From Rhizobiaceae bacterium (GTDB taxonomy: Bacteria; Pseudomonadota; Alphaproteobacteria; Rhizobiales; Rhizobiaceae): a stretch of 64,000 nt of DNA. Both the position numbers and the translations under genes were made by a program. Shown in pieces: positions 1-64,000 of the stretch. The notes under the pieces are model-generated. The model searched no databases. It saw only the letters and a list, made by a program, of their open reading frames with translations, and was not told the DNA's origin. How positions within the stretch are numbered: the stretch's first letter is position 1; each line of letters begins with the position of its first letter. Location: the NCBI GenBank assembly GCA_039969995.1, contig JBDVMU010000006.1, positions 5,618 to 69,617 on the forward strand, written 5' to 3'.

Positions 1-670
1 GCTGATCGCCATTGGCATTGACCACGGCAATGTATTCTTTGTTGCCCAACTCTCCGCCCAATTCGCCGCCAGCAACCTGTTCGGCCGGTGGTGCGAAGGG
101 ATTATTGGGGCTGTTGATGATCACTCCTGCCAGTGCAACGGCGGCTATCGAGGCGGCAATTGCGAATGTGCGCCAGCGGCTGACGCTGCGACGCAAATTA
201 TTGGCATCATTGGCGGCTGATGCCATAGCGGCGGTTGCCGCAGCGGAGGCAGTAGAACCGCCCTGATTGGCGCCAGCAGACGACGATACAACTTTTAGAC
301 CTGGCGATGACCCTTCTGAGCTTTCACCATCGGCATCCTGAGACACGGCAGCAGTTTCGTTGCCAGCGCCCTGCGCTGAGGTTTCTCCGCCTTCGCCGCT
401 TTCGCCGCTTTCGTCGCTTTCGTCGCTTTCGCTGCTCTCAGGGTTCTGGGCGCCGGGGAGGTCTGCAGCAATGCGTTGCCAAAGGTCCGCAGGTGGCACT
501 TCGGGGGCGACTGAGGCGTTCAATGAACCAAATGTGCGCTCCCAGAAGAGCACGTCCTCGCGGGTTGTGGCGTCGGTCTCAATCGACGCCTCAAATGCAG
601 TGCGTTCAACCGCCGACAAGGTGCCGATCACATATTCGGCAGCGTCCAGTTTTCTCTCTTGCCCACTCAT
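1..670 (-). CDS. Anti-sigma factor (RskA-like). The 5' end is complete and the C-terminus runs off the window start.
   Basis: My own minus-strand translation from the ATG at 670..668 gives MSGQERKLDAAEYVIGTLSAVERTAFEASIETDATTREDVLFWERTFGSL..., followed by an acidic S/E/D/G linker and one TM helix (WRTFAIAASIAAVALAGVII). It starts 7 nt after the stop of the ECF sigma gene. It is absent from the supplied track because there is no stop codon in the window. Confidence 0.75.
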   Translation of the reverse strand, partial: MSGQERKLDAAEYVIGTLSAVERTAFEASIETDATTREDVLFWERTFGSLNASVAPEVPPADLWQRIAADLPGAQNPESSESDESDESGESGEGGETSAQGAGNETAAVSQDADGESSEGSSPGLKVVSSSAGANQGGSTASAAATAAMASAANDANNLRRSVSRWRTFAIAASIAAVALAGVIINSPNNPFAPPAEQVAGGELGGELGNKEYIAVVNANGDQ

Positions 671-677
671 GACAGGC

Positions 678-1226
678 TCATTCTCTCTCCAGGCAACTCC
701 GCAAGGCAACTAGCCCGCGTCTCAACCTGGTCTTTATGGTCCCCACCGGGGAATCAAATCTTTCCGCCAACTCTTCGCGTGAATAGCCCTCATAATAGGC
801 CAGCAACACGTAATTGCGGTCGTCTTCTTTCATTTCGCTGAGGCAGAACCGCAGGGATTCCAGCTCAGTCACATCAACATTTTCAGCGTCCTGACCGCCA
901 AGCTTGAAAATCTCTTCTTCGTCGCCGGGTTGGTCAACGGTTTGCTCAGGGCGGGTAGCGCGAATGATGTCAATGGCTCGGTTACGCGCAATGGTTGCCA
1001 TCCAGGTGATGGGCTTACCCTGCACCGGGTCATAGCTGCCCGCCTTTTGCCAAATCTTTAGATAGACATCCTGCAATACGTCTTCCGCCTTTTGCCTGTT
1101 CTTCAAGATACGAAGGACAATGCCAAAGAGTTTCGCAGAAGAACGATCATAAAGGGTGCGAAATGCAACTTGGTCGCCATTTGCCGTGGCACCAAGCAGG
1201 CCTTCCAGCGTCTCTGCTGAAGTCAT
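678..1226 (-). CDS. ECF-type RNA polymerase sigma-70 family factor
   Basis: The ORF is 678..1313. I chose the internal ATG at 1226 (MTSAETLEGLL...), which is preceded by AGGAA. Region 2 (DVLQDVYLKIW) and region 4 (YYEGYSREELAERFDSPVGTIKTRLRRG) motifs are present. Confidence 0.9.
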   Translation of the reverse strand: MTSAETLEGLLGATANGDQVAFRTLYDRSSAKLFGIVLRILKNRQKAEDVLQDVYLKIWQKAGSYDPVQGKPITWMATIARNRAIDIIRATRPEQTVDQPGDEEEIFKLGGQDAENVDVTELESLRFCLSEMKEDDRNYVLLAYYEGYSREELAERFDSPVGTIKTRLRRGLVALRSCLERE

Positions 1227-1410
1227 TTGCGATTCCTGTTCATATTTAGAGACGCTCAACGCAGCTTTGTTCAATTTTTTGGCAGAATAGCAAACTTCAG
1301 GATTGATACACAACAGGCCATCTGCAGTCGTGGTAAAAACCTGTGATTGACTTCAGCCAAGAGGTCTCGCAGAAACAAGATCTGCACCTGAACGCAACTT
1401 CTGGCCTTCC

Positions 1411-2673
1411 TTGACCCAACACACGCCCAAGCCCGGCACGCCTAAGCCTGGCACGTCCAATGACGTGCCCCATTCTTCAGGCAATGCGCTGACCACGCTG
1501 GTCGTGTTTTGTGGGTTCTTGATGGCCCTTTCTGGCTTTTCGACCGATGTGATGCTGCCAGCGTTTGGCATTATGGTTGGGGAATTGAACACCTCTATGG
1601 ACATGGTGCAGGGCACAATACCTGTTTTCGCCCTGTTTTTTGGCATCAGCCAGATATTTTATGGACCAATGTCCGACCGCTATGGCCGGCGCCCTGCCAT
1701 TGCCCTTGGCCTGACAATTTATCTTGCAGGGTCCTTGTTTGCAGCGCTTGGCACTGACATTGAGACTGTCCTGATCGGACGAGCGTTGCAGGGTGCTGGG
1801 GCTGGAACTGCGCCTGTATTGGCCCGGGCTATTTTGCGCGATACCCATAGTGGAACCGCGCTTGCAACCGCGATGTCTCTCACTTGGGCGATTTTCGCTA
1901 TCGGCCCGATATTTGGTCCATTGGTCGGTTATGCAGTGGTCGAGATGTTTGGATGGCGCAGCACATTTGCCTGCCTGGCAGCAATCGCATCTGGCCTTCT
2001 CGCTTACAATTTACTGCGGTTTTCAGAAACCAACCAAAACAAAAACCCTGATGCACTCAAGGTCAAAAACCTGACGTCGGCGGTGCGCGTCATCGTCGCC
2101 AATCGTCAATCGATCTACTTCCTGCTTTGCGGCTCTATCGCCTATTGCGGCTTGTTCACCTACATATCCAATGCACCGCGATTGTTTGCCGACGCGTTTG
2201 GTATTGAAGGTCTTGGCTTTGCTGTTCTGTTTGCGCTAACCGGCTTCGGAATCGTGCTTGGACAATACGCCAACCGAGCACTGCTGCCGCGGCTGGGCAT
2301 TTTGGCAGTGCTTCGTATCGCAGCCATCATACAGGTGTTGTCATCGAGCGGAATTGCGCTGCTTGGTTGGTTGGAGCTGTTACAGGTCTGGCATTTCACC
2401 GCTTTGATGTTTTGGTTCAACACTTCTTTTCTTGTGGTTGTCTCCAACACGGCGGCGTTATGCCTCGACCCTCACCCAAAACTGGCGGGCATCGCGTCAG
2501 CGTTTTATGGCTGTATCACCAACACTGTCGGCTCGGTCTTTTTGGGACTAACGGTGTCTTTCGTCGGGATCAGCATATCGCACTGGGCTGTGACCATGTT
2601 GGCAATTACAGCCATCGTTTTGATTTCGACCCTATTTGCCTCACAGAAAGGCCTGACCATCAGCCACCGATAA
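1411..2673 (+). CDS. MFS transporter, Bcr/CflA drug-resistance subfamily
   Basis: The 420-aa ORF has 12-TM character and the motif GPMSDRYGRRPAIALGL. The start is uncertain: TTG at 1411 or GTG at 1465. The N-terminus contains a 15-nt tandem duplication (PKPGT PKPGT, 1426-1455). Confidence 0.85.
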   Translation: MTQHTPKPGTPKPGTSNDVPHSSGNALTTLVVFCGFLMALSGFSTDVMLPAFGIMVGELNTSMDMVQGTIPVFALFFGISQIFYGPMSDRYGRRPAIALGLTIYLAGSLFAALGTDIETVLIGRALQGAGAGTAPVLARAILRDTHSGTALATAMSLTWAIFAIGPIFGPLVGYAVVEMFGWRSTFACLAAIASGLLAYNLLRFSETNQNKNPDALKVKNLTSAVRVIVANRQSIYFLLCGSIAYCGLFTYISNAPRLFADAFGIEGLGFAVLFALTGFGIVLGQYANRALLPRLGILAVLRIAAIIQVLSSSGIALLGWLELLQVWHFTALMFWFNTSFLVVVSNTAALCLDPHPKLAGIASAFYGCITNTVGSVFLGLTVSFVGISISHWAVTMLAITAIVLISTLFASQKGLTISHR

Positions 2674-3730
2674 CGCGTTTCGTTCCGTCCGATGCGGAGG
2701 CATAAATAGCTTCTTCGATTTCGAGGTTGGCAAGATAGTCGCGACCAGAATTCTGCAGAACTCCCCCGGTCATATAGTGGTCCGCCACATGGCGGGTAAA
2801 CCGATAGACACAATCGCCACCAAAGCCATTGTCGTTCCAGTCAAAGGGAACAAGGGTTGTTTCATTTGAACCGTGCCGGCGGAATGTCAGCACGCCGTCG
2901 CCGGTCAGAACCAATTCCCCCTTTTCGCCCTCAATCGACATGTCACCCATTGTGCGGCGGCGATTTTCAGCCACATGATCGGAAAGTCGGTTGCCATCCA
3001 GCACACCACGAAACCCACGGTCAAAATCCATGACAACCAGACAGGAATCCTCGCCACTTATTGCGGGGTTGAGTTGGGCCAAATCAGCCCAGAGTGCCGA
3101 GACATCGCCAAACAAAAATCGGAACACATCAACATAATGAATGGCCGTTTCGTGAACTAGAAAACGGTCCATCTGTTGAAAATAGGGTTGACGATCAAGA
3201 TAGGCTTCCCGTCCCTGCCCGTCTCCTGGCCGCAATCGGAAGGTGGCCCGATAAAGCTCTCCCAACCGTCCAGAATCGAGTTGTTCCTTGACGGCGGCAT
3301 ACCACGGCTGAAATCGAAAATTCTCATGCACGGTGATATCGACGTTCGCGTCCTCGGCCATCACCACTGCTTGTCGGGCAACATCAAGGGTGCCGCAAAA
3401 TGGCTTTTGGCAAACCACATTGATCCCGTGCTGAGCAGCGAGGCGGATCATCTGCAAATGAGTTGAGGGGGGCGTGATGATGTCCAACAGATCCGGTTTG
3501 ACCGCGTCCAACATCCTTGCACAGTCATCAAATGCCCTTCCACCATGGCTATCGGTTATTGCCTCAGCGGAGGAAAAATTCAGATCGGCGACACCAACGA
3601 GGTCGACGTCATCGCAGCGCGACCAGGCGTCGTAATGAAACTGGCTGAAATAGCCGGTTCCAACAGCCGCTACCCGGAGCTTACGGCTTGGCTCGCCGCT
3701 ATCGCTCTCGCCAGCCACGGTGTTGTTCAT
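2660..3730 (-). CDS. Gfo/Idh/MocA family oxidoreductase
   Basis: The 356-aa ORF has an N-terminal Rossmann motif (LRVAAVGTGYFSQFH). Its start overlaps the upstream gene's stop in an ATGA sequence. Confidence 0.85.
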   Translation of the reverse strand: MNNTVAGESDSGEPSRKLRVAAVGTGYFSQFHYDAWSRCDDVDLVGVADLNFSSAEAITDSHGGRAFDDCARMLDAVKPDLLDIITPPSTHLQMIRLAAQHGINVVCQKPFCGTLDVARQAVVMAEDANVDITVHENFRFQPWYAAVKEQLDSGRLGELYRATFRLRPGDGQGREAYLDRQPYFQQMDRFLVHETAIHYVDVFRFLFGDVSALWADLAQLNPAISGEDSCLVVMDFDRGFRGVLDGNRLSDHVAENRRRTMGDMSIEGEKGELVLTGDGVLTFRRHGSNETTLVPFDWNDNGFGGDCVYRFTRHVADHYMTGGVLQNSGRDYLANLEIEEAIYASASDGTKRVIGG

Positions 3731-4818
3731 GCAAGCGCCTTGAGTTCGCCCATTACTGCCGCAGTGATTTCCACGACACCGGCATTGCCGCCGCGTTCAG
3801 TGGACACCAGCGAGCCATCACGATAGGCGTTATCGACTGCCAGTTGAAGAAGACGTGCCGCTTCAGCATAGGCTTCGTGGTTCTTCTCAACGGCCAGCCA
3901 GTCAAGCATCATCGCGCCAGAAAGGAACATGGCGGTTGGGTTTGCCTTGCCGGTACCGGCAATATCCGGGGCGGAACCATGGCATGGCTGGAAAACTGCA
4001 TGGTCATCACCAATATCGGCAGAAGGAGCCATGCCAAGACCACCGATCAGACCGGCAGCCAGATCGGAAAGAATATCGCCATACATGTTTTCAGTGACCA
4101 TGACGTCATAGATCCAGGGGCGACGCACCATTTCCATCGCAACCGCATCAACATAGCCGTAGCGCTTGCAGATATCGGGATAATTTACAGCAACCTCATC
4201 GAACATATCGCGCCAGAAGGCCATGGACTTGAACACATTGGCCTTGTCAACGCTGGTGACTTCACCCGCATGTCCCCCAGCCTTGCGCTGTTGAGCCAGT
4301 TTGAAGGCAAAGTCGGAAACCTGCTTGACACCCTTGCGCGTAATTACCTGGGTGTCCGTAGCCTGGTTATCATCGCGAGACCCTTTGCCGACAGAGGCGA
4401 ACAGGCCCTCAGTCGATTCCCGAACCAGAACAAAGTCCAGTTCGTTGCCGCGAGGGTCAGCCAGAGGCCCCTTGACACCGGGCACAGAACGCACCGGACG
4501 CACACCAGCGTAAAGGTCCAGAATGAAACGCAGCTCAATCTGCGGAATAATTTCCGTGCCATCTGGATAGCGCACCGAAGGATCGCCCATGGCAGCGAGC
4601 AGGATAGCATCGGCTGAACGGCATCCCTCGATGGTCTCATCGGGCAGCGCCGTTCCAAGTTTGGTATAAGCGCCAGCGCCGGCCTCAAGCCAGTTCTCAT
4701 TCATCGGCGCTTCACCCACCTGAGCCAGAGCCTGTTGTATCAGTTCAACACAGGGCTTTGTGATTTCCATGCCGATGCCGTCACCCGGCAAAATTGCGAT
4801 CGTCAGATTAGAGGCCAT
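3727..4818 (-). CDS. Isocitrate/isopropylmalate dehydrogenase family protein (tartrate / D-malate dehydrogenase-like)
   Basis: The 363-aa ORF begins IAILPGDGIGMEI and has family motifs throughout. Confidence 0.85.
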   Translation of the reverse strand: MASNLTIAILPGDGIGMEITKPCVELIQQALAQVGEAPMNENWLEAGAGAYTKLGTALPDETIEGCRSADAILLAAMGDPSVRYPDGTEIIPQIELRFILDLYAGVRPVRSVPGVKGPLADPRGNELDFVLVRESTEGLFASVGKGSRDDNQATDTQVITRKGVKQVSDFAFKLAQQRKAGGHAGEVTSVDKANVFKSMAFWRDMFDEVAVNYPDICKRYGYVDAVAMEMVRRPWIYDVMVTENMYGDILSDLAAGLIGGLGMAPSADIGDDHAVFQPCHGSAPDIAGTGKANPTAMFLSGAMMLDWLAVEKNHEAYAEAARLLQLAVDNAYRDGSLVSTERGGNAGVVEITAAVMGELKALA

Positions 4819-4829
4819 GAGATGCTTTT

Positions 4830-5870
4830 CTAGATTGGCTGAATTGCAGACAGGCCACTTAATAAGGGCTCAATATCAAATGTCCACTGTATCGGTCGAT
4901 GACCTCGAACTGGCATCGAAAAGCATGCCAATTGGTCTCCCAAAAGGCATCCGAGCACCGCGTGATCAAGGTTTTTGCCACAAAATGCCAAGTTAGAAAC
5001 ATTGCGCAGTAATTTCCCAGCGGCCTTGTCGAGATGCGGCCGCCCCATTTCGTGGTCCCGCCAAGCCTGTTCAACCCAGGCGAGATGATCCGGATCGACA
5101 TCCTCAAGAAAAATCTCAACTTTACCATCGCCCGAGACCCTCAGCACCCGGTTGGACACGATCGAGGTTAACCAGGCATCGCCGTTCTCATCAAAGGCGA
5201 GACCATCAGGGTAGATCCCTTCACCGAGTTCAACGACGGTCCGGCGGTTGGAAAGGTCGCCGTCTTCGCCAATGTCGAAACTGGTCAACCGGCGGGCGAA
5301 TGTTTCGTTGACGAACAGGCGCTTGCCATCGGGATGAATCATGCATTCATTGGTATAGCCAAGACGATCGGCGACGATCCGCGCCTTGCCATCCTGCAAC
5401 AATACGATGAATCCATCGGCGACGTCGCAACGATAGGCTGCAGCCCGTGGGACTTTGCGGGTCGAGACGGTAATCCAGATCCGGCCAAGTTCATCGACCG
5501 TGACGAAATTGCTGGGTGGTAGCGGCTCTCCATCCACCTCACTTAAAATGACTGATACACTTCCATCGGGCCGAAGCGCAAAGATGCCACCGCGTTCTGC
5601 TCCCAGATGCGCGCACAGAATATCACCACCCTCAATCAGACAGATTCCATTGGGACGCAACGGTTCGTCCAGCCCCAGAGATTGACTTATTTGAGCCCAG
5701 TTTTTGGCCAGATGCCGTTTGACCGTCCCGTCTGGGAAGATCACCGAAATTCCCCCGTCATCGGTCCAGTCGGGTGCCAGCACGACGCCACTTTCATGCG
5801 CCAAGGCACATTCAGGCCGCGATAGGCCATGCCCAATGAAGGATAGCTGTTCAAGACTGATGGGATACAT
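4830..5870 (-). CDS. SMP-30/gluconolactonase/LRE family protein
   Basis: I chose the internal ATG at 5870 (MYPISLEQLSFIGHGLSRPECA...). The longer 466-aa version would run into the mutL upstream region. Beta-propeller-like repeats with DG/PDG motifs are present. Confidence 0.8.
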   Translation of the reverse strand: MYPISLEQLSFIGHGLSRPECALAHESGVVLAPDWTDDGGISVIFPDGTVKRHLAKNWAQISQSLGLDEPLRPNGICLIEGGDILCAHLGAERGGIFALRPDGSVSVILSEVDGEPLPPSNFVTVDELGRIWITVSTRKVPRAAAYRCDVADGFIVLLQDGKARIVADRLGYTNECMIHPDGKRLFVNETFARRLTSFDIGEDGDLSNRRTVVELGEGIYPDGLAFDENGDAWLTSIVSNRVLRVSGDGKVEIFLEDVDPDHLAWVEQAWRDHEMGRPHLDKAAGKLLRNVSNLAFCGKNLDHAVLGCLLGDQLACFSMPVRGHRPIQWTFDIEPLLSGLSAIQPI

Positions 5871-5966
5871 GTTCTGCTCTTGCGCCACGGGCCGTTGAGC
5901 CCCATTTTCAAGGCAATGCCGCTCCCTGATCAAGGGCGATTCTGGAAAAAGCGCAGGTATGCACAC

Positions 5967-7859
5967 ATGGCCATACATCGACTGACCGATAACATTGTCA
6001 ATCAAATCGCCGCCGGCGAAGTCGTTGAGCGGCCGGCCAGTGTGGTGCGCGAACTGCTGGACAACGCAATTGATGCAGGCGCCACGCGCATTTCGATTGT
6101 CACATCGGGCGGTGGCAAGAACCTGATCCGCATTACCGACAATGGGTCGGGTATGAGCAAGGATGACCTTGCCAGATCGATTGAACGTCATTGCACGTCC
6201 AAACTGTCCGATGATCTCAACAATATCCAAAGTTTGGGATTTCGGGGCGAGGCGCTGCCCTCTATTGGGTCAATTGCCCACCTGACAATGCGCACCCGCG
6301 CCAAGGGCGAACCTAATGGATGGGAAATCAAAGTCGATGGCGGCAAGGTGAGCACGGTTGCGCCTGCGGCTCTCAACCAAGGCACTGTGGTGGAAGTTGC
6401 AGAATTGTTTTATGCAACCCCAGCGCGCCTAAAATTTCTAAAGACTGACCGTGCCGAAGCCAACGCCATCAGTGACATTATCAAACGGACTGTGCTGGCT
6501 CATCCGGAAATTCATTTTTCTGTCGGTGGCGATGATCGCCAGTCGATAGAGTATGGTGCTGTTAGCGCAAGTGGCGAAAACGCCCTGCTTCGCCGCTGTG
6601 AACAAATTCTGGGCAAGGAATTTCCCGAGAACGCATTTGCCATTGATGCAGAACGCGAAGGCGTCCGCTTGACCGGATATGCATCGCTGCCAACATTCAA
6701 CCGAGGCAATGCGCTTCATCAGTTTGTTTATGTAAATGGTCGACCGGTGCGCGACAAGCAACTGACCGGTGCAATCAGAGGCGCCTATATGGACTTTCTG
6801 CATCGCAACCGCCATCCGGTTCTGGCACTGTTTTTGTCCATCGATCCCTCGCAGGTGGATGTGAATGTTCACCCGGCCAAGGCGGAAGTGCGGTTTCGCG
6901 ATGCCGGTTTGGTCCGGGGGCTTCTGGTCGGTGCATTGCGTCAGGCAATAAACGCAGCCAGTCATCGTTCTTCGAGCGAAGGCGCCGGTTCTATGTTGGC
7001 TGCATTTCAACCCGGGGATCTGGCGGCAAGGGCGACGGGCAATGCGGAATTTGCCCGCCAATCGCCACCGCAATATTCGGCCCATTCTGCGCATGCGCGA
7101 CATCCGCGTGATCATGACTGGACCGCATCACCCAATCGACCGGTATCACCTCAGCCGATGCAAACTCCGCAGGGCTTTTCGGAAGACAAGCAGGCTGGCT
7201 TTGACGCCATGGCCAATCCGTCTGCCGATATTCGTACTCCTCTAGAAGAAGGTGTGGTCGACAGCGGCGAACAGCAGGGCCTGCCATTGGGCGCTGCACG
7301 CGCTCAAGTCCATGCAAATTACATCGTCGCTCAAACAGCTGATGGTTTGGTGATCGTCGACCAACATGCCGCCCATGAACGACTGGTTTATGAACGCATG
7401 AAGGCCCAGATTGCAGAATCCGGCGTGTCCGGGCAATTGCTGCTGATTCCCGAAATCGTGGAAATGGGAGAGGAAGAGGTCAATCGGTTGCTGGATCACA
7501 AGGAAGAACTGGGCCAGCTAGGCCTTGCAATCGACGGGTTCGGTCCAGGCGCTATCGCGGTGAGAGAAACGCCCGCGCTGCTTGGTGAAGTCAATTGCGA
7601 GCACTTGCTGCGGGATCTTGCCGATGAGGTCTCCCAGTGGGGTACAGCCTCGCTGGTTGGTGAAAAGATCGACCATGTTGCAGCAACCATGTCTTGCCAC
7701 GGATCGGTACGGTCAGGGCGCAAATTGCTGCCCGCGGAAATGAATCAATTGCTGCGAGACATGGAGGCAACACCCAATTCGGGTCAGTGCAATCATGGCC
7801 GTCCTACCTATATCGAGCTTAAACTGGCGGATATCGAAAAACTATTTGGCCGCCGCTGA
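5967..7859 (+). CDS. mutL: DNA mismatch repair endonuclease MutL
   Basis: The product begins MAIHRLTDNIVNQIAAGEVVERPASVVRELLDNAIDAGA, which is the GHKL ATPase N-terminus. The C-terminus contains QHAAHERLVYE and CHGSVRSG motifs. Confidence 0.95.
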   Translation: MAIHRLTDNIVNQIAAGEVVERPASVVRELLDNAIDAGATRISIVTSGGGKNLIRITDNGSGMSKDDLARSIERHCTSKLSDDLNNIQSLGFRGEALPSIGSIAHLTMRTRAKGEPNGWEIKVDGGKVSTVAPAALNQGTVVEVAELFYATPARLKFLKTDRAEANAISDIIKRTVLAHPEIHFSVGGDDRQSIEYGAVSASGENALLRRCEQILGKEFPENAFAIDAEREGVRLTGYASLPTFNRGNALHQFVYVNGRPVRDKQLTGAIRGAYMDFLHRNRHPVLALFLSIDPSQVDVNVHPAKAEVRFRDAGLVRGLLVGALRQAINAASHRSSSEGAGSMLAAFQPGDLAARATGNAEFARQSPPQYSAHSAHARHPRDHDWTASPNRPVSPQPMQTPQGFSEDKQAGFDAMANPSADIRTPLEEGVVDSGEQQGLPLGAARAQVHANYIVAQTADGLVIVDQHAAHERLVYERMKAQIAESGVSGQLLLIPEIVEMGEEEVNRLLDHKEELGQLGLAIDGFGPGAIAVRETPALLGEVNCEHLLRDLADEVSQWGTASLVGEKIDHVAATMSCHGSVRSGRKLLPAEMNQLLRDMEATPNSGQCNHGRPTYIELKLADIEKLFGRR

Positions 7860-7927
7860 TCGCAATTGTACAAAATGGGGTTCACCCGAAACGGGTTTAT
7901 GCTAAAAAGCGCTTCGGAGAAAAAGAC

Positions 7928-8149
7928 ATGCTCAACAGACTAGATCCCCCAGGTGGCCAATTGGCGAATGTGCGCTACGCGGAAGCTGATTTTCAGGTGT
8001 TATCGCCGGGAAATTACGTTGTCTGCGCGATCACTGAAAAGCCCATTCCGCTGGACGAGTTGAAATACTGGAGCTGGCAACGCCAGGAAGCTTACATCGA
8101 TGCTCAGTCGTCGGTAGAGGCCGAGCGCAACGCCGGCAATCTGGCTTAA
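7928..8149 (+). CDS. DUF2093 domain-containing protein
   Basis: The 73-aa ORF contains ADFQVLSPGNYVVCAITEKPIPLDELKYWSWQRQEAY, typical of this small alphaproteobacterial family. Confidence 0.7.
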   Translation: MLNRLDPPGGQLANVRYAEADFQVLSPGNYVVCAITEKPIPLDELKYWSWQRQEAYIDAQSSVEAERNAGNLA

Positions 8150-8233
8150 AATTCAATCTATCGCGCAACCATTGGGAGAATGCGACGACGATTAATGGCG
8201 TGAATTGATTGCTCATTCGGCAAGGAGACAAAT

Positions 8234-8664
8234 ATGTCAGATCCACTCGACCCCAAGGTTGAGAGCAAGGTACGCGACAGTTTTGCCAGGCAATCGATGA
8301 TGACGTCGGTTGGCGCACATCTGGTGTCTGTCAATCACGGCGAAGTCGTGATTTCCGCCCCCATTCTCGACGGCTTTCGCCAACAGCAGAACCTTGCCCA
8401 TGGCGGACTTGTATTCTCGTTGGGCGACACAGCGGCTGGTTTCGCCGCATTGAGCGTCATGCCGCACGACATGGAGGTTGTGACGGTTGAAATCAAAATC
8501 AATCTAATGGCCCCAGCAGAAGGACAGTTGGTGGCTGTTGGCCGGGTCTGAAACCCGGCAAGCGACTGGTGATTGTGGCTGCCGAAGTATTTGCTGAACA
8601 CAACGATGGGGAAAGAGTTCAAGTCGCAGCTTTGCAAGGCACGATGATCCCGGTGCAAATTTAG
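8234..8664 (+). pseudogene. PaaI-family (hotdog) thioesterase interrupted by a 1-nt frameshift
   Basis: Frame 1 ends ...LVAVGRV then TGA at 8549-8551. The frame starting at 8548 continues LKPGKRLVIVAAEVFAEHNDGERVQVAALQGTMIPVQI and stops at 8662-8664. Joined, the two parts give a normal hotdog thioesterase of about 143 aa. Confidence 0.7.
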
Positions 8665-8685
8665 TTGCTTGTGGGTATGACAGGC

Positions 8686-9732
8686 TCAAATTGAACTAAT
8701 TTTTTGGCCCGTCACCGCCCGGCGTTCAGCCGCACGGTCGATGGTTTCCTGCAGTGCTAATTCAATGAGCCTGGGGTTTTCAAACGCCAGTTCAATCTGA
8801 AGCACCTGGCTCGCCTGCCGCAATGCCTGCTGCTGCTCCCCTGCCCGCATCAGGCGTATCCAGTCTTTTTCGGTGGTCGCCAACGTGACACCCTTAGCTT
8901 TTGCGTCATCGATCAACTCGCGGCATTCATCCGAAGTGAAAGGGTGGTGATCAGCAAAATTGCGGGTTTGCACCACTTCGGCACCAACTTCCGCCAAACT
9001 GGTATGAAACTTTTGCGGATCAGCAATACCACAATACGCCAGGACCTCCTTGCCCTTCCAACTGCGTGGCTTTAGCGGCTTGATTCCGGCGCTGAAAACA
9101 GGCTTGGCCGAACGGGCACAATGGCGGACAATTTCGGCACCAGATTTTGATTGCCCAATCAGCAAAACCGAACTTGCCTTTGACAATTGAGACTGCAGTT
9201 TGGCCCGCAAAGGGCCCGCAGGAATACAATAACCATTGCCAATGCCGCGCCGCGCATCGACCACGACAAGACAATAATCTTTGTGAAGAGATGGGTTTTG
9301 AAATCCATCGTCCATGATGATCAGATCGACCCCCTGCTCTTTGAGCAATCGCGCCCCCTTGGGACGATCGGGGCTGACGACCGTGGTTGAGTACTGAGCC
9401 AGGATCAGCGGTTCATCACCGGTATCGTGAGCGCTGTGTTGCTTGATATCGACCACAGTGGGCACATGTACACTGCCACCATAACCACGGCTCAAAAAGC
9501 CCGGGCGCATGCCCATTTTGCGAGCGATCTTGGCAACCGCAATGGCCGTAGGGGTCTTACCCGCACCGCCGGCAATTAGATTGCCAATGCAAAACACCGG
9601 AATGGATACAGTTGCGGATGGTTTGCGCAACATGCGCCGGGCCGCGACATGGCCGTATATAGCAGAAATGGGCGACAAGGCCCATGCAGCCAGTCCCGGC
9701 TTAGTGAACCAAAATGGAGGAGCTTCGCTCAA
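8686..9732 (-). CDS. lpxK: Tetraacyldisaccharide 4'-kinase
   Basis: The 348-aa ORF has the P-loop GNLIAGGAGKTP and the motif FLSRGYGG. Confidence 0.9.
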   Translation of the reverse strand: MSEAPPFWFTKPGLAAWALSPISAIYGHVAARRMLRKPSATVSIPVFCIGNLIAGGAGKTPTAIAVAKIARKMGMRPGFLSRGYGGSVHVPTVVDIKQHSAHDTGDEPLILAQYSTTVVSPDRPKGARLLKEQGVDLIIMDDGFQNPSLHKDYCLVVVDARRGIGNGYCIPAGPLRAKLQSQLSKASSVLLIGQSKSGAEIVRHCARSAKPVFSAGIKPLKPRSWKGKEVLAYCGIADPQKFHTSLAEVGAEVVQTRNFADHHPFTSDECRELIDDAKAKGVTLATTEKDWIRLMRAGEQQQALRQASQVLQIELAFENPRLIELALQETIDRAAERRAVTGQKISSI

Positions 9733-9734
9733 TG

Positions 9735-11171
9735 TTACTTGCCATCCGGGTCGGCAACGTCAGATGCACCAGTGGCTGTTGTGCCAGTCGTCATGGTCGT
9801 TGCATCAATGTCCCGCTGGCGGCGACGTTCAAGGCCAACCTTTACCCGCAGGGGCATGATATAGGGGTCCAATGCCTCAATTGATCTTTCCAGTGCACCA
9901 GTCATCTTGCTCACCGTGATCTGGGCAGCCGCTTGCATGGCTTCCAGATCCTTACGATTACGCAGCAGATGCAGGACGTGTCCAGCCAGCATCGCTTCAT
10001 CACGCACCAATCTGGCGCCTCCAGCCTCCAATAGAGCCTGATAGGTATCGCGGAAATTCTGGACATAGCGGCCAGACAGAATTGCCGTATTTGTCATCAC
10101 CGGCTCAATTGGGTTCTGTCCACCCTGCGATTTCAGTGACTTGCCCATGAAAGCGATGTCTGAAAGGCTCAGATAGAGTCCCATCTCGCCAATCGTATCT
10201 CCCAGATAAATGCCTGTTTGGGGGGTGATCGCGTCACCAGCGCTGCGGCTGGCAAAAGCCACTCCCTGGGCATCTAGCTCAGCAACTACTTCAGCATTGC
10301 GATTGGGATGACGCGGAACCAAAATTGTCAATATATCTGGCTCGTGCTCGGCCAACATTTTGTGAACCTCTGCAACGCTGCTCTCTTCCCCTTGATGGGT
10401 ACTCACGGCAATCCAGGTCGGCCGGTCACCAATCGCTGCTTTCAAAGCGCCCAACGTTGCTGGATCGGCATGCGGCGCACCCACATCAACCTTCAAATTG
10501 CCGACAACCGAAACCCAGGGTGCGCCCAAAGAACGGAAACGTTCGCCATCAATCTCCGACTGCGCCAAAACCTGTGACAGATTTCCGAAAATCGCCTGCG
10601 CCAGACTAGGACGTTTCGACCAGCGCATATTCGACCGGTCAGACATGCGGGCGTTGACCAGAATTTGGGGAATATTGCGCTTAGCCAATTCCTGAATGGT
10701 GGTCGGCCAGATTTCAGACTCGGCAAATATCGCAAGATCCGGCTGCCAATGGTCGAGAAACCGGCACACAGCCCGCTTCATGTCCATCGGCACATACTGG
10801 TGAATAGTGCGTTCTGAGATGCGATCCTGAGCGACGTTGGCCGAGGTGACTGTCCCGGTCGTCAGCACCAATGAGATGCCGAAACTTTCCATCCGCTTGA
10901 TCAGCGGCATGATGGCCAGGGACTCTCCGACACTGGCGGCATGCAGCCATACCAACGGACCGTCTGGCCGGTCCCAGCTTGCATAGCCATAGCGCTCACC
11001 GCGCCGTTCGTGATCTTCCTTGCCTTTGCGAGCCCGGGCACGCAGAAACGGACCAGTAAAGGGATAGATCAAAGATCCAACCCCCCGGTATAGTTTCAGC
11101 GTCGTATGTGCCCAGATATCGGTCAACTCAACTCCGTAATCAGAGGCAGGGTGCACAACCCTGCCCAGCAA
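9735..11171 (-). CDS. waaA: 3-deoxy-D-manno-octulosonic acid transferase
   Basis: The 478-aa ORF contains RKGKEDHERRGERYGY...LVWLHAASVGE. The TTG start is uncertain, with an alternative TTG at 11126. Confidence 0.9.
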   Translation of the reverse strand: MLGRVVHPASDYGVELTDIWAHTTLKLYRGVGSLIYPFTGPFLRARARKGKEDHERRGERYGYASWDRPDGPLVWLHAASVGESLAIMPLIKRMESFGISLVLTTGTVTSANVAQDRISERTIHQYVPMDMKRAVCRFLDHWQPDLAIFAESEIWPTTIQELAKRNIPQILVNARMSDRSNMRWSKRPSLAQAIFGNLSQVLAQSEIDGERFRSLGAPWVSVVGNLKVDVGAPHADPATLGALKAAIGDRPTWIAVSTHQGEESSVAEVHKMLAEHEPDILTILVPRHPNRNAEVVAELDAQGVAFASRSAGDAITPQTGIYLGDTIGEMGLYLSLSDIAFMGKSLKSQGGQNPIEPVMTNTAILSGRYVQNFRDTYQALLEAGGARLVRDEAMLAGHVLHLLRNRKDLEAMQAAAQITVSKMTGALERSIEALDPYIMPLRVKVGLERRRQRDIDATTMTTGTTATGASDVADPDGK

Positions 11172-11179
11172 TCGCCAAA

Positions 11180-11416
11180 TCAGCTATCTTCAGGATCCAG
11201 AAGGCGGTGCAGATGCACGACAAAATAACGCATATGGGCGTTGTCGACTGTCGACTGGGCTTTGGCTTTCCAGGCAGCCTTTGCAGATGCGAAGTCAGGG
11301 AAAATACCGACAATGTCGAGACCATCCAGATCACGGAAGGTCAAGCCGTCCAAGCTGTCCAGTTCACCGCCAAATACAAGATGCAGTAATTGTTTCTTTT
11401 CGTCAGATTTACTCAT
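11180..11416 (-). CDS. DUF4170 domain-containing protein
   Basis: The 78-aa ORF contains LLHLVFGGEL...HMRYFVVHLHRL. It sits in the usual position upstream of waaA. Confidence 0.75.
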   Translation of the reverse strand: MSKSDEKKQLLHLVFGGELDSLDGLTFRDLDGLDIVGIFPDFASAKAAWKAKAQSTVDNAHMRYFVVHLHRLLDPEDS

Positions 11417-11465
11417 GGGATTGCTCCGATATTTCCATGTCCGCGCAGTGCCCCAATGACCGCGC

Positions 11466-12278
11466 TCAGCTTTCGCCCGTCTTATTCATTGCCTTTATGG
11501 CGAGATCAAGCATTTCCTTGTGATCATCGGCCCGACAGGCAATTAATGCACCGTGCCGAACGTCCCGGCAATTATAGACGGGCTTATCTCCGGTCAGGTC
11601 GGTCAGGCAGGCCCCGGCTTCATGGGCTATCAGATCGGCAGCCGCCAAATCCCAATCTTTGGCACTGGCCCGAGCCAGCGAAAGATCGGCCTGACCCATG
11701 CCAATCATCGCGATGCGATAGGCCAGAGAAGGCACGAATGGCAGTTTTTCGACGGGCAATTCCCAGTCGCGATCGGTGCTCTTTTGCAAGCTGCGAGGCC
11801 CTGTCACTCTAAGTGGGGAGGGTTTAAGAGAACGAACTGGCCGCATTGGCGCACTGTTACATTTGGCTCCGGCTTCTGCCTGCGCCACAATTGTTTGCTC
11901 CAGCGCCGGGCATTCCAAAATCCCGGCCACCGGGCGCCCGTCTTCGACAACGGCAATACTGATGCACCATTGTGCGGAGCCAGCGATAAACCCGCGTGTT
12001 CCGTCGATTGGATCGACCACAAAAACCCGTTTGGTGTTCAATCGATCATCGTTGTCATCAGTTTCTTCTGATAACCAGCCATAGTCTGGACGGGCTTTTA
12101 GCAGTTCAGCCTTCAAAAACGTATCGACCGCAAAGTCCGCTTCGGAAACGGGAGATTGTCCCTCTTTCATCCAAACTTGCGGGTCTTGGCCGAACCATTT
12201 CATGGCGATTTCGCCGGCTTCGCGTCCAAGATCCGTCAGCAGATCGAGATCATCCTTGTCCCGTTCAGCGTCCGGCAA
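11466..12278 (-). CDS. Inositol monophosphatase family protein (CysQ-like 3'(2'),5'-bisphosphate nucleotidase)
   Basis: The 270-aa ORF has the motifs WLSEETDD and VVDPIDGTRGF. Confidence 0.85.
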   Translation of the reverse strand: MPDAERDKDDLDLLTDLGREAGEIAMKWFGQDPQVWMKEGQSPVSEADFAVDTFLKAELLKARPDYGWLSEETDDNDDRLNTKRVFVVDPIDGTRGFIAGSAQWCISIAVVEDGRPVAGILECPALEQTIVAQAEAGAKCNSAPMRPVRSLKPSPLRVTGPRSLQKSTDRDWELPVEKLPFVPSLAYRIAMIGMGQADLSLARASAKDWDLAAADLIAHEAGACLTDLTGDKPVYNCRDVRHGALIACRADDHKEMLDLAIKAMNKTGES

Positions 12279-13608
12279 GAGTCATTCCTTCAATCATCAC
12301 CGTAGGTGCGTTGGTGCCATACCGTGTCTCAAGGTCATTTGCAGGTTCCATTGCCGCGAACATTTCCTTGAGGTTTCCGGCAATGGTAATTTCACTGACC
12401 GCAAAGGTGAGCTCGCCATTTTCAATCCAATAACCGCTGGCGCCGCGGGAGTAATCGCCGGTAATCATGTTGACCCCCTGTCCAATCAGCTCAGTGGCAT
12501 AGAAGCCGCTTTTTAATCCCTTGATCATTTCTTCAGGTGAGCGTTTTCCTGCCTGGAGTGTGACATTGGTGCTGCCGGGCGAAGTGCCGCTGCCAGCGCG
12601 GCTAGCACGACCGTTGGTTACAAGCCCCAGCTCGCGTGCCGTTGAGGAATCCAAAAGCCAGTGGTTCAGCACACCGTCTTCGGCCAATAGCAAGTCCTGC
12701 CCGGCAATCCCTTCGCCATCAAATGGACGTGACGACAAACCCCGCTTGATGTGGGGCTGGTCGATAATGGAGACGCCGGGGGCAAAAACCCGTTCACCCA
12801 TGCGATCTTTCAATAAAGACGTACCCCGGACAATGGCTGAACCATTGATGGCGCTGGTGAAGTGACCCACCAATCCCCGTGCGATTCTGGGGTCATAAAT
12901 TACTGCGGTCGTCTGGGTTTCCACCTGGCGCGGACTCACCCGCTTGGCAGCGCGCTGGCCAGCCTTTTCACCAATATCAGCGGCGGAGCGAAGATCGTTT
13001 AGGTGGTGCTGACTATCAAAGTCGTAATCGCGTTCCATGCTGCCATCGCTCTCAGCCACAACCGAGACCGAAAGGCTGAAACGGCTGGCTCGATAGGAAC
13101 CTACAAATCCGTCACTGGTTGCCAGGACCGAGCCGCCCAGTCCGCGACCAAAGGAAGCCCCCGATGATTTTGACACACCATCAACTTCCAATGCAGCAGC
13201 CTCACAGGCGAGTGCCGCGTCCCGCATCGTATCAAAATCCGGTTCAGAATCGTCAAACATGTCGAGGTCAGGGAAATCTCTTGCCAGGTGTTCGGCGTCG
13301 GCAAGACCTGCATATTTGTCCGCCGGAGAAACCTTTGCCATTGCAACAACGCGGGCCGCCAGTTCGGCCGGGTCACCACTCATATTGGCTGACACAGCCG
13401 CTGAACGATCGCCGACAAAGGCGCGCAAGGAAAAGGAATTATTTTCCGCACCTTCGGATTCTTCAATAGCACCATCGCGCACCTCGACACCGGTCGAACG
13501 GCTTGCTGCAACAATGGCATCGCAAGCATCTGCTCCAGCTCGTTTGGCGGCTTCCACCAGAGCGGCAGCTCTGTCTTGTAATTGGGTTAGGTCAAAAGAA
13601 TCAGACAA
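12265..13608 (-). CDS. TldD/PmbA family metalloprotease
   Basis: The 447-aa ORF shows family-typical composition. Its end overlaps the downstream gene by 14 nt. Confidence 0.88.
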   Translation of the reverse strand: MSDSFDLTQLQDRAAALVEAAKRAGADACDAIVAASRSTGVEVRDGAIEESEGAENNSFSLRAFVGDRSAAVSANMSGDPAELAARVVAMAKVSPADKYAGLADAEHLARDFPDLDMFDDSEPDFDTMRDAALACEAAALEVDGVSKSSGASFGRGLGGSVLATSDGFVGSYRASRFSLSVSVVAESDGSMERDYDFDSQHHLNDLRSAADIGEKAGQRAAKRVSPRQVETQTTAVIYDPRIARGLVGHFTSAINGSAIVRGTSLLKDRMGERVFAPGVSIIDQPHIKRGLSSRPFDGEGIAGQDLLLAEDGVLNHWLLDSSTARELGLVTNGRASRAGSGTSPGSTNVTLQAGKRSPEEMIKGLKSGFYATELIGQGVNMITGDYSRGASGYWIENGELTFAVSEITIAGNLKEMFAAMEPANDLETRYGTNAPTVMIEGMTLAGR

Positions 13609-13731
13609 AGCATATCCATCGGTCTCACTTGCCCCCGTTTACGCACTGCGCGGAATTGCTTCAAGGGTTTAGCTTCTATAGGTGCCAAATTCTTGCTACG
13701 AATGGCGCAAATCCAACCGGCTCGATTCTGT

Positions 13732-15528
13732 ATGGCAGACGGCTCCAATATCATCCTCGACGCCGTGGTCATTCTCGGAGGTGCGGCAATTGCCGCCCCG
13801 CTGTTTAAGCGCATCGGCTTGGGGACGGTTCTGGGTTACCTCGCGGTCGGCATCATTTTGGGGCCAATTCTGCAGTATATATCAGATGGCGAACAGATCC
13901 TGCACGTGGCCGAACTTGGTGTTGTACTTCTGCTGTTCATCGTCGGGCTGGAACTGAACCCGTCGCGACTGTGGGACATGCGGCGACAAATATTCGGGCT
14001 TGGTGCGTCGCAGGTTGTCATCAGCGGCATCATATTATCTGTACTGGCTTGGCAAATCTATTTCTCCTGGAATGCTGCCATCGTAGTGGGCTTTGGCCTG
14101 GCGCTCTCCTCCACAGCCTTTGCACTGCAATTGCTGGAAGATTCCAATGAAGACCGCCTGCCCCATGGCAAAAAGGCATTCAGCATTCTCTTATTCCAGG
14201 ATCTGGCAATTGCGCCACTGCTTGTCGCCGTCCCCTTGCTTGCTGCAGGAACCATGGAATTCTCTAGCGAAGGGCTTTGGCAACTCGGCATCGCCGCAGG
14301 CTGCCTGATCGCGTTGATTGCTGCTGGCCGCTATGCACTCAATCCCTTGTTCCACATTATCGCCGATACCGGAGCCCGCGAGGCGATGATCGCAGCGGCT
14401 CTTTTTGTGGTGATTGCCTCAGCCGTTTTGATGCAATTTGCCGGCCTTTCCATGGCTATGGGAGCCTTCGTTGCGGGTGTCATGTTGGCGGAGTCGAGTT
14501 ATCGCCACGAACTGGAAGCCGATATTGAGCCGTTTCGCGGAATTTTGCTTGGCCTGTTTTTTGTCGCGGTGGGTCTTGCGGTCAATCTCGAGATTGTCTG
14601 GAACAATCTGCAATGGATTGTGATAATTGTTCCTGCAGCTATGGCGATCAAAGGCATCGTCATATATGGGCTCTGCCGAATTTTTGAAACCAGTCACAAT
14701 GACTCCATTCGCGTGGCTTTCGTGTTACCGCAACATGGGGAATTTGCATTCGTGCTGTTTTCTGCAGCAGTGAGCGTCGCTCTTCTCACCCCGCAGGAAT
14801 CCTCCTTTCTGATAGCCTGCGTAACACTTTCAATGGCGCTGACGCCGATTTCGGTCAAACTGGGCTCGCTGCTCATACGTCACGACGACAATGAACATAT
14901 GGAAGAAGATTTTGAGGGCGCTGGTTCCAACGTCATGATGATTGGATTTTCTCGGCTCGGCCAGATTGCGGCGCAAACGCTGCTGGCTGGCGGGTGCGAT
15001 GTTACCGTCCTCGACAACAGTGCTGAGCGAATTCGTCAGGCTCAACGATTTGGTTTCCGCATCTATTTTGGCGATGGCACACGCCATGATGTCCTGCGCG
15101 CGGCGGGAATTGAAAAGGCCGAAATCATAGCGATTTGCACTCACTCACAAGAGATTACAGACCGCATTGTAGACTTGGTGTCGCGAGAATATCCCAAAGC
15201 CAAACTCTACGTGCGTTCTTATGACCGTGGGCATTCGCTTGATCTGTTACAACGCCCCGGTCTGTGGGAGATTCGCGAGACTTTCGAATCCGCCCTGGTC
15301 ATGGGACATGCCCTGTTGGAAGGCATTGGCATGTCCCACGAAGAGGCTACGGATATTGTCGAGGATGTACGTCGACGCGATGGCGAAAGACTAAAGCTGC
15401 AGCTGAAAGATGGCTGGCTCGCGGGGCGTGAAAACCTGCACTCTGCTCCTGTGCCAGAACCATTGGTTCAACCGCGCCATCAGGGCCAGGCGATCAGCTC
15501 TGAAACAGAAGAAATCCTGGAGGAATAA
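13732..15528 (+). CDS. Monovalent cation:proton antiporter-2 (CPA2) family, KefB/KefC-like K+ efflux protein with a C-terminal TrkA-N domain
   Basis: The ORF is 13693..15528. I chose the ATG at 13732 (MADGSNIILDAVVILGGAAIAAPLFKRIGLGTVLGYL). A Rossmann motif (MMIGFSRLG) lies in the C-terminal part. Confidence 0.9.
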   Translation: MADGSNIILDAVVILGGAAIAAPLFKRIGLGTVLGYLAVGIILGPILQYISDGEQILHVAELGVVLLLFIVGLELNPSRLWDMRRQIFGLGASQVVISGIILSVLAWQIYFSWNAAIVVGFGLALSSTAFALQLLEDSNEDRLPHGKKAFSILLFQDLAIAPLLVAVPLLAAGTMEFSSEGLWQLGIAAGCLIALIAAGRYALNPLFHIIADTGAREAMIAAALFVVIASAVLMQFAGLSMAMGAFVAGVMLAESSYRHELEADIEPFRGILLGLFFVAVGLAVNLEIVWNNLQWIVIIVPAAMAIKGIVIYGLCRIFETSHNDSIRVAFVLPQHGEFAFVLFSAAVSVALLTPQESSFLIACVTLSMALTPISVKLGSLLIRHDDNEHMEEDFEGAGSNVMMIGFSRLGQIAAQTLLAGGCDVTVLDNSAERIRQAQRFGFRIYFGDGTRHDVLRAAGIEKAEIIAICTHSQEITDRIVDLVSREYPKAKLYVRSYDRGHSLDLLQRPGLWEIRETFESALVMGHALLEGIGMSHEEATDIVEDVRRRDGERLKLQLKDGWLAGRENLHSAPVPEPLVQPRHQGQAISSETEEILEE

Positions 15529-17012
15529 TGGCCGCTGACAATAAAGCAGCCTTCACCACAGGCAGCACGATGCGTCACGTGGTTGTCATGACCGCGACCT
15601 CGTCAATTGGCCTGGTTTCGATCTTCTTCGTCGACATCATCAACTTGTTTTACATTTCGCTGCTCGGCCAACAGGAGCTCGCCGCAGCAATTGGGTACGC
15701 CGCGACGATTATGTTCTTTTCCGTCTCGGTCTGCATCGGAATTTCCATCGCGACTGCAGCTCTCGTTGGTCGGGCGCTGGGCGCTGAGGACAACGACCGC
15801 GCCCGCAGCCGTGCGACCTCATCGCTGGTCTATCTGTTGATTACAACAATCTTGCTGGCCTTGGCGCTCTACCCTGCATTGCCTCTACTGCTCAATTTGC
15901 TCGGTGCGCAGGGCGAAACCCTGCAACTGGCGCTAGGCTTTATGCAAATTGTTGTACCCTCTATTCCCTTGCTTGGCCTTGGTATGTGCCTGGGTGCTCT
16001 TCTGCGTGCGAAAGGAGATCCGAAACGCGCAATGTATGTCACCCTTTCGGGGGGCCTGGCAGCCCTGGTACTCGATCCAATTTTCATCTTTGGTTTTGAT
16101 ATGGGCATTTTCGGCGCGGCCGCCGCTACGGTTTGCGTTCGGCTGATCCTTGCGCTGGTAGGGCTTTGGGGAGTGATCAAGGTTCACAACATGTTGGGCC
16201 GTTTCAATGTCGCCGATGCCATATCTGACTTCCGTCCTTTCCTAACGATTGCCGTTCCCGCAATTGCAACCCAATTGGCCACTCCCGTCGGCAACGCTTA
16301 TGTCACCAGTTCTATCGCCGAATTTGGCGATGATGCGGTGGCAGGTTGGGCGATAATCGGCCGCATTCTGCCGGTTGCATTTGGGGTGATTTTTGCCCTG
16401 TCTGGATCGGTGGGGCCGATTCTCAGCCAGAACTATGGCGCACGCGAATGTGGACGGGTGAGTTCCACAATGCGGGATGCTTTGCTGTTCACACTGATTT
16501 ACTGCCTGGTCGTTTGGTTGTTGCTAGCGTTGGCCAATCCGTGGATCATTTCGGTGTTCGATGCGCAGGGTTCAGCGGCGAGCTTGGTCTACATTTTCTG
16601 TGTCTTTGTAGCGGGCTCCTATTTGTTCAACGGCGCCCTGTTTGTTGCCAACGCGGCTTTCAACAATCTCGGCTTTCCCATCTATGCCACCGTGTTCAAC
16701 TGGGGGCGTGCCACGTTGGGAATTATTCCATTCGTCATGGTGGGCAGCCAGTATGGTGCGGAAGGTGTGTTAATCGGTTGGGGGCTGGGAGCGGTTGTCT
16801 TTGGAATCGGTGGCGCCGCGATGGCGTTTCATCAAATCCGCAAATTGCCAGAACGTGAGGTTGAGAATGACTCCCTTGGGCGAACCAATCTGCCGCCCAC
16901 GGCCAATTCGCCATTTACGTCAGGCAAGGGAGCCAGTTTCGCGGTTGAGCCGATTCCGCGTGGCCCGGCGCTTTCAACCGAAGAAAAGTCTAAAAACTCC
17001 AAAAAACTGTAA
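15528..17012 (+). CDS. MATE family efflux transporter
   Basis: The 494-aa polytopic ORF starts in a TAATG overlap with the kef-like stop codon. Confidence 0.85.
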   Translation: MAADNKAAFTTGSTMRHVVVMTATSSIGLVSIFFVDIINLFYISLLGQQELAAAIGYAATIMFFSVSVCIGISIATAALVGRALGAEDNDRARSRATSSLVYLLITTILLALALYPALPLLLNLLGAQGETLQLALGFMQIVVPSIPLLGLGMCLGALLRAKGDPKRAMYVTLSGGLAALVLDPIFIFGFDMGIFGAAAATVCVRLILALVGLWGVIKVHNMLGRFNVADAISDFRPFLTIAVPAIATQLATPVGNAYVTSSIAEFGDDAVAGWAIIGRILPVAFGVIFALSGSVGPILSQNYGARECGRVSSTMRDALLFTLIYCLVVWLLLALANPWIISVFDAQGSAASLVYIFCVFVAGSYLFNGALFVANAAFNNLGFPIYATVFNWGRATLGIIPFVMVGSQYGAEGVLIGWGLGAVVFGIGGAAMAFHQIRKLPEREVENDSLGRTNLPPTANSPFTSGKGASFAVEPIPRGPALSTEEKSKNSKKL

Positions 17013-17084
17013 TCGCTTCACTGACCGGCTACGGTTATGCGCCGCCGGGGGTCACACGCCGCCGATGGGCCCTCGCCGCTGCGG

Positions 17085-17849
17085 CTAAAAGGTCGAACCT
17101 TTAAGCTTGTCGTAAATGCCTCGGCGCATCAGTCTTGTCGCCAGACCGGGCATCATTTTTCCAAACAGCGCAGCCAGATAGGCCTTGGTACCAGGGTAAT
17201 AGGTCTTGGAATTGCCCTTGGCTGCCCGAAGTATCAACTTGGCCATTTTTTGCGGGGCCATTCGTTTAGACGCCTTGGAGCCTTCGGGGGCATGCCTTTG
17301 GGCATGAGCGGTATTGATTGGCCCTGGAAACACAGTCAACACCCGCACCCGCTCCTTCTTGAAAGCCTGGGCAGCGCATCGAGCATATCCCGCCCGACCG
17401 TCTTTGGTGGCAGCGTAGACTGCTGCGCCCGGATAACCCATGGCGTGAGAAAGAGAAGAGATGAAGACAATCTTTGACTTCCGGCCCATCAGCTCTTTTC
17501 CGACCAATCGGGAAGCCAGATAAATTGGCGCGAACAAATTAACAGCAATCAACTTGTCATAAGCGGCCTCCGGAATTTCTTCGAATTTGCCGGTTGCGCT
17601 GATGCCAGCATTGAGGAACACAAGATCGAATGGGGGCTGCCCCTGGAAACTTGTCAAAAGCCGTTGGATTGAATCGGCGCTTTCCAGGTCGACGAAGCGT
17701 ATGGTGCAGGCACCACGATGTGCCATTGGCATGTTTTCCAGCGTATCGGTTTCCCGATCTGCAGCAACAACTTGGTGGCCTTGTCGCAACAACTCTTCAG
17801 TGAGCGCGCGCCCCAATCCATGGGCAGCTCCGGTAATCAGAACTCTCAT
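17085..17849 (-). CDS. SDR family oxidoreductase
   Basis: The product begins MRVLITGAAHGLGRAL. Its start overlaps the upstream SDR gene's stop in an ATGA sequence. Confidence 0.85.
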   Translation of the reverse strand: MRVLITGAAHGLGRALTEELLRQGHQVVAADRETDTLENMPMAHRGACTIRFVDLESADSIQRLLTSFQGQPPFDLVFLNAGISATGKFEEIPEAAYDKLIAVNLFAPIYLASRLVGKELMGRKSKIVFISSLSHAMGYPGAAVYAATKDGRAGYARCAAQAFKKERVRVLTVFPGPINTAHAQRHAPEGSKASKRMAPQKMAKLILRAAKGNSKTYYPGTKAYLAALFGKMMPGLATRLMRRGIYDKLKGSTF

Positions 17850-18589
17850 AATTGCCCCTTTCCAGCCCACGAAAAGCGGGCCATGAAACAGGCGAACCTG
17901 GTAATCATCTTGCGCCCGTCATTGCCACGGCGAATGGCAACCTGAATGGCTCGAGTGACCTTTTTTGGCGACATGAAGAAAAGACGAAGAATGGGGATAT
18001 TCAACCCAGCCTTGGCGTGCATTCGGGTCCTCGTTGGTCCTGGATGGACGATCATGACGTTTGCTCTGCCTCGCCACTCTTCGCGCAAGGAACGACATAG
18101 GCCATCAAGCGCAGCTTTTGTTGCAACATAAGTCGCGAACTGGCCCTGCGCCTTGCCGACAGAGGTAGACCCCACCATAACCAATCGCCCCTTGGCGGCG
18201 AACAACATTGGAGCAAGTGCCAACGTCAGATGAATTGGCGCGGCAATGTTGACTTTCAACTGTTCGCCAATCGTATTGATCGGTTCATCATAGGGAGGAC
18301 CAGTCCAAGCTGTTGCTCCATTGAGAATTGCAAGATCAAGTTGCGCCCAACCCATATCCTGCATGATCGCCAGTATGGTTGCAGCCGCATGGCGCGGATC
18401 GCTCTGATCGGCCATCACATAGGTGACGTTGGGAGATTTGAAGAATTCCTCATCATTGGCAATTCCTCGTCGGCCAGTTGCAAGCACGTGATGGCCCCGT
18501 CTTGCATAGGCGCGAGCAAGCAGCAGACCAATCCCGTCGGTTGCACCAGTTACCAAAACCGTATGGGGCCGAGCATTCTTCTTAGCCAT
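17846..18589 (-). CDS. SDR family NAD(P)-dependent oxidoreductase
   Basis: The product begins MAKKNARPHTVLVTGATDGIGLLLA from the ATG at 18589. It overlaps the ribF stop by 8 nt. Confidence 0.85.
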   Translation of the reverse strand: MAKKNARPHTVLVTGATDGIGLLLARAYARRGHHVLATGRRGIANDEEFFKSPNVTYVMADQSDPRHAAATILAIMQDMGWAQLDLAILNGATAWTGPPYDEPINTIGEQLKVNIAAPIHLTLALAPMLFAAKGRLVMVGSTSVGKAQGQFATYVATKAALDGLCRSLREEWRGRANVMIVHPGPTRTRMHAKAGLNIPILRLFFMSPKKVTRAIQVAIRRGNDGRKMITRFACFMARFSWAGKGQL

Positions 18590-19604
18590 TGGCTTGGACT
18601 CCGGCGCCAAAGTTCAGGGCAGCGTCCAATTCCGAAAGTGCATCAGAGTTGGCGAGACACTGTCGCGCCCGCAAGGAATCTTTATCCATCTGGATGACCA
18701 ACTCACCGGCAGACTCAAATTTCAGTTCGGGGCGCAAATAATCCAGCAATGTAACGGATATTTCTTCCCCATAGATATCTCGATCAAAGTCGAAAATGAA
18801 CGTTTCCAGCAGAGCCCGCCCATTATCGAAAGTTGGTCGACGTCCATAACTGGCAACGCCGTGATGAAGACTTCCATCAGCCGTTCGCAAGTGTACGGCG
18901 TAGATTCCGTGAGCCAGATGGCAGTTTTGCGCCAACTCAAGATTGGCGGTAGGATAGTTCAATGTACGCCCCAGCTGGGCCCCTTTGATCACCTTGCCGC
19001 TGACCAGCCAACGGTACCCCAGAAGTTGCGCAGCGGCGTCAACGTCTCCAGCTCCCAGCAGCCGGCGGATACGGCTCGATGAGATGATGTCGGGCCCATT
19101 GTCTTGGTTGTCGCCGCCTTCATCGGTTTTGGCGTCCACGATCGTCACACCAAAGCCAAATGTCTGGCCAGCTTGGCGAAGGAAATCGGGAGATCCCGCG
19201 CGGTTTTTGCCAAAATGAAAGTTGAAGCCCGACACAACATGAGAGGCTCGGGCGCGCCCCACCAACAATTCTTTGACGAAGTCTTCCGCGCTGGTACCAG
19301 CCAAATCGCGCGTGAACTCAAGAACCAGAAGCCCGTCGACGCCAAATGCCTGTAACACCCGGGCCTTCAACGGCTCTTCAGTCAAACGGAAGACAGGCGA
19401 ATCTGGATTGAACAGTGTTCTGGGGTGAGGTTCGAACGACAGCGCGAAGCATTGAACACCCTTATCGCGGGCAATCGCCAACGCTTGCTCCAGCACAACT
19501 TGATGGCCACGATGCACCCCATCAAAATTGCCAATTGCGATGACGGATCCGGCTTGATCATCCGCAACGGGCTTGTCCAACTGGTGGTGATAAAAAGAAC
19601 TCAT
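18582..19604 (-). CDS. ribF: Bifunctional riboflavin kinase / FAD synthetase
   Basis: The 340-aa ORF has IAIGNFDGVHRGHQ at the N-terminus and a C-terminal riboflavin kinase domain. Confidence 0.92.
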   Translation of the reverse strand: MSSFYHHQLDKPVADDQAGSVIAIGNFDGVHRGHQVVLEQALAIARDKGVQCFALSFEPHPRTLFNPDSPVFRLTEEPLKARVLQAFGVDGLLVLEFTRDLAGTSAEDFVKELLVGRARASHVVSGFNFHFGKNRAGSPDFLRQAGQTFGFGVTIVDAKTDEGGDNQDNGPDIISSSRIRRLLGAGDVDAAAQLLGYRWLVSGKVIKGAQLGRTLNYPTANLELAQNCHLAHGIYAVHLRTADGSLHHGVASYGRRPTFDNGRALLETFIFDFDRDIYGEEISVTLLDYLRPELKFESAGELVIQMDKDSLRARQCLANSDALSELDAALNFGAGVQANG

Positions 19605-19608
19605 CTAG

Positions 19609-20469
19609 CTATGCGTTCCAACGCAAACGAGGCATCCAGACACTCGGATCTACCTTTTGCCGTACCAAAAACTGTTCCAAAGCAGCTTCATCCGGGTTCT
19701 CAGCAGGGCCATATTCATTGCTATGTATTCCTGCAGAAATATACAACAAATCAAACCCGTTCGACAAAGCACCGGCCACATCCGTCGGCATGCCATCACC
19801 GATGCAAATCACCTCGGCCTGTTCGGTGGCGCTGCCATTAAGATCGCGCAATCGCTCCATTGCCAGTGTATATATCGGAGCATGCGGCTTGCCTGCAACC
19901 AGCGTTCGACCTCCTAGTTCCTGATAGAGTTGGGCCAAGGACCCCGCGCAATAGATCAACCGATCGCCTCGCTCGACAATGAGATCAGGATTGGCGCAGA
20001 TGAATGGAACATCACGGTCGGCAAGCTTTTGCAGGCGTTGCCGATAGTGGTCCGGGGTCTCCACCTCGTCTTCAAACAGGCCGGTACAAACCACCGCCTG
20101 ACAATTATCTTCGTCAACAAATTGCTTGCCAAGCCCATCGAACAAAGGAATGTCGCGCGCCGGGCCCAAGTGAAACAATGGGCCTTCGGCTTCTGCAATT
20201 AACGTCCGTGTTACATCTCCAGAGGTAACAATGTCGTCAAAAGCTGAGCGATCGACCCGCAATTCATCCAACTGCGCAAGCACACCTTGGTTGGGCCGGG
20301 GCGAATTGGTCAGCAAAACCACCTGGCCGCCGTTCTCGCGATACTTAATCAAAGCCTGTTCGGCTTCGCGATATACAGATTGGCCGTTATGCAGCACTCC
20401 CCAAACATCGCACAGAATGGCGCGATAATCTGAGGCTATCGCGCTCAGGCCTGATATGCGTCTCGACAT
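19609..20469 (-). CDS. HAD-superfamily class IIA hydrolase (TIGR01459-like)
   Basis: The 286-aa ORF has ILCDVWGVLHNG and LLTNSPR motifs. Confidence 0.85.
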   Translation of the reverse strand: MSRRISGLSAIASDYRAILCDVWGVLHNGQSVYREAEQALIKYRENGGQVVLLTNSPRPNQGVLAQLDELRVDRSAFDDIVTSGDVTRTLIAEAEGPLFHLGPARDIPLFDGLGKQFVDEDNCQAVVCTGLFEDEVETPDHYRQRLQKLADRDVPFICANPDLIVERGDRLIYCAGSLAQLYQELGGRTLVAGKPHAPIYTLAMERLRDLNGSATEQAEVICIGDGMPTDVAGALSNGFDLLYISAGIHSNEYGPAENPDEAALEQFLVRQKVDPSVWMPRLRWNA

Positions 20470-20681
20470 GAAGGAAACCCTGCTTACGGCTACAAAACAT
20501 TCGGGTAAATTGATCCGGCAGGGTCGTCAAGTTTGAACTGCTCACCCTTTGCATCAATCGTCTGAGCGTGTATTGATTCGACATGTGATTGCCGGAAGTT
20601 TTTCAGGCACGATTATAAGGCATGTCGGCGGCTGGGCAGACGACGGCACTTTGGGGACACGTTTGGTGAAAGCGGGACGCG

Positions 20682-21986
20682 ATGAGTGCAGTTAAGCAGG
20701 TGGGCAAATGGCTTAAACGCCTGTTTATCCTAGCATGCATGCTGGCACTGTGCTTCAGCGCCGTCATTTATCTTTCCCGCAACGATCTTATGAGCACCGG
20801 ACAGTCGTTGACCATCGGGCTTATCATCATATTCGCCATTATCATCATCCATCGCCAAAGGATGATTTCCCGCGACATTCGCAACATGAAATCCCAATCA
20901 GCAGCGCTGATACACTACGAAGACGACATCAAAAGGCGGCTTGAAGCCTTAACCCTGCGTGTCAACGGGCTTGCTGACAATTCTAATCCCAATGGCCTGG
21001 GACAGGTCGGAGAAGACGGAACGATTGCACCAATGTTCCAGGCCGATCATTCTGAAGCTATTGCCATTTTGAACAGCCGCATCAATTCACTCCAAGATGA
21101 TTCAAATCCCTCAATGGATCGCATCCGCCCCGATGTTTACCCTCTTGATGACCCGCAATCGAACGAAGAAGACCTTGCAGCGCCAACCCGAGGAAAAAAA
21201 TCAGGCAAAAAAAGGAAAATCGAGCTGAATGAGAAAAGTCTCAACATGCATTTACAGCCGATTATCGAACTACCATCACGACGCCCTGCCTATTTTGATG
21301 CATTTATGCGGCTGAACTCCGCCGATGGCGAATTCGTGGACCAGTCCGAGTTCCGCAAACTGGCGGAAGCTGCCGGGCTGATGCCGACGATCGACAAAAA
21401 AATAGTGTTCAGCGCTGTTCGCATGGTTCGTAAATTGAATCTGCTCAAAAAGAAGGCGGGGGTGTTCTGCCCCATTTCACCGGTTTCGCTGGGCAACGCT
21501 CACAATTTCCGCGAGATTTTCAGCTTTCTTCAGGCAAATGCCAGCCTACGAGGTTCGCTGGTGATAGAAATCACCCAACGGGAGTTGGCAGGCTTGAGTC
21601 AGGACCAGCACAACCGCTTGTCCAATTTGTCAGACATGGACATCGCATTGTCACTCAACAACGTTCAGGATCTCAATTTGGATGCCGAGCACCTGGCTCG
21701 GTGCGGTTTCAAATTCGTCAAAGTTCCAGCTTCCATCTTGCTGCATGCAAATTTACAGGACAATCAAAAGGGCATCGAGCCCGAGAGCTTGGCAGAAATA
21801 CTTGAGGTAGAAGGCATCCGGTTAATTGCCACTGAGGTCGAACGTGACCGGGATGCGGTTAACCTGATCGATATGGAATTGCCGTTGGCACAGGGTCTGC
21901 TGTTTGCACCACCACGACCGGTAAAGGCCGAACTCTTGATCAACGCCGAGCCTGAAAAATCAGAACAGCTTCAGTCGACTGCATAG
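20682..21986 (+). CDS. Membrane-anchored protein with a degenerate EAL domain
   Basis: The 434-aa ORF has two N-terminal TM helices, a coiled or low-complexity linker and a C-terminal EAL-fold region (LQPIIELPSRRPAYFDAFMRL...IEITQ...ATEVE...QGLLFAPP). Catalytic motifs are substituted. Confidence 0.75.
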   Translation: MSAVKQVGKWLKRLFILACMLALCFSAVIYLSRNDLMSTGQSLTIGLIIIFAIIIIHRQRMISRDIRNMKSQSAALIHYEDDIKRRLEALTLRVNGLADNSNPNGLGQVGEDGTIAPMFQADHSEAIAILNSRINSLQDDSNPSMDRIRPDVYPLDDPQSNEEDLAAPTRGKKSGKKRKIELNEKSLNMHLQPIIELPSRRPAYFDAFMRLNSADGEFVDQSEFRKLAEAAGLMPTIDKKIVFSAVRMVRKLNLLKKKAGVFCPISPVSLGNAHNFREIFSFLQANASLRGSLVIEITQRELAGLSQDQHNRLSNLSDMDIALSLNNVQDLNLDAEHLARCGFKFVKVPASILLHANLQDNQKGIEPESLAEILEVEGIRLIATEVERDRDAVNLIDMELPLAQGLLFAPPRPVKAELLINAEPEKSEQLQSTA

Positions 21987-22033
21987 GCCCCTTCAGATTT
22001 GGTTAGAACGTCGAACGGTCGACGGTCCCTAAA

Positions 22034-22070
22034 CAAAAAGGCGCCCGCGAAAAGCAAGCGCCTTTTTTTT
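22034..22070. terminator. Bidirectional rho-independent terminator between convergent genes
   Basis: The sequence is AAAAAGGCGC-loop-GCGCCTTTTTTTT, with an A-run on one side and a T-run on the other. Confidence 0.6.
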
Positions 22071-22086
22071 ATCGTTGCAGTCAAGA

Positions 22087-24156
22087 TTACTTGGTGATGG
22101 CCAGTTCAGCCAACTGTTCAGCAATCGACTGGAAGGTCGCCACAAGCTGCGAGTTGTTCTGCGCATCGTAATATTGCTTGCTGCCGCCCAAATCAGAGGA
22201 TGCACACGTTTCCAGCATTGTCTTCACGCTGGATCCATTCGGCACGTCAAATGCAATCGTATAGATGGAAATGCCGGCGGCCTTGGCATTTTCGCAGGTT
22301 TCCACCAAATGCTCGTCCATGGCCATACGGAAGGTTGTATAGCTGTGACTCGGATTGGCGATTTCATCAAAACCATCAAAGATGCGTTCATTTTCCGAAT
22401 GACCCCAGGTGTTATAGAACGACTTGTTGCGCTTTGAATAACTATATGAAGTGATGGGGTAATTGGTGTTGTTACCGTCGGTCATGACAATCATGATCTT
22501 CTTGTTGTCGGCTACCGAATAGTCACGCCCCTGGGTGAAGGGTTCGCTTGGTGAAAGCGTTCGCCAGCCCCAAGATACACCAGCAGGAATGTTGGTCGAC
22601 CCACGCGCTTGCATGCTGGAAATATCACTAATCACCTGGTTCTTCGAAGTTGTCAGATCGGTGATTTCCTGAACCGTACAAAAAGCGTTTGGTCCACCCT
22701 GGGTACCCAACACGTAAGGCAAACTTGACCGGTTATTGTTGACGTCTCGAGGCGATGGATTGTTAAAATATTTCCATGTCCAACGCTGACGGCTGTACTG
22801 GTCATCGCCGGTCCCGGTGTTGTCAGAAGATTTGGGGTGACCCAACGAGGCAGGGAAGTTGTGATCATCTTCAAGATAGTTGTTGTAATACCATTCTTCA
22901 GAGATCCGGTTGCCGTTCTGATAGGAGACAGAATTTGACGTCTCACCGATATACTCACCGCGCTTATATTCGATGCGATCATCCCAGGATGGGCGATATC
23001 CCCAGTCCTGAGGGTGCCTTGTTCCGCGGTAGCCGTCGCTCCACACTTCGCAACGACGATTACTGCGTGTTCTCTGGCGACCGCGACGCCAGTAATACTG
23101 GCTCTGGAACTGGTCACAGATTTCCTGACCTGAGGACACGGTTAAGTTCTGCTCATAGTCGCCCGACCAATTGTCTGGCGTATCAGGTGCAAAAGTGGGC
23201 ACAAAAACTGTGTCCGGCTTTGTAACATCCGGTGTCGTATCGCGCGTATGCTCAGGATAAGGCCGCGATTCGACACATCCAGCCCAACTAATGCCCGGCA
23301 ATTGGTCGTAGAGGGTAAATCGTGTCAATGGTTGACCGCTCGATGTGCGATAGCTGTTTCCAACCTTGACGGCATCAGGATCTGAATCCCAATCGAGATA
23401 TTCGTGGTGGTAGGTACCAACTCCGGTTGTGTCCATCCAGGACGCATTCTTGTTGCTCGATCCAACATTGACCATGCCGGCAAATGGCACCAACGAGAAT
23501 TTGATCGGATCAGGACGCGATTGCTGACCCATTGTCGTGTGCAAAGTGTTGACGAGATCAGCAGCAGCTGAACGCAATGTGCCGATCTTGCCTCCGGAGC
23601 CCATTGAACCTGAATTATCAAGAACAAGCGCAATTTCAATTGTATCACTGCCGCACTGCACCTCAGCTTCGGCGGTCATGTGAACCATTTCTTGGTCTTC
23701 ACTGGCCCGCTTGGAACCATCAATGATCCCTTGCCTGCCGCCAGCTCCTGCAACATTTGTGGTTGCGGCGCGCATGAAAGCAAAAAACACTTTTTTGCGG
23801 AGTGTCGCCGTTGCTGCCACTGGACTGGAGGCGCAATCTCCGTCGCCCATATCGAAAGCAATGGAAGCATCGCTGATATCGGCCGCAATATTCCGGATAT
23901 TGCCGTAGAACAGCTCTTCACCTGCCGCAGCAGCCTTGGAGGTGCTGCCTGTCGCTGCCAATGTCTTGGCTGCCATCAACGTACCGGCATCAACTGCATT
24001 TTGAAAATTGATGCGCGCGCGATACAGCTCCGCCGTATCAACGCCTGCTCCTGTCATCAACAACAGAAACGGAGTGCTCAGACCAACCAGCAGCTTAACA
24101 CTACCGCGTCTGTCTATCCCGAATTCTCTCACCCGCTCAAATAGGCGCTTCAACAT
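22087..24156 (-). CDS. TadG-like (TadE/TadG N-terminal) protein with a von Willebrand factor A domain
   Basis: The ATG at 24156 gives MLKRLFERVREFGIDRRGSVKLLVGLSTPFLLLMTGAGVDTAELYRAR. A VWA MIDAS-like motif (LVLDNSGSMG) is present, and a large W/Y/R/N-rich insert lies mid-protein. Confidence 0.8.
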   Translation of the reverse strand: MLKRLFERVREFGIDRRGSVKLLVGLSTPFLLLMTGAGVDTAELYRARINFQNAVDAGTLMAAKTLAATGSTSKAAAAGEELFYGNIRNIAADISDASIAFDMGDGDCASSPVAATATLRKKVFFAFMRAATTNVAGAGGRQGIIDGSKRASEDQEMVHMTAEAEVQCGSDTIEIALVLDNSGSMGSGGKIGTLRSAAADLVNTLHTTMGQQSRPDPIKFSLVPFAGMVNVGSSNKNASWMDTTGVGTYHHEYLDWDSDPDAVKVGNSYRTSSGQPLTRFTLYDQLPGISWAGCVESRPYPEHTRDTTPDVTKPDTVFVPTFAPDTPDNWSGDYEQNLTVSSGQEICDQFQSQYYWRRGRQRTRSNRRCEVWSDGYRGTRHPQDWGYRPSWDDRIEYKRGEYIGETSNSVSYQNGNRISEEWYYNNYLEDDHNFPASLGHPKSSDNTGTGDDQYSRQRWTWKYFNNPSPRDVNNNRSSLPYVLGTQGGPNAFCTVQEITDLTTSKNQVISDISSMQARGSTNIPAGVSWGWRTLSPSEPFTQGRDYSVADNKKIMIVMTDGNNTNYPITSYSYSKRNKSFYNTWGHSENERIFDGFDEIANPSHSYTTFRMAMDEHLVETCENAKAAGISIYTIAFDVPNGSSVKTMLETCASSDLGGSKQYYDAQNNSQLVATFQSIAEQLAELAITK

Positions 24157-24260
24157 GTTTCCTACTCCAACATGAAATTTTGCGGGACATCGAATGATGC
24201 CCAGACGCAAAACGCATTAGTTCACGCATAATAATGCAGGGGAGAGGTTGAGGATCGTTT

Positions 24261-24298
24261 GAAAAAGAAAGTTAAAATGCCGTTATGGAATTAACGGC
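24261..24298 (-). terminator. Possible rho-independent terminator of the sbtA-like gene
   Basis: The hairpin GCCGTTA-N6-TAACGGC at 24279-24298 is followed on the minus strand by a T-rich tract. Confidence 0.4.
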
Positions 24299-24341
24299 GT
24301 GTTTACCGTGTCGATGGTGCTGCCACAGTGACCTCTCGACC

Positions 24342-25313
24342 TCAGGATGCCCCTTTTGCCAGCCAAAGATAAAATGGCAGGCCAACGGCGATGTTGAAGG
24401 GAAAAGTGACGCCGAGAGACATCGTCAGATATATTCCTGATTGGGCCTGTGGCAAAGCAATCTTCATCGCCGCCGGCACGGCAATGTAGGAGGCGGACGC
24501 CGACAACACCATCATCAGGAACACACCACCCTGCGACAGACCCAATATCCAACCTGTCGCATAGCCAGCAAAACAGCCCACCAGCGGCATAATGCAACCA
24601 AACGCAAACAACCCACCGGTCAGCGATTTGCGGTTTTCCACCAGGCTGCGTCCGGCAGACAGGCCCATATCGAGCAGAAACAGACAAAGAATGCCGGTAA
24701 ATGGCACAATGATAAATGGCTTAACGTCATTGAGCCCTTCCTGCCCGGTGATGACACCGATGATAAACGATCCGACCAGAAGCACGATCGATCCGTTACC
24801 GACAATATCGCGCAACAACTTGCTCTGTGATTGCGCCCGCACGCCCCGCGTTCCGGCAATCCACAGCGCCGAAAGAATGGCCGGCACTTCCATGACAGCA
24901 GCAACCGCCACCAGATAGCCTTCAGCAACCATGACGTTGAGTTCCAGCAGACTGCTGGCGGTGACGAAAGTGACAATCGAAATCGAACCATAGTGGCCAG
25001 CAACGGCAGCCGCATTAACATCGTCCAGCCTGGTCAATACCCGCAGCAGGAAGAAAGCAATGAATGGCAACAGGAAAGACAGAACCATACCCGCCAGCAA
25101 AGTGGCGACAATCTGCCATGTTATTTCATTGCTGATCAGACTGGCGCCACCCTTGAAGCCGATGGCGAACAGCAAATAGATCGACATCACCTTGGCAGCA
25201 CCATCTGGTATCGATAAATCGCTGCGGGCAACTGCCGCCAACATGCCGAGCACAAAGAACAAGATGGTCGGCACGAGTAAACTCGCGGCGAGCATGGAAA
25301 GTGCTGCGTCCAT
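24342..25313 (-). CDS. Sodium-dependent bicarbonate transport family permease (SbtA-like, Sbt_1)
   Basis: The 323-aa ORF contains LLVPTILFFVLGMLAAVARSDLSIPDGAAKVMSIYLLFAIGFKGGASL. Confidence 0.8.
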   Translation of the reverse strand: MDAALSMLAASLLVPTILFFVLGMLAAVARSDLSIPDGAAKVMSIYLLFAIGFKGGASLISNEITWQIVATLLAGMVLSFLLPFIAFFLLRVLTRLDDVNAAAVAGHYGSISIVTFVTASSLLELNVMVAEGYLVAVAAVMEVPAILSALWIAGTRGVRAQSQSKLLRDIVGNGSIVLLVGSFIIGVITGQEGLNDVKPFIIVPFTGILCLFLLDMGLSAGRSLVENRKSLTGGLFAFGCIMPLVGCFAGYATGWILGLSQGGVFLMMVLSASASYIAVPAAMKIALPQAQSGIYLTMSLGVTFPFNIAVGLPFYLWLAKGAS

Positions 25314-25335
25314 AATTTCAAACTTCCTGACTGCG

Positions 25336-25383
25336 AATTGAGCGGCGAGTTAAGCGGCAAGTTGAGCGGCGGCTAGACGGCTG
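25336..25383. repeat. Intergenic tandem repeat with a period of about 12 nt (AGTTGAGCGGCG x3-4), a member of the GCGGCGAG/CTCGCCGC family
   Basis: Read directly: aattgagcggcg agttaagcggca agttgagcggcg gctagacggctg. Confidence 0.8.
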
Positions 25384-26584
25384 GAGCCTGGCTGGAATTA
25401 ACCTTGGCTGCGTTAGGCTGTCCCCTGGTCGCCAGATGCAACACCACGAAACCAGTGACCGCCGATAACCCGGACCCCAGCAACACACCAATGCGCACCG
25501 CATTCATCATCTCGTCTGAACTGAAGGCCAGCGAACCGATGAACAAGCTCATCGTGAAGCCGATACCCGTCAGACAGGCGACGCCGTAAATCTGCATCCA
25601 GTTGACCCCCTGCGGCAGACGCGTCACGCCGGATTTAACCGCCAGCCAGGTCGCCCCGAAGACACCGATCTGCTTACCGATGAACAATCCAGCAGCAATC
25701 CCGAGCGGCAACGGAGCCAGCAAATCGCTGAACTGCACACCCTCAAGCCGCACGCCCGCATTTGCAAAGGCGAAGACCGGCAGGATCAGGAAAGCCGCCC
25801 ACGGATGCAGCGAATGCTCCAACTTATGCAACAACGGCTTTTCGTCATCCGGCGACTTCGACGGAATGGCCAGCGCGATCAACACACCCGCCAAAGTAGC
25901 ATGCACACCCGATTTCAGCACACAGGCCCACATGAAGATGCCGATCAACAGATATGGTGCCAAAGCCCGCACACCCAGGCGGTTCAAAACCACCGCCAGA
26001 ACAAAACCCATCATCGACAAGGTCAGCGCGTTGATCGACAAATCGGAGGTGTAGAACATCGCAATAATGATGATCGCGCCGAGATCGTCGATGATCGCCA
26101 CCGCCAACAGGAACACTTTCAATGCGACCGGCACGCGCTTGCCAAACAGCGCCAAGACACCCAGCGCGAAGGCGATGTCAGTTGCTGCCGGAATGGCCCA
26201 GCCGCTCAGCGATTCCGCATTGCCCCAGTTGATCCAGCAGAACACAAGCGCCGGAACCGCCATCCCGCCAATCGCCGCCAGCAGCGGCAACAAGGTCTTG
26301 TCGATGCTCGACAATTCCCCCGACAACACTTCGCGTTTGATCTCCAGCCCGACGAGGAAGAAGAAAATCGCCATCAAACCATCATTAATCCACAACAGAG
26401 CCGGTTTGGAAATCTCAAACGACCCCGCCCCGACGCGCAAATTCGTCGCCAGAAAACTGTCATAAAATGGCGCCAGACCGCTATTCGCCAACGCCAACGC
26501 CACCAGCATGGCAAAGATCAAAACAATACCGCCACTGGCCTCCAGCTTGAGGAACGATTGGATGGTCCGAATTGTGTACTGCAT
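25373..26584 (-). CDS. nhaA: Na+/H+ antiporter NhaA
   Basis: The 403-aa ORF contains LKLEASGGIVLIFAMLVALALANS, ALLWINDGLMAIFFFLVGLEIKRE and AIIDDLGAIIIIA. Confidence 0.92.
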   Translation of the reverse strand: MQYTIRTIQSFLKLEASGGIVLIFAMLVALALANSGLAPFYDSFLATNLRVGAGSFEISKPALLWINDGLMAIFFFLVGLEIKREVLSGELSSIDKTLLPLLAAIGGMAVPALVFCWINWGNAESLSGWAIPAATDIAFALGVLALFGKRVPVALKVFLLAVAIIDDLGAIIIIAMFYTSDLSINALTLSMMGFVLAVVLNRLGVRALAPYLLIGIFMWACVLKSGVHATLAGVLIALAIPSKSPDDEKPLLHKLEHSLHPWAAFLILPVFAFANAGVRLEGVQFSDLLAPLPLGIAAGLFIGKQIGVFGATWLAVKSGVTRLPQGVNWMQIYGVACLTGIGFTMSLFIGSLAFSSDEMMNAVRIGVLLGSGLSAVTGFVVLHLATRGQPNAAKVNSSQAPAV

Positions 26585-26681
26585 GAAACTGCCCGCGCGA
26601 AATGATCAATTGAGCCTCATCTAGGTTGCACTTTTGGATAGTTCCAATATATAAAAACGAAATTTAATATAGTTTTTACCT

Positions 26682-27650
26682 ATGATAAAACCGACCATTC
26701 GCCAGCTTGAATATGCCGTTGCCGTGGCTGATACCGGCCAGTTCGGCCTTGCCGCCAAGCGTCTCAACGTTTCTCAACCGAGCCTTTCAACGCAAATTGC
26801 CGAGCTTGAATTCGCCCTTGATCGGCGCATTTTCAACCGTGGCCGCAAAGGCGCATCGCCGACGGCGGGGGGCCATGAGATCATCCGCCGCGCCCGCCTT
26901 GTGCTGCGTGAAATGGAAGACATGGTAGCGCTTAGCCGTAATGAGGGCTTGTTTGGCGGCCGCTTACGGTTGGGCGTCCTGCCCTCCATCGGCCCTTATC
27001 TGCTGCCCGAAGTTGTCCGCAAACTGCACGCTGAAAACCCCGAATTGCGGCTGGTGCTGAAAGAGGAAAGCACCTTGCGGCTGGAGGATGATCTGCGCAG
27101 CGGCCGTCTCGACATGATCATCTCCACCCCCGACGATCATTTGGGCACCCACCAGATCCCGTTATTCACCGAGCGTCTTTGGGCCGCCTTTGCCAGCGAC
27201 GATCCGCTGGCCAGGAGCAAAAGCCCGCTCAGCCTTGAAGACCTGGCCGGTCGCACCCTGCTGACGCTGGACCGCAGTCACCGCCTGTCGCGCATTGTCC
27301 ATCGCATGGCCCAGGACAGCGGCGCCACTGTGCTCGACGATTATCAGGGCACCAGCATGGACGCCATCCGCCTGATGGCCGCCTCCGGTTCTGGCATCGC
27401 CATTCTGCCGCATATTTATGCAGCAACAGAAGCCCGTCGCGGCTCCGATGTCGCCCTGCGCCCGTTCAAAAAGGGCACAGCTTTACGTCATTTGGCGCTG
27501 ATCCAACCCGGCGGCGGCGGCGGCGAGGCTGGCGGCGGCGGCGAGGCTGGCGGCGGCAGCGAGGCTGGCGGCGGCGGCGAGCCCCGCTATGGCACCGACC
27601 TGCTGGCCAATGCGCTGAAGCTGGAAGCCGAAAAACTCATGCGCGCTTAG
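26682..27650 (+). CDS. LysR family transcriptional regulator (OxyR-like N-terminus)
   Basis: The 322-aa ORF has the HTH segment IRQLEYAVAVADTGQFGLAAKRLNVSQPSLSTQIAELE. It is divergent from nhaA. The C-terminal part carries an inserted G/E/A repeat. Confidence 0.9.
   Translation: MIKPTIRQLEYAVAVADTGQFGLAAKRLNVSQPSLSTQIAELEFALDRRIFNRGRKGASPTAGGHEIIRRARLVLREMEDMVALSRNEGLFGGRLRLGVLPSIGPYLLPEVVRKLHAENPELRLVLKEESTLRLEDDLRSGRLDMIISTPDDHLGTHQIPLFTERLWAAFASDDPLARSKSPLSLEDLAGRTLLTLDRSHRLSRIVHRMAQDSGATVLDDYQGTSMDAIRLMAASGSGIAILPHIYAATEARRGSDVALRPFKKGTALRHLALIQPGGGGGEAGGGGEAGGGSEAGGGGEPRYGTDLLANALKLEAEKLMRA
27510..27581 (+). repeat. In-frame 18-nt tandem repeat (GGCGGCGGCGGCGAGGCT, about 4 copies) inside the LysR gene
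   Basis: It encodes GGGGGEA GGGGEA GGGSEA GGGGE. Read directly from the sequence. Confidence 0.9.
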
Positions 27651-27928
27651 CTTCGGCGGCGAGCGGAGTAGAGGAGGTGATGAAAACGAGGGAACAAATA
27701 TCTAATGTGGGGAGAAGGAGTCAAAATATACCGAACATTGATCAATCCAATGGCCGATCAGAACTAAAAGTGACAGGTGTCGATTCGATGCTTTCGGCCC
27801 ACTGCGGTCATTGGAGTCATCGTGCCGCGGACCATCCAAATTTCACAAAGCCGACATTCGCTCGACTGGTTTCAGAAATTGAGCAGAGGTCTGCACAGCG
27901 GACAAAGCACCAGTTTGCCATCGATGCG

Positions 27929-29543
27929 CCAATGACCGCTTTGACCAGCTTCCTACATCTACACGGAGCTCAATACCGAACTCGAACGAATCAGAGCATT
28001 TTGCGCGAGAAATTGCATCAACTCGCTGTACGCCCACATATTTTCCTCTGCGTCAGAAAATGGGAGTATCATCTCCGATTGAGGATCATCAAATCCGTTC
28101 TTTGTATGCACAATGCGGCATCGGATATCATAGAGAAGCTCAGCGATATCAGGACGGTGATCGTGATCTTTTCGAACGATGTTTACGGTTTTGTCCGTAA
28201 TGCCCTTTTGTTTTTTGCCCAAGATTTCTGAGATTTCCTCATTATCCTCAAAAAACTGCTTTACGTCGTCCAAGGACAAAACCTCCAACACCGTCACTTT
28301 CATTTGCTCACGCTCGCTGGAGCCGATACGTCCACTACCGGAAATTGTTGCAACCAGCTTGGTAAGGTCAGATTCTCGATCCACCCTAAAATTCGGGTGT
28401 TTAAGAATTTTTCGGGCGCCTCTTACTGCTTCGAGCTTGGCGAAGTTTGGGAAGTAATACTCAACCACTTGATAATAAGCCAAAAATTGTAAGAGTGGCA
28501 TTCCGCGAGCGCTTTTCGCATACCAATACAACGAGATCGGCGCTTTGTCGTACTCGAAAGCGGGAAACTGTATGCTACTCGGTTCATCTGAGTTGAAGCC
28601 TCTGGGCCTAACTGGGCCGCGCCTTCGGAGCGTCTTTCGAAGCGCCAAGGCAACTCTCTTTTCAATGTCTAACTGGAGAAAAAGCGAGTTGGAGATCGTT
28701 TCCAGTGCGTTTAGTGCGGAAGTGTACTTTCGTTCGCCGCCAAGAGATATTTTCAAACTTAGTCCTCGGCGCATCCGAGGACGTAAAGCTAGTGCTGCGA
28801 GCTCTTCTGTACCTTCTGATATCTCCACCGAAACCCCATCCGACCGTTCAGCCCGCAGAACAAATTTGTCTTCTTCTTCGCTGCCGCCTTCTTCATCACC
28901 CATTGAAATTTGAGTAAAACCTAATCGTCTTTCCAACATGGACGAACCGTAAGGCTCTCTAGATATAATGGCAGCTTCAATTTCTCCTTTTTTTAGGTCC
29001 GCGATTGCTTCGTAATCGGCCAAAAATGAAAACGACTCAAATTCAATTGAAAGTAATAGAGCTGCCCTTTCTGGGGAGGAAACGCTGATGCGGCGTCCTT
29101 CCTTGCCTGCAGGAAAAAAAACATAAGAATATACACTTATGTCATCTTCATAGTCGACTTCACGGGTTTGAGTTTCAAGCCCTGCGTCCTTTGCTCTTTT
29201 GATAACCGCAGCGGTTTCGTCCGAAATATCCATTGCCCCTCTCAATTAATTATGTCGATTTTTTTAAACGCAGCGCAAATGTACTGAGCAAGTTCGCATA
29301 TCTTCTAGTATCAGAACTGGTAAGAAACAAAGGTATATTTTATCCAGTCGAGTATAATGCACTTGTGCTGAGCAAACTTCAAGCGCTTCGACAATTAGTA
29401 CCTTGAGCTGCCGTTCAAACAAGGTGAAGTATGGGTTGATATCGGGCTCGATGCCGCCGTTGACCGATTTACAGCTCGTCTGTTTTCGACTTCCGCTTTG
29501 CGGAATGTCGATGAGTCCGTCGAAAATGGACCAATGACCGCTT
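27929..29543. mobile_element. Putative horizontally acquired cassette bounded by 13-bp perfect direct repeats (CCAATGACCGCTT)
   Basis: The direct repeats lie at 27929-27941 and 29531-29543. The interior is visibly AT-rich (about 40% GC by eye) against GC-rich flanks. There is a single convincing ORF and no recombinase. Confidence 0.5.
27959..29233 (-). CDS. Hypothetical protein with a C-terminal HEPN-like domain (R-x4-H motif)
   Basis: The ATG at 29233 is preceded by GAGAGGGG and gives 424 aa. The C-terminal half contains LLQFLAYYQVVEYYFP and LLYDIRCRIVHTK, with RCRIVH at 28106-28123. The N-terminal 200 aa or so has no recognisable family. Confidence 0.7.
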   Translation of the reverse strand: MDISDETAAVIKRAKDAGLETQTREVDYEDDISVYSYVFFPAGKEGRRISVSSPERAALLLSIEFESFSFLADYEAIADLKKGEIEAAIISREPYGSSMLERRLGFTQISMGDEEGGSEEEDKFVLRAERSDGVSVEISEGTEELAALALRPRMRRGLSLKISLGGERKYTSALNALETISNSLFLQLDIEKRVALALRKTLRRRGPVRPRGFNSDEPSSIQFPAFEYDKAPISLYWYAKSARGMPLLQFLAYYQVVEYYFPNFAKLEAVRGARKILKHPNFRVDRESDLTKLVATISGSGRIGSSEREQMKVTVLEVLSLDDVKQFFEDNEEISEILGKKQKGITDKTVNIVRKDHDHRPDIAELLYDIRCRIVHTKNGFDDPQSEMILPFSDAEENMWAYSELMQFLAQNALIRSSSVLSSV

Positions 29544-30026
29544 CCCCCCAAATGCAGTCATCAAGCATTTATCGTCATGGTCACAAAGCCCACTCACCGG
29601 CCATACGACCCCGCAAATTCAGCTTGCAGCTAAACGACCAATTAGCCCGCCCCCGGCTTGAGAGTCCAAACTCCAATCCACCGCCGGCAATATGCCTCGT
29701 GCCCCACTTCCCCCACGCCCCCTTCCCCGCTACACTCGCGCCATAGGCCCGTCACGTCGCCGGGCTTTGGGGCGTAAGAACCTCTCCCATAGCGGTCCGA
29801 CATTGACCGCAACAATGTCTCTCTAACCTTCGGGTCGGGGAGGCTTTGGCGTATGTCCAGGGTGCTTCCCTCCACGGGGAAAAACCTAAAGGCCATGGCG
29901 GTCGTCTATGGGCGATTTCTTAACTCCCCGGTCACCAGAGGTTTGTCGCCGCGTGTGGTATTTATCCCTCGCCGCAAAGATGCTGCCTCCGGTGGCCGTT
30001 TTGGTTTTCAAAACGGGAGAACTGCG

Positions 30027-30329
30027 ATGCAAAGCGACTATTATTTCTGGCGCGAACTGTTCGACACATACCAATCCCTGCGCCCATGGCTGCAACTTGC
30101 CTGGCTGATCACCCTCGCCGCACTGGTATTGGCCGCCGGGCGCGGGTTTGGCCGCATGGTCACGCTGATCATCCACCGACCCAAATCAACCCGGCAAAAT
30201 CACCCACCCGCGCAAGGTGAACACGGTGTTCCGTATTTGGAACATATCGACGAAGCGCCCCGCTTAACGGCATACGGCGGCGGCGGCGGCGGCGATGACG
30301 ATGACGATGACGGCGGTCGCCGCGCGTAG
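30027..30329 (+). CDS. Small hypothetical single-pass membrane protein with a poly-Gly/poly-Asp tail
   Basis: The ATG at 30027 lies 6 nt after GGGAGA. The product is MQSDYYFWRELFDTYQSLRPWLQLAWLITLAALVLAAG... and ends GGGGGGDDDDDDGGRRA. Confidence 0.45.
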   Translation: MQSDYYFWRELFDTYQSLRPWLQLAWLITLAALVLAAGRGFGRMVTLIIHRPKSTRQNHPPAQGEHGVPYLEHIDEAPRLTAYGGGGGGDDDDDDGGRRA

Positions 30330-30380
30330 CAGAGGTCGCAAACGGCGTGTGTTGCGGGGGAGGATTACGACGGGGGGAGA

Positions 30381-30635
30381 TGTGGGAGGTGGGTTTTGTT
30401 TGTTTTGCGCTCACGCAGGCAGCTGCGCCGCCGCTCCGCGGGGGCGGCGCGTAAGCGCCGGACGGCTCTTCGCCGTCTTGCACGGGCAATGAGAAGGATT
30501 ACTTGTAGCGGCAACAAACACATTTCCATGGGCCCGTGCCAAGGCCGCGAAGAGCGGCCCGGACCGGTCAGGCCCGCCCCCGCGGTGCGAAGGGGCGTAG
30601 CCCCGACAGCGTGAGCGCAAACCAAACCTCCCGCA
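30381..30635. repeat. Long imperfect nested inverted repeat (hairpin of about 250 bp), either MITE-like or a structured RNA
   Basis: Perfect complementary blocks are 30404-30416/30609-30621 (13 bp), 30436-30447/30574-30585 (12 bp), 30465-30473/30547-30555 (9 bp) and 30480-30487/30532-30539 (8 bp). The outer pair TGTGGGAGG/CCTCCCGCA also matches at 8 of 9 positions. The loop is 30488-30531. Confidence 0.7.
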
Positions 30636-30765
30636 GACATCACCCCTACCTGTAACACTCCCGCGTAAAACTCTCCCCTACCCGTCTCACTCCCAGCACT
30701 CTCCCAAGGCCGGCGCCCGCTCGCCGCCGCCGCCGCCGCCGCTGCCTAAAAATTCATCGCCAAAC

Positions 30766-30795
30766 CTTGACTCCCCGCCCCCATCTTCCTATCTA
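30766..30795 (+). promoter_or_regulatory. Putative groESL promoter (CTTGAC-N-CCTATCT, compatible with alphaproteobacterial RpoH-type and sigma-70 spacing)
   Basis: CTTG at 30766-30769 is followed by 18 nt and then CCTATCT at 30788-30794. The alternative reading TTGACT-N17-TATCTA also fits. It lies 12 nt upstream of CIRCE. Confidence 0.5.
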
Positions 30796-30806
30796 CCAGC
30801 CGCGCG

Positions 30807-30833
30807 TTAGCACTCACATCTATCGAGTGCTAA
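30807..30833 (+). promoter_or_regulatory. CIRCE operator (HrcA binding site)
   Basis: It is a perfect TTAGCACTC-N9-GAGTGCTAA match, about 80 nt upstream of groES. Confidence 0.92.
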
Positions 30834-30913
30834 CACGCGTTTCATTTCTTGATTGAAGAAGCTCCGGGATCGTCAAATTGAGCCGGGGCAGCCTAGTACA
30901 GGATAAATTACAA

Positions 30914-31210
30914 ATGGCTAAAATGAAGTTCCGCCCGTTGCACGACCGCGTTGTCGTTCGCCGCGTCGAAGCTGACACCAAAACTGCTGGTGGCATCATC
31001 ATCCCTGACTCTGCTCAGGAAAAACCCGCTGAAGGTGAAATTGTTTCCGTAGGCTCCGGCGCTCGTGACGAAGCTGGAAAGCTCGTCGAACTGGACGTAA
31101 AAGCCGGCGACCGCGTGCTTTTCGGCAAATGGTCTGGCACAGAGGTCAAAATCGGCGGCGAAGACCTGCTGATCATGAAAGAGTCCGACATTATGGGTAT
31201 TATCGGCTAA
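30914..31210 (+). CDS. groES: Co-chaperonin GroES
   Basis: The product begins [38 protein letters not shown]. An alternative start lies at 30923. Confidence 0.95.
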
Positions 31211-31264
31211 TCGCCGACTCCCAAACCTTTGAAATTCTTGCGCATTTGCGCAAAACAGGAGTAA

Positions 31265-32920
<1,656 letters not shown>

Positions 32921-32950
32921 GCTTGCCGCTACATAGCGTTTAAGATCGAA

Positions 32951-32982
32951 AAAGGCCGGTTCGCAAGAACCGGCCTTTTTTG
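32951..32982 (+). terminator. Rho-independent terminator of groESL
   Basis: The hairpin GGCCGGTTC-GCAA-GAACCGGCC is followed by TTTTTT. Confidence 0.8.
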
Positions 32983-33107
32983 TTGGCACGCACGACAGTT
33001 CGGCTAGACCATACGGCGGCGGCGAACATTGCCCCCCCTGCAGCTCTTTGCCAAAGCCAGCAGCTTTTTGCCAAAAATAGAGCCTTCCCATATGCTGACG
33101 TCAAACA

Positions 33108-34001
33108 ATGACCCGCAGCGGGAGAGCGGCTATGCCGATTGGCGTGATTTCAGTTTATGGGGCGTTGATCGTTTGGGCCGGCCTGCTGATCTATGGTGGA
33201 AGGCGTCGATCCTACCAACCATTTTTGATTTTTGGCATCGGCCTAATGCTGTTTTTGAACGCTGGATATTTCATATCGGGAGCGCCAAACGCCATTGCCA
33301 ACTTCATTGGCATTTATGACGTGCTGATTAATATCGGCCTCGGTTCTGCCAATGAAGCCGCGGCAGTTTCAACCTGCCAGGGCAATGCCTGCACCGTGTG
33401 GGGCGACAGATTTATCAGCCATCCTGCTTGGGGGACGGCGTTCTATGATCGATTTGCCAACGGGTCGGAGTTCAGGTCGACCCTGCTCTATGGTCATATT
33501 CTGTTCAACTCGCTGGCCTTTGTCCTGGTTCATATCCAACTGATGCGCCCCGGCTTTGCAGAGCACAAAAATGCGCACCGCTTGATGGGGCGCGTGTCTT
33601 TTGCAGCGCTGACTCTGAGCCTGATCTGTGCTGTCTGGCTGGCATCCCAACACGGCTCAGTGGACGAATATGGCGGCTCACTTTCCCAATACGGTTTTTA
33701 TTCGATGGTCGCCTTTGTTTATGGATGCGCAATCATGGGCATCGTCGCTATTCGCTCTGGCGATGTGGCGCAGCACCGGGTCTGGATGTTCCGGTTTGCC
33801 GGCTCCATGTGGGGCGCGTTCTGGCTGTTCCGTGTGATGCTGTTCGTCATTGACCCCTTGCTGCGGGAATTTGAAGCTGCCGCCATTTTGATTTGCATTT
33901 GGGGCTCCGCGCCAATGGGGATTGTTCTTGGCGAACTGGTCAGGCGACACCTCGACCGGCCTCAAACTCAAGTGACAACAGCCGCAGGATCAAGCGCCTA
34001 G
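33108..34001 (+). CDS. Polytopic membrane protein, DUF2306-like
   Basis: The 297-aa ORF has about 6 TM helices and the segment HILFNSLAFVLVHIQLMRP...HRLMGRV, reminiscent of DUF2306. An alternative start lies at 33132. Confidence 0.55.
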   Translation: MTRSGRAAMPIGVISVYGALIVWAGLLIYGGRRRSYQPFLIFGIGLMLFLNAGYFISGAPNAIANFIGIYDVLINIGLGSANEAAAVSTCQGNACTVWGDRFISHPAWGTAFYDRFANGSEFRSTLLYGHILFNSLAFVLVHIQLMRPGFAEHKNAHRLMGRVSFAALTLSLICAVWLASQHGSVDEYGGSLSQYGFYSMVAFVYGCAIMGIVAIRSGDVAQHRVWMFRFAGSMWGAFWLFRVMLFVIDPLLREFEAAAILICIWGSAPMGIVLGELVRRHLDRPQTQVTTAAGSSA

Positions 34002-34017
34002 TTCGCCGTCTTCTCCA

Positions 34018-34080
34018 TTCACCGCTCACCGCTCACTGCTCGCCGTTCGTGGCTCGCCGCTCGCCGCTCGCCGCTCGCCG
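34018..34080 (+). repeat. Heptanucleotide tandem repeat (CTCGCCG-type, 9 units) immediately 3' of a stop codon
   Basis: The units are ttcaccg ctcaccg ctcactg ctcgccg ttcgtgg ctcgccg ctcgccg ctcgccg ctcgccg. Confidence 0.9.
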
Positions 34081-34180
34081 CTGTTCAGGACCCTGTCGTT
34101 ACCGGTCGGTATCTTGACTTGCATAGTGCGCCAAACAGTGGATGCTAGAGCCTTATCTCAGCGACAAATCGGAAGCCTAA

Positions 34181-35116
34181 ATGACCAAGGACCGCCCCGT
34201 ATTGGGCATGTTATTGATGCTGGGCTTTTGCGTCGTCGCCCCGATGGGCGATTCCATAGCCAAAATTTTGGGCCCAACCATTCCGCTGTTGCAGCTGCTT
34301 TTCGTGCGCTTCGCAGTGCAGGCGGTTGCTCTGTTCCCACTCGTCGTGCTGAGCGACCGTACATTGCGGACCAGCCCGCGCATATTGTGGCTGATCAGCC
34401 TGCGCACCCTGCTGCATATTTTGGGGGTTGGTGCGATGTTCCTGTCGTTGCGGTTCCTGCCCTTGGCCGACGCTATTGCCATCGCCTTTGTCATGCCGTT
34501 CATCATGCTGTTGCTGGGGCGTTTCGTTCTCAATGAGACGGTTGGCACACACCGTATGGTTGCTTGTGTGGTTGGTTTTATCGGGACGCTGCTGGTGATT
34601 CAGCCGAGTTTTGCCGAAGTTGGCGCGCCAGCGCTGCTGCCTCTATTCGTGGCAGTCGATTTTGCTCTGTTCATGCTGGTTACGCGGCAAATTGCCAAAC
34701 ATGTCGACCCGATTTCATTGCAGACAACAAGCGGGGCAATGGCTGTTGTTGTTCTAACGTTGGTTTATCTGGCAACTCTGCCGTTTGATCATTTTGACGT
34801 TTCAATGGTGATGCCAACGTCATCTGAGGTTTGGCTGTTGGTACTGATCGGCCTGCTGGGAACTTCGGCACATCTGCTGATGACCTGGTCGCTGCGCTTT
34901 GCACCTTCAGCGACGCTCGCCCCGATGCAATATCTGGAAATCCCAGTGGCAACGGTTATTGGTTTCCTCATTTTTGCCGACCTCCCCAACGGCCTCGCCG
35001 CGCTTGGTATTGTCATAACCATTCTGGCCGGGCTCTATGTAGTCTATCGCGAGCACCGGGTGGGGCGTCTGGCCCTCGCCGCAGCCACCTCTCCTGCGGC
35101 ACCGGCAGAACGGTAA
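34181..35116 (+). CDS. DMT superfamily (EamA-like) transporter
   Basis: The 311-aa ORF has 10-TM character and two EamA-like halves. Confidence 0.85.
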   Translation: MTKDRPVLGMLLMLGFCVVAPMGDSIAKILGPTIPLLQLLFVRFAVQAVALFPLVVLSDRTLRTSPRILWLISLRTLLHILGVGAMFLSLRFLPLADAIAIAFVMPFIMLLLGRFVLNETVGTHRMVACVVGFIGTLLVIQPSFAEVGAPALLPLFVAVDFALFMLVTRQIAKHVDPISLQTTSGAMAVVVLTLVYLATLPFDHFDVSMVMPTSSEVWLLVLIGLLGTSAHLLMTWSLRFAPSATLAPMQYLEIPVATVIGFLIFADLPNGLAALGIVITILAGLYVVYREHRVGRLALAAATSPAAPAER

Positions 35117-35180
35117 CCTTCGCCGCGCTGGGCACTTGTGGTAGTTTCACGCCACAACTGCCATTCGCGAGTCGTCGCTC

Positions 35181-35612
35181 TTGCTCAAAATCCTCGCCCT
35201 GTTGCTGCCCGGCCTGATTCCATCCTGGAAATTCTTCAAATCGATTGAGCCTTCGCCACGGGTGCAATGGCGGCTTATATCGGCGACCAACAGAAATGAA
35301 GACACCTGGCGGGAATTTCGTCCCCGCCCGCAACAGGTCTCTGCATTGGAGACGCTGCGGCGGCTGTTCTGGAACCCTGACTGGAACGAGTCGCTGTATC
35401 TCGTCAGCCTTGCCGAACGGCTGACCCAGAAGCCCACAGATCACAGCCATGTTGAAATCAGCCAACGCATCGCACGTCGCGTATCAACCGATTCCATCGG
35501 GTTTAGCCACATTCAATTCCGGCTTGTCTTTGTCCGCCGGGAAAAAGGAGAACTGGTTGAAGACATAACATTCCTGTCGGAGCCCTATCGTCTTGATGGG
35601 GCAGCGTCATGA
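35181..35612 (+). CDS. Hypothetical protein, possibly SdpA-like partner of the downstream HTTM-like membrane protein
   Basis: The 143-aa ORF has a TTG start and an N-terminal LLPGLIPSWKFFKSIEPSPRVQW segment. Its stop overlaps the next gene's start in an ATGA sequence. Confidence 0.5.
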   Translation: MLKILALLLPGLIPSWKFFKSIEPSPRVQWRLISATNRNEDTWREFRPRPQQVSALETLRRLFWNPDWNESLYLVSLAERLTQKPTDHSHVEISQRIARRVSTDSIGFSHIQFRLVFVRREKGELVEDITFLSEPYRLDGAAS

Positions 35613-36301
35613 GCTTCGATACCGCCCTGCGCGCCACCGAGATCCTGATCGCGCTGGCCTTCATTCAACAAAGTGCCGAGCACCTGAAGATGCCGGGCGA
35701 TGGTCGTGCGCTGTTTGGTTTGCGCATTTTGGCATGCCTAGTGCTGTTATCCGGGTTGGCGAGCTTTGGCGCCCTGATGGCGCTTGCTGCCATGAGCTTG
35801 CTCCTGCTGCATCGTTTTCAGGGGCCTTATAACGGCGGCAGTGATCGGATGGGCATTTTGATCCTTTGGTGCCTGCTGTTTGTCCATATCGCACCGTCGC
35901 CCTTTTGGCAGGCTGCGGCCTTCGGCTATCTCGCAGTGCAATTGTCGCTGTCCTATTTCGTATCCGGTTGGGTCAAACTGCTGAACCCGGAATGGCGAAG
36001 CGGTCGCGCATTGCAAGATGTATTTCAGTTCTCCACCTATCCGGTGAGTGAAAACCTGCGCCGTCTGTACCAGCGACCTGAACTTTGCTGGGCAATGTCC
36101 TGGGCCGTCATTTTGTTTGAACTGCTGCTGCCGATTGCGCTGGCCCACCCCTCTTTGCTGATAATTGCGCTGACCATTGCTGCGCTGTTTCATCTGGCCA
36201 ATGCATGCCTTTTCGGGCTGAACCGCTTTATCTGGATCTGGCTGGCCGCCTATCCATCGTTGCTGTGGTTTCAAAGCTTACTCTTTGCCGCTCACAACTA
36301 A
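35609..36301 (+). CDS. HTTM-like (SdpB / vitamin-K-carboxylase-like fold) integral membrane protein
   Basis: The 230-aa polytopic ORF has an N-terminal ALRATEILIALAFIQQ helix and an NGGSDRMGILILWCL motif resembling the HTTM G-D-G-G-D-N block. Confidence 0.55.
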   Translation: MSFDTALRATEILIALAFIQQSAEHLKMPGDGRALFGLRILACLVLLSGLASFGALMALAAMSLLLLHRFQGPYNGGSDRMGILILWCLLFVHIAPSPFWQAAAFGYLAVQLSLSYFVSGWVKLLNPEWRSGRALQDVFQFSTYPVSENLRRLYQRPELCWAMSWAVILFELLLPIALAHPSLLIIALTIAALFHLANACLFGLNRFIWIWLAAYPSLLWFQSLLFAAHN

Positions 36302-36384
36302 AGTTTCAGATCAACAAACCCTTCCGCAAGTGGCTGCATATGCTAGGCTTTGAGAAACTTGCGGATAAGGGAACTATTTGATTC

Positions 36385-38016
36385 ATGGCTGAATTGGACG
36401 TTGCCATCGTTGGCGGTGGGCCTGTTGGACTGGGTTTAGCCATTGATTTGGCTCAACGGGGCATACGTGTTCAGGTTCTTGAACGCTCCAATCAATTGCA
36501 TCAGATCCCCAAGGGGCAAAATCTGACCCAACGCAGTGGTGAACATTTTCGCGCCTGGGGCATAACCAACGCAGTGCGCGACGCCACCCCCATTCCACGC
36601 GAATATGGCAATGCAGGTCTGGTCACATATGGCACGCTGTTGGGCGACTATTCCTACGACTGGTTCCAACGCTCCAAGGTCGGAGCCTATTACTTCGCCC
36701 TCAATGAACGCCTGCCCCAATATAGGCTGGAACAAGTTATGCGGGACCGGGTGAACGATCTGCGTAACGTCCACTTTCAAACTGGAAGCATGGTCACTGG
36801 CCTAACCCAAAACCAAGATGACGTAACCGTCACATATCAACACGACGGTACAACCAAGCACATTACAGCCTCTCATGTGGTTGGTTGTGACGGTGCCCGC
36901 TCAGCGGTGCGAGAGCTTGCAGGCATATCGCAGGCAATCGACCATAAAGGCCCTCGTATGGCGCTGTTGGTTTTCCGTTCCATAGAACTGGACCAGTTGC
37001 TGTCACGTTATCCCGGCAAATCTATCTACAACATCATGAACCCGGATCTCGACGGATATTGGCAATTTCTGGGACGCACCGACCTTGATGGTGGCTGGTT
37101 TTATCATGTGCCAGTACCGGATGACGCAACCCCGGAAAACTATGATTTCAAGGCCCATCTGCACGGCATGGTCGGACAGGAATTCGCCCTGGAATTTGAC
37201 CATATCGGATTTTGGGACTTACGCATTTCCCATGCCCGAACCTATCGCACCGGCCGGGTCTTCATCGCCGGTGACGCAGCCCACAGCCACCCGCCCTATG
37301 GCGGCTATGGGGTGAATACCGGGTTGGAAGACGCCCGAAATCTAAGTTGGAAACTGGCGGCTCAGGTCGAAGGCTGGGGCAGCGAGGCTCTACTGGACAG
37401 CTATTCAAGCGAACGGCACCCGGTATTCAAGTCCGTCTCGCAGGATTTCATCGAACGAATGATCGTCGACTTCCGCGAATTTATGTCGTCCTTTTCACCG
37501 GACAAGGACACGGCAGCGTTTGATGCAGCCTGGAAGGCCCGCACCGAAGCAGATGATTCAGACGTCACCGAATTCCTGCCTCATTATGCAGGATCCCCGC
37601 TGGTCTGGGGCGAAGCTGGCGCAGTGTGCGGTGCAAAAGGCGTACATGAATTCAAGGCTCGTGCCGGTTATCACCTGTCACCCCCACCAGATGATCTTGG
37701 TGATCTCGATGATCTCGATATTTGGGAGCAACTCCGCCCCGGATTCACCCTGCTCGATTTGACTGGTGATGGCAGCCAAAGTCGAATTTGGGGCCAGGCC
37801 GCCGACGCGTTGGGTATTCCGCTGCGCTGGGTTTCCTTGCCAAACGAACAGGTGAAAAAGGCCTATGATGCGGAAAAAATCTTAGTTCGCCCTGACCAAT
37901 TCATCGCCTGGACCGATAGCGGCTGCGGCGACCAGAGCGGCGGCCAAAGCGGCGGTAAGCAACTCACCCCTAAGGATATTCTGGCGCGCGCCATAGGTCA
38001 GCCGCACCAAGCATGA
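36385..38016 (+). CDS. FAD-dependent monooxygenase (aromatic hydroxylase, PheA/TfdB-like)
   Basis: The 543-aa ORF has DVAIVGGGPVGLGLAIDLAQRG and GRVFIAGDAAHSHPPYGGYGVNTG motifs. Confidence 0.9.
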   Translation: MAELDVAIVGGGPVGLGLAIDLAQRGIRVQVLERSNQLHQIPKGQNLTQRSGEHFRAWGITNAVRDATPIPREYGNAGLVTYGTLLGDYSYDWFQRSKVGAYYFALNERLPQYRLEQVMRDRVNDLRNVHFQTGSMVTGLTQNQDDVTVTYQHDGTTKHITASHVVGCDGARSAVRELAGISQAIDHKGPRMALLVFRSIELDQLLSRYPGKSIYNIMNPDLDGYWQFLGRTDLDGGWFYHVPVPDDATPENYDFKAHLHGMVGQEFALEFDHIGFWDLRISHARTYRTGRVFIAGDAAHSHPPYGGYGVNTGLEDARNLSWKLAAQVEGWGSEALLDSYSSERHPVFKSVSQDFIERMIVDFREFMSSFSPDKDTAAFDAAWKARTEADDSDVTEFLPHYAGSPLVWGEAGAVCGAKGVHEFKARAGYHLSPPPDDLGDLDDLDIWEQLRPGFTLLDLTGDGSQSRIWGQAADALGIPLRWVSLPNEQVKKAYDAEKILVRPDQFIAWTDSGCGDQSGGQSGGKQLTPKDILARAIGQPHQA

Positions 38017-38052
38017 CCCGATGAAAGCTGCCAAACTGGAAAGATCGAATCC

Positions 38053-39168
38053 GTGCCTCTAATCCAATATCTCTCACGCATTCCATTTGATTTTGGCGCG
38101 ATCTCCGGACTGGCTGATGAGATCGAGAGGTTGAACATCAAACGCCCGCTGCTCATCACCGACAAAGGCGTCGCCGAGGCCGGATTGCTGCACAGAGCAC
38201 TTGACGCCGCAAAGCCCTTCGAACCTGTGGTCTATGACGGCACCACCGAAAACCCCAATGAAGCTTCGCTGCTGCAATGCCTGGACATCTGGCATGACAA
38301 GGATTGCGACGGCCTCATTGCACTTGGAGGTGGTTCCCCGATCGATCTGTCCAAGGCGGTGGCATTGCTTACCAGCCATGGCGGCAACTTGGCGGACTAC
38401 AATGTGAAGACTGGCGGTTCAGAAGAAATCGGCAAAGTATCACCCCAGATTGCTATTCCAACAGCGGCAGGCACCGGGGCAGAGGTGGGGCGTGCCTGTG
38501 TCATGTCTTTGCTAGACGGCAGCAAATGTGTTGCGGTCAACCTCAATATGGTGGCCGATTGCGTCATCTGCGACCCCGACTTGACCCTCAGCCTTCCACC
38601 TCACCTGACTGCCGCCACAGGCATCGACGCCATCAGCCATGGCATCGAGACATTCTGCTCTACCTGGGACAATCCCCCCGCTGCAGCGATTGCACTGGAC
38701 TGCGTCACACGAGGCGTAAAATGGCTGCCTGTTGCGGTGCAGGACGGGCGCAACCGTCAGGCCCGCTGGGAAATGATGATGGCGGCGCTGGAAGGTGGCA
38801 TGTGCCTGCAGAAGGCCCTCGGCTCTGCCCACGCAATGGCCAATCCACTGGGCGAACTGCATTTGCATCACGGCACGCTGATCGGCATCCTGTTGCCCCA
38901 TGTCCTGCGTTTCAACCGCCACCACGCAACTGAACAGATGGCGATTTTGCGCAACGCCATGACTATCCCGAACGGCCAGGATCTGGACGGGTGGATGACG
39001 GAATATGTGGAATCACTGGGCCTGCCCACCAGACTTTCAACAATAGGCGTCAACGAAGATGTCTTGCCCGAAATGGCATTGAAGGCATCAACGGATCACC
39101 TGTCAGCGACCAACCCACGGCCCGCCGTCGAAGATGACTATCTGAAACTGCTCAAGGCGGCGTTTTAG
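38053..39168 (+). CDS. Iron-containing alcohol dehydrogenase family protein
   Basis: The 371-aa ORF has a GTG start, the motif GGGSPIDLSKA and the His-rich metal motif HAMANPLGELHLHHG. Confidence 0.9.
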   Translation: MPLIQYLSRIPFDFGAISGLADEIERLNIKRPLLITDKGVAEAGLLHRALDAAKPFEPVVYDGTTENPNEASLLQCLDIWHDKDCDGLIALGGGSPIDLSKAVALLTSHGGNLADYNVKTGGSEEIGKVSPQIAIPTAAGTGAEVGRACVMSLLDGSKCVAVNLNMVADCVICDPDLTLSLPPHLTAATGIDAISHGIETFCSTWDNPPAAAIALDCVTRGVKWLPVAVQDGRNRQARWEMMMAALEGGMCLQKALGSAHAMANPLGELHLHHGTLIGILLPHVLRFNRHHATEQMAILRNAMTIPNGQDLDGWMTEYVESLGLPTRLSTIGVNEDVLPEMALKASTDHLSATNPRPAVEDDYLKLLKAAF

Positions 39169-39177
39169 AGATTGGGG

Positions 39178-39447
39178 TCAGGACACCATGACCGTCAGAG
39201 TATCCAGGCCCTCGATATTGGTCTCCATCACGTCACCCCGGGTAATAGCTGCAATGCACGCGGGTGTTCCAGACAGGATGACGCCACCAGCCGCCAATTC
39301 ACAACATTCCAACAGATAGGAAATTCTTTCGGGCAGTTTCCAGATCATCTGGCGTAGGTCGCCCTCCTGTTTGACATCGCCATTGACCTTCAACTCGACA
39401 CGCCCAGCATCGAGATGACATAGTCGGTCATGGGACAGGTCATTTTC
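39178..39447 (-). pseudogene. C-terminal remnant of a fumarylacetoacetate hydrolase (FAH) family gene
   Basis: The open frame ...LDAGRVELKVNGDVKQEGDLRQMIWKLPERISYLLECCELAAGGVILSGTPACI... matches only the last 85 aa or so of FAH proteins. It has no ATG, and an in-frame stop lies at 39448-39450. Confidence 0.65.
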
Positions 39448-39579
39448 TCATAGAGTTGTTGTGGCCATATGGCAGCTACCGGAGGAAATCAATTATTGCC
39501 AAAAGTCAAAATGAGCGCTTGTCGCGGATCAGGCGCAACCACCAAAGCGCATTTGAAGCTGCGATTGCGCGAATTAAAT

Positions 39580-40836
39580 TCAGCCAACCAATCCGTTTAG
39601 GGGCGAAACAGTGTCGCTGCCCGGAAAAATCGAACCGTCAAGCGCCTTGGCTTCCAGGCCAAAGTGATCTCTCAAAATCCCTTTGAAAACCCCGTTGATA
39701 TGGGTGGTCGGCGCCAGGTCACGACCTTCATGCAATGCCTTTGGGGCCAGCCCCGGCCAGTCGGCAAAAACCTGCCCTCCCTTGACCGCTCCGCCCAGGA
39801 GAAAGGCGCAAGTTCCGGTCCCGTGATCGGTTCCGGCGGTCCCATTGATCGCTGCAGTTCGACCAAATTCGGTAACGATGGCGATGACCGTGTCTTGCCA
39901 AATGGGTTCCAGACCCTTGGCCATTCTGGCAATGCCCTTGTCCAGCACACTCAGCTTGTTGGCGAGCTTGCCCTTAACCGGATTTTGCCCAGCATGGGTG
40001 TCCCATCCGTCGCTGCTCAATGCCGCAATACGCGGCCCGTCAGGATCGCTGAAAAAGGCAATGGTCTTGTCGATCTCTCTAAGGAATAATTTATTGGCAC
40101 TTTGAAGATTGAGTCTCTCACCGGTGTCCGACGCATCAGCACTTATCCCCGCCCGCAACACTTCTGCCAGGCCTGAGTCCTGATCGTCATAGAGAGCAAG
40201 AATACGCCCCAATGTGTCGGCATCGGGGTGCGGATAAAATTGTGGTGACCAGGTAAGCACCGGCGCCTCGCCCTGCATGATCAGTGGTGGCGCATGGCCA
40301 ATCGCTACGCCTTGTGGGGGTTTCACACGTGACGAACTGGCCAGATTGAGCGTTGCTCGGTTGAGCCAGCCGCTATCGCCACCAGCGCGAGGCAATCCGC
40401 TCTCCAGAATATCCTGACCATCGAAATGGGAACGCGACCGATAGGACGTTGCAGCGGCGTGCACGATTGCGGCGTCCTTCTGCCGATAAAGCTGCGCCAG
40501 ATTGGGCATATTGGCATTGAGGGCAAAAAGATTGTCCAGCGGCAAAACGGCATCGGCGGTCAGATTGAATTCACCCCGCAGGTCGGCATAGTGCGGGTCT
40601 CCCATCGGCGGGACCGCTGCCAGACCATCCAATGCCCCACGCAAAACCACCACAAGGAGACGCGGATCACGCGATCCTGACAAGGACGCCAAGGCTGAAG
40701 TGGCCGTCGTCGGCATCATCGCGGCGGCGGCTGTGGCGGCGGCGGCAGCGGAATGCCCCAACAACCTGCGGCGCGTTAGCGGAACAGGCTGGCACAGTCG
40801 CTCATCACCGGGAAACAGCCGTTTTGATCTGTTCAT
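39580..40836 (-). CDS. DUF1501 domain-containing protein (sulfatase-like fold) with a Tat signal
   Basis: The 418-aa ORF has the signal TRRRLLGHSAAAAATAAAAM and the motifs EFGRT and GTDHGTG. Confidence 0.85.
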   Translation of the reverse strand: MNRSKRLFPGDERLCQPVPLTRRRLLGHSAAAAATAAAAMMPTTATSALASLSGSRDPRLLVVVLRGALDGLAAVPPMGDPHYADLRGEFNLTADAVLPLDNLFALNANMPNLAQLYRQKDAAIVHAAATSYRSRSHFDGQDILESGLPRAGGDSGWLNRATLNLASSSRVKPPQGVAIGHAPPLIMQGEAPVLTWSPQFYPHPDADTLGRILALYDDQDSGLAEVLRAGISADASDTGERLNLQSANKLFLREIDKTIAFFSDPDGPRIAALSSDGWDTHAGQNPVKGKLANKLSVLDKGIARMAKGLEPIWQDTVIAIVTEFGRTAAINGTAGTDHGTGTCAFLLGGAVKGGQVFADWPGLAPKALHEGRDLAPTTHINGVFKGILRDHFGLEAKALDGSIFPGSDTVSPLNGLVG

Positions 40837-40845
40837 AAGCCCATC

Positions 40846-42201
40846 CTATCGCTTCTGGAATTCGGGAGACATCAGCAACAGAGCCAAGGCCTGAGATTGA
40901 TCGGCAGCGCGGCTAATCGCTATCTCTGTGTCCCGGTCAAGGCTTGCACCCAGCATATCGGTGGCGCGCTGTTGCACATCAAAATTGGTTCGCATTTTGC
41001 GCCCCACGGCAACGGCAAAGTCGAGGCGGGTTTTCAATGCATCTGAGGAAACCCAGCGTTTACGCGTATCGGGCCACCCTTTCGGTGAAGGTGGTCCCCA
41101 TAGTCGCTGCCCCATGACCACCAGTCCCCTGCTCCAGAATTGATAGTTACGATCAACCTGCAGACCACGCGCCACAGAGGCCATATAGTCGACGGGTGTC
41201 TTAAACTTCATTGGGGCCGGTCGGAATGCCGTTGGATGGGACAGCATTGCCGTATAGACGGGCATCAACTCACCCCGGTTCTGCAAATAGGCCCGTTCCA
41301 TTGTTGCGACCAGATCACGGTCCGGCGCATCGGCAATGAAATGCTGCGCCAATTTGAAAGCGATGTGTCGGGCTGTTGACGGATGTTGGGCCAGATCATT
41401 CAAAACACGTTGGCCTTGCGCGACAGAGCCGGTATTTCGGTAACTCTCGCCCATGACATTGCGGGTACCTGGCTCATGGGCACCGCGGCGAAACACAAAT
41501 GTGCCCATCCTGGCGCGGGTTGTTTTCGGCCCGGCAAGCGACCATCCCGTAATTGCCATCGCCAACTCGCGAATGTCATCCAGGTCATACCCGCCATCGA
41601 CACCGAGAGTGTGCAATTCCAACAATTCGCGCGCCAGATTTTCATTCAATCCGCGATTGCGGCGACGACCGGCACGGGAATTGGGACCGATGGAATTGGC
41701 GTTGTCGAGATACAGCAACATTCCAGGATTTGCAGTGCTGGCCAGCACCATGTCGGCAAAGTTGCCAGTAATATGCGGGCGGATCGCCTCGCGCTCAAAG
41801 GCTCCAGCCATGGCAGCAATCGGGGGAGAAGCAGCTGAGACAGCGAAGTGATTGGCCCAGAACAGGCATAGCCGCTCAGCAAATGGCGTATCCGTTTCGA
41901 CAAAGGTTTGAATGCGGGCACGCACCTCCGCGTTGTAGATGCGGCGCGGCGAATTTGACGACATCATCGTGCCCGTCTTGCCGGTATCGCCGCTGGCAAG
42001 CTCTTTTCGTCGCTGACGGCGGAACTCGCGAAATGCCGTGATGGCTTCGGCGGTGTCAGGCAACTCCGGGCCAGACACCCGGGGCGCGCGGTCGAGTTGT
42101 GCCAAAAGATAATCCGCTGGCAGCCCGCCCACCGCCGCAATTTCACCCGGGCGGCCACCCAGTCCAAACCGGTTTACGGCAATGGTTGCTTGATCGATCA
42201 T
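40846..42201 (-). CDS. DUF1800 domain-containing protein
   Basis: The 451-aa ORF has WANHFAVSA and LELHTLGVDGGY motifs. It is the usual partner of DUF1501. Confidence 0.85.
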   Translation of the reverse strand: MIDQATIAVNRFGLGGRPGEIAAVGGLPADYLLAQLDRAPRVSGPELPDTAEAITAFREFRRQRRKELASGDTGKTGTMMSSNSPRRIYNAEVRARIQTFVETDTPFAERLCLFWANHFAVSAASPPIAAMAGAFEREAIRPHITGNFADMVLASTANPGMLLYLDNANSIGPNSRAGRRRNRGLNENLARELLELHTLGVDGGYDLDDIRELAMAITGWSLAGPKTTRARMGTFVFRRGAHEPGTRNVMGESYRNTGSVAQGQRVLNDLAQHPSTARHIAFKLAQHFIADAPDRDLVATMERAYLQNRGELMPVYTAMLSHPTAFRPAPMKFKTPVDYMASVARGLQVDRNYQFWSRGLVVMGQRLWGPPSPKGWPDTRKRWVSSDALKTRLDFAVAVGRKMRTNFDVQQRATDMLGASLDRDTEIAISRAADQSQALALLLMSPEFQKR

Positions 42202-42455
42202 TGGGTCAGTGTTTCCGGGCTCGGTAGCAGCCCAAACGGGCTTTCGCGGTGATTCATTTGCTATCCCAGACTAATACCTTAAAGGCCAGCGACGAAGTCT
42301 GCTTGACTTAATAATCTGTAACCCGATGCAACCAATTTGAGGGGCAAATAGCTGCAGACAGACAAAGCCCATGTGACAAGCGAACACAGGGAAATCACGA
42401 AACCGTGTAGAAAGAGTAACTTCTTCTTGTTCCCAATCCGGTATATTGCACTTTT

Positions 42456-42842
42456 ATGGGAAAGCTCATTTCGACATCCTTGCTTGTGGCATTCATGCTG
42501 ATTTCCGCTTTGGCGAATTTCGGCAACGCCCATATGAGCACAGGTGAAAAGAGCAGCAATTCGGTTGAAGCGGTTGTTCTGGTCGACAAATCTGCCCCGT
42601 CAGATGACGCGCCTATGCATTCTCATGGCAATGACCTTGCACTTGCAGAGAAAGATGATTGCCCCTGCAAGAAAGACCACAGCCCTTCAAAATTCGTCTG
42701 TGGTGTTACCCTTGCATTGTTGGACAGTGCCGCAGCGCTGCACACGCCCAACGCCTCCAAAGCCCGATTTGTGTTGAACAAATCAACCAGTGTCCCGGAC
42801 TTTGTCGATCAGTTGAAGAGGCCTCCACGAACCATCCTTTGA
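42456..42842 (+). CDS. Hypothetical secreted Cys/His-containing protein
   Basis: The 128-aa ORF has a signal peptide (LLVAFMLISALANFGNA), HSH and CPCKKDH motifs, and a C-terminal RPPR. Confidence 0.5.
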   Translation: MGKLISTSLLVAFMLISALANFGNAHMSTGEKSSNSVEAVVLVDKSAPSDDAPMHSHGNDLALAEKDDCPCKKDHSPSKFVCGVTLALLDSAAALHTPNASKARFVLNKSTSVPDFVDQLKRPPRTIL

Positions 42843-42850
42843 AGACGCAG

Positions 42851-42878
42851 CCGCACGCCCGACGTGCCCGTTTTTTTT
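42851..42878 (+). terminator. Possible weak rho-independent terminator
   Basis: A short GCACG/CGTGC hairpin is followed by a T8 run. Confidence 0.4.
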
Positions 42879-42892
42879 CAAAGGACCACATT

Positions 42893-43546
42893 ATGTTGGA
42901 CAGACGTCTCTTTCTGCTCGGGGCACTCGCCACCGTTGCAGGCTGCGCACAACGCGCAGAACATGTTGGAGCTCACCCCCTAAAGGCAGCTCATAAAACC
43001 AGTTTCAGTTCTCTTTATGGTGCCCGCCGTAACGAGCGCTTCCCGATTCCTGCTGTGCCGAAAGGCAAGTTAAAGCGCCGCTATCAACGCCAGCGGGTGC
43101 GCTACCGGACCAAGGAAAAGCCGGGAACGGTGATCGTTGATACCCGCAATTTCTACCTCTACCACGTTGAAAAGGGTGGCAAGGCGATGCGTTATGGCGT
43201 TGGGCTGGGACGAGCAGGTTTTGCCTGGTCGGGTCGCGCCAAGATCGCCTGGAAACGCAAATGGCCGACCTGGACACCGCCTCAGGAGATGATCCAGCGT
43301 CAGCCAGAACTGGCCAAGTGGGGTGCTGCCCATGGCGGCATGCCACCGGGATTGCGCAATCCACTGGGCGCACGAGCGCTCTACATTTTCAAGGACGGCA
43401 AGGACACGCTTTATCGTCTGCACGGAACACCAGAAGTTTCGAGCATTGGCCGTTCGGTATCCAGCGGCTGTGTTCGTTTGGTCAATCAAGACGTGATCGA
43501 CCTCTATTCACGGGTGCGTTCCGGCTCAGCGATTGTGGTGATCTAA
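42893..43546 (+). CDS. L,D-transpeptidase (YkuD domain) lipoprotein
   Basis: The ATG at 42893 gives MLDRRLFLLGALATVAGC (a lipobox). The catalytic motif is HGTPEVSSIGRSVSSGCVRL. Confidence 0.9.
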   Translation: MLDRRLFLLGALATVAGCAQRAEHVGAHPLKAAHKTSFSSLYGARRNERFPIPAVPKGKLKRRYQRQRVRYRTKEKPGTVIVDTRNFYLYHVEKGGKAMRYGVGLGRAGFAWSGRAKIAWKRKWPTWTPPQEMIQRQPELAKWGAAHGGMPPGLRNPLGARALYIFKDGKDTLYRLHGTPEVSSIGRSVSSGCVRLVNQDVIDLYSRVRSGSAIVVI

Positions 43547-43557
43547 CGCGCGAGCCA

Positions 43558-43592
43558 CTCGCCGCTCGTCGTTCGCCATTCGCCGCTCGCCG
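43558..43592 (+). repeat. Heptanucleotide tandem repeat (5 units) 3' of a stop codon
   Basis: The units are ctcgccg ctcgtcg ttcgcca ttcgccg ctcgccg. Confidence 0.85.
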
Positions 43593-43628
43593 CAGCCGGC
43601 CGATTGAAACAAGATTTAGGAATTAGAT

Positions 43629-44276
43629 ATGAAAACCGAAATGAACCGCAGACAATTCATCGCCTCCACCACAATGGCGGGGGTCGCCACGATGGCGTTC
43701 CCAATGGGTGCCACCCAAGCCCAGACCTTTCGCGGGCTATATGACAACATCCCACTTGCCGATGAGATTTTGGGCGACGTCAACGCGCCGGTCACGCTGC
43801 TCGAATATGCATCCATGACTTGTCCCCATTGCAAAAGATTCCACGAAGAGATCATGCCAGGCATCAAGAAAAGCTTCATCGATACCGGCAAAGTGAAGTA
43901 CATTTTGCGCCCCTTCCCGTTTGATGGTGACCGGCGAGGAGAAGCAGCTTTTATGCTGGCCAAATGTGCCCCCAACGACAGTTACTACCCGATGCTGGAC
44001 GCCCTGTTTGCGACCCAGAAATCCTGGGCGGGCGAAGGCAATCCGGTGCCAGAACTGCTGAGAATTTCCAAACTGTCGGGCATGACAGAGGCCGATTTTA
44101 AGGCCTGTCTGGGCGATCAGGAACTGTTGACCAAGATGATTCAGGGCCGCAATCTGGCTGTTTCCGAATTCAAGGTTCGGGCGACTCCGACGGTGTTCAT
44201 TAATGACCAGAAATTCACCGGTCCAAGTTCGGTTGAAAGTCTGAGTGAAGCACTCAACGATGCGTTGGGAAACTAG
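43629..44276 (+). CDS. DsbA family thiol:disulfide oxidoreductase with a Tat-type signal
   Basis: The 215-aa ORF has the signal NRRQFIASTTMAGVATMAFPMGATQA and the CPHC active site. Confidence 0.9.
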   Translation: MKTEMNRRQFIASTTMAGVATMAFPMGATQAQTFRGLYDNIPLADEILGDVNAPVTLLEYASMTCPHCKRFHEEIMPGIKKSFIDTGKVKYILRPFPFDGDRRGEAAFMLAKCAPNDSYYPMLDALFATQKSWAGEGNPVPELLRISKLSGMTEADFKACLGDQELLTKMIQGRNLAVSEFKVRATPTVFINDQKFTGPSSVESLSEALNDALGN

Positions 44277-44277
44277 G

Positions 44278-44490
44278 ATGGTGGCCATGACGAAGTTAAA
44301 AGACCCGCCCCCCTTGGACAAAACCAAGCAGGTCAAAGCAAAATCTGCCCTGATGGGCAAACGCCACGCCTATGACCATCAGTCCCAGCGTTCGCTGGGG
44401 CAGATTGCACAGATGATCGGTTTCAGTTCAGCTGAGATTTCTGAATTGGAACGCCTCTACGTCAGGCGTTTCAAAGAGATCAAATCCTGA
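44278..44490 (+). CDS. Small hypothetical protein (possible HTH)
   Basis: The ATG lies immediately after the dsbA stop. The 70-aa product contains SLGQIAQMIGFSSAEISELER. Support is weak. Confidence 0.3.
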   Translation: MVAMTKLKDPPPLDKTKQVKAKSALMGKRHAYDHQSQRSLGQIAQMIGFSSAEISELERLYVRRFKEIKS

Positions 44491-44533
44491 CCATGCAGAT
44501 GTCGCATAGTTCGCGAAACCCGGGAGTTTTCCA

Positions 44534-46813
44534 ATGACCATCCGCCTCCAAATCGCCGGAATTTCCACTCTTGCGCTTGCTTCTCTCGTCACCGTTTCGG
44601 CGCTGGCTCAACAGGAAACCCGCAAACCCAATCACTTGCTGGGCGTCCAGTCACCCTACCTGCAGCAGCATGTTTACAACCCGGTGGACTGGTATCCGTG
44701 GGGCGAAGAGGCACTGGAAAAGGCAAAGCGAGAGAACAAGCCGATCTTCCTATCGGTTGGCTATTCAACCTGCCACTGGTGCCACGTGATGGCGCGGGAG
44801 AGTTTTGAGGATCCGGCCATTGGTGCGTTTCTCAATGAACACTATGTGTCGATCAAGATTGACCGCGAGCGGCGACCTGATCTTGACGAACAATTCATGC
44901 TGGCAACCCAGGCCCTGACCGGACGCGGCGGCTGGCCAAATTCGGTATTCATGACATCAGACGCCAAGCCATTCTATGCCGCCACCTACCTGCCGCCAGA
45001 TGATTTGATGAAGGCGCTGAGCCAGATTGATACAATGTGGGACACTGAAAGGGCGACCTTGCAGCAGGAAGGCGAACGCATAACCAGCGGCATCATGAGT
45101 TACATGAACCGCAGCGAAGCGGCACAGGCGGTGACCGCAGCTAAGGTCCAACTGGCTGCAGCCAGCATTATCGAGCAGGCTGACTATTTTAGCGGTGGAC
45201 TTGGGACCGCACCCAAATTTCCGCAGGAAGCAGCAATGTTGTTGCTGCTCGACCAGGCGCGGCGCGGCGACAAGAACGCGCTCGACGTCGTCAAGGGTGC
45301 GCTGGATGGCATGTTGATGGGCGGAATCCACGACCATGCCGGAGGGGGATTCCACCGCTATGCCGTCGATCCGAACTGGCGCGTGCCACATTTTGAAAAA
45401 ATGCTCTACAATCAGGCAATGATTGGCCAGCTGCTGATCGGCACCTATGAACTCACCGGAGACTATCGCTACAAGCACACAGCACAACGCGCGCTGGATT
45501 ATGTCGTCCGCGAAATGCAGAGCGAAGCAGGCGGATTTTATTCTGCGCAAGATGCCGATTCATTGAGCGAGACCGGGATCAAGGGTGAAGGCCATTTCTA
45601 TGTCTGGTCGAAGCAAGAATTCGACACGCTGGATCTGCCAGTACTGAAAACCGTCAAAGAAATATTCGATGTTACCGAGGACGGCAATTTCGAGGGCAGC
45701 ACCATTCTGCATCTGACCAGCAGGATTGACCAGCTGGCGAAGGAGACTGACAGCAGCGAAGCAGAGATTTATGCCCGGCTTGATGAAGGGCTGGATTATT
45801 TGCGCCGGCTCCGGGAGAACACTCGACATGCACCCAACAAAGACCGGAAAATTTTGGTGTCCTGGAATGCCCAAATGATCGAGACAATGGCCTATGCGGC
45901 CCATATATTTGATCGCCCTGACTATTGGAAATCTGCCAAAGCCAGCGCTGACCATATCCTGCGCACCATGCTCAATGAGAATGAGTTATTACGTGTCAGT
46001 TATGAAGGCCGGGTCGGCGTGCTGGGCCAGTTAGCTGATTATGCCGGGTTGGGCAATGCGCTATTGGCCTTGAAAGATTTTGCGCCCACTGGCGAATCTC
46101 TGCCGGACGTTGAAAAAATTACCCGTCGTTTGGCCGACGATATCCGGTCAAAATTTGCTGATCAGGTTGAATTTGAAGGGCGTGTCCTGCGCATGACCGA
46201 ACGGGCTGATGGCATGGGTCATTACGCACCACTCGATGACAATCCAATTCCATCAGGCAACTCAATGGCGCTGCAACTGTTCGATGCGCTGGGGCGTCGG
46301 GGTGAGGACTTCGAGCTAAAAAAACGCACACGAGTTCTTGCAGCTACCCTGTCCGGCTATGCCTTGGCCAGCGCCCAGTCGCGTGGCACATTGGTCAATA
46401 AAGTGCTGGAAATAAACACCAACCCGGCCGGAAACCTGCGCCATGTGGCCAACGGCAATGTGAAAGTCTCGCTTAAGATTGATCACGAAAAAGAGCAGTT
46501 TCGTTTTGACCTGCAGATGAAAGAAGGCTGGCACATCAACTCCAACAAACCGTTGGAAGAATATTTCATTCCAACGGCTTTGAAGGTTGGTGATACTCCG
46601 CTGGCAGCTGGCAAATACCCCAAGCCGGTCGAGAAGAAGTTGAAATTCAATGGCGTACCACTGAGTCTTTACGAAGGACATTTGGTGCTGAGCCAGCCTC
46701 TGCCGGATATACAATCCAAACAGGCACAGACTTTGTCATTGGACATTCAGGCCTGCAGCGATCAGATTTGCCTGGAACCAGAAAGCCTGAGCTTCAGTTA
46801 TTGGCGGCAATGA
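44534..46813 (+). CDS. Thioredoxin-domain (DUF255/YyaL-like) protein with a signal peptide and a C-terminal DsbD-alpha-like domain
   Basis: The 759-aa ORF has the signal [18 protein letters not shown] and the segment [18 protein letters not shown]. The C-terminus contains GWHINSN...[13 protein letters not shown]. Confidence 0.9.
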
Positions 46814-46826
46814 ACGGTTTTGGTGC

Positions 46827-46884
46827 GCGTTGCTCGCCGCGCGTTGCTCGCCGCTCGTCGCTCATTCGCCGCTCATTCGTCGCC
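46827..46884. repeat. Intergenic tandem repeat of the CTCGCCGC family (14-nt unit x2 plus 7/11-nt units)
   Basis: Read directly: gcgttgctcgccgc gcgttgctcgccgc tcgtcgc tcattcgccgc tcattcgtcgcc. Confidence 0.85.
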
Positions 46885-47547
46885 GGGCACGCCATAGCTG
46901 GGGGCCTCGCGTGGGTCGAGCGCCCTTTGCACATAGGCATCCAGCTGCGGCTTGTAGATTTCCCAGGCCGTGGAGATATTTTCGATCGGGCAGTCCTCGG
47001 TCCAGTCACACCGCAAATCAGCCACCGGCCAAGATACTTTGTCGACCAGCAACATGCCAGCGGAATGCACCGGGCCGGCTTCGCCGCCTGCTGCCAGACC
47101 AGCTTTCATAGCGTGGATCAATCTATCACCCAAATGGCCGGTGGACGCGAGGAACGCATCAACGATTGCCTGCGGCACCTTTGCATCAGCCAATAAATTA
47201 CCACCACTGGCAACATTCAGCGCCTGGGCCTGCGACCAGATTCCCAGCGCCTGCTTACCGGAGTGAATTGCAGTTACTCCCTGCGCATCCACCATCAGCA
47301 CCTGGCGGTATTCAATATGTGCGCTGGAAGAACTGATTTGTGCGACAGCATCACGGGCATTCATCCCATGCTGCAACAGATCAAGTCCCAAGGGTCCCAA
47401 GGTCGGGTCGGTGATATTCTGGCTGGCCACAGCGCCGATGCCTGCTCTGGCATTGGAACAGCGGGCAGCGACTGCCGGGGAGGAAGAAGAGATGGTCACG
47501 CCGAACATTCCGGTTTGCTCACAGCGGGCGACAAGCGAAAATGTCAT
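46873..47547 (-). CDS. DUF1028 domain-containing protein (Ntn-hydrolase fold)
   Basis: The 224-aa product begins MTFSLVARCEQTGMFGVTISSSSPAVAARC. Confidence 0.85.
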   Translation of the reverse strand: MTFSLVARCEQTGMFGVTISSSSPAVAARCSNARAGIGAVASQNITDPTLGPLGLDLLQHGMNARDAVAQISSSSAHIEYRQVLMVDAQGVTAIHSGKQALGIWSQAQALNVASGGNLLADAKVPQAIVDAFLASTGHLGDRLIHAMKAGLAAGGEAGPVHSAGMLLVDKVSWPVADLRCDWTEDCPIENISTAWEIYKPQLDAYVQRALDPREAPSYGVPGDE

Positions 47548-47550
47548 GAT

Positions 47551-47973
47551 CTATTCCTCATCTGGAATGACCGCCGTGCCATCAATTTCAACCAGCCATT
47601 CCGGCCGCGCCAAAGCCTGTACCACCAGCCCGGTGGAAACCGGGTGCACGCCTTTGATGTATTCACCCATGGTGCGATAAACGGCTTCGCGGTGGCGCAC
47701 GTCTGTGATGTAAACAACCACTTTGACCAGGTGTTCCATCTGCCCGCCACATTCCTCAATCAACTGCTTGATGTTTTGCATTACCTTGTGGGTTTGCTCG
47801 ACCGGGTCGTGGCTGTCGATATTTTTGGCATCATCAAGATTCTGCGGGCATTGACCACGCAGGAAAATCATGGTGCCCCGAGCAACAACGGCCTGGGCGA
47901 GGTCATTATCAAGCTTCTGCTCGGGATAGGTTTCCTTCGTATTGAAAGTGCGGATGCGCTTATGGCTGGTCAT
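47551..47973 (-). CDS. RidA/YjgF family protein
   Basis: The 140-aa ORF contains VKVVVYITDVRHREAVYRTMGEY...VQALARPEWLVEIDG. Confidence 0.9.
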   Translation of the reverse strand: MTSHKRIRTFNTKETYPEQKLDNDLAQAVVARGTMIFLRGQCPQNLDDAKNIDSHDPVEQTHKVMQNIKQLIEECGGQMEHLVKVVVYITDVRHREAVYRTMGEYIKGVHPVSTGLVVQALARPEWLVEIDGTAVIPDEE

Positions 47974-48002
47974 CGGTGGTTCCGTTCAGGTTGGATGTCC
48001 TG

Positions 48003-49136
48003 TCAGCAAATGCGTTCGGCAAGATACTGGGCAAAGTCGTAGTTTGGACGTTCCAGATGGGAAAGCGGTCCAGGTTTGGCAAGATCCGAACTCAACCCTC
48101 GAAACACCTTCTCAGTACAGCCCTTGTCTTCCACGTTGACGTCATCCAACAGCGTTTTCAGCTGGGCAAAACTCTCTTGTGCATGGGGGTCATTGACGAA
48201 GTCGGGCGACATGCCCCCGCCAAAATAGATCTGCACCTTGTCACACCCCTTGGGGTGCAGCGACAAATACCAGAAATAGCCCGGCGTCAGGGTAATCATC
48301 AGGCTGGGATAGATCGCCAGCAGGAAGGTGGTGCGCCGACGGTCGCCCTTCATACGGGTGTTGTTGGGATGGGCAAGCGCAATCTTCAGCGACTCATCCT
48401 TGAGAATCGTGTGATAGTTGAAGGTTGGCAGGCCCGGAGGGCAAATCATCTCGTCCAGCTTGGACAATCCGCCAATCGTGCCCGCGTGACAGACCGGCAG
48501 GTGGTAGCTTTCCATGAAATTCTCAGCCAGAATTTTCCAGTTGGTGTCCCAGACATGGGTTTCAAAAAAAGTTTCTTCGTAGGTTTCCAGCTGATAATCG
48601 CCGATCAGGTCTTCGACCTCTGACAGGGCTTCTGCCACGGGCTCAGCCTCAGGATTGAGACTGACCATGATCCAGCCCAGCCATTCTTCACAGCGCACCG
48701 GTGGCAATTTCATACCGTCTTTGCAGAACGCACTGTTCTGGTTCATCGCCGGGGCACCCCGCAACGACCCATCCAGATTATAGGTCCAGGCATGATAGGG
48801 ACAGACAATCGATTTTGCATTGCCCCTGCCCTGCAACAAGGTCGACATGCGGTGCAGGCAGACATTCGACTGAGCCCGCAAAACACCTTCCCTGTCGCGG
48901 ACCACCATGATTGGCTGACCCGCCAGTTCCAGCGTCGTGTAATCACCAGGGTTGGCCAGTGACGAGGCGCGGCCAGCGCAAAACCAGTCCTTCTTGAATA
49001 CGCGTTCTAGCTCGCGGTCGAGAAATTCCTGAGAGGTGTAGACGCTCTTTGGCATCGCATGTGATTGTTCGAAGGGAACGGCTGCATTGCGCCGCAATTC
49101 GGAAATCGGATCAGCATCCATTAAAGGTACATTCAT
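48003..49136 (-). CDS. Rieske (2Fe-2S) non-heme iron oxygenase alpha subunit
   Basis: The ATG at 49136 follows AAGGAG. The Rieske motif is CLHR-x16-CPYH and the mononuclear iron motif is NFMESYHLPVCH. Confidence 0.9.
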   Translation of the reverse strand: MNVPLMDADPISELRRNAAVPFEQSHAMPKSVYTSQEFLDRELERVFKKDWFCAGRASSLANPGDYTTLELAGQPIMVVRDREGVLRAQSNVCLHRMSTLLQGRGNAKSIVCPYHAWTYNLDGSLRGAPAMNQNSAFCKDGMKLPPVRCEEWLGWIMVSLNPEAEPVAEALSEVEDLIGDYQLETYEETFFETHVWDTNWKILAENFMESYHLPVCHAGTIGGLSKLDEMICPPGLPTFNYHTILKDESLKIALAHPNNTRMKGDRRRTTFLLAIYPSLMITLTPGYFWYLSLHPKGCDKVQIYFGGGMSPDFVNDPHAQESFAQLKTLLDDVNVEDKGCTEKVFRGLSSDLAKPGPLSHLERPNYDFAQYLAERIC

Positions 49137-49346
49137 TTTGCCCAAATTCTCCTTCTTCTGCACGATTGCCAAATTTATTACCAATGTCAGGCACTTGGCT
49201 CAAGAGACCTTGTTGATGGGCCATGAGGCAAGCGAGAAAAATGAATCCATACCACTCTAATTCAATAGTAAAGCGCGAAATTCGGTCTTAGTGTAGCAAT
49301 CTGGAGCAGATAGGTTTGGGGCATCCTCTGGGGTTCGGATACAGAC

Positions 49347-50576
49347 ATGGCAGATGAATTCATCGATACGCTCATTGTTGGTGGCGGACAGGCCGGATTG
49401 GCCATCAGTGCCCATCTGCGCGATCAAAATGTACCGCACCTGATTCTGGAAAGAAGCCGCATTGGTGAGGCCTGGCGCACTGCGCGATGGGATTCCTTGG
49501 TGGCGAATGGCCCGGCCTGGCATGACCGCTTTCCCGCAAAAGAATTTGCCGATGTTGACGGCGATGCCTTTGCACCCAAGGACAGCGTCGTGCGCTACCT
49601 TGAGGAATTTGCAGGCCAGATTGACGCTCCAATACGCTGCGGTGTGGAAGCGACCAAGATTGAGACCAAACCTACCGATGACGGCTACAGGATCGAGACC
49701 GACCCCGGAGTGATCGAAGCGCGCAATGTGGTTGTCGCGACCGGGCCATTTCAAAAACCGATCATCCCACCCCTTGTGCCGGAAACGCAGAGCCTGACAC
49801 AGCTCCATTCCCACGGCTATAAAAACCCCGACCAGTTGGAGCAAGGCGCAGTTCTTGTGGTAGGGGCCGGGTCCTCCGGTGGACAGATCGCCGATGAATT
49901 GCTGCGCGCCGGGCGCAATGTCTTTTTGTCGGTTGGCCCCCATGATCGCCCCCCGCGCAGCTATCGCGGAAAAGACTTTGTCTGGTGGCTCGGTGTCCTC
50001 GGCAAATGGCAAGCCAAAACCCCACCAGTTGGTCGTGAGCATGTAACCATCTCCGTCAGCGGGGCTCATGGCGGCAAGACAGTAGACTTCAGACATTTTG
50101 CCGAGCGGGGTATGGTGTTAGTTGGCATGGCCGCAGGCTTTCAAAACGGTGTCATGCAATTTGCTGCAGACCTTAGTGACAACATTGCCCAAGGCGACGC
50201 CAACTATCTTTCCGTGCTCGAAGAAGCCGACACCTACATCAACCAGCAAGGTCTCGATTTCCCGCTGGAGCCAGAGGCAAAGGAACTTGGCCCGGAACCG
50301 GAATGTGCGCGCAATCCGATTACCCAACTGGATCTGGAGGCAAAGGGCATAAAGACCATCATCTGGGCCACCGGTTACGCCCAGGATTTCAAGTGGCTCC
50401 AGGTTGATGCCTTCGATGCACAAAACCTGCCCGTCCATGATCGCGGCGTCTCGAAACAACCCGGGATATATTTCCTTGGCCTTCCCTGGCTTTCGATGCG
50501 CGGTTCATCGTTTATCTGGGGCGTTTGGGAAGATGCCAAATATCTCGCAAACCACATCAGTCTGCGACGAGAATAG
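49347..50576 (+). CDS. Flavin-containing monooxygenase-like NAD(P)/FAD-dependent oxidoreductase
   Basis: The 409-aa ORF has TLIVGGGQAGLA and a second dinucleotide motif, LVVGAGSSGGQIA. Confidence 0.85.
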   Translation: MADEFIDTLIVGGGQAGLAISAHLRDQNVPHLILERSRIGEAWRTARWDSLVANGPAWHDRFPAKEFADVDGDAFAPKDSVVRYLEEFAGQIDAPIRCGVEATKIETKPTDDGYRIETDPGVIEARNVVVATGPFQKPIIPPLVPETQSLTQLHSHGYKNPDQLEQGAVLVVGAGSSGGQIADELLRAGRNVFLSVGPHDRPPRSYRGKDFVWWLGVLGKWQAKTPPVGREHVTISVSGAHGGKTVDFRHFAERGMVLVGMAAGFQNGVMQFAADLSDNIAQGDANYLSVLEEADTYINQQGLDFPLEPEAKELGPEPECARNPITQLDLEAKGIKTIIWATGYAQDFKWLQVDAFDAQNLPVHDRGVSKQPGIYFLGLPWLSMRGSSFIWGVWEDAKYLANHISLRRE

Positions 50577-50577
50577 C

Positions 50578-50597
50578 AGCGGGCGGCGAGCGGCGAG
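50578..50597. repeat. Short CGGCGAG tandem (reverse orientation of CTCGCCG) 3' of a stop codon
   Basis: Read directly: cagcggg cggcgag cggcgag. Confidence 0.7.
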
Positions 50598-50624
50598 CAA
50601 TGGATAGCAAGCCAGTCCCGAATG

Positions 50625-51875
50625 CTAGCGCATCGCAACAATACCGTCGGCGACCCAACCATCCAGAATACGCAAAGCTTCGTCAGCGAAGGCCTGATCA
50701 TTGATGTGAGCGTCAATTTCCGAAAAACCGATCGGTGGCTTTATCACCTGGCGCATTTCATCACAGAATGCAGCAAGACCTTCGGGGTCATAAGCCGGTT
50801 CGCCTTGCTTATCCCACTCCTCGATACCTTGATTGGACAGGATCACATGGGTTGGCGCAGACGATGGCAACAGACGTTTGGCGATTTCTCGCGCCGTTTC
50901 ACGTCGTTCCTCGGCGTTCAGGCCGGCGGATTTGATCAACCGATTGTGCTCATGGAATGGCCTGTCCTGAAAGCGCTCAGGAATATCTTGCCATCCCGCA
51001 TAGTCGATCAGGTCGAGACAACCCGGCGCGACGAGCTGAGGAATGCCAGCCCTGCCCGCATTGCGCATCCTTTCGGGTCCGGCATTAATGACCGACCCAA
51101 CCATCCAATTGCCCAGCTCCGGCAATGCAAAGTCCATTACGCAGGCGAATCCACCCTTGGCAGCAATATTCTCATAGGCCATTCCCCCCATGCCGGTGGC
51201 ATGAAAAATCGCCACCTCAAAGCCGCGATCTTCAAGTGCTGGTTTCAATAGTTTCATATAAGAAAGGCAGGAAGAACCAAGACTGGTCATGCCGATGACT
51301 GGACGGTCGGCGGTCGGCGGTTCAACCGCACGCGCGGCCCCCAGAACCGCCCCTGCGGCCTGGCTGAGTGACGACTTGCAGAACGAGTTCAATCCATAAA
51401 GCCCCCCGGCCCAAAGGATCATCTGAATATCTGCAGACAGACGTTCGGCAGGAATGATTGGCGAGAAGGAGACCGTTGATATTATGTATTTCGGCACGCC
51501 AAGCGGCAGACTGCGCGCGCAATCCAACGCCAGATCCGTCCCCATTGTGCCACCCATGGCAACCATACCATCAATCTTACCGTCGCTGTGCAATCGCGCA
51601 GTCAAGGCAGCCGAGCCCTTTGCCATGATCTGCATGGCGGTGTTTTCGTCTCCGGAATCAATCGCTGAGAGAATACTGGACCCGGCGGCTTCTGCAACTT
51701 GGTGCTTTGAAATATCGGTCGGCTGGGCAGGATCGCCCAGCACACTGACATCCATGGTCAACGGAGTGCCACCCTGCGACCGAATGCGTTCGGCGAGATA
51801 AATCAGTTCGTCAGACTTGGTGTCGAATGTTCCAATGACCAAAATGGTTTTGTTTTGTGACATGCGTTTCTTCAA
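50625..51875 (-). CDS. Tm-1-like ATP-binding domain protein (UPF0261 family)
   Basis: The 416-aa ORF contains KTILVIGTFDTKSDELIYLAERI. Confidence 0.85.
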   Translation of the reverse strand: MKKRMSQNKTILVIGTFDTKSDELIYLAERIRSQGGTPLTMDVSVLGDPAQPTDISKHQVAEAAGSSILSAIDSGDENTAMQIMAKGSAALTARLHSDGKIDGMVAMGGTMGTDLALDCARSLPLGVPKYIISTVSFSPIIPAERLSADIQMILWAGGLYGLNSFCKSSLSQAAGAVLGAARAVEPPTADRPVIGMTSLGSSCLSYMKLLKPALEDRGFEVAIFHATGMGGMAYENIAAKGGFACVMDFALPELGNWMVGSVINAGPERMRNAGRAGIPQLVAPGCLDLIDYAGWQDIPERFQDRPFHEHNRLIKSAGLNAEERRETAREIAKRLLPSSAPTHVILSNQGIEEWDKQGEPAYDPEGLAAFCDEMRQVIKPPIGFSEIDAHINDQAFADEALRILDGWVADGIVAMR

Positions 51876-51896
51876 ACCCTTCCTGGGATTCTGCGG

Positions 51897-53384
51897 TCAA
51901 GCTTCTGTTGGCTGTTTTCTTGCACGGACCAACGACACAACGTGGATGGCCAGCACAATGATAATCAGGGTGAATATACCTGCTGCCATGGGCCGGCTGA
52001 TCCAATCATAGAGCGTATCAATGCGGGGAAGTGAGGTGCGGAAACGGGATTCGGCAATGCCCCCCAACACCATGCCCAAAATGATCGGCACGACAGGAAG
52101 GTCGAGGCGACGCAACACCATGCCAAGCAGCCCAAAACATGCAGCGATGATGCAATCCGTGAAGGAATTTCGCAGCGAATAAACGCCGACAAAAGACAAA
52201 GTGAGAATGGTCATTCCAAGGAACCGATTGGGAATCGATACCACCTTCAATAACGGCCTTGTGGCGAAGACCAAAAACAGCAGTGCAATAACATTGAGCA
52301 TCAAAAGGCACAGATAAAGAGCCATGACAAAATCCATCTGATCCCGGAACAGTCCGGGACCAGGCACGATATTGTGGACATAGAATACGGACAACATCAT
52401 TGCCGTCAGCGCTTCGCCGGGAATACCCAGCGCCAGCAGCGGGATCATCGCCGCCGCAGGCACCGCGTTGTTGGCCGCTTCCGAGGCGATAATGCCTTCC
52501 GGGGCGCCCTTGCCGATGCGCTCAGGGTTTTTGCTGATTTTCTGCGTCCAACTGTAGGATAGGAATTGTGCGGTAAATTCACCGACACCGGGGATGATCC
52601 CCATGATTGTGCCAAATCCGGCACCGGGCAAAGCGACCTTGGGAAAGCGGGTTACCTCACGCAGTCCGGAAAACAACCCGCCCTTGACCTCTGGCGTTTT
52701 CACGGCGCTGTCCTTGCCGACCAACAGCACGAAAGCCTGTGACAGGGCGAACAGTCCGAGCACCGTGACGATCAGGTCAACCCCGGACGCAAGCCAGGTC
52801 TGTCCGAAGGTATAGCGCTGGGAATATTGCACTGGTTCCAGGCCAATAGATTCCAGGAAGATTCCAAAAAACAGCAACGACCCCGCAGCAAGACTGCGAC
52901 CCCGATGGGCGATAACCACCAATAACATGCCCAGCACGGCGGCGAGGAAGATCTCTCTGGAGCCGAACAAGGGGGCAATCTTGGCCAGATAGGGCGTAAA
53001 GGCCATAAGGCAGACCACCGATACCACTCCGCCAACAAACGACGCCCCATAGGCCAGCGACAAGGCACGCGGCGCCTCCCCCCGTTTGGTCATCGGATAC
53101 CCGTCATAGGTGGTCAGCGCGTTGACCGGCGTGCCAGGGGTATTGATCAGAATTGCTGGTATCGCACCGCCATACATGGCCGAGCCATAGATGCCCAGAA
53201 GCAGTGTCAGGCCGACAACCGGCTCCAACGAAAAGGTTGCTGGCAGCAAGATCGCGATGGCAATTGCCGGGCCGACGCCAGGAATAGCGCCTATTACAAC
53301 GCCGCCAATCGCTCCGATCAGCAGCGCCAGAATAACATCTGGCCGGGCGATGATTTCAATTGCAGAGAGAAGCAGATCCATCAT
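51897..53384 (-). CDS. tctA: Tripartite tricarboxylate transporter large permease
   Basis: The 495-aa polytopic ORF has a TctA-like sequence. Confidence 0.9.
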   Translation of the reverse strand: MMDLLLSAIEIIARPDVILALLIGAIGGVVIGAIPGVGPAIAIAILLPATFSLEPVVGLTLLLGIYGSAMYGGAIPAILINTPGTPVNALTTYDGYPMTKRGEAPRALSLAYGASFVGGVVSVVCLMAFTPYLAKIAPLFGSREIFLAAVLGMLLVVIAHRGRSLAAGSLLFFGIFLESIGLEPVQYSQRYTFGQTWLASGVDLIVTVLGLFALSQAFVLLVGKDSAVKTPEVKGGLFSGLREVTRFPKVALPGAGFGTIMGIIPGVGEFTAQFLSYSWTQKISKNPERIGKGAPEGIIASEAANNAVPAAAMIPLLALGIPGEALTAMMLSVFYVHNIVPGPGLFRDQMDFVMALYLCLLMLNVIALLFLVFATRPLLKVVSIPNRFLGMTILTLSFVGVYSLRNSFTDCIIAACFGLLGMVLRRLDLPVVPIILGMVLGGIAESRFRTSLPRIDTLYDWISRPMAAGIFTLIIIVLAIHVVSLVRARKQPTEA

Positions 53385-53389
53385 CCAAC

Positions 53390-53941
53390 CTAGAAATTGA
53401 GGATCATGAAATTGCGTAGAGCCGCGGGCAGCGATTCATAAATTTGCCCGCCAGGAATTTTCACCGACAACATGGACTTAAACACAAGAACGATAGAAAA
53501 ACCCGTCAGTGCTGCAGCAGCAAGGCGGGGCCTGGATCGGTAACCCAACCGCCAGGTCAGCAGGACACAAAACAGCAAAGTGGCAAGCAGGTAACCGATT
53601 GTCGGCACCACCGTCACGTAAACCAGAAACCAACCGGCAAATTCGATGGCCTTGAGCCAGTCGAACAATTCAGCGGCCACATCGCCAGTGGCCCTGGAGC
53701 GAAAACGGCGAACGGTGACAATCAATTCCCCTGCCCCGAAGAGCACCATTCCGCAGATGGCCATGACAGGCCAAAAGCCCGGTTGATTGATTAGACTTTT
53801 GCTGGAACTCCAGGTGACCTGCGAACCAATCTGACTAAGCAGAAACAGTCCAATGCCAAAGGCCACAAACGCAAAGACAAGCTCTGCCCGATGTGGGGGT
53901 TTTTCACCTGCCGTAACCGGCTCAGCTTGCGAACGCTCCAT
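53390..53941 (-). CDS. tctB: Tripartite tricarboxylate transporter small membrane protein
   Basis: The 183-aa ORF has 4 TM helices and lies between the tctC and tctA genes. Confidence 0.8.
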   Translation of the reverse strand: MERSQAEPVTAGEKPPHRAELVFAFVAFGIGLFLLSQIGSQVTWSSSKSLINQPGFWPVMAICGMVLFGAGELIVTVRRFRSRATGDVAAELFDWLKAIEFAGWFLVYVTVVPTIGYLLATLLFCVLLTWRLGYRSRPRLAAAALTGFSIVLVFKSMLSVKIPGGQIYESLPAALRNFMILNF

Positions 53942-54052
53942 GATCGGCCCAGCAAAGTAGAAATTAGGATGGTAACAGGGGGCACGAATTGTGCCGCCCT
54001 GTCAAACTTGGTGGGGGATCAGCGTCCGAAGTCCCCAATCCCGACGACGACC

Positions 54053-55000
54053 TTATTGCAGGATCTCGTTCAACCGGTCGAAGACTTTTGTATCCGCTTC
54101 GATCTGAGTGGAAGAAGCAGCTGCATCTTTCCAATAAATCTGGGCGCCAGTTTCCTTGGCAAATTTCTGCGCCTTGTCGCTGGCAATCACCCGCTTGGCC
54201 GCAGCTTCGATTTTTGCCCGTGCATCAGCCGGAGTGTCCTTGTGAACAAACAGGCCGTTCCACAGAGCAACGTTCAACGAAGCATCCAATTCGCCAACCG
54301 TTGGAGCATCGGGTGCCAAAGAAATGCGTTCCTCGGTTACGGCAGCCAGAATGTTGACTTTATCCAGGCACGGCATCACCAACTGGATCGTTGTGTTCAT
54401 CACGTCGACGTCACCGGAAGCGATGGTGTTGCAATCCAGCGCATCAAAGGCAGCATCAGAGGCATAGGAAAAGCCCATATTCTTGGCCATCGCCAACGAC
54501 ACTTTGGTCGGGATCAACGGCGCACCGAAATGTCCCAGAATCACTTTGTTGGACTTGGCATGTTCAGCCAACTCGGCCATCGACTGATACGGCGCATCTT
54601 TGGCCGCTACCAGCACGAATGGATAGGTCAAAAAGATACCGACTGGCTCAAAGGGATTCGGGTTGAGCTCGGGGATACCGATGCGCGGGCCGACAATCGG
54701 TACGCCAATCACAAAAGAACCAACTGTGTGGCCGTCTGGAGCCGCTTTCGCTACCTCCACGGCTCCTGGAAATGGACCAGCACCCTTACCTGGCTTGTTG
54801 ACCACTGCTGCAGGTTGGCCATAGGCGTTTTGCATATCTTCGGCAATCATACGTGTCAGAACATCTTCCAGATCACCGGGAGGCCACGGCACGATGAACT
54901 CGACGGGCTTGTTTGGATACTCCGCCTGTGCAGGCAGGGTGACGGCTGCAGATACACTCAGGACTGACGCGCATAGCAGGCTGCTAAGAACTTTCTTCAT
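54053..55000 (-). CDS. tctC: Tripartite tricarboxylate transporter substrate-binding protein (Bug family)
   Basis: The ATG at 55000 follows GGGAGA. The product has the signal peptide MKKVLSSLLCASVLSVSAAVTLPAQA followed by EYPNKPVEFIVPWPPG. Confidence 0.88.
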   Translation of the reverse strand: MKKVLSSLLCASVLSVSAAVTLPAQAEYPNKPVEFIVPWPPGDLEDVLTRMIAEDMQNAYGQPAAVVNKPGKGAGPFPGAVEVAKAAPDGHTVGSFVIGVPIVGPRIGIPELNPNPFEPVGIFLTYPFVLVAAKDAPYQSMAELAEHAKSNKVILGHFGAPLIPTKVSLAMAKNMGFSYASDAAFDALDCNTIASGDVDVMNTTIQLVMPCLDKVNILAAVTEERISLAPDAPTVGELDASLNVALWNGLFVHKDTPADARAKIEAAAKRVIASDKAQKFAKETGAQIYWKDAAASSTQIEADTKVFDRLNEILQ

Positions 55001-55114
55001 TGACTTCTCCCATTTTAATTGGTTCATTATTTGAACCCGTTGTTCAAGATATTCAATCTAGAATGAGCATCTGTCAAGCAGACAACAGACACAATGGAGA
55101 GGCAAGGACCCGCC

Positions 55115-55864
55115 ATGGGAACCATTGCAAAAGCTTTGCAACTTCTGACTCACTTTTCATCTGACCTGCCGGAAATAGGGCTTAGCCAATTTGTTCAGCT
55201 GACTGGAGAAGACAAAGCCACTCTACACCGGCGTTTGGGCGAACTGAAACAGTCTGGTTTTTTGCATCAAGACGACACCTCAAGAGCCTATCGATTGGGA
55301 CCGGCCATCTCGCGGCTCGAGATTGTCAAGGAGACCACATTCCCGGCACGGCGGGCAGCCATGGACGTGCTGCGCAAGCTCAATCAGCAGGTTAGCGAAA
55401 CAGTCCATGTTTCAGTGATCCAGGGGAATCAAGGTTTGAGCACGCTGGCACATATCGATGACCCCACGCACGGTATTCGGGTCTACATGGACACCAACGA
55501 GTTGCTGCCCTTTCATGCGACGGCATCAGGTTTATCCGTGCTGGCGTTCGTCGATCGGGAACGGGCCGACAAGATTCTCAAGAAAGGGTTGCCGAAATAT
55601 ACTGCAGATACACTGACCAATGTGGCGCGGGTGCGAAATCTGCTGATCGACTTTCGCAGGGAAGGCTATTCCCAATCCAATGGCGGGTTTGAACTGGATG
55701 TTGTCGGACTTGCCATGCCACTGTTTGATCATCGTGATGATTGCGCCGGAGCTATCGCGATAGCCGCACCTTCCTCGCGAATGGACAGCCAGCGGATCGA
55801 GGCACTTTTGCCCCGACTTCAAGATGCAGCGAGCCAGATTTCAGCGGCTTGGAAAAGACAATAG
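55115..55864 (+). CDS. IclR family transcriptional regulator
   Basis: The product begins MGTIAKALQLLTHF. An alternative start lies at 55094. The gene is divergent from the tctCBA operon. Confidence 0.88.
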   Translation: MGTIAKALQLLTHFSSDLPEIGLSQFVQLTGEDKATLHRRLGELKQSGFLHQDDTSRAYRLGPAISRLEIVKETTFPARRAAMDVLRKLNQQVSETVHVSVIQGNQGLSTLAHIDDPTHGIRVYMDTNELLPFHATASGLSVLAFVDRERADKILKKGLPKYTADTLTNVARVRNLLIDFRREGYSQSNGGFELDVVGLAMPLFDHRDDCAGAIAIAAPSSRMDSQRIEALLPRLQDAASQISAAWKRQ

Positions 55865-55966
55865 GCGCTTACAAAAAGTGTGGCTTGAACAATACCTATC
55901 CACTAGTGTCCGCCGCGACGCGACGACCCGCCTGGGTCGGTTCGGCTGGCTGGAGGAATCAATTCA

Positions 55967-57034
55967 ATGACCCAATCTGCAACCGACCCTGATCGGTCGT
56001 ACAAGATCGGTGTGGTTGGCGCCGGCCTGATTGGCCGCAAACATATCGATATCGCCGCGGCGGCAAACGCGCTGCACGCCATCATTGATCCGTTCGAACC
56101 AGGGCGCGAACTGGCGCAGGAAAAGCAATGCCTGTGGACCCCAAATCTGGATGAATATCTCTCCAGCCACAAGCCCGATGGCGTAATTATCGCCACCCCA
56201 AACCAACTGCATGTGGCACATGGTCTGGCCTGCACCCGCCACAAAGTCCCAATGCTGATTGAAAAACCAATTGCCGACATTCCCGAGCAAGCCGAGGAAC
56301 TGGTGAAACAGGCCGCCGCCGCTGGAGTGCCCATATTGGTTGGCCATCACCGTCGCCACAATCCCCTGATCAAAGCGGCAAAATCGTCGATTGTTGAGGG
56401 CAAAATAGGCCAGATTGTTTCTGTCCACGCCCAGTTCTGGCTACGCAAGCCGGATGACTATTTTGATGTCGAATGGCGACGCTCAAAAGGAGCTGGTCCT
56501 ATTTTCATCAACCTCATTCATGACATAGATCTGCTGCGCCACTTGTGTGGCGAGGTGGTGCAGGTTCAGGCCATGGAAGCCAACAGGACACGTGGTCATG
56601 AGGTGGAGGACAGCGCAGCCGTGCTGCTGAAGTTTGATAACGGAGCACTTGGCACCGTCTCCGTATCAGATGCCATTCCGGCACCCTGGAGTTGGGAGCT
56701 GACCGCCAAGGAAAACCCGGCCTATCCGGCAACGGACGCTAATTGCTATACGATTGGTGGAACGATGGGTGCATTGTCGATTCCTGATTTGACCTTGTGG
56801 ACCCAGCCGCAGGAGCAAAGCTGGTGGGCACCTATCGACCACAACAACGTGCCTTACGATGCGGCCGATCCATTGCCGCTTCAGTTCCAGCATTTCCTCG
56901 ATGTTATCGATGGCAAAGTGGAGCCCCTGGCCAGCGGGGTGGAAGGATTGCGAACCTTACGGGTGATCAGCGCCATTAAGGCCGCAGGAGAAACCGGCAA
57001 GGCGCAAACAGTTGCGAGCACCAAGCTGGCCTGA
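55967..57034 (+). CDS. Gfo/Idh/MocA family oxidoreductase
   Basis: The 355-aa ORF has YKIGVVGAGLIGRKH and EKP motifs. Confidence 0.88.
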   Translation: MTQSATDPDRSYKIGVVGAGLIGRKHIDIAAAANALHAIIDPFEPGRELAQEKQCLWTPNLDEYLSSHKPDGVIIATPNQLHVAHGLACTRHKVPMLIEKPIADIPEQAEELVKQAAAAGVPILVGHHRRHNPLIKAAKSSIVEGKIGQIVSVHAQFWLRKPDDYFDVEWRRSKGAGPIFINLIHDIDLLRHLCGEVVQVQAMEANRTRGHEVEDSAAVLLKFDNGALGTVSVSDAIPAPWSWELTAKENPAYPATDANCYTIGGTMGALSIPDLTLWTQPQEQSWWAPIDHNNVPYDAADPLPLQFQHFLDVIDGKVEPLASGVEGLRTLRVISAIKAAGETGKAQTVASTKLA

Positions 57035-57052
57035 TTGACAGTGACGAACTGA

Positions 57053-57652
57053 TCAGCTTGCGGCAGCTTCAACCTCTTCCAGGCGGTCCTTACCGAAATA
57101 CATTTCATCACCTACGTAAAAGGTGGGAATACCGAATGCGCCACGATCCACCGCACCCGCCGTGTGGTTGACCAGCTTGGCTTTGACCATCGGATCCTGC
57201 ATCCGCTCGAGCATGGCCAGCCCATCAAATCCAGCTTTGGTCATCGCAGAAGCGAAGACTTCAGGATCGTCCATTTTCAACCCCTGCTCCCACATATGCG
57301 TCATTCCAACCTCAACGTAATCAGCCAACCGCCCATCCATTTCGGCAACAATTGCACCACGCATCATGGTCAGAGTGTTGACGGGGAAATTCGGATTAAA
57401 GCTGAAATTGCGCAGCTCATGTTTTTCAACAAAGCGCTGAATTTCTAGACGGAAGTAATCGAGCTTGCCTTTCACTCCAGCATAGGCCTGAACCGGCGAC
57501 TGATTGCCCGTTGCTTTAAAAATGCCGCCCAACAGGCAGGGCACCATATTAAGGGTTGCTCCGCTGCGCTCCACTACACCCGGCAGGGCCCGATAGGCGA
57601 GATACGCATTGGGGCTGCCAAAGTCGAAAATGAAGTCAATTGTCTGGCTCAT
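57053..57652 (-). CDS. 2-hydroxychromene-2-carboxylate isomerase family (DsbA-like) protein
   Basis: The 199-aa ORF contains IDFIFDFGSPNAYLAY...GAFGIPTFYVGDEMYFGKDRL. Confidence 0.88.
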   Translation of the reverse strand: MSQTIDFIFDFGSPNAYLAYRALPGVVERSGATLNMVPCLLGGIFKATGNQSPVQAYAGVKGKLDYFRLEIQRFVEKHELRNFSFNPNFPVNTLTMMRGAIVAEMDGRLADYVEVGMTHMWEQGLKMDDPEVFASAMTKAGFDGLAMLERMQDPMVKAKLVNHTAGAVDRGAFGIPTFYVGDEMYFGKDRLEEVEAAAS

Positions 57653-57769
57653 GCACCATTCCTCAAGCGGTTAATTGCTGCCATTGTAAACATGTTGGGA
57701 ATTGCTGCCGCAAGCGCTAACCTCATTTTCCACGCCAGACGACTGGCACCCATGTAATCGGGAGAAACC

Positions 57770-58534
57770 ATGAAACCTGTTTGTCTGATTATTGGCGCCG
57801 GAGCTGGCATTGGTGGCACGGTGGGCAAGAGATTTGCGCGCGATGGTTATCACGCCGTGCTGTGCCGACGCAGCGACGAGGACGGCCTCAATGCACTGGT
57901 CGAGGACATTCGGAGCGAGGGCAACGACGCCAGCGGCTATTTGATGAATGCGATTGTCGAAGATGTCATCGAGCAGCGTATTGCTGCAGTGGAAAAGGAT
58001 ATCGGGCCAATAGATGTTGTGATCTACAATCTTGGCGCGCAGGTTGGTGACCGCTGCCTGGCGGATACACTTCCAAAGACATTTGAGATGGGATGGAAGC
58101 TGGGCACCTATGGCCTTTATCGCACCGCCAGAACTGCCTTTCCACACATGGTTGAGAGAGGCCGCGGAACCCTGCTGGTAACGTCATCGACGGCAGCCAT
58201 GCGGGGTAATGCCGGCCAACATTCACATGCTGCGGCCATGGGTGGGCGGCGGATGCTGTGCCAATCGTTGAATGCAGAATTTGCGCCGAAAGGAATTCAC
58301 GTTGCGCATGTCATTGTCGATGGGTCCGTCGATGCGCCGGATACATTGGGCAAGTTGCTGGGGCCTGAACGCTTCAAGCAATTGCGCGAGACGGTTGGAG
58401 CGCAGGACGGTCTTTTGCTGCCGGAAAGCATTGCCGACACCTATTTCCATCTGGCCAAACAGCACCGTTCCGCATGGTCTTTCGAGATTGACCTGAGGCC
58501 CCATTCCGACACTGCGTGGTGGAACCGCGCCTAG
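57770..58534 (+). CDS. SDR family oxidoreductase
   Basis: The 254-aa ORF contains CLIIGAGAGIGGTVGKRFA. Confidence 0.88.
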   Translation: MKPVCLIIGAGAGIGGTVGKRFARDGYHAVLCRRSDEDGLNALVEDIRSEGNDASGYLMNAIVEDVIEQRIAAVEKDIGPIDVVIYNLGAQVGDRCLADTLPKTFEMGWKLGTYGLYRTARTAFPHMVERGRGTLLVTSSTAAMRGNAGQHSHAAAMGGRRMLCQSLNAEFAPKGIHVAHVIVDGSVDAPDTLGKLLGPERFKQLRETVGAQDGLLLPESIADTYFHLAKQHRSAWSFEIDLRPHSDTAWWNRA

Positions 58535-58547
58535 GAAATCTACGCTA

Positions 58548-58613
58548 CAGCTCGCCGCTGCAACTCACCGCCACAGCTCACCGCATTAGCTCGCCGCTGC
58601 GATCAGCGCTCAC
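58548..58613. repeat. Intergenic tandem repeat of the CTCGCCGC/CTCACCGC family (period about 13 nt, about 5 units)
   Basis: Read directly: acagctcgccgct gcaactcaccgcc acagctcaccgc attagctcgccgct gcgatcagcgctcac. Confidence 0.85.
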
Positions 58614-59961
58614 TGAAAGCCTGGCCGACTGAACGGTAGATGGGTTTCAACAGATAGCGCATCAGTGACTTGGTGCCGGTATAAATTTCGGCCTGGGCAA
58701 CCATGCCGGGCAGAATTGGTTTTTCGCCAGCTGCGGAATTCAACTTCTGCCGATCCAGATCAAGCTTGGCAGTATAATAGAATTCACCATTTTCATTCTG
58801 CGAGGTTGTTGGAGAAAGAACCGCAATTTTGCCGTTGGCATATCCATAAGTTTCATTGTCATAGGCGGTGACCATGACCCGCGCTTTGGAGCCGACGGCG
58901 ATATGGCCGATATGTTCGGGTGGCACATTGACCTTCACTTCGATTTTTTCGGTGACCGGAACCAGTTGCACGGTGACTTCGCCAGGCTTGACGACCTCGC
59001 CGGCATTTTGGGCTGCGATTGTCTGAACAATGCCCGCAACAGGCGCCCTTACATCCTGACGCGCCAGCCTGGACGTGAGGTTTTCAAGTTTTTGATTGAG
59101 GGCCGTGATCTGTTTTTCGATCTCGGAGAGTTCGGAAATCCACTGACTGCGTTTGGTTGCCTTAAGATTGGCCAACTGGCTTTCAGCTTCCTCAATCTTG
59201 CGCTCGGCTACGGTGAGCGAGCCCTCTGTACGGTCGAACTGCAGCTCACTATCCTGCAGGGCCAAGGTCGCATCCATGTGCTTTTCGCCGGTTGCCAGAC
59301 CTTTTCTCAACAGTCCCTGCAGAACCCCAATGCGAGACTTGCGCAGCTCGATCTCGGCCTGGTGCTTTAAGCTCTCAGAATAATGCGTATGCAATTCGGA
59401 CTTACGCTGTGCGATGACCAGATTTGCGGCGCTGACGCTGGCCAGAAATGCCTGCTTCTCTGCCTCAAAGAGCGCCGCCTGATCGCGAACGATGGATCCA
59501 TAATCTGGTTGGAAGGGCGAAAAATCTGGGTGCTTTCTGTCGATCAGGGATAAAAGCCGCACCCGTTCGATTGCAAGTGTAACCCGTTGGGTGGTCGACA
59601 ACGTCAGTTCAGTTTCAACATCGGGAGCGCTGACCGTCATGAGCAAATCTCCAGATTCGACCAGGTCGCCCTCTTTTACACTGACGGATGAAACAATGCC
59701 GCCATCCAGATGCTGAGTTTCCACGACGTTTCCCGAGGGAATAATTTGCCCTTGGGCAACGACAATTTCGTGTATCGGGGCAAACGATGCCAGGCCGATC
59801 AGTCCGGCGACAAGCACGCTGACCAGTAAAAGGACATGACTGTAAAGCCTGGAGAATTGACCGTAATTGATTTCGAGGGGGAGAGACAGCTTGTCTTGAG
59901 GTAAGCTGGTTTTCTTTTTGAAAAGCGCCATCTGCGGATACCGATACGAGAAAAATGGCAT
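58603..59961 (-). CDS. HlyD family type I secretion periplasmic adaptor
   Basis: The 452-aa ORF has an N-terminal TM helix, a long coiled-coil and a C-terminal beta-barrel with GMVAQAEIYTGTKSLMRYLLKPI. An alternative start lies at 59931. Confidence 0.9.
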   Translation of the reverse strand: MPFFSYRYPQMALFKKKTSLPQDKLSLPLEINYGQFSRLYSHVLLLVSVLVAGLIGLASFAPIHEIVVAQGQIIPSGNVVETQHLDGGIVSSVSVKEGDLVESGDLLMTVSAPDVETELTLSTTQRVTLAIERVRLLSLIDRKHPDFSPFQPDYGSIVRDQAALFEAEKQAFLASVSAANLVIAQRKSELHTHYSESLKHQAEIELRKSRIGVLQGLLRKGLATGEKHMDATLALQDSELQFDRTEGSLTVAERKIEEAESQLANLKATKRSQWISELSEIEKQITALNQKLENLTSRLARQDVRAPVAGIVQTIAAQNAGEVVKPGEVTVQLVPVTEKIEVKVNVPPEHIGHIAVGSKARVMVTAYDNETYGYANGKIAVLSPTTSQNENGEFYYTAKLDLDRQKLNSAAGEKPILPGMVAQAEIYTGTKSLMRYLLKPIYRSVGQAFSER

Positions 59962-60102
59962 TTCTGTTCGGGATCACCGGATCATTTCCAGCTGTTGGCG
60001 CGCGATGACAACGGGGGCACATTGTTGCATCAAGACTGCACGCCGGAACAGACGATCCAAACATGGTGGATTGTGGTTAATTTTCCGTTCTTGTGCTGCC
60101 GG

Positions 60103-62361
60103 TCAGTTCTGCATCAACGGGATTATCTTTTGAGGAGAACCAATGGCAATCACCGATCCATTGTTGAGGTAAACCAACTCATCGCACATCGGCAGCACAT
60201 CAATGTCATTGGTGGCCATGATCACCGTCGCTGTTTTTTTCAACTCCGTCAGTCGCTGTGAGAAACAGGCACGCCCCTCTGGGTCGAGATGGGCAAATGG
60301 TTCGTCAAACAGGTAGATCTTTGATTTTTTGGCGTAGGCGCGGGCGAGTGAAAGTCTTTGACGCAAACCTTCAGGCAGTGCCTCGATAAACCGGCCAGTC
60401 ATGCGCGTCTCGGCACCTTCGGGAAAATTCTCATCTTTTTCAATGTCGATACCTGCCGCAGCCAGGGCCTGACCAATGTCATCATCAGTCGCAGTTGGCT
60501 GGAACAACCGAATGTTCTGAGCAACAGTTCCGTAAAAGAAAATCGGATCTTGTGGCACATAGGAGATGGAGGCACGCAATTCCCCCGGGTCGATCTGTTT
60601 CAGATTGAGACCATCCACGAACACCGCGCCAGCCTGCGGTCGGTAGAGGCCGATAATGAATTTCAACAAGGTGGACTTACCCGACGAATTGGCTCCGGTC
60701 AGAGCTGTCATCGCTCTGGACCGGAAATCTATGGTGACGCCACGAGCAACCGGCTCGGATCTGGAATTGTAGCGAAATCCAACATTCGACAATCGCACTT
60801 CGCCGCTATAGTTGCGAAAAATACCCAAAGAGCGGTTGATTGAGCGTTCAGATGAAAGCCGCATCAACTGGTTCACCTGGCGCACAGATTCACTCATCTG
60901 GCTGATATTGGAGAAACTCAAGAACAAAGTCTGGATGGGTGACAGCACCTTCCAGACCAGCATCATTATGGCGATCAATGCACCGGTGCTGATGCTGTCA
61001 TCCAGCACCAAAAGCGTTCCAATCCATAGGGTCGCAATGCCTGCAATCATGACCAACCCCTGGGATACACTGTTCAGAACCCCGTCAAAGAACTGGCTCT
61101 TGAATTTCAAATGGGTCAGTTCAGATAGATAGGCCTCGAAGCGTTTTTGCCAAATCTGTTCCGCATCCAATTGCTTGACAGTTGCAGAAATCTCCATTGT
61201 TTCCAGGAGGAAATTTTGCGTCTGACTCCTGGCCTTTCCGGTTTGAAGGACGTTTCTTTTGGTCAACGGAACAGTAATCATGCCCATAGCCAGAAAGACC
61301 GCGCCGAGACAAACCGGCACCCAGATCAGCGAGCCTCCAATAGCCCCGATGACCATGAAAAAGATTATGATAAAAGGAAAATCCAAAGCCGAGTTGGCGA
61401 CCTTGCCGGAAAAAAAGCTGGAAATGGACTGGAATTGCTTGATCCGCATCAACTGTGAGCTGATTGATGCCGACTCTGTCATAGATATCTGAAAACCCAG
61501 AATTTTTGCAAAACTCTCGCTCACCAGGGAGCCGGTAAATCGGGCACCAACAAACGCCACCAGTTTGCCACGTAGCGAACGCAGATAGAGCTCAAAGCCG
61601 ATTATTAGCACCATTCCCACAGCCAGATAGACCAATGTATCAGCCGCCGAAGCGGCGAACACTTTGTCGTAAACCGTCATCACATAGAGCGGCGTCGCGA
61701 GGCCAAGCAGGTTGATAAACAAAGTGATCAGCCCGACACCAAAAATCTGCTGTTTGAAGTTGAGAAGTGCTTCAAAAAACCAGTTGTACTTGAGGTCCTT
61801 GCCTTCGTCCGGGTCAGCATTGAAAGAAAACAGGCAGAAATGATAGTGCGGTTGAGAGAGCTCAATTTCTTCCATCATTTCGGTTCGGCTGACCAACGCG
61901 CGAGCCTTCCCGTCTGGCAGCAATTCATAAACAACGCAGGGATAACCATCCGGTAGAATGGCCAAACAAGGTAGCTGGGAATCTTGCAACTTCTGCAGCG
62001 AGTCATTGTACAAGCGCACATTGAACCCCAGGCGCACCATGACAGCGGCAAACTGGCAGACATCCATGATTGACGATGCGTGTGGATGCGCCTCTATCAG
62101 ATGACGCGGTTCGCCAGCCCAATTGAGCGCAATCAGCAACGGCTTTACGCAGCTTTCAAAAGCGTGCGCCAACTCGCTGTCGGGTGCATGAGGGTTAGAT
62201 AGCAGGCTGCTGATTGGCGTTTGCAGCCCGCCGGGTTCAGGTGGTTGTATCGCGAAGGCTTCATGCAGGCTTTTTTGCTGATCGATCACCGCGTTGTGCT
62301 CGCCACCGGCTAATGCGGTAGCCGGGGTGGATATATCAACTGGGTTGAGTTGCTGCTTCAT
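60103..62361 (-). CDS. Type I secretion ABC permease/ATPase with an N-terminal C39-like domain (LssB/LapB-like) and a non-canonical NBD
   Basis: The 752-aa ORF has a C39-like domain (ESCVKPLLIALNWAGEPRHL...LPCLAILPDGYPCVVYEL) and a 6-TM domain. The NBD motifs are Walker A GANSSGKST, signature LPEGLRQR and Walker B IYLFDEP. The H-loop position holds Asn. Confidence 0.9.
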   Translation of the reverse strand: MKQQLNPVDISTPATALAGGEHNAVIDQQKSLHEAFAIQPPEPGGLQTPISSLLSNPHAPDSELAHAFESCVKPLLIALNWAGEPRHLIEAHPHASSIMDVCQFAAVMVRLGFNVRLYNDSLQKLQDSQLPCLAILPDGYPCVVYELLPDGKARALVSRTEMMEEIELSQPHYHFCLFSFNADPDEGKDLKYNWFFEALLNFKQQIFGVGLITLFINLLGLATPLYVMTVYDKVFAASAADTLVYLAVGMVLIIGFELYLRSLRGKLVAFVGARFTGSLVSESFAKILGFQISMTESASISSQLMRIKQFQSISSFFSGKVANSALDFPFIIIFFMVIGAIGGSLIWVPVCLGAVFLAMGMITVPLTKRNVLQTGKARSQTQNFLLETMEISATVKQLDAEQIWQKRFEAYLSELTHLKFKSQFFDGVLNSVSQGLVMIAGIATLWIGTLLVLDDSISTGALIAIMMLVWKVLSPIQTLFLSFSNISQMSESVRQVNQLMRLSSERSINRSLGIFRNYSGEVRLSNVGFRYNSRSEPVARGVTIDFRSRAMTALTGANSSGKSTLLKFIIGLYRPQAGAVFVDGLNLKQIDPGELRASISYVPQDPIFFYGTVAQNIRLFQPTATDDDIGQALAAAGIDIEKDENFPEGAETRMTGRFIEALPEGLRQRLSLARAYAKKSKIYLFDEPFAHLDPEGRACFSQRLTELKKTATVIMATNDIDVLPMCDELVYLNNGSVIAIGSPQKIIPLMQN

Positions 62362-64000
62362 TGCTCACCCGCCGCAGCGTTCCAGTGTCCAAAAGCCCCT
62401 GTCGGTTGAACGCCAGCATGGGGGATAACCTCAATCGACTCGCGCGTTACCCGAAACACATTATGACAAATGGCCAGATAACTCGGGTCGCTGGTGACCA
62501 TCAAAACCGTCATGTGATCTGCCAACCCCTGCAGGCAGGTGATCAGCTCAGCATCAATATCAGCGTCAAGAAAGGCCTGCGGTTCATCCAGCAACAGAAG
62601 TTTGGGCGACTGGGCAATTGCCCGTGCCAGCACAATCTGGCGGATCGTGCCCTCCGGTAGCGCTTCGGTGACCCCTTCGCGCAAATTCGTGTTGTAACCA
62701 TCAGGCAGTTTGTCGATGACTTTGCGCAGGCCAAGCATCTCACAGGCATTGCGCGCCTGCAGCACCGACGCACCACCACCGAAAAGTGTGAGATTGTCCA
62801 TGATCGTGCCACGAAACACAGATGTCTGCGGCGTTACATAGCCAATCGCCTGGCGCCCATTGTGACGGTAAACCGCTGGATCCTCACCGTCGATTGCCGA
62901 AATCAACCAAGGTGTATCCGAAATGGCTGACAGCGATCTCAGCACACTCGACTTACCACTGCCGTCGCCCCCTGTGAAAGCGGCAATGGTTCCACCAGGC
63001 AATTGCACGGGGTCAACTAGCCCTTGTTTAGCAGTGTGAATTACGGAAATCGAAGGCACGCCAGCATAGTTGATCTGCTTTTCTTCCGGCGATTCGGTGC
63101 TGCGAGAAACAATGGGGCTGGCTTCTTCCAGCGCCAGAACTGCGACTTGAATTTCATTCCAGGAGGCAGCCGAACGCACGACTGGCTGAATGGCTCTGGC
63201 CGCAAGCTGGCTCGCCGCTGCCAACATGCCGATCGTCATGTCTCCAAAGATCGCGATAACCGCACCGGTCGTCACCATTGTCACGGTTACCGCGTTGCCA
63301 AATGAAGTGGAAATTGTCTGGGCGCGGCTTGTCGCTTCAATCAACTGCTTGTTGAGATGAGCCGAGTTCTCCACCAAACTCTCAAACCTACGTTGAATGA
63401 AAGGTTCCATGGCTGCTGATTTCAGGGTCAGAATACCGCGCAGAGTCTCCCCGATGAAATCATACATACGGGTGCTTTGAATTTCCTGAGATTCCAGTGT
63501 GTCGCGCATGATTTTCGCAGAGCGAAATATGCTCCAGCCAAATATGCCAATCAGCAACAGTGGTACAATCACCAAGGGCCCCACAATCAGCCCGATAAAA
63601 ACCAGGAACAAAGCGGCAAACGGCAAGTCGATCAATAACAGCCGCGACGTGCCGCCATAGAAATCAGCGAGCTTGCCAATGGCATTGACGCGCTCAACCA
63701 GTTTACTGGCATGATCCTTGGTAAACTCACCATTGGTGGCCGACAAAATATTGTTCAGCGCAGCGAGCGATGTGTGATGACCGAACTTGGAGGCGTTCAG
63801 ACCAACAACATAAGACCTCGCAATGCGCAGCAATGCTTCCAGAACTGCAATGACGACCAAGCCACCGCATAGAATGTATAGGGTCGACAATGCCTGGTTA
63901 GGAATAATGCGATCATAGACCTGCAGAATCGCAATTGGGATGGCGAGACCGAACAGGTTGATAATAATCGAGGAAAAAACCACTCGCGGTGAAAGCAGAA
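62358..64000 (-). CDS. Second type I secretion-type ABC permease/ATPase, with its N-terminus off the window end, and a non-canonical NBD
   Basis: The frame is open to the window edge (...LLSPRVVFSSIIINLFGLAIPIAILQVYDRIIP). The NBD motifs are Walker A GGDGSGKSS, signature LPEGTIRQ and Walker B LLLLDEP. The H-loop position holds Ser. Its stop overlaps the start of the next ABC gene in an ATGA sequence. Confidence 0.88.
   Translation of the reverse strand, partial: LLSPRVVFSSIIINLFGLAIPIAILQVYDRIIPNQALSTLYILCGGLVVIAVLEALLRIARSYVVGLNASKFGHHTSLAALNNILSATNGEFTKDHASKLVERVNAIGKLADFYGGTSRLLLIDLPFAALFLVFIGLIVGPLVIVPLLLIGIFGWSIFRSAKIMRDTLESQEIQSTRMYDFIGETLRGILTLKSAAMEPFIQRRFESLVENSAHLNKQLIEATSRAQTISTSFGNAVTVTMVTTGAVIAIFGDMTIGMLAAASQLAARAIQPVVRSAASWNEIQVAVLALEEASPIVSRSTESPEEKQINYAGVPSISVIHTAKQGLVDPVQLPGGTIAAFTGGDGSGKSSVLRSLSAISDTPWLISAIDGEDPAVYRHNGRQAIGYVTPQTSVFRGTIMDNLTLFGGGASVLQARNACEMLGLRKVIDKLPDGYNTNLREGVTEALPEGTIRQIVLARAIAQSPKLLLLDEPQAFLDADIDAELITCLQGLADHMTVLMVTSDPSYLAICHNVFRVTRESIEVIPHAGVQPTGAFGHWNAAAGEQ

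What the first reader, a model, noticed from the sequence alone, without database searches (positions are those of the whole stretch)
27959..29233. Orphan 424-aa protein with a HEPN-like R-x4-H C-terminal domain: candidate single-gene defence or abortive-infection module
The C-terminal 200 aa or so are helical. They begin with a conserved-looking PLLQFLAYYQVVEYYFP helix and end with LLYDIRCRIVHTK. The motif R-C-R-I-V-H (28106-28123) fits the Rx4-6H catalytic signature of HEPN RNases, which are found in Abi systems, toxin-antitoxin systems and CRISPR ancillary nucleases. The N-terminal 200 aa or so (with an acidic EEGGSEEED patch) match nothing I recognise and could be a sensor domain. Foreign composition, direct-repeat boundaries and the absence of any partner gene fit a horizontally mobile stand-alone immunity gene. 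The overall layout is reminiscent of proteins annotated as MauJ-like or ApeA-like HEPN, but I cannot confirm that.
Basis: partly seen in the sequence, partly recalled or inferred. Interest (0 to 1): 0.75.

Follow-up and report, generated by a model that had tools for sequence, protein, structure and literature searches.

The report
Stand-alone HEPN-like candidate phage-defence gene
This gene encodes a two-domain protein from a large, widespread, uncharacterised family whose tail carries an invariant RNase-type R-x4-H motif related to the Dazbog defence protein DzbB, so it is a credible but untested single-gene phage-defence candidate and not an orphan.

Summary
The ORF is real: 27959-29233, minus strand, 424 aa.

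It is not an orphan. An exhaustive HMM search finds 2,106 cluster representatives, and the best 150 share the same ~420-450-aa two-domain layout. The motif Y-x-[ILV]-R-C-x-[IV]-V-H-x-K is present in 150/150 unbiased representatives.

The C-terminal domain matches the PADLOC DzbB (Dazbog) profile in 36/36 members and Pfam MauJ in 36/36. Sister branches in Vibrio/Halomonas and Bacillales (hhalign 99.4% and 98.5%) carry the canonical HEPN form R-N-x3-H.

AlphaFold places the motif at the end of a helix running into a loop. An invariant Glu sits in the second helix, and there is a large insert between helices 2 and 3. All of this fits the published HEPN description.

Foldseek finds no HEPN or any other structural neighbour, and no Pfam HEPN model is hit. 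The fold is therefore unconfirmed.

No conserved partner gene appears across 80 loci. Adjacent genes are enriched for defence genes (170 vs 13 PADLOC models). Close copies sit in unrelated contexts as a ~1.5-kb low-GC cassette.

Most likely: a stand-alone sensor-plus-RNase abortive-infection protein. This is a new variant of a known kind, and it is untested.

The parts
27959..29233 (-). Complete gene for a 424-aa protein (stop codon 27959-27961, ATG at 29231-29233). An in-frame TTG at 29245 would add 4 residues.
   Evidence: ORF list. Identical to the NCBI MAG protein ABJH63_01075. Homologues start at the ATG. A GAGG-type ribosome-binding site lies 5-6 nt upstream.
28634..29233 (-). N-terminal alpha/beta domain, residues 1-200. 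It begins with an alpha-beta-beta-beta-alpha unit (residues 5-61) and contains the invariant Glu86 and the near-invariant R13, G43, F65, E66 and I85. It ends with the long conserved helix 170-192 (SNSLFxQxD). Proposed role: sensor or regulatory domain.
   Evidence: AF2 model, pLDDT 81.8. Conservation. Homologous to the N-terminal domain of the R-N sister family, with Glu86 aligned to that family's invariant Glu74. Only weak Foldseek similarity to dsRBD-like folds, E 1.4-2.
28868..28906 (-). Acidic loop (residues 110-122, includes EEGGSEEED). Non-conserved and predicted disordered.
   Evidence: pLDDT below 50. Variable, gapped alignment columns.
28580..28627 (-). Basic, low-confidence interdomain linker (residues 203-218, RRRGPVRPRG...).
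   Evidence: pLDDT below 50. Arg-rich but variable columns.
27962..28576 (-). C-terminal all-helical MauJ/DzbB-type domain (residues 220-424), a putative split HEPN. H1 is 230-241 (LYWY). H2 is 246-259 (PLLQFLAYYQVVEY, with invariant E258). A ~100-residue helical insert follows (261-338, with invariant E307). H3 is 360-375, then a loop, and H4 is 400-416.
   Evidence: AF2 domain model, pLDDT 89.5, pTM 0.86. PADLOC DzbB E=1.5e-8, residues 245-386, hit by 36/36 members. Pfam MauJ. hhalign to sister branches at 99.4% and 98.5%.
28448..28498 (-). Conserved helix-2 segment PLLQFLAYYQVVEYYFP (residues 246-262). P246, L247, L248, A252, Y254, Q255 and E258 are invariant. E258 is the candidate HEPN helix-2 acidic residue.
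   Evidence: Translation. Invariant columns. The equivalent Glu is invariant in both sister branches.
28100..28132 (-). Signature motif YDIRCRIVHTK (residues 368-378). The R371-x4-H376 core is at 28106-28123. It sits at the C-terminal end of helix 360-375, running into the following loop.
   Evidence: Translation. R, C, V, H and K are invariant in 116 sequences. R and H are present in 150/150 unbiased representatives, with Cys after the R in 149 and Asn in 1. Position from AF2.
29234..29417 (-). Upstream non-coding region that travels with the gene, presumably holding its own promoter and 5' UTR.
   Evidence: Nucleotide similarity of 79.5% to the copy in an unrelated context (L002/L016) runs from 27938 to 29417. 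No consensus sigma-70 hit lies upstream of the ATG in the simple scan.
27924..27941 (.). Left copy of the flanking direct repeat (AAGCGGTCATTGG core), 18 nt past the stop codon and at the edge of cassette homology.
   Evidence: (D13).
29526..29543 (.). Right copy of the flanking direct repeat, ~300 nt upstream of the ATG, where GC content returns to the host level.
   Evidence: (D13).

Best explanation
The gene encodes a self-contained, horizontally mobile immunity-type protein with two parts: an N-terminal alpha/beta sensor or regulatory domain, and a C-terminal MauJ/DzbB-type helical domain.

The C-terminal domain is most likely a highly diverged, split HEPN ribonuclease. Its catalytic centre would be R371 and H376, assisted by E258, E307 and K378.

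By analogy with characterised single-protein HEPN defences (ApeA, DARNA, PrrC/RloC), the protein is proposed to stay inactive until an infection cue is sensed by the N-terminal domain. The HEPN domains of two or more subunits would then form a composite active site. That site would cut cellular RNA (tRNA anticodon loops are the precedent) and stop growth before the phage completes its cycle.

Shown here:
- the gene and its two-domain layout;
- the invariance of the motif;
- homology to DzbB and MauJ;
- the solitary, mobile, defence-associated genomic behaviour.

Inferred, not shown: the HEPN fold, RNase activity, oligomerisation, the trigger, and any phage phenotype.
For: **Motif**
- R371 and H376 are invariant in 36, 116 and 150 sequences.
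- The motif context Y-x-I-R-x-[KR]-I-V-H-[TS]-K resembles, from memory, the usual hydrophobic pattern around HEPN R-N-x3-H motifs.
- The two sister branches read RIYKTRNSIVHSK and RIYKTRNALIHSK, and one member of this branch has R-N.
- The sister branches are homologous to this family by hhalign: 99.4% (E 5e-22, 357 columns) and 98.5% (E 3e-15, 254 columns).

**Structure prediction**
- AF2 places the motif at the end of a helix running into a loop. There is an H1-H2 hairpin before it, one long helix after it, and a large insert between H2 and H3.
- An invariant Glu sits in helix 2.
- This arrangement matches the HEPN description in PMC3710099.

**Link to a known defence system**
- The PADLOC DzbB model is hit by 36/36 members, best E 5.6e-15.
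- Dazbog is an experimentally shown abortive-infection system.

**Third-party labels**
- UniRef labels six superfamily members 'Apea-like HEPN'.
- A CARF-HEPNnew PADLOC model is weakly hit by 3/36 members.

**Genomic behaviour**
- No conserved neighbour in 80 loci.
- 150 adjacent ORFs hit 170 PADLOC models at E<=1e-5, including PDC-S46 at 5e-248, bSEFIR, type IIG R-M, PD-T4-6, MADS, Old, GajA and MkoA. 150 distal ORFs hit 13 models, best 3e-16.
- Individual contexts include Mrr+HipA+RhuM (Xanthomonas), PIN+NACHT (Cylindrospermum), a C5-methylase/Vsr pair with prophage genes nearby (Cereibacter), an integrative element (Roseobacter), a plasmid copy five genes from an AbiEii toxin gene (Yersinia), and superintegron-type cassettes (Vibrio).
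- The distribution is sparse and patchy: 138 pattern-detected relatives in 185,579 species genomes, spread across many phyla.
- The gene lies in a low-GC ~1.5-kb cassette found in unrelated contexts at 75-86% protein identity.
Against: - Foldseek with two confident models (full length, and the domain alone at pLDDT 89.5) finds no HEPN and no other significant structural neighbour in the PDB or BFVD. The best E is ~1 and TM ~0.2.
- Sequence and profile searches of the PDB return nothing.
- No Pfam HEPN-clan family and no PADLOC ApeA model is hit. The only HEPN_Apea signal is 9.3 bits, E=2, in a sister-branch protein.
- The residue after the Arg is an invariant Cys rather than N/D/H.
- In Millman et al. 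the dzbB deletion could not be transformed, 'possibly due to toxicity'. That hints DzbB may restrain DzbA rather than being the toxin.
- Many alphaproteobacterial copies, including this one (between a LysR gene and groES/EL), sit among housekeeping genes.
- The PADLOC enrichment counts models, not proteins, and many of those models are redundant.
- No experiment exists for any member.
Confidence: 0.55

Rival explanations
1. The C-terminal MauJ/DzbB-type domain is not a HEPN RNase. Instead it is a distinct helical fold with another activity, such as a different nuclease chemistry using Cys372/His376 or a nucleotide- or NAD-directed enzyme. The protein would still act as a stand-alone defence or toxin module.
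For: - No structural neighbour was found for a pLDDT-89.5 model.
- No HEPN profile is hit.
- Cys372 is invariant next to the Arg and four residues from the invariant His.
- E258, E307, D358 and K378 are additional invariant residues.
Against: - Sister branches replace the Cys with the canonical HEPN Asn while keeping R, H and K. The Cys is therefore not essential to the superfamily's chemistry.
- The position of the motif at a helix end and the helix-2 Glu fit HEPN.
- Diverged, split HEPN domains are hard to detect: for ApeA the authors reported its closest structural homologue, HepT, via GTalign.
Confidence: 0.17
2. The protein is a regulator, neutraliser or other non-toxic component rather than an effector. 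DzbB may play such a role in Dazbog. Alternatively it is a selfish addiction or stress-response element with no role in phage defence.
For: - The dzbB deletion could not be transformed, which is the pattern seen for antitoxin deletions in the same experiment.
- Many copies, including this one, are isolated among housekeeping genes.
- No phage-encoded copies and no phenotype data exist.
Against: - A regulator would need a partner, and none is conserved in 80 loci.
- A strictly invariant R/H/K/E constellation across three deeply diverged branches points to catalysis.
- Neighbouring genes are enriched for defence genes.
Confidence: 0.15
3. The protein is a housekeeping accessory of amine or C1 metabolism, as the 'methylamine utilization protein MauJ' label given to relatives would suggest.
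For: - The Pfam MauJ profile matches all members.
- PGAP names Bacillales relatives MauJ.
Against: - No mau genes lie near any copy examined.
- The family has a patchy cross-phylum distribution.
- The cassette has foreign GC content.
- Copies occur in plasmid, integron-type and integrative-element settings.
- The name is transferred from a family of unknown function.
Confidence: 0.03

Closest known systems
DzbB, the second protein of the two-gene Dazbog abortive-infection system (Millman et al. 2022; PADLOC PDLC03836)
   Same: The C-terminal domain matches the C-terminal third to half of the DzbB profile. The window protein matches positions 203-315 of 341 at E 1.5e-8. All 36 family members match (best 5.6e-15), and sister-branch proteins reach 4.5e-17. 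The link to phage defence comes from this match.
   Different: - There is no DzbA (DUF262) partner in the window, and no neighbour family recurs in more than 7 of the 80 loci.
- The N-terminal ~200 residues do not match the DzbB profile.
- Dazbog senses phage cytosine methylation through its DUF262 protein. This protein would need its own sensor.
- The biochemical role of DzbB itself is unknown.
ApeA, a single-protein HEPN defence (Gao et al. 2020; structures in bioRxiv 10.64898/2026.01.26.701840)
   Same: - It is a stand-alone protein with a non-catalytic N-terminal part and a C-terminal split HEPN-type domain carrying R-x4-H.
- ApeA is an abortive-infection tRNA anticodon nuclease.
- UniRef labels six superfamily members 'Apea-like HEPN'.
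- The 2013 HEPN survey lists a beta-rich 'ApeA-NTD1' fused to HEPN(Apea).
   Different: - ApeA is ~580 aa, predominantly helical and has three domains. This protein is 424 aa with a beta-rich N-terminal domain.
- Neither the PADLOC ApeA model nor Pfam HEPN_Apea is hit.
- The residue after the Arg is Cys.
- Oligomeric state and ligand are unknown.
Pfam PF17419 MauJ (family of unknown function named after the mauJ gene of methylamine-utilisation clusters)
   Same: Every family member matches the profile. In several the match spans profile positions 3-114 of 116, covering the whole C-terminal domain. Bacillales relatives pass the gathering threshold and are annotated MauJ.
   Different: - The window protein scores 22.9 bits, below the 28-bit cutoff, and only over its helix 1-2.
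- The domain here carries a ~70-100-residue insert relative to the 116-position profile.
- There is no methylamine-utilisation context.
- Whether PF17419 belongs to Pfam's HEPN clan could not be checked.
DARNA and PrrC/RloC-type HEPN anticodon nucleases
   Same: These are single polypeptides that join a sensor to a HEPN RNase. They are activated only on infection and stop growth by tRNA cleavage.
   Different: - DARNA has its HEPN domain at the N-terminus with an all-helical ssDNA-sensing C-terminal domain.
- PrrC/RloC carry ABC-ATPase sensors and sit in R-M operons.
- No sequence similarity to either was detected.

Membership tests
HEPN superfamily (Anantharaman et al. 2013, PMC3710099) | Conserved R-x4-6-H motif | tested here: met
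   R371 and H376 are invariant in 36, 116 and 150 sequences. They are also invariant in both sister branches.
HEPN superfamily (Anantharaman et al. 2013, PMC3710099) | [quoted passage not shown] | tested here: met
   In the AF2 secondary structure, the motif (371-376) ends helix 360-375. A loop follows (376-393), then helix 400-416. Five helices (261-338) are inserted after the 230-259 hairpin.
HEPN superfamily (Anantharaman et al. 2013, PMC3710099) | Polar residue (mostly N, D or H) immediately after the conserved Arg | tested here: not met
   The residue is Cys in 149/150 representatives of this branch and Asn in 1/150. The sister branches have Asn, nearly invariant in one and invariant in the other.
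HEPN superfamily (Anantharaman et al. 2013, PMC3710099) | Conserved acidic residue in helix 2 near the motif (often E-x3-[KR]) | tested here: inconclusive
   E258 is invariant in helix 246-259, and the equivalent Glu is invariant in both sister branches. There is no K/R at +4, and its spatial proximity to the motif could not be measured.
HEPN superfamily (Anantharaman et al. 2013, PMC3710099) | Four-helix up-down bundle superposable on solved HEPN structures | tested here: inconclusive
HEPN superfamily (Anantharaman et al. 2013, PMC3710099) | Profile match to an established HEPN family model | tested here: not met
   No Pfam HEPN-clan hit appears for 36 members even at E<=10. HEPN_Apea scores 9.3 bits, E=2, in one sister-branch protein only. 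CARF_HEPNnew is hit by 3/36, best E 0.0035. HHpred was not available.
HEPN superfamily (Anantharaman et al. 2013, PMC3710099) | Metal-independent RNase activity | not testable with these tools
   Needs biochemistry.
ApeA defence family | Match to the ApeA / HEPN_Apea profile, with the ~580-aa N-Mid-HEPN all-alpha architecture | tested here: not met
   No PADLOC ApeA hit and no PF18739 hit. The protein is 424 aa with a beta-rich N-terminal domain, whereas ApeA is ~580 aa and predominantly helical. The UniRef 'Apea-like HEPN' names are third-party labels.
Dazbog system (DzbA + DzbB) | DzbB profile match | tested here: inconclusive
   The match is significant but partial: E 1.5e-8, profile positions 203-315 of 341, in 36/36 members. 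The N-terminal two thirds of the profile are not matched.
Dazbog system (DzbA + DzbB) | Adjacent DUF262-containing DzbA gene | tested here: not met
   In the window the neighbours are a LysR gene and a small membrane ORF. No DUF262 appears in 12 annotated loci. No recurrent neighbour appears in 80 loci.
Pfam PF17419 MauJ | Score at or above the gathering threshold (28 bits) | tested here: not met
   The window protein scores 22.9 bits. Some family members pass, for example P0039 at 33.4 bits. All 36 match at a permissive E<=10 cutoff (34/36 at E<=0.01), best 9.1e-8.
Type II HEPN-MNT toxin-antitoxin | Adjacent minimal nucleotidyltransferase antitoxin gene | tested here: not met
   No adjacent small gene is conserved.

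The most novel reading that the evidence does not exclude
The MauJ/DzbB-type domain may be a previously unrecognised catalytic fold, or a HEPN derivative so remodelled that it works differently. In this 'R-C' branch the invariant Cys372 beside the catalytic Arg could act as a thiol switch or as a catalytic or covalent residue. The N-terminal domain, with its invariant Glu86 conserved across branches, would bind an infection-derived small molecule or nucleic acid. If so, a 2,000-cluster family together with Dazbog's DzbB would share an uncharacterised effector mechanism.
Probability: 0.15. Interest if true: 0.75.

Novelty: new variant of a known kind. Interest (0 to 1): 0.55.

Why it matters
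If the inference holds, three things follow.
- It adds a very large family to the catalogue of single-protein, abortive-infection-type defences. The family has more than 2,000 clusters at 50% identity, spans most bacterial phyla and includes one haloarchaeal MAG. At present its members are annotated only as 'hypothetical' or, misleadingly, as 'MauJ'.
- It gives a concrete biochemical hypothesis for the uncharacterised DzbB component of Dazbog.
- It offers a natural experiment on HEPN chemistry. One branch has R-C-x3-H and its sister branches have R-N-x3-H, on the same two-domain scaffold.

It also illustrates how a ~1.5-kb gene-plus-promoter cassette can spread between marine alphaproteobacteria into housekeeping neighbourhoods without any recognisable mobility gene.

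Tried and rejected
**Searches that found nothing**
- NCBIfam: no hit.
- PDB sequence and profile searches with the protein, the family profile and the sister-family profile: no hit at E<=10.
- Foldseek against the PDB (full-length model and domain model) and against BFVD: nothing significant.
- Phage genomes by tblastn: no copy.
- tRNA genes and Rfam families near the gene: none. There is therefore no tRNA-linked integration site.
- Literature on PF17419, on MauJ as a HEPN, and on DzbB biochemistry: nothing found.
- The supplement of the 2013 HEPN survey is not held, so I could not check whether this family equals its 'ApeA/BMEI1217' family. No Brucella locus appeared among the 80 loci kept from the genome scan.

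**Checks that came out negative**
- A consensus promoter upstream of the ATG and a terminator downstream: none in the simple scan.
- The 13-nt flanking repeat as an element-intrinsic end: it is absent from all other loci.
- A HepT/MNT seed in the fetched loci, wanted for building a bona fide HEPN profile for hhalign: none convincing.

**Readings rejected**
- 'Orphan'.
- 'Member of ApeA'.
- 'Dazbog system'.
- 'Methylamine metabolism' (no mau context anywhere).
Full report
**1. The observation**

The ORF exists as described. It runs 27959..29245 on the minus strand and gives 428 aa from a TTG. The ATG at 29233 gives 424 aa and is preceded by GAGAGGGG. The 424-aa product is identical to a 'hypothetical protein' of a Rhizobiaceae MAG, GCA_039961215.1, on a 576-kb contig. 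Homologues begin at that Met.

- RCRIVH is encoded at 28106-28123, within YDIRCRIVHTK.
- PLLQFLAYYQVVEYYFP is encoded at 28448-28498.
- GC falls to 0.40-0.52 over ~27660-29500, against 0.55-0.70 on either side.
- The neighbours are a LysR gene with nhaA on one side, and a 100-aa membrane ORF with groES/groEL on the other. There is no partner gene.

**2. Not an orphan**

A word-indexed search found 244 relatives, nearly all 417-470 aa and aligned over 90-100% of the query. An exhaustive HMMER search of 1.84 billion cluster representatives found 2,106 hits at E<=1e-3 and 864 at E<=1e-30. The best 150 share the same full-length layout.

A scan of one genome per species found 138 relatives in 185,579 genomes. 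They are spread over Proteobacteria, Acidobacteria, Bacteroidota, Chloroflexi, Firmicutes, Actinobacteria, Planctomycetes and one haloarchaeal MAG. That is a sparse, patchy distribution.

**3. Anatomy**

AlphaFold2 with a 36-sequence alignment gave pLDDT 81.8 and pTM 0.78.

- Residues 1-200 form an alpha/beta domain. It starts with an alpha-beta-beta-beta-alpha unit and ends in a long conserved helix (170-192).
So are residues 203-218, a basic linker.
- Residues 220-424, modelled alone with 116 sequences, gave pLDDT 89.5 and pTM 0.86 and are all-helical. The layout is a hairpin (230-241, 246-259), five inserted helices (261-338), helix 360-375, a loop, and helix 400-416.

Invariant residues in 36-116 sequences are L235, Y236, Y238, P246-L248, A252, Y254, Q255, E258, F282, E307, Y368, R371, C372, V375, H376, K378 and P391. 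W237, D358 and I374 are invariant in the 36-sequence alignment and at least 90% conserved among the 116. In the N-terminal domain, E86 is invariant in the 36-sequence alignment and at least 90% conserved among the 116.

In the 150 unbiased representatives the motif has R and H in 150/150. The residue after the R is Cys in 149 and Asn in 1.

**4. What the C-terminal domain is related to**

- Pfam gives only MauJ (PF17419). The window protein scores 22.9 bits, below the 28-bit cutoff.
- All 36 tested members match MauJ at a permissive E<=10 cutoff (34/36 at E<=0.01). In several the 116-position profile aligns end to end across ~180 residues. The domain is therefore a MauJ-type domain with a large insert.
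- PADLOC gives DzbB, the second protein of the Dazbog abortive-infection system. The window protein scores E 1.5e-8, and 36/36 members match, best 5.6e-15.

A permissive tblastn against plasmids produced bridging proteins.

- A solitary 460-aa Priestia plasmid protein lies next to a CHAT-protease gene, and PGAP annotates it 'MauJ'. It aligns to the family's C-terminal domain at 96.8% probability (E 2e-10) and reads RIYKTRNALIHSK at the motif.
- A 427-aa cyanobacterial plasmid protein reads RIYKTRNSIVHSK.

Both hit MauJ and DzbB; the cyanobacterial protein gives the strongest DzbB match at 4.5e-17. Each one seeds a large branch.

- The 'R-N' branch (Vibrio, Francisella, Halomonas, Marinobacter, cyanobacteria; ~428 aa) is homologous to this family over both domains: hhalign 99.4%, E 5e-22, 357 columns. 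Glu86 aligns to that branch's invariant Glu74.
- The Bacillales branch is homologous from the last N-terminal strand and helix through the whole C-terminal domain: 98.5%, E 3e-15.

In all three branches R, H, the following K, the helix-2 Glu and the Glu equivalent to E307 are invariant. UniRef calls six members across the three branches 'Apea-like HEPN domain-containing protein'.

**5. Is it HEPN?**

The 2013 survey defines HEPN by five features:

- a four-helix up-down bundle with frequent inserts between helices 2 and 3;
- Rx4-6H at the end of helix 3 running into the loop;
- a polar residue after the R;
- an acidic residue in helix 2;
- RNase activity.

The motif, its predicted position, the insert and the helix-2 Glu fit. 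The polar residue is replaced by Cys in this branch but is Asn in the sister branches.

Against this:

- Neither Foldseek search found any HEPN or other significant neighbour.
- PDB sequence and profile searches were empty.
- No Pfam HEPN model or PADLOC ApeA model is hit.
- The only HEPN-labelled signals are a weak CARF-HEPNnew hit in 3/36 members and 9.3 bits to HEPN_Apea in one sister protein.

For the split HEPN domain of ApeA, the authors identified its closest structural homologue, HepT, with GTalign. The Foldseek negative is therefore weak evidence. I rate HEPN as likely (about two in three) but unproven.

**6. Genomic behaviour**

Close relatives sit in unrelated places:

| Relative | Context |
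|---|---|
| This copy | between a LysR gene and groES |
| 84%-identical copy | between recR and an oxidase gene |
| 75%-identical Roseobacter copy | in an element with integrase-like, methylase, primase and D5 genes |

Nucleotide similarity between the window and the recR-context copy runs from 27938 to 29417 only. That is the ORF plus ~184 bp upstream and ~21 bp downstream.

In the window, a 13-nt exact repeat (18 nt at 16/18) brackets the low-GC segment. It occurs nowhere else in the 64 kb and is not found at other copies. This fits a target duplication, or chance.

I called ORFs in 80 loci and clustered them. The most recurrent neighbour family occurs in only 7 loci, at varying positions. 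The gene is genuinely solitary.

The 150 ORFs at positions ±1 and ±2 hit 170 PADLOC models at E<=1e-5. Near-full-length matches include PDC-S46, bSEFIR, PDC-S30, type IIG R-M, PD-T4-6, MADS, Old, GajA and MkoA. The 150 ORFs at least 6.5 kb away hit 13 models, best 3e-16. The count is of models, many of them redundant, so it shows enrichment but not a rate.

Individual contexts:

- Mrr/HipA/Phd/RhuM/RecD-like genes (Xanthomonas);
- PIN and NACHT genes (Cylindrospermum);
- caspase-like and dCTP-deaminase genes (Ralstonia);
- a C5-methylase/Vsr pair, with prophage genes nearby (Cereibacter);
- a plasmid copy with an AbiEii toxin gene five genes upstream (Yersinia);
- superintegron-type cassettes (Vibrio, R-N branch);
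- YoeB/Phd and HipA modules (Halomonas).

Several alphaproteobacterial copies are lone insertions among housekeeping genes.

**7. Mechanism proposed**

The protein is proposed to be a stand-alone sensor-effector. The N-terminal domain would hold the C-terminal nuclease inactive until an infection signal arrives. HEPN domains would then pair to form the composite R/H site and cleave RNA, arresting growth. The precedents are ApeA (tRNA anticodon cleavage, activated by deoxydinucleotides) and DARNA (activated by SSB-bound ssDNA).

One caution: in Millman et al. the dzbB deletion could not be transformed, 'possibly due to toxicity'. That result would fit DzbB restraining DzbA, and it keeps a non-toxin role alive as a rival.

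**8. Verdict**

- The protein is not a member of ApeA, Dazbog or HEPN-MNT as defined.
- It belongs to a large uncharacterised superfamily sharing the MauJ/DzbB-type domain.
- Novelty: a new variant of a known kind.

Noticed in passing
window 30807-30833: An exact CIRCE operator (TTAGCACTC-N9-GAGTGCTAA) lies ~45 nt upstream of groES (30878). It is the expected HrcA heat-shock control site. None is expected by chance.
   Followed up: yes
window 30390-30635: A ~246-nt GC-rich near-perfect palindrome lies between the small ORF and groES. It folds into one long hairpin (RNA MFE -150.6 kcal/mol, z = -9.3 against shuffles). It is flanked by (CGG)7 at 30275-30295 and the complementary (GCC)7 at 30721-30741. 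There is no Rfam match at gathering score. It could be a MITE- or REP-like intergenic element. Its origin and function are not established.
   Followed up: partly
window 27509-27591 (within the LysR gene 26682-27650): 18-nt tandem repeats encode a Gly/Glu/Ala-rich tail (GGGGEAGGGGEAGGGSEAGGGGE) near the C-terminus of the LysR-type regulator. This is unusual for the family and may vary in length.
   Followed up: no
window 30027-30329 (+): A 100-aa ORF, called as a gene in the NCBI record, has a hydrophobic helix followed by a poly-Gly/poly-Asp tail (GGGGGGDDDDDDGG). It has no Pfam hit and lies between the cassette and groES.
   Followed up: no
L099/L100 (Vibrio cholerae contigs), gene at 2791-4077 / 2584-3870: The R-N sister-branch gene lies among DUF645 and Phd/ParE cassettes typical of the V. 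cholerae superintegron. A 308-aa unannotated ORF sits directly upstream in both contigs. I did not test whether that ORF is a partner or a separate cassette.
   Followed up: no
L096 1716-3098 (Priestia megaterium plasmid pB1.3) and one search hits: PGAP annotates Bacillales members of the superfamily as 'methylamine utilization protein MauJ'. In the one copy whose flanks were examined (the Priestia plasmid gene, beside a CHAT-protease gene) no mau genes are visible. The name looks like a misleading transfer from Pfam PF17419.
   Followed up: partly
L004/L019 ~7600-21000 (Roseobacter insulae YSTF-M11): The 75%-identical copy lies inside what looks like an integrative element downstream of yacG. 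The element carries a DUF6538 integrase-like gene, SRAP, an N6/N4 DNA methylase, a DnaG-type primase, a dATP/dGTP pyrophosphohydrolase and a D5_N helicase gene.
   Followed up: no
window residues 5-61 of the protein (nt ~29051-29221): The first ~60 residues have alpha-beta-beta-beta-alpha topology. They gave several weak Foldseek matches to double-stranded-RNA-binding domains (DHX9, Loquacious, MLE, DRB4; E 1.4-2.0, probability 0.2-0.4). This hints at nucleic-acid binding but is not significant.
   Followed up: partly

Follow-up and report, generated by a model that had tools for sequence, protein, structure and literature searches.

A putative heterodimeric type I exporter family without the canonical LSGGQ signature in either nucleotide-binding domain

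Two ABC proteins, designated ABC-1 and ABC-2, are encoded by adjoining genes at the end of the window, the 64,000-nucleotide stretch of Rhizobiaceae DNA analyzed here, and in this pair neither composite ATP site has a canonical signature or a switch His. The two proteins are most likely the halves of one heterodimeric exporter, judging by gene order and natural fusions. The proposed function is a type I exporter of the adjoining RTX protein, in which one composite site (site 1) would be a slow working ATPase and the other (site 2) would be degenerate; this reading is given about an even chance. To the extent of the literature covered, the family appears to be previously undescribed.

The Secretion Operon

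On the minus strand, the genes are arranged as a type I secretion operon with the order putative RTX substrate gene, ABC-2, ABC-1, and HlyD adaptor, and all features given below lie on that strand. ABC-2 (62358..64000) is a half-transporter with a transmembrane domain (TMD) and a nucleotide-binding domain (NBD) and without an N-terminal domain. The window ends within this gene; the full-length protein has 555 or 601 aa, with the whole gene at 934/1072-2739 of locus L001. The gene of the RTX protein, whose C-terminus is conserved, is found directly upstream in the same locus, just beyond the window. ABC-1 (60103..62361), 752 aa in length, has an N-terminal HlyB-like (C39-like) domain ahead of its TMD and NBD. 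In ATGA (62358..62361), the stop codon of ABC-2 overlaps the start codon of ABC-1, which suggests translational coupling. The HlyD-family type I secretion periplasmic adaptor (58603..59961) was recognized by TIGR01843 with 307 bits against a cut-off of 208.65.

In Pfam, ABC_membrane and ABC_tran scored 70 and 89.6 bits for ABC-1, and 65 and 45.5 bits for ABC-2, both proteins being above the ABC_tran (PF00005) gathering cut-off of 25 bits. The N-terminal domain of ABC-1, about residues 1-190 (61792..62361), had no Pfam match even at E<=10, and was placed solely by HlyB/LssB profile coverage and the structural match to HlyB. The AF2 model of ABC-1 matched HlyB (8dck_A) best, over 693 columns with the N-terminal domain included (E 1.6e-36), and heterodimeric exporters were also good structural matches. 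Three NCBIfam models, TIGR03375 (LssB), TIGR01846 (HlyB), and TIGR01842 (PrtD), gave 445, 306, and 279 bits for ABC-1, and 259, 172, and 178 bits for ABC-2. TIGR03375 is the best model for each, and all of these scores are below the curated cut-offs of 693, 726, and 510 bits, respectively.

Type I substrates carry an uncleaved C-terminal secretion signal and often RTX repeats, and in many type I systems the gene for the TolC-like outer-membrane partner is located elsewhere in the genome. Substrate-like proteins with a common C-terminal domain of about 45 aa adjoin the operon in 17 of 81 loci. With an adjoining HlyD-family adaptor and an RTX substrate candidate, the ABC-1/ABC-2 system is, on its gene neighborhood, a type I secretion system.

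ATP-Site Motifs of the Pair

ABC-1 retains the A-loop FRYNS with its aromatic Tyr (60763..60777), the Walker A GANSSGKST (60670..60696), the Q-loop YVPQDP in register (60544..60561), and the Walker B LFDEP with the catalytic Glu (60298..60312). LSGG(Q) is replaced by LPEG followed by L (residues 662-665; 60367..60378), and the H-loop MATND (60205..60219) has Asn (60208-60210) at the His position. ABC-2 has the Walker A GGDGSGKSS (62946..62972) and the Walker B LLLDEP with the catalytic Glu (62580..62597). Its signature is LPEG followed by T (62649..62660), and its H-loop VTSD (62487..62498) has Ser (62490-62492) at the His position. The Q-loop region of ABC-2, YVTPQTS (62820..62840), has its Gln one residue off relative to the canonical VVPQET in an ungapped alignment, and the A-loop aromatic is missing, with Ser where relatives carry Tyr. 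The D-loop Asp is present in both proteins. LPEGL and LPEGT thus retain only Leu and the second Gly of LSGGQ. In a head-to-tail dimer, LPEG of ABC-2 would complete the ATP site of ABC-1, and LPEG of ABC-1 would complete that of ABC-2.

An earlier note on this DNA, made from the sequence alone, had placed LPEG at the LSGG position of both NBDs, and its coordinates are exact. Its assignment of Asn in ABC-1 and Ser in ABC-2 to the H-loop His position agrees with the alignments and with a direct residue count, in which both substitutions are located at Walker-B Asp +32. The statement that Walker A, Q-loop, Walker B, and Glu are kept in both domains stands except for the displaced Q-loop Gln of ABC-2. 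A phmmer comparison with solved ABC exporters aligned "ealpeglrqr" of ABC-1 with "q.sggqkqr" and "vimatnd" with "ivvahrl", placing Asn on the H-loop His; "ealpegtirq" of ABC-2 was aligned with "qlsggqkqr", and this alignment ends one residue short of the His. In the MAFFT alignment with canonical relatives, the H-loop His falls on the Ser of ABC-2. Misalignment of the motifs is ruled out, as HMMER with solved structures and MAFFT with canonical relatives give the same motif positions.

Family-Wide Replacement of the Signature

The family set was drawn from 80 genomes at species level that share this gene order, and comprises 80 ABC-1 and 76 ABC-2 domains (156 in total) and 75 pairs. LSGG was found in 0/80 ABC-1 and 0/76 ABC-2, and Gln at signature position 5 in none of the 156 domains. 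Among the nearest 79 relatives outside the family, LSGGQ is present in 71 and the His in all 79. Because no family domain carries LSGG, the deviation is a family-wide trait and not a local oddity, which answers the question raised by the earlier note of whether an alignment of homologues would extend the substitution to the whole family: the non-LSGG signature extends across all 80 species. In place of LSGGQ, the family as a whole has [L/M]-[P/S/A]-x-[G/S/A]-hydrophobic, of which LPEG is the variant present at this locus.

Among close ABC-1 homologues with a readable NBD, LPEG and Asn are invariant in 8/8 (53-100% identity), and the H-loop TND shows no variation within the ABC-1 clade, even at 53% identity. 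Nine of ten close ABC-2 homologues (59-100% identity) have LPEG or LPQG with Ser, Thr, or Asn, and the tenth was unread by the motif scan. Across the 75 pairs, a full Lys+Gln+Glu+His set is present in both subunits of 11, both switch His are absent in 21, from at least 4 clades, and no domain has both the Walker-A Lys and the catalytic Glu in 12. At locus L070 the catalytic Glu is absent from both subunits and only one Walker-A Lys is left. In a sister clade whose operon adjoins a substrate of the same type, the ABC-1 proteins are without the catalytic Glu and without Gly at signature position 4.

The NBDs show dN of 0.13-0.20 against saturated dS (above 1.5 or undefined), and omega values are therefore only rough; the per-domain dN/dS analysis yields a single usable result, a dN in the NBD about 1.5-fold that of the TMD. 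The mean pairwise identity of ABC-2 is 0.36 for the NBD versus 0.42 for the TMD. Comparison of TMD and NBD conservation with canonical controls carries only weak information, given the much closer relatedness of the control sequences.

The family is large and distributed in marine and soil bacteria, including the cultured Azospirillum lipoferum 4B, Stappia stellulata, Rhodospira trueperi, and Amphritea balenae. The order ABC-2, ABC-1, adaptor (MFP) is kept in all loci holding the region, about 75 loci. Single-polypeptide ABC-2::ABC-1 fusions, in the same order as the genes, were found in metagenomes and in A. lipoferum 4B, and these natural fusions are the reason why a heterodimer is considered most likely. 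ABC-1 and ABC-2 are each a complete half-transporter and could in principle be homodimeric, forming two transporters with one common adaptor. This arrangement is very unlikely in view of the strict co-occurrence and gene order, the fusion polypeptides, the ATGA overlap with its suggested coupled translation, and the presence of the substrate-docking N-terminal domain on ABC-1 only.

Comparison with Characterized Exporters

The HlyB/HlyD/TolC system of Escherichia coli (7SGR, 8DCK) shares with the window's system the C39-like domain, TMD, and NBD architecture of ABC-1, for which HlyB is the best structural match, an adjoining HlyD-family adaptor, and a candidate RTX substrate with a C-terminal signal. 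HlyB, however, forms a homodimer in which LSGGQ is canonical and the H-loop His essential, whereas the present system has two different subunits with neither motif; only ABC-1 of the window's pair has the N-terminal domain, and the scores are far below the HlyB and LssB cut-offs. For both ABC proteins, the top curated model is that of LssB/LssD of Legionella (TIGR03375), but 445 and 259 bits are far below 693.

Among well-known type I secretion systems, only the MARTX type has, to our knowledge, two ABC proteins that differ from each other. In this four-component system of Vibrio (RtxB/RtxD/RtxE plus TolC), both ABC proteins are needed for secretion (PMC3034196). Its gene order is ABC, MFP, ABC, in contrast to ABC-2, ABC-1, MFP here, and both ABC proteins of the MARTX system on Vibrio coralliilyticus pOCN014 are about 707 aa with canonical LSGGQ, DEATSALD, and AHR.

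The heterodimeric exporters TM287/288, TmrAB, BmrCD, TAP1/2, and ABCC resemble the pair in having unlike half-transporters from adjacent genes, one site being clearly more degenerate. As the earlier note stated and reviews also report, these exporters are degenerate at one site only; their consensus site is canonical in both signature and His, and at the degenerate site the catalytic Glu is typically replaced by Asp (PMC7756269). The window's NBDs, by contrast, both keep Glu, and neither site is canonical in signature or His. A literature search of full text, covering few subscription journals, yielded no account of the family, of LPxG signatures, or of any exporter whose two sites are both non-canonical. 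We know of no other exporter family in which the canonical signature is absent from both domains of all members.

Asymmetry of the Two Sites and Proposed Function

The motifs of the two subunits are not conserved to the same degree. The A-loop aromatic is kept in 77/80 ABC-1 versus 45/76 ABC-2, the Walker-A Lys in 77/80 versus 63/76, the Q-loop Gln in 75/80 versus about 39/76, and the switch His in 54/80 versus 39/76. The ABC-2 signature (L in 69, P in 59, and G in 61 of 76) is tighter than that of ABC-1. A full cis set of Lys, Gln, Glu, and His is found at site 1 only in 32 pairs and at site 2 only in none. The view of the earlier note that both sites are non-canonical thus holds for the signatures and the His, and not as an equal degeneracy, ABC-2 also having lost the A-loop aromatic and the Q-loop register. 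The signature Gly of ABC-2 tracks the catalytic core of ABC-1 (Fisher p = 1.4e-5), but an association just as strong is seen in the cis control (p = 2.9e-6); the co-variation therefore cannot assign the sites, and it reflects clade-wide erosion.

Since the ABC-1 motifs and the L-P-x-G of ABC-2 are better conserved, site 1 is the likelier catalytic site. It would consist of the A-loop Tyr, Walker A, Q-loop, Glu, and Asn-for-His of ABC-1 together with the L-P-x-G signature of ABC-2. Site 1 is probably the hydrolysing site, and its hydrolysis is probably slow rather than absent; the retained signature Gly would contact the gamma-phosphate, and the Asn would do the job of the switch His. Site 2 would consist of the P-loop side of ABC-2, with no A-loop aromatic, a shifted Gln, and Ser for His, and of the ABC-1 signature, and may mainly bind ATP and hold the dimer together. 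The Asn is not necessarily disabling, because ABCC1 with its active-site His changed to Asn or Gln shows wild-type-like transport (PMC7756269). Against hydrolysis at site 1, loss of the H-loop His in HlyB, the closest studied relative, abolishes both hydrolysis and secretion (H662A; PMC5018854). The 12 pairs without a Lys+Glu domain indicate that the family can persist without a competent-looking site, which weakens the case for hydrolysis here. We also know of no ABC ATPase that has proved active with Pro in place of the signature Ser.

The same observations can be read as signs that neither site hydrolyses usefully, and that the pair is a nucleotide-gated or nucleotide-stabilised protein channel with another drive, such as calcium-dependent folding of the RTX or Ig-like substrate outside or the membrane potential. 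The loss of Ser and Gln from both signatures and of both switch His, the inactivity of HlyB H662A, the repeated independent erosion of catalytic residues in intact operons, as in the His-less and Lys+Glu-less pairs and L070, and the sister clade described above all point in this direction. The earlier note had offered very slow hydrolysis, a regulatory or gating role, or a distinct catalytic solution as options, and such erosion in sister clades makes a reduced dependence on hydrolysis plausible. Both an ATP-gated channel and a calcium ratchet have been discussed as options for type I secretion, but the secretion rate of HlyA is independent of calcium, and hydrolysis is needed for an early step (PMC5018854). 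In addition, both NBDs of the window retain the Walker-A Lys, Walker-B Asp, and catalytic Glu, and the invariance of the H-loop Asn-Asp in the clade suggests a selected function. No role of the catalytic Glu besides hydrolysis is known to us. A pair without useful hydrolysis is accordingly given a modest chance, well short of an even one.

The opposite reading, that both sites are ordinary, fully competent ATPases with nothing unusual in mechanism, the variation to L-P-x-G and to Asn/Ser being neutral or compensated, is rather improbable. It accords with the Walker-A Lys and catalytic Glu of both NBDs, with the position-4 Gly kept in both signatures, which makes a backbone contact to the gamma-phosphate, and with the tolerance of ABCC1 to His replacement. 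CFTR tolerates Glu at the third signature position (G550E), and some active exporters have a hydrophobic fifth residue (LSGGM, YSSGM). On the other hand, loss of both signature Ser strongly reduces the ATPase activity of P-glycoprotein, and ABC-2 is hard to regard as ordinary: besides its three altered site-2 motifs, its NBD evolves faster than its TMD, and Lys, Gln, Glu, and His are freely lost among its family relatives. Decay of the genes to remnants (incipient pseudogenes), or an origin of the motifs in artefacts of assembly or alignment, is barely credible, even with a metagenome-assembled genome as the source. It is effectively ruled out by the full-length, intact ORFs, the identical sequence in several independent runs, and the conservation of the motifs in homologues at 53-87% identity; dN far below dS, concordant HMM and MAFFT alignments, and the cultured strains also stand against it. 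Three RNA-seq runs with the organism label of the DNA runs holding the sequence had 0 mapped reads, which is no evidence either way.

Implications for Type I Secretion

Models of how type I secretion is energised differ in whether ATP is spent stepwise along the polypeptide or only opens or resets the channel, possibly with a pull from calcium-driven folding (PMC5018854). With its wide distribution, conserved operon, identifiable substrate class, and graded erosion of the ATP sites, from the pairs complete in both subunits (11/75) to those with no plausible catalytic site (12/75), the family represents a natural experiment on this question. It also puts to the test to what extent ABC transporters in general require the signature Ser and Gln and the switch His. 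It may represent type I systems in which ABC hydrolysis is largely or wholly dispensable, the heterodimer acting as a nucleotide-stabilised gate and substrate receptor while export is driven by outside folding or another energy source; this is unlikely. The substrates would then be very long calcium-binding RTX or Ig-like proteins. The window's pair, with Glu kept and the signature Ser/Gln and both switch His lost, would be an intermediate stage, and sister clades that have lost the Walker-A Lys or catalytic Glu in both subunits would be further along. As the family is present in cultured bacteria, it is directly testable.

The family also falls into an annotation gap: ABC-1 and ABC-2 miss the cut-off of every curated type I ABC model tried, and relatives in public records carry no more than generic labels, for instance "ATP-binding cassette domain-containing protein".

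Type I Secretion Operon at the Window End

The end of the window contains three minus-strand genes in the same orientation. ABC-2 (62358 to beyond 64000) encodes a half-transporter with a TMD and an NBD and is cut by the window end, and ABC-1 (60103–62361) encodes a 752 aa half-transporter with an additional N-terminal domain of ~190 aa; ABC_membrane and ABC_tran were found in both proteins with Pfam. The third gene (58603–59961) encodes a 452 aa protein matching the NCBIfam model of HlyD-family type I secretion adaptors with 307 bits (cut-off 208.65), and is called MFP here. The top NCBIfam model for both ABC proteins was the LssB-type T1SS permease/ATPase, with 445 bits for ABC-1 and 259 bits for ABC-2, both far under its cut-off of 693 bits. 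The same sequence is publicly available on contig L001 (assembly GCA_039960875.1), where the gene directly upstream of ABC-2 codes for an RTX protein that is rich in GGxGxD repeats and ends in ...DGMSIDFFDIEEIRW. The structure closest to an AlphaFold2 prediction for ABC-1 (mean pLDDT 76) is HlyB of the HlyB/HlyD complex (8dck_A; E 1.6e-36, 693 aligned columns), in a match that takes in the N-terminal domain, followed by PCAT1 and PrtD. The adaptor, the LssB-type best models, the upstream RTX gene and the HlyB-like model of ABC-1 together identify the locus as an operon for type I secretion of an RTX protein.

The start of ABC-2, past the window end (63983–64000 and beyond; 934 or 1072 in L001), is ambiguous. 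The protein encoded in L001 is 555 aa long with the called start or 601 aa with an ATG further upstream, and the longer form is favored because close homologs are 596–609 aa long.

Substitutions in the Nucleotide-Binding Domains

The earlier note placed LPEG at 60367–60378 in ABC-1 and at 62649–62660 in ABC-2, and these coordinates are exact. Alignments with solved ABC exporters by phmmer confirmed that LPEG takes the place of LSGG of LSGGQ in both proteins, and that the Asn of MATND (60205–60219, minus strand) in ABC-1 is aligned on the H-loop His. For the Ser of VTSD (62487–62498, minus strand) in ABC-2, the same position was supported by a MAFFT alignment with canonical relatives, which otherwise agrees with phmmer. 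In both proteins the substituted residue is at +32 from the Walker B Asp. The other motifs had been described as retained in both domains; this holds for Walker A, Walker B and the catalytic Glu, but not for the Q-loop of ABC-2, in which Gln is displaced by one residue (YVTPQTS vs VVPQET). The D-loop Asp is present in both proteins, and the A-loop aromatic residue of relatives is Ser in ABC-2.

Downstream of LPEG, ABC-2 of the window's clade has TIRQ (62637–62648), while x-x-Q-R is seen in the remaining family; the conserved Gln and Arg have thus either changed places or moved by one residue in this clade.

Conservation in the Family and Beyond

Among close homologs, LPEG and Thr-Asn-Asp are invariant in all eight ABC-1 proteins with a readable NBD (53–100% identity), and 9 of 10 ABC-2 proteins (59–100% identity) combine LPEG or LPQG with Ser, Thr or Asn, the tenth being unreadable by the motif scan. 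A genome scan revealed >500 loci encoding a relative, mainly from marine Alphaproteobacteria with some from Gammaproteobacteria; among the carriers in culture are Stappia stellulata, Rhodospira trueperi, Roseospira marina and Amphritea balenae. Family counts are based on the best 80 of these >500 loci, from species-representative genomes (80 ABC-1, 76 ABC-2 and 75 pairs).

Alignment showed the variant signature, which the earlier note had left as a matter to be checked in homologs, to be family-wide: LSGG is found in 0/80 ABC-1 and 0/76 ABC-2 proteins, and Gln in 0/156 at signature position 5, which is always L, F, V, M, I or T. Pro at position 2 is present in 43/80 ABC-1 and 59/76 ABC-2. The H-loop His is kept in 54/80 ABC-1 and 39/76 ABC-2, and both His are absent from 21 of the 75 pairs, which fall into at least four distinct clades in a neighbor-joining tree. 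As a control, the 79 next-best ABC-1 homologs readable by motif scan were analyzed; LSGGQ is present in 71 and His in all 79, which indicates a sharp sequence boundary between the family and its nearest relatives. LPMGF occurs in a single control protein, P0098, which was also a hit in the ABC-2 family.

Purifying selection acts on the genes within the window's clade (dN 0.07–0.20, dS saturated), with the NBD changing at ~1.5 times the rate of the TMD. The C-terminal tail of ABC-2 after the NBD (~40 aa, 62361–62480) evolves much faster than the remaining protein, with identity of 35–70% vs 74–86% elsewhere in the same comparisons.

The best-known secretion system with two ABC proteins is the Vibrio rtxBDE type. 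Its gene order is ABC, MFP, ABC, whereas it is ABC-2, ABC-1, MFP here, and canonical LSGGQ and His are present in its two ABC proteins but in neither protein here. No paper describing the family, LPxG signatures or an exporter whose ATP sites are both non-canonical was found in full-text literature with few subscription journals in its coverage. Public records of relatives carry generic names only, and the proteins escape curated models. They would form a type I secretion ABC exporter that is most likely heterodimeric, with non-canonical ATP sites throughout.

Probable Pairing of ABC-1 and ABC-2

It is very likely from sequence and gene arrangement that ABC-1 and ABC-2 form a pair. The stop codon of ABC-2 and the start codon of ABC-1 share an ATGA overlap, and the 80 loci taken from species-representative genomes all keep the order ABC-2, ABC-1, MFP where the region is covered by the contig. 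Fused single polypeptides of ~1300–1380 aa also exist (proteins P0017, P0020, P0021 and P0023, and locus L082 at 7039–11175); their N-terminal half matches ABC-2 and their C-terminal half ABC-1 including its N-terminal domain. The HlyB-like domain thereby sits between the two halves. The cultured Azospirillum lipoferum 4B encodes such a fusion (AZOLI_RS22950, 1378 aa) followed by a HlyD adaptor gene, with a divergent gene for a giant Ig-like protein adjoining it, and would be a handy experimental model.

Inequality of the ATP Sites and Possible Mechanisms

Each ATP site of an ABC dimer is composed of the A-loop, Walker A, Q-loop, Walker B and H-loop from one domain and the signature from the other (PMC7756269). 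Site 1 consists of the ABC-1 P-loop side and the ABC-2 signature, and site 2 of the reverse. The A-loop aromatic residue is kept in 77/80 ABC-1 and 45/76 ABC-2, the Walker A Lys in 77/80 and 63/76 (Arg in 11), and the Q-loop Gln in 75/80 and about 39/76, respectively. The signatures show the reversed trend, being tighter in ABC-2 (L 69, P 59 and G 61 of 76) than in ABC-1. The full cis set of Lys, Gln, Glu and His is complete in site 1 only for 32 of the 75 pairs, in both sites for 11, in neither for 32 and in site 2 only for 0. Judged from this retention, the tighter ABC-2 signature and the cis-set counts, the ABC-1 P-loop with the ABC-2 L-P-x-G signature appears to be the likelier site of catalysis. 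The window's pair agrees with this inequality, as its extra defects are all on ABC-2. A test of site-specific co-variation did not discriminate between the sites: its cis control equalled the trans signal in strength.

The heterodimer is probably asymmetric, with different roles for its two sites: site 1 would be a working, probably slow ATPase, in which the conserved Asn takes the role of the switch His, and site 2 would mainly bind ATP. The precedent for Asn as a stand-in is ABCC1, which retains wild-type-like transport when its active-site His is replaced by Asn or Gln (PMC7756269). Loss of the His in HlyB ends hydrolysis as well as secretion, and how T1SS is energized is still debated (PMC5018854). 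Both points favor the main rival, in which hydrolysis is not needed and the complex is a nucleotide-gated channel, with export driven by folding of the substrate outside the cell or by another energy source.

This rival has real weight because catalytic residues are eroded throughout the family. In 12 of the 75 pairs no domain combines the Walker A Lys with the catalytic Glu, and their operons are intact; they include the loci L059, L071, L074, L070, L080, L043 and L045. Pairs from the cultured Stappia stellulata, in which ABC-1 has Lys with Asp and ABC-2 has Arg with Glu, are among these 12. The Walker A lysines of the related L059, L071 and L074 are replaced by Thr in ABC-1 and Arg in ABC-2. 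In L070 the catalytic Glu is absent from both subunits. The clade nearest to the window's (L005, L006, L008, L009, L013 and L024) has lost the catalytic Glu from ABC-1, whose signature lacks Gly at position 4, and also the Q-loop of ABC-2 and both His. An RTX-repeat protein still adjoins 4 of these 6 loci, and that of L005 and L008 shares its final domain with the putative substrate of the window's system.

Terminal Domains of the Putative Substrates and ABC-1

A C-terminal domain of ~45 aa is common to large RTX or Ig-like proteins adjoining the transporter at 17 of 81 loci across the family, with the pattern T.xLDxGxIE...LSDDASGxIxFxDGSxIxFxxIExIxW and an aromatic last residue (W, Y or F). 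Examples are encoded in L001 (2–778), L003 (3498–7895) and, on the minus strand, L005 (84–5978), L046 (4802–7843), L075 (1831–8151) and L083 (176–799), and a relaxed form is present in Azospirillum lipoferum 4B (...LVLQNIERLTY). The domain is matched by no model of Pfam or NCBIfam, and it is probably the secretion signal of the family.

The N-terminal domain of ABC-1 (residues 1–190; 61792–62361, minus strand) had no Pfam match even at E ≤ 10; its fold and NCBIfam profiles match the HlyB/C39-like domain. Among 21 family members, His94 is invariant and Cys132 nearly invariant. C39 peptidases have Cys followed by His, and the order here is the reverse.

Strong, localized excursions of AT skew are seen in the window at 24001–26000 (+0.26), 34001–36000 (−0.24) and 52001–54000 (+0.27); it is otherwise even, with 54–55% GC.
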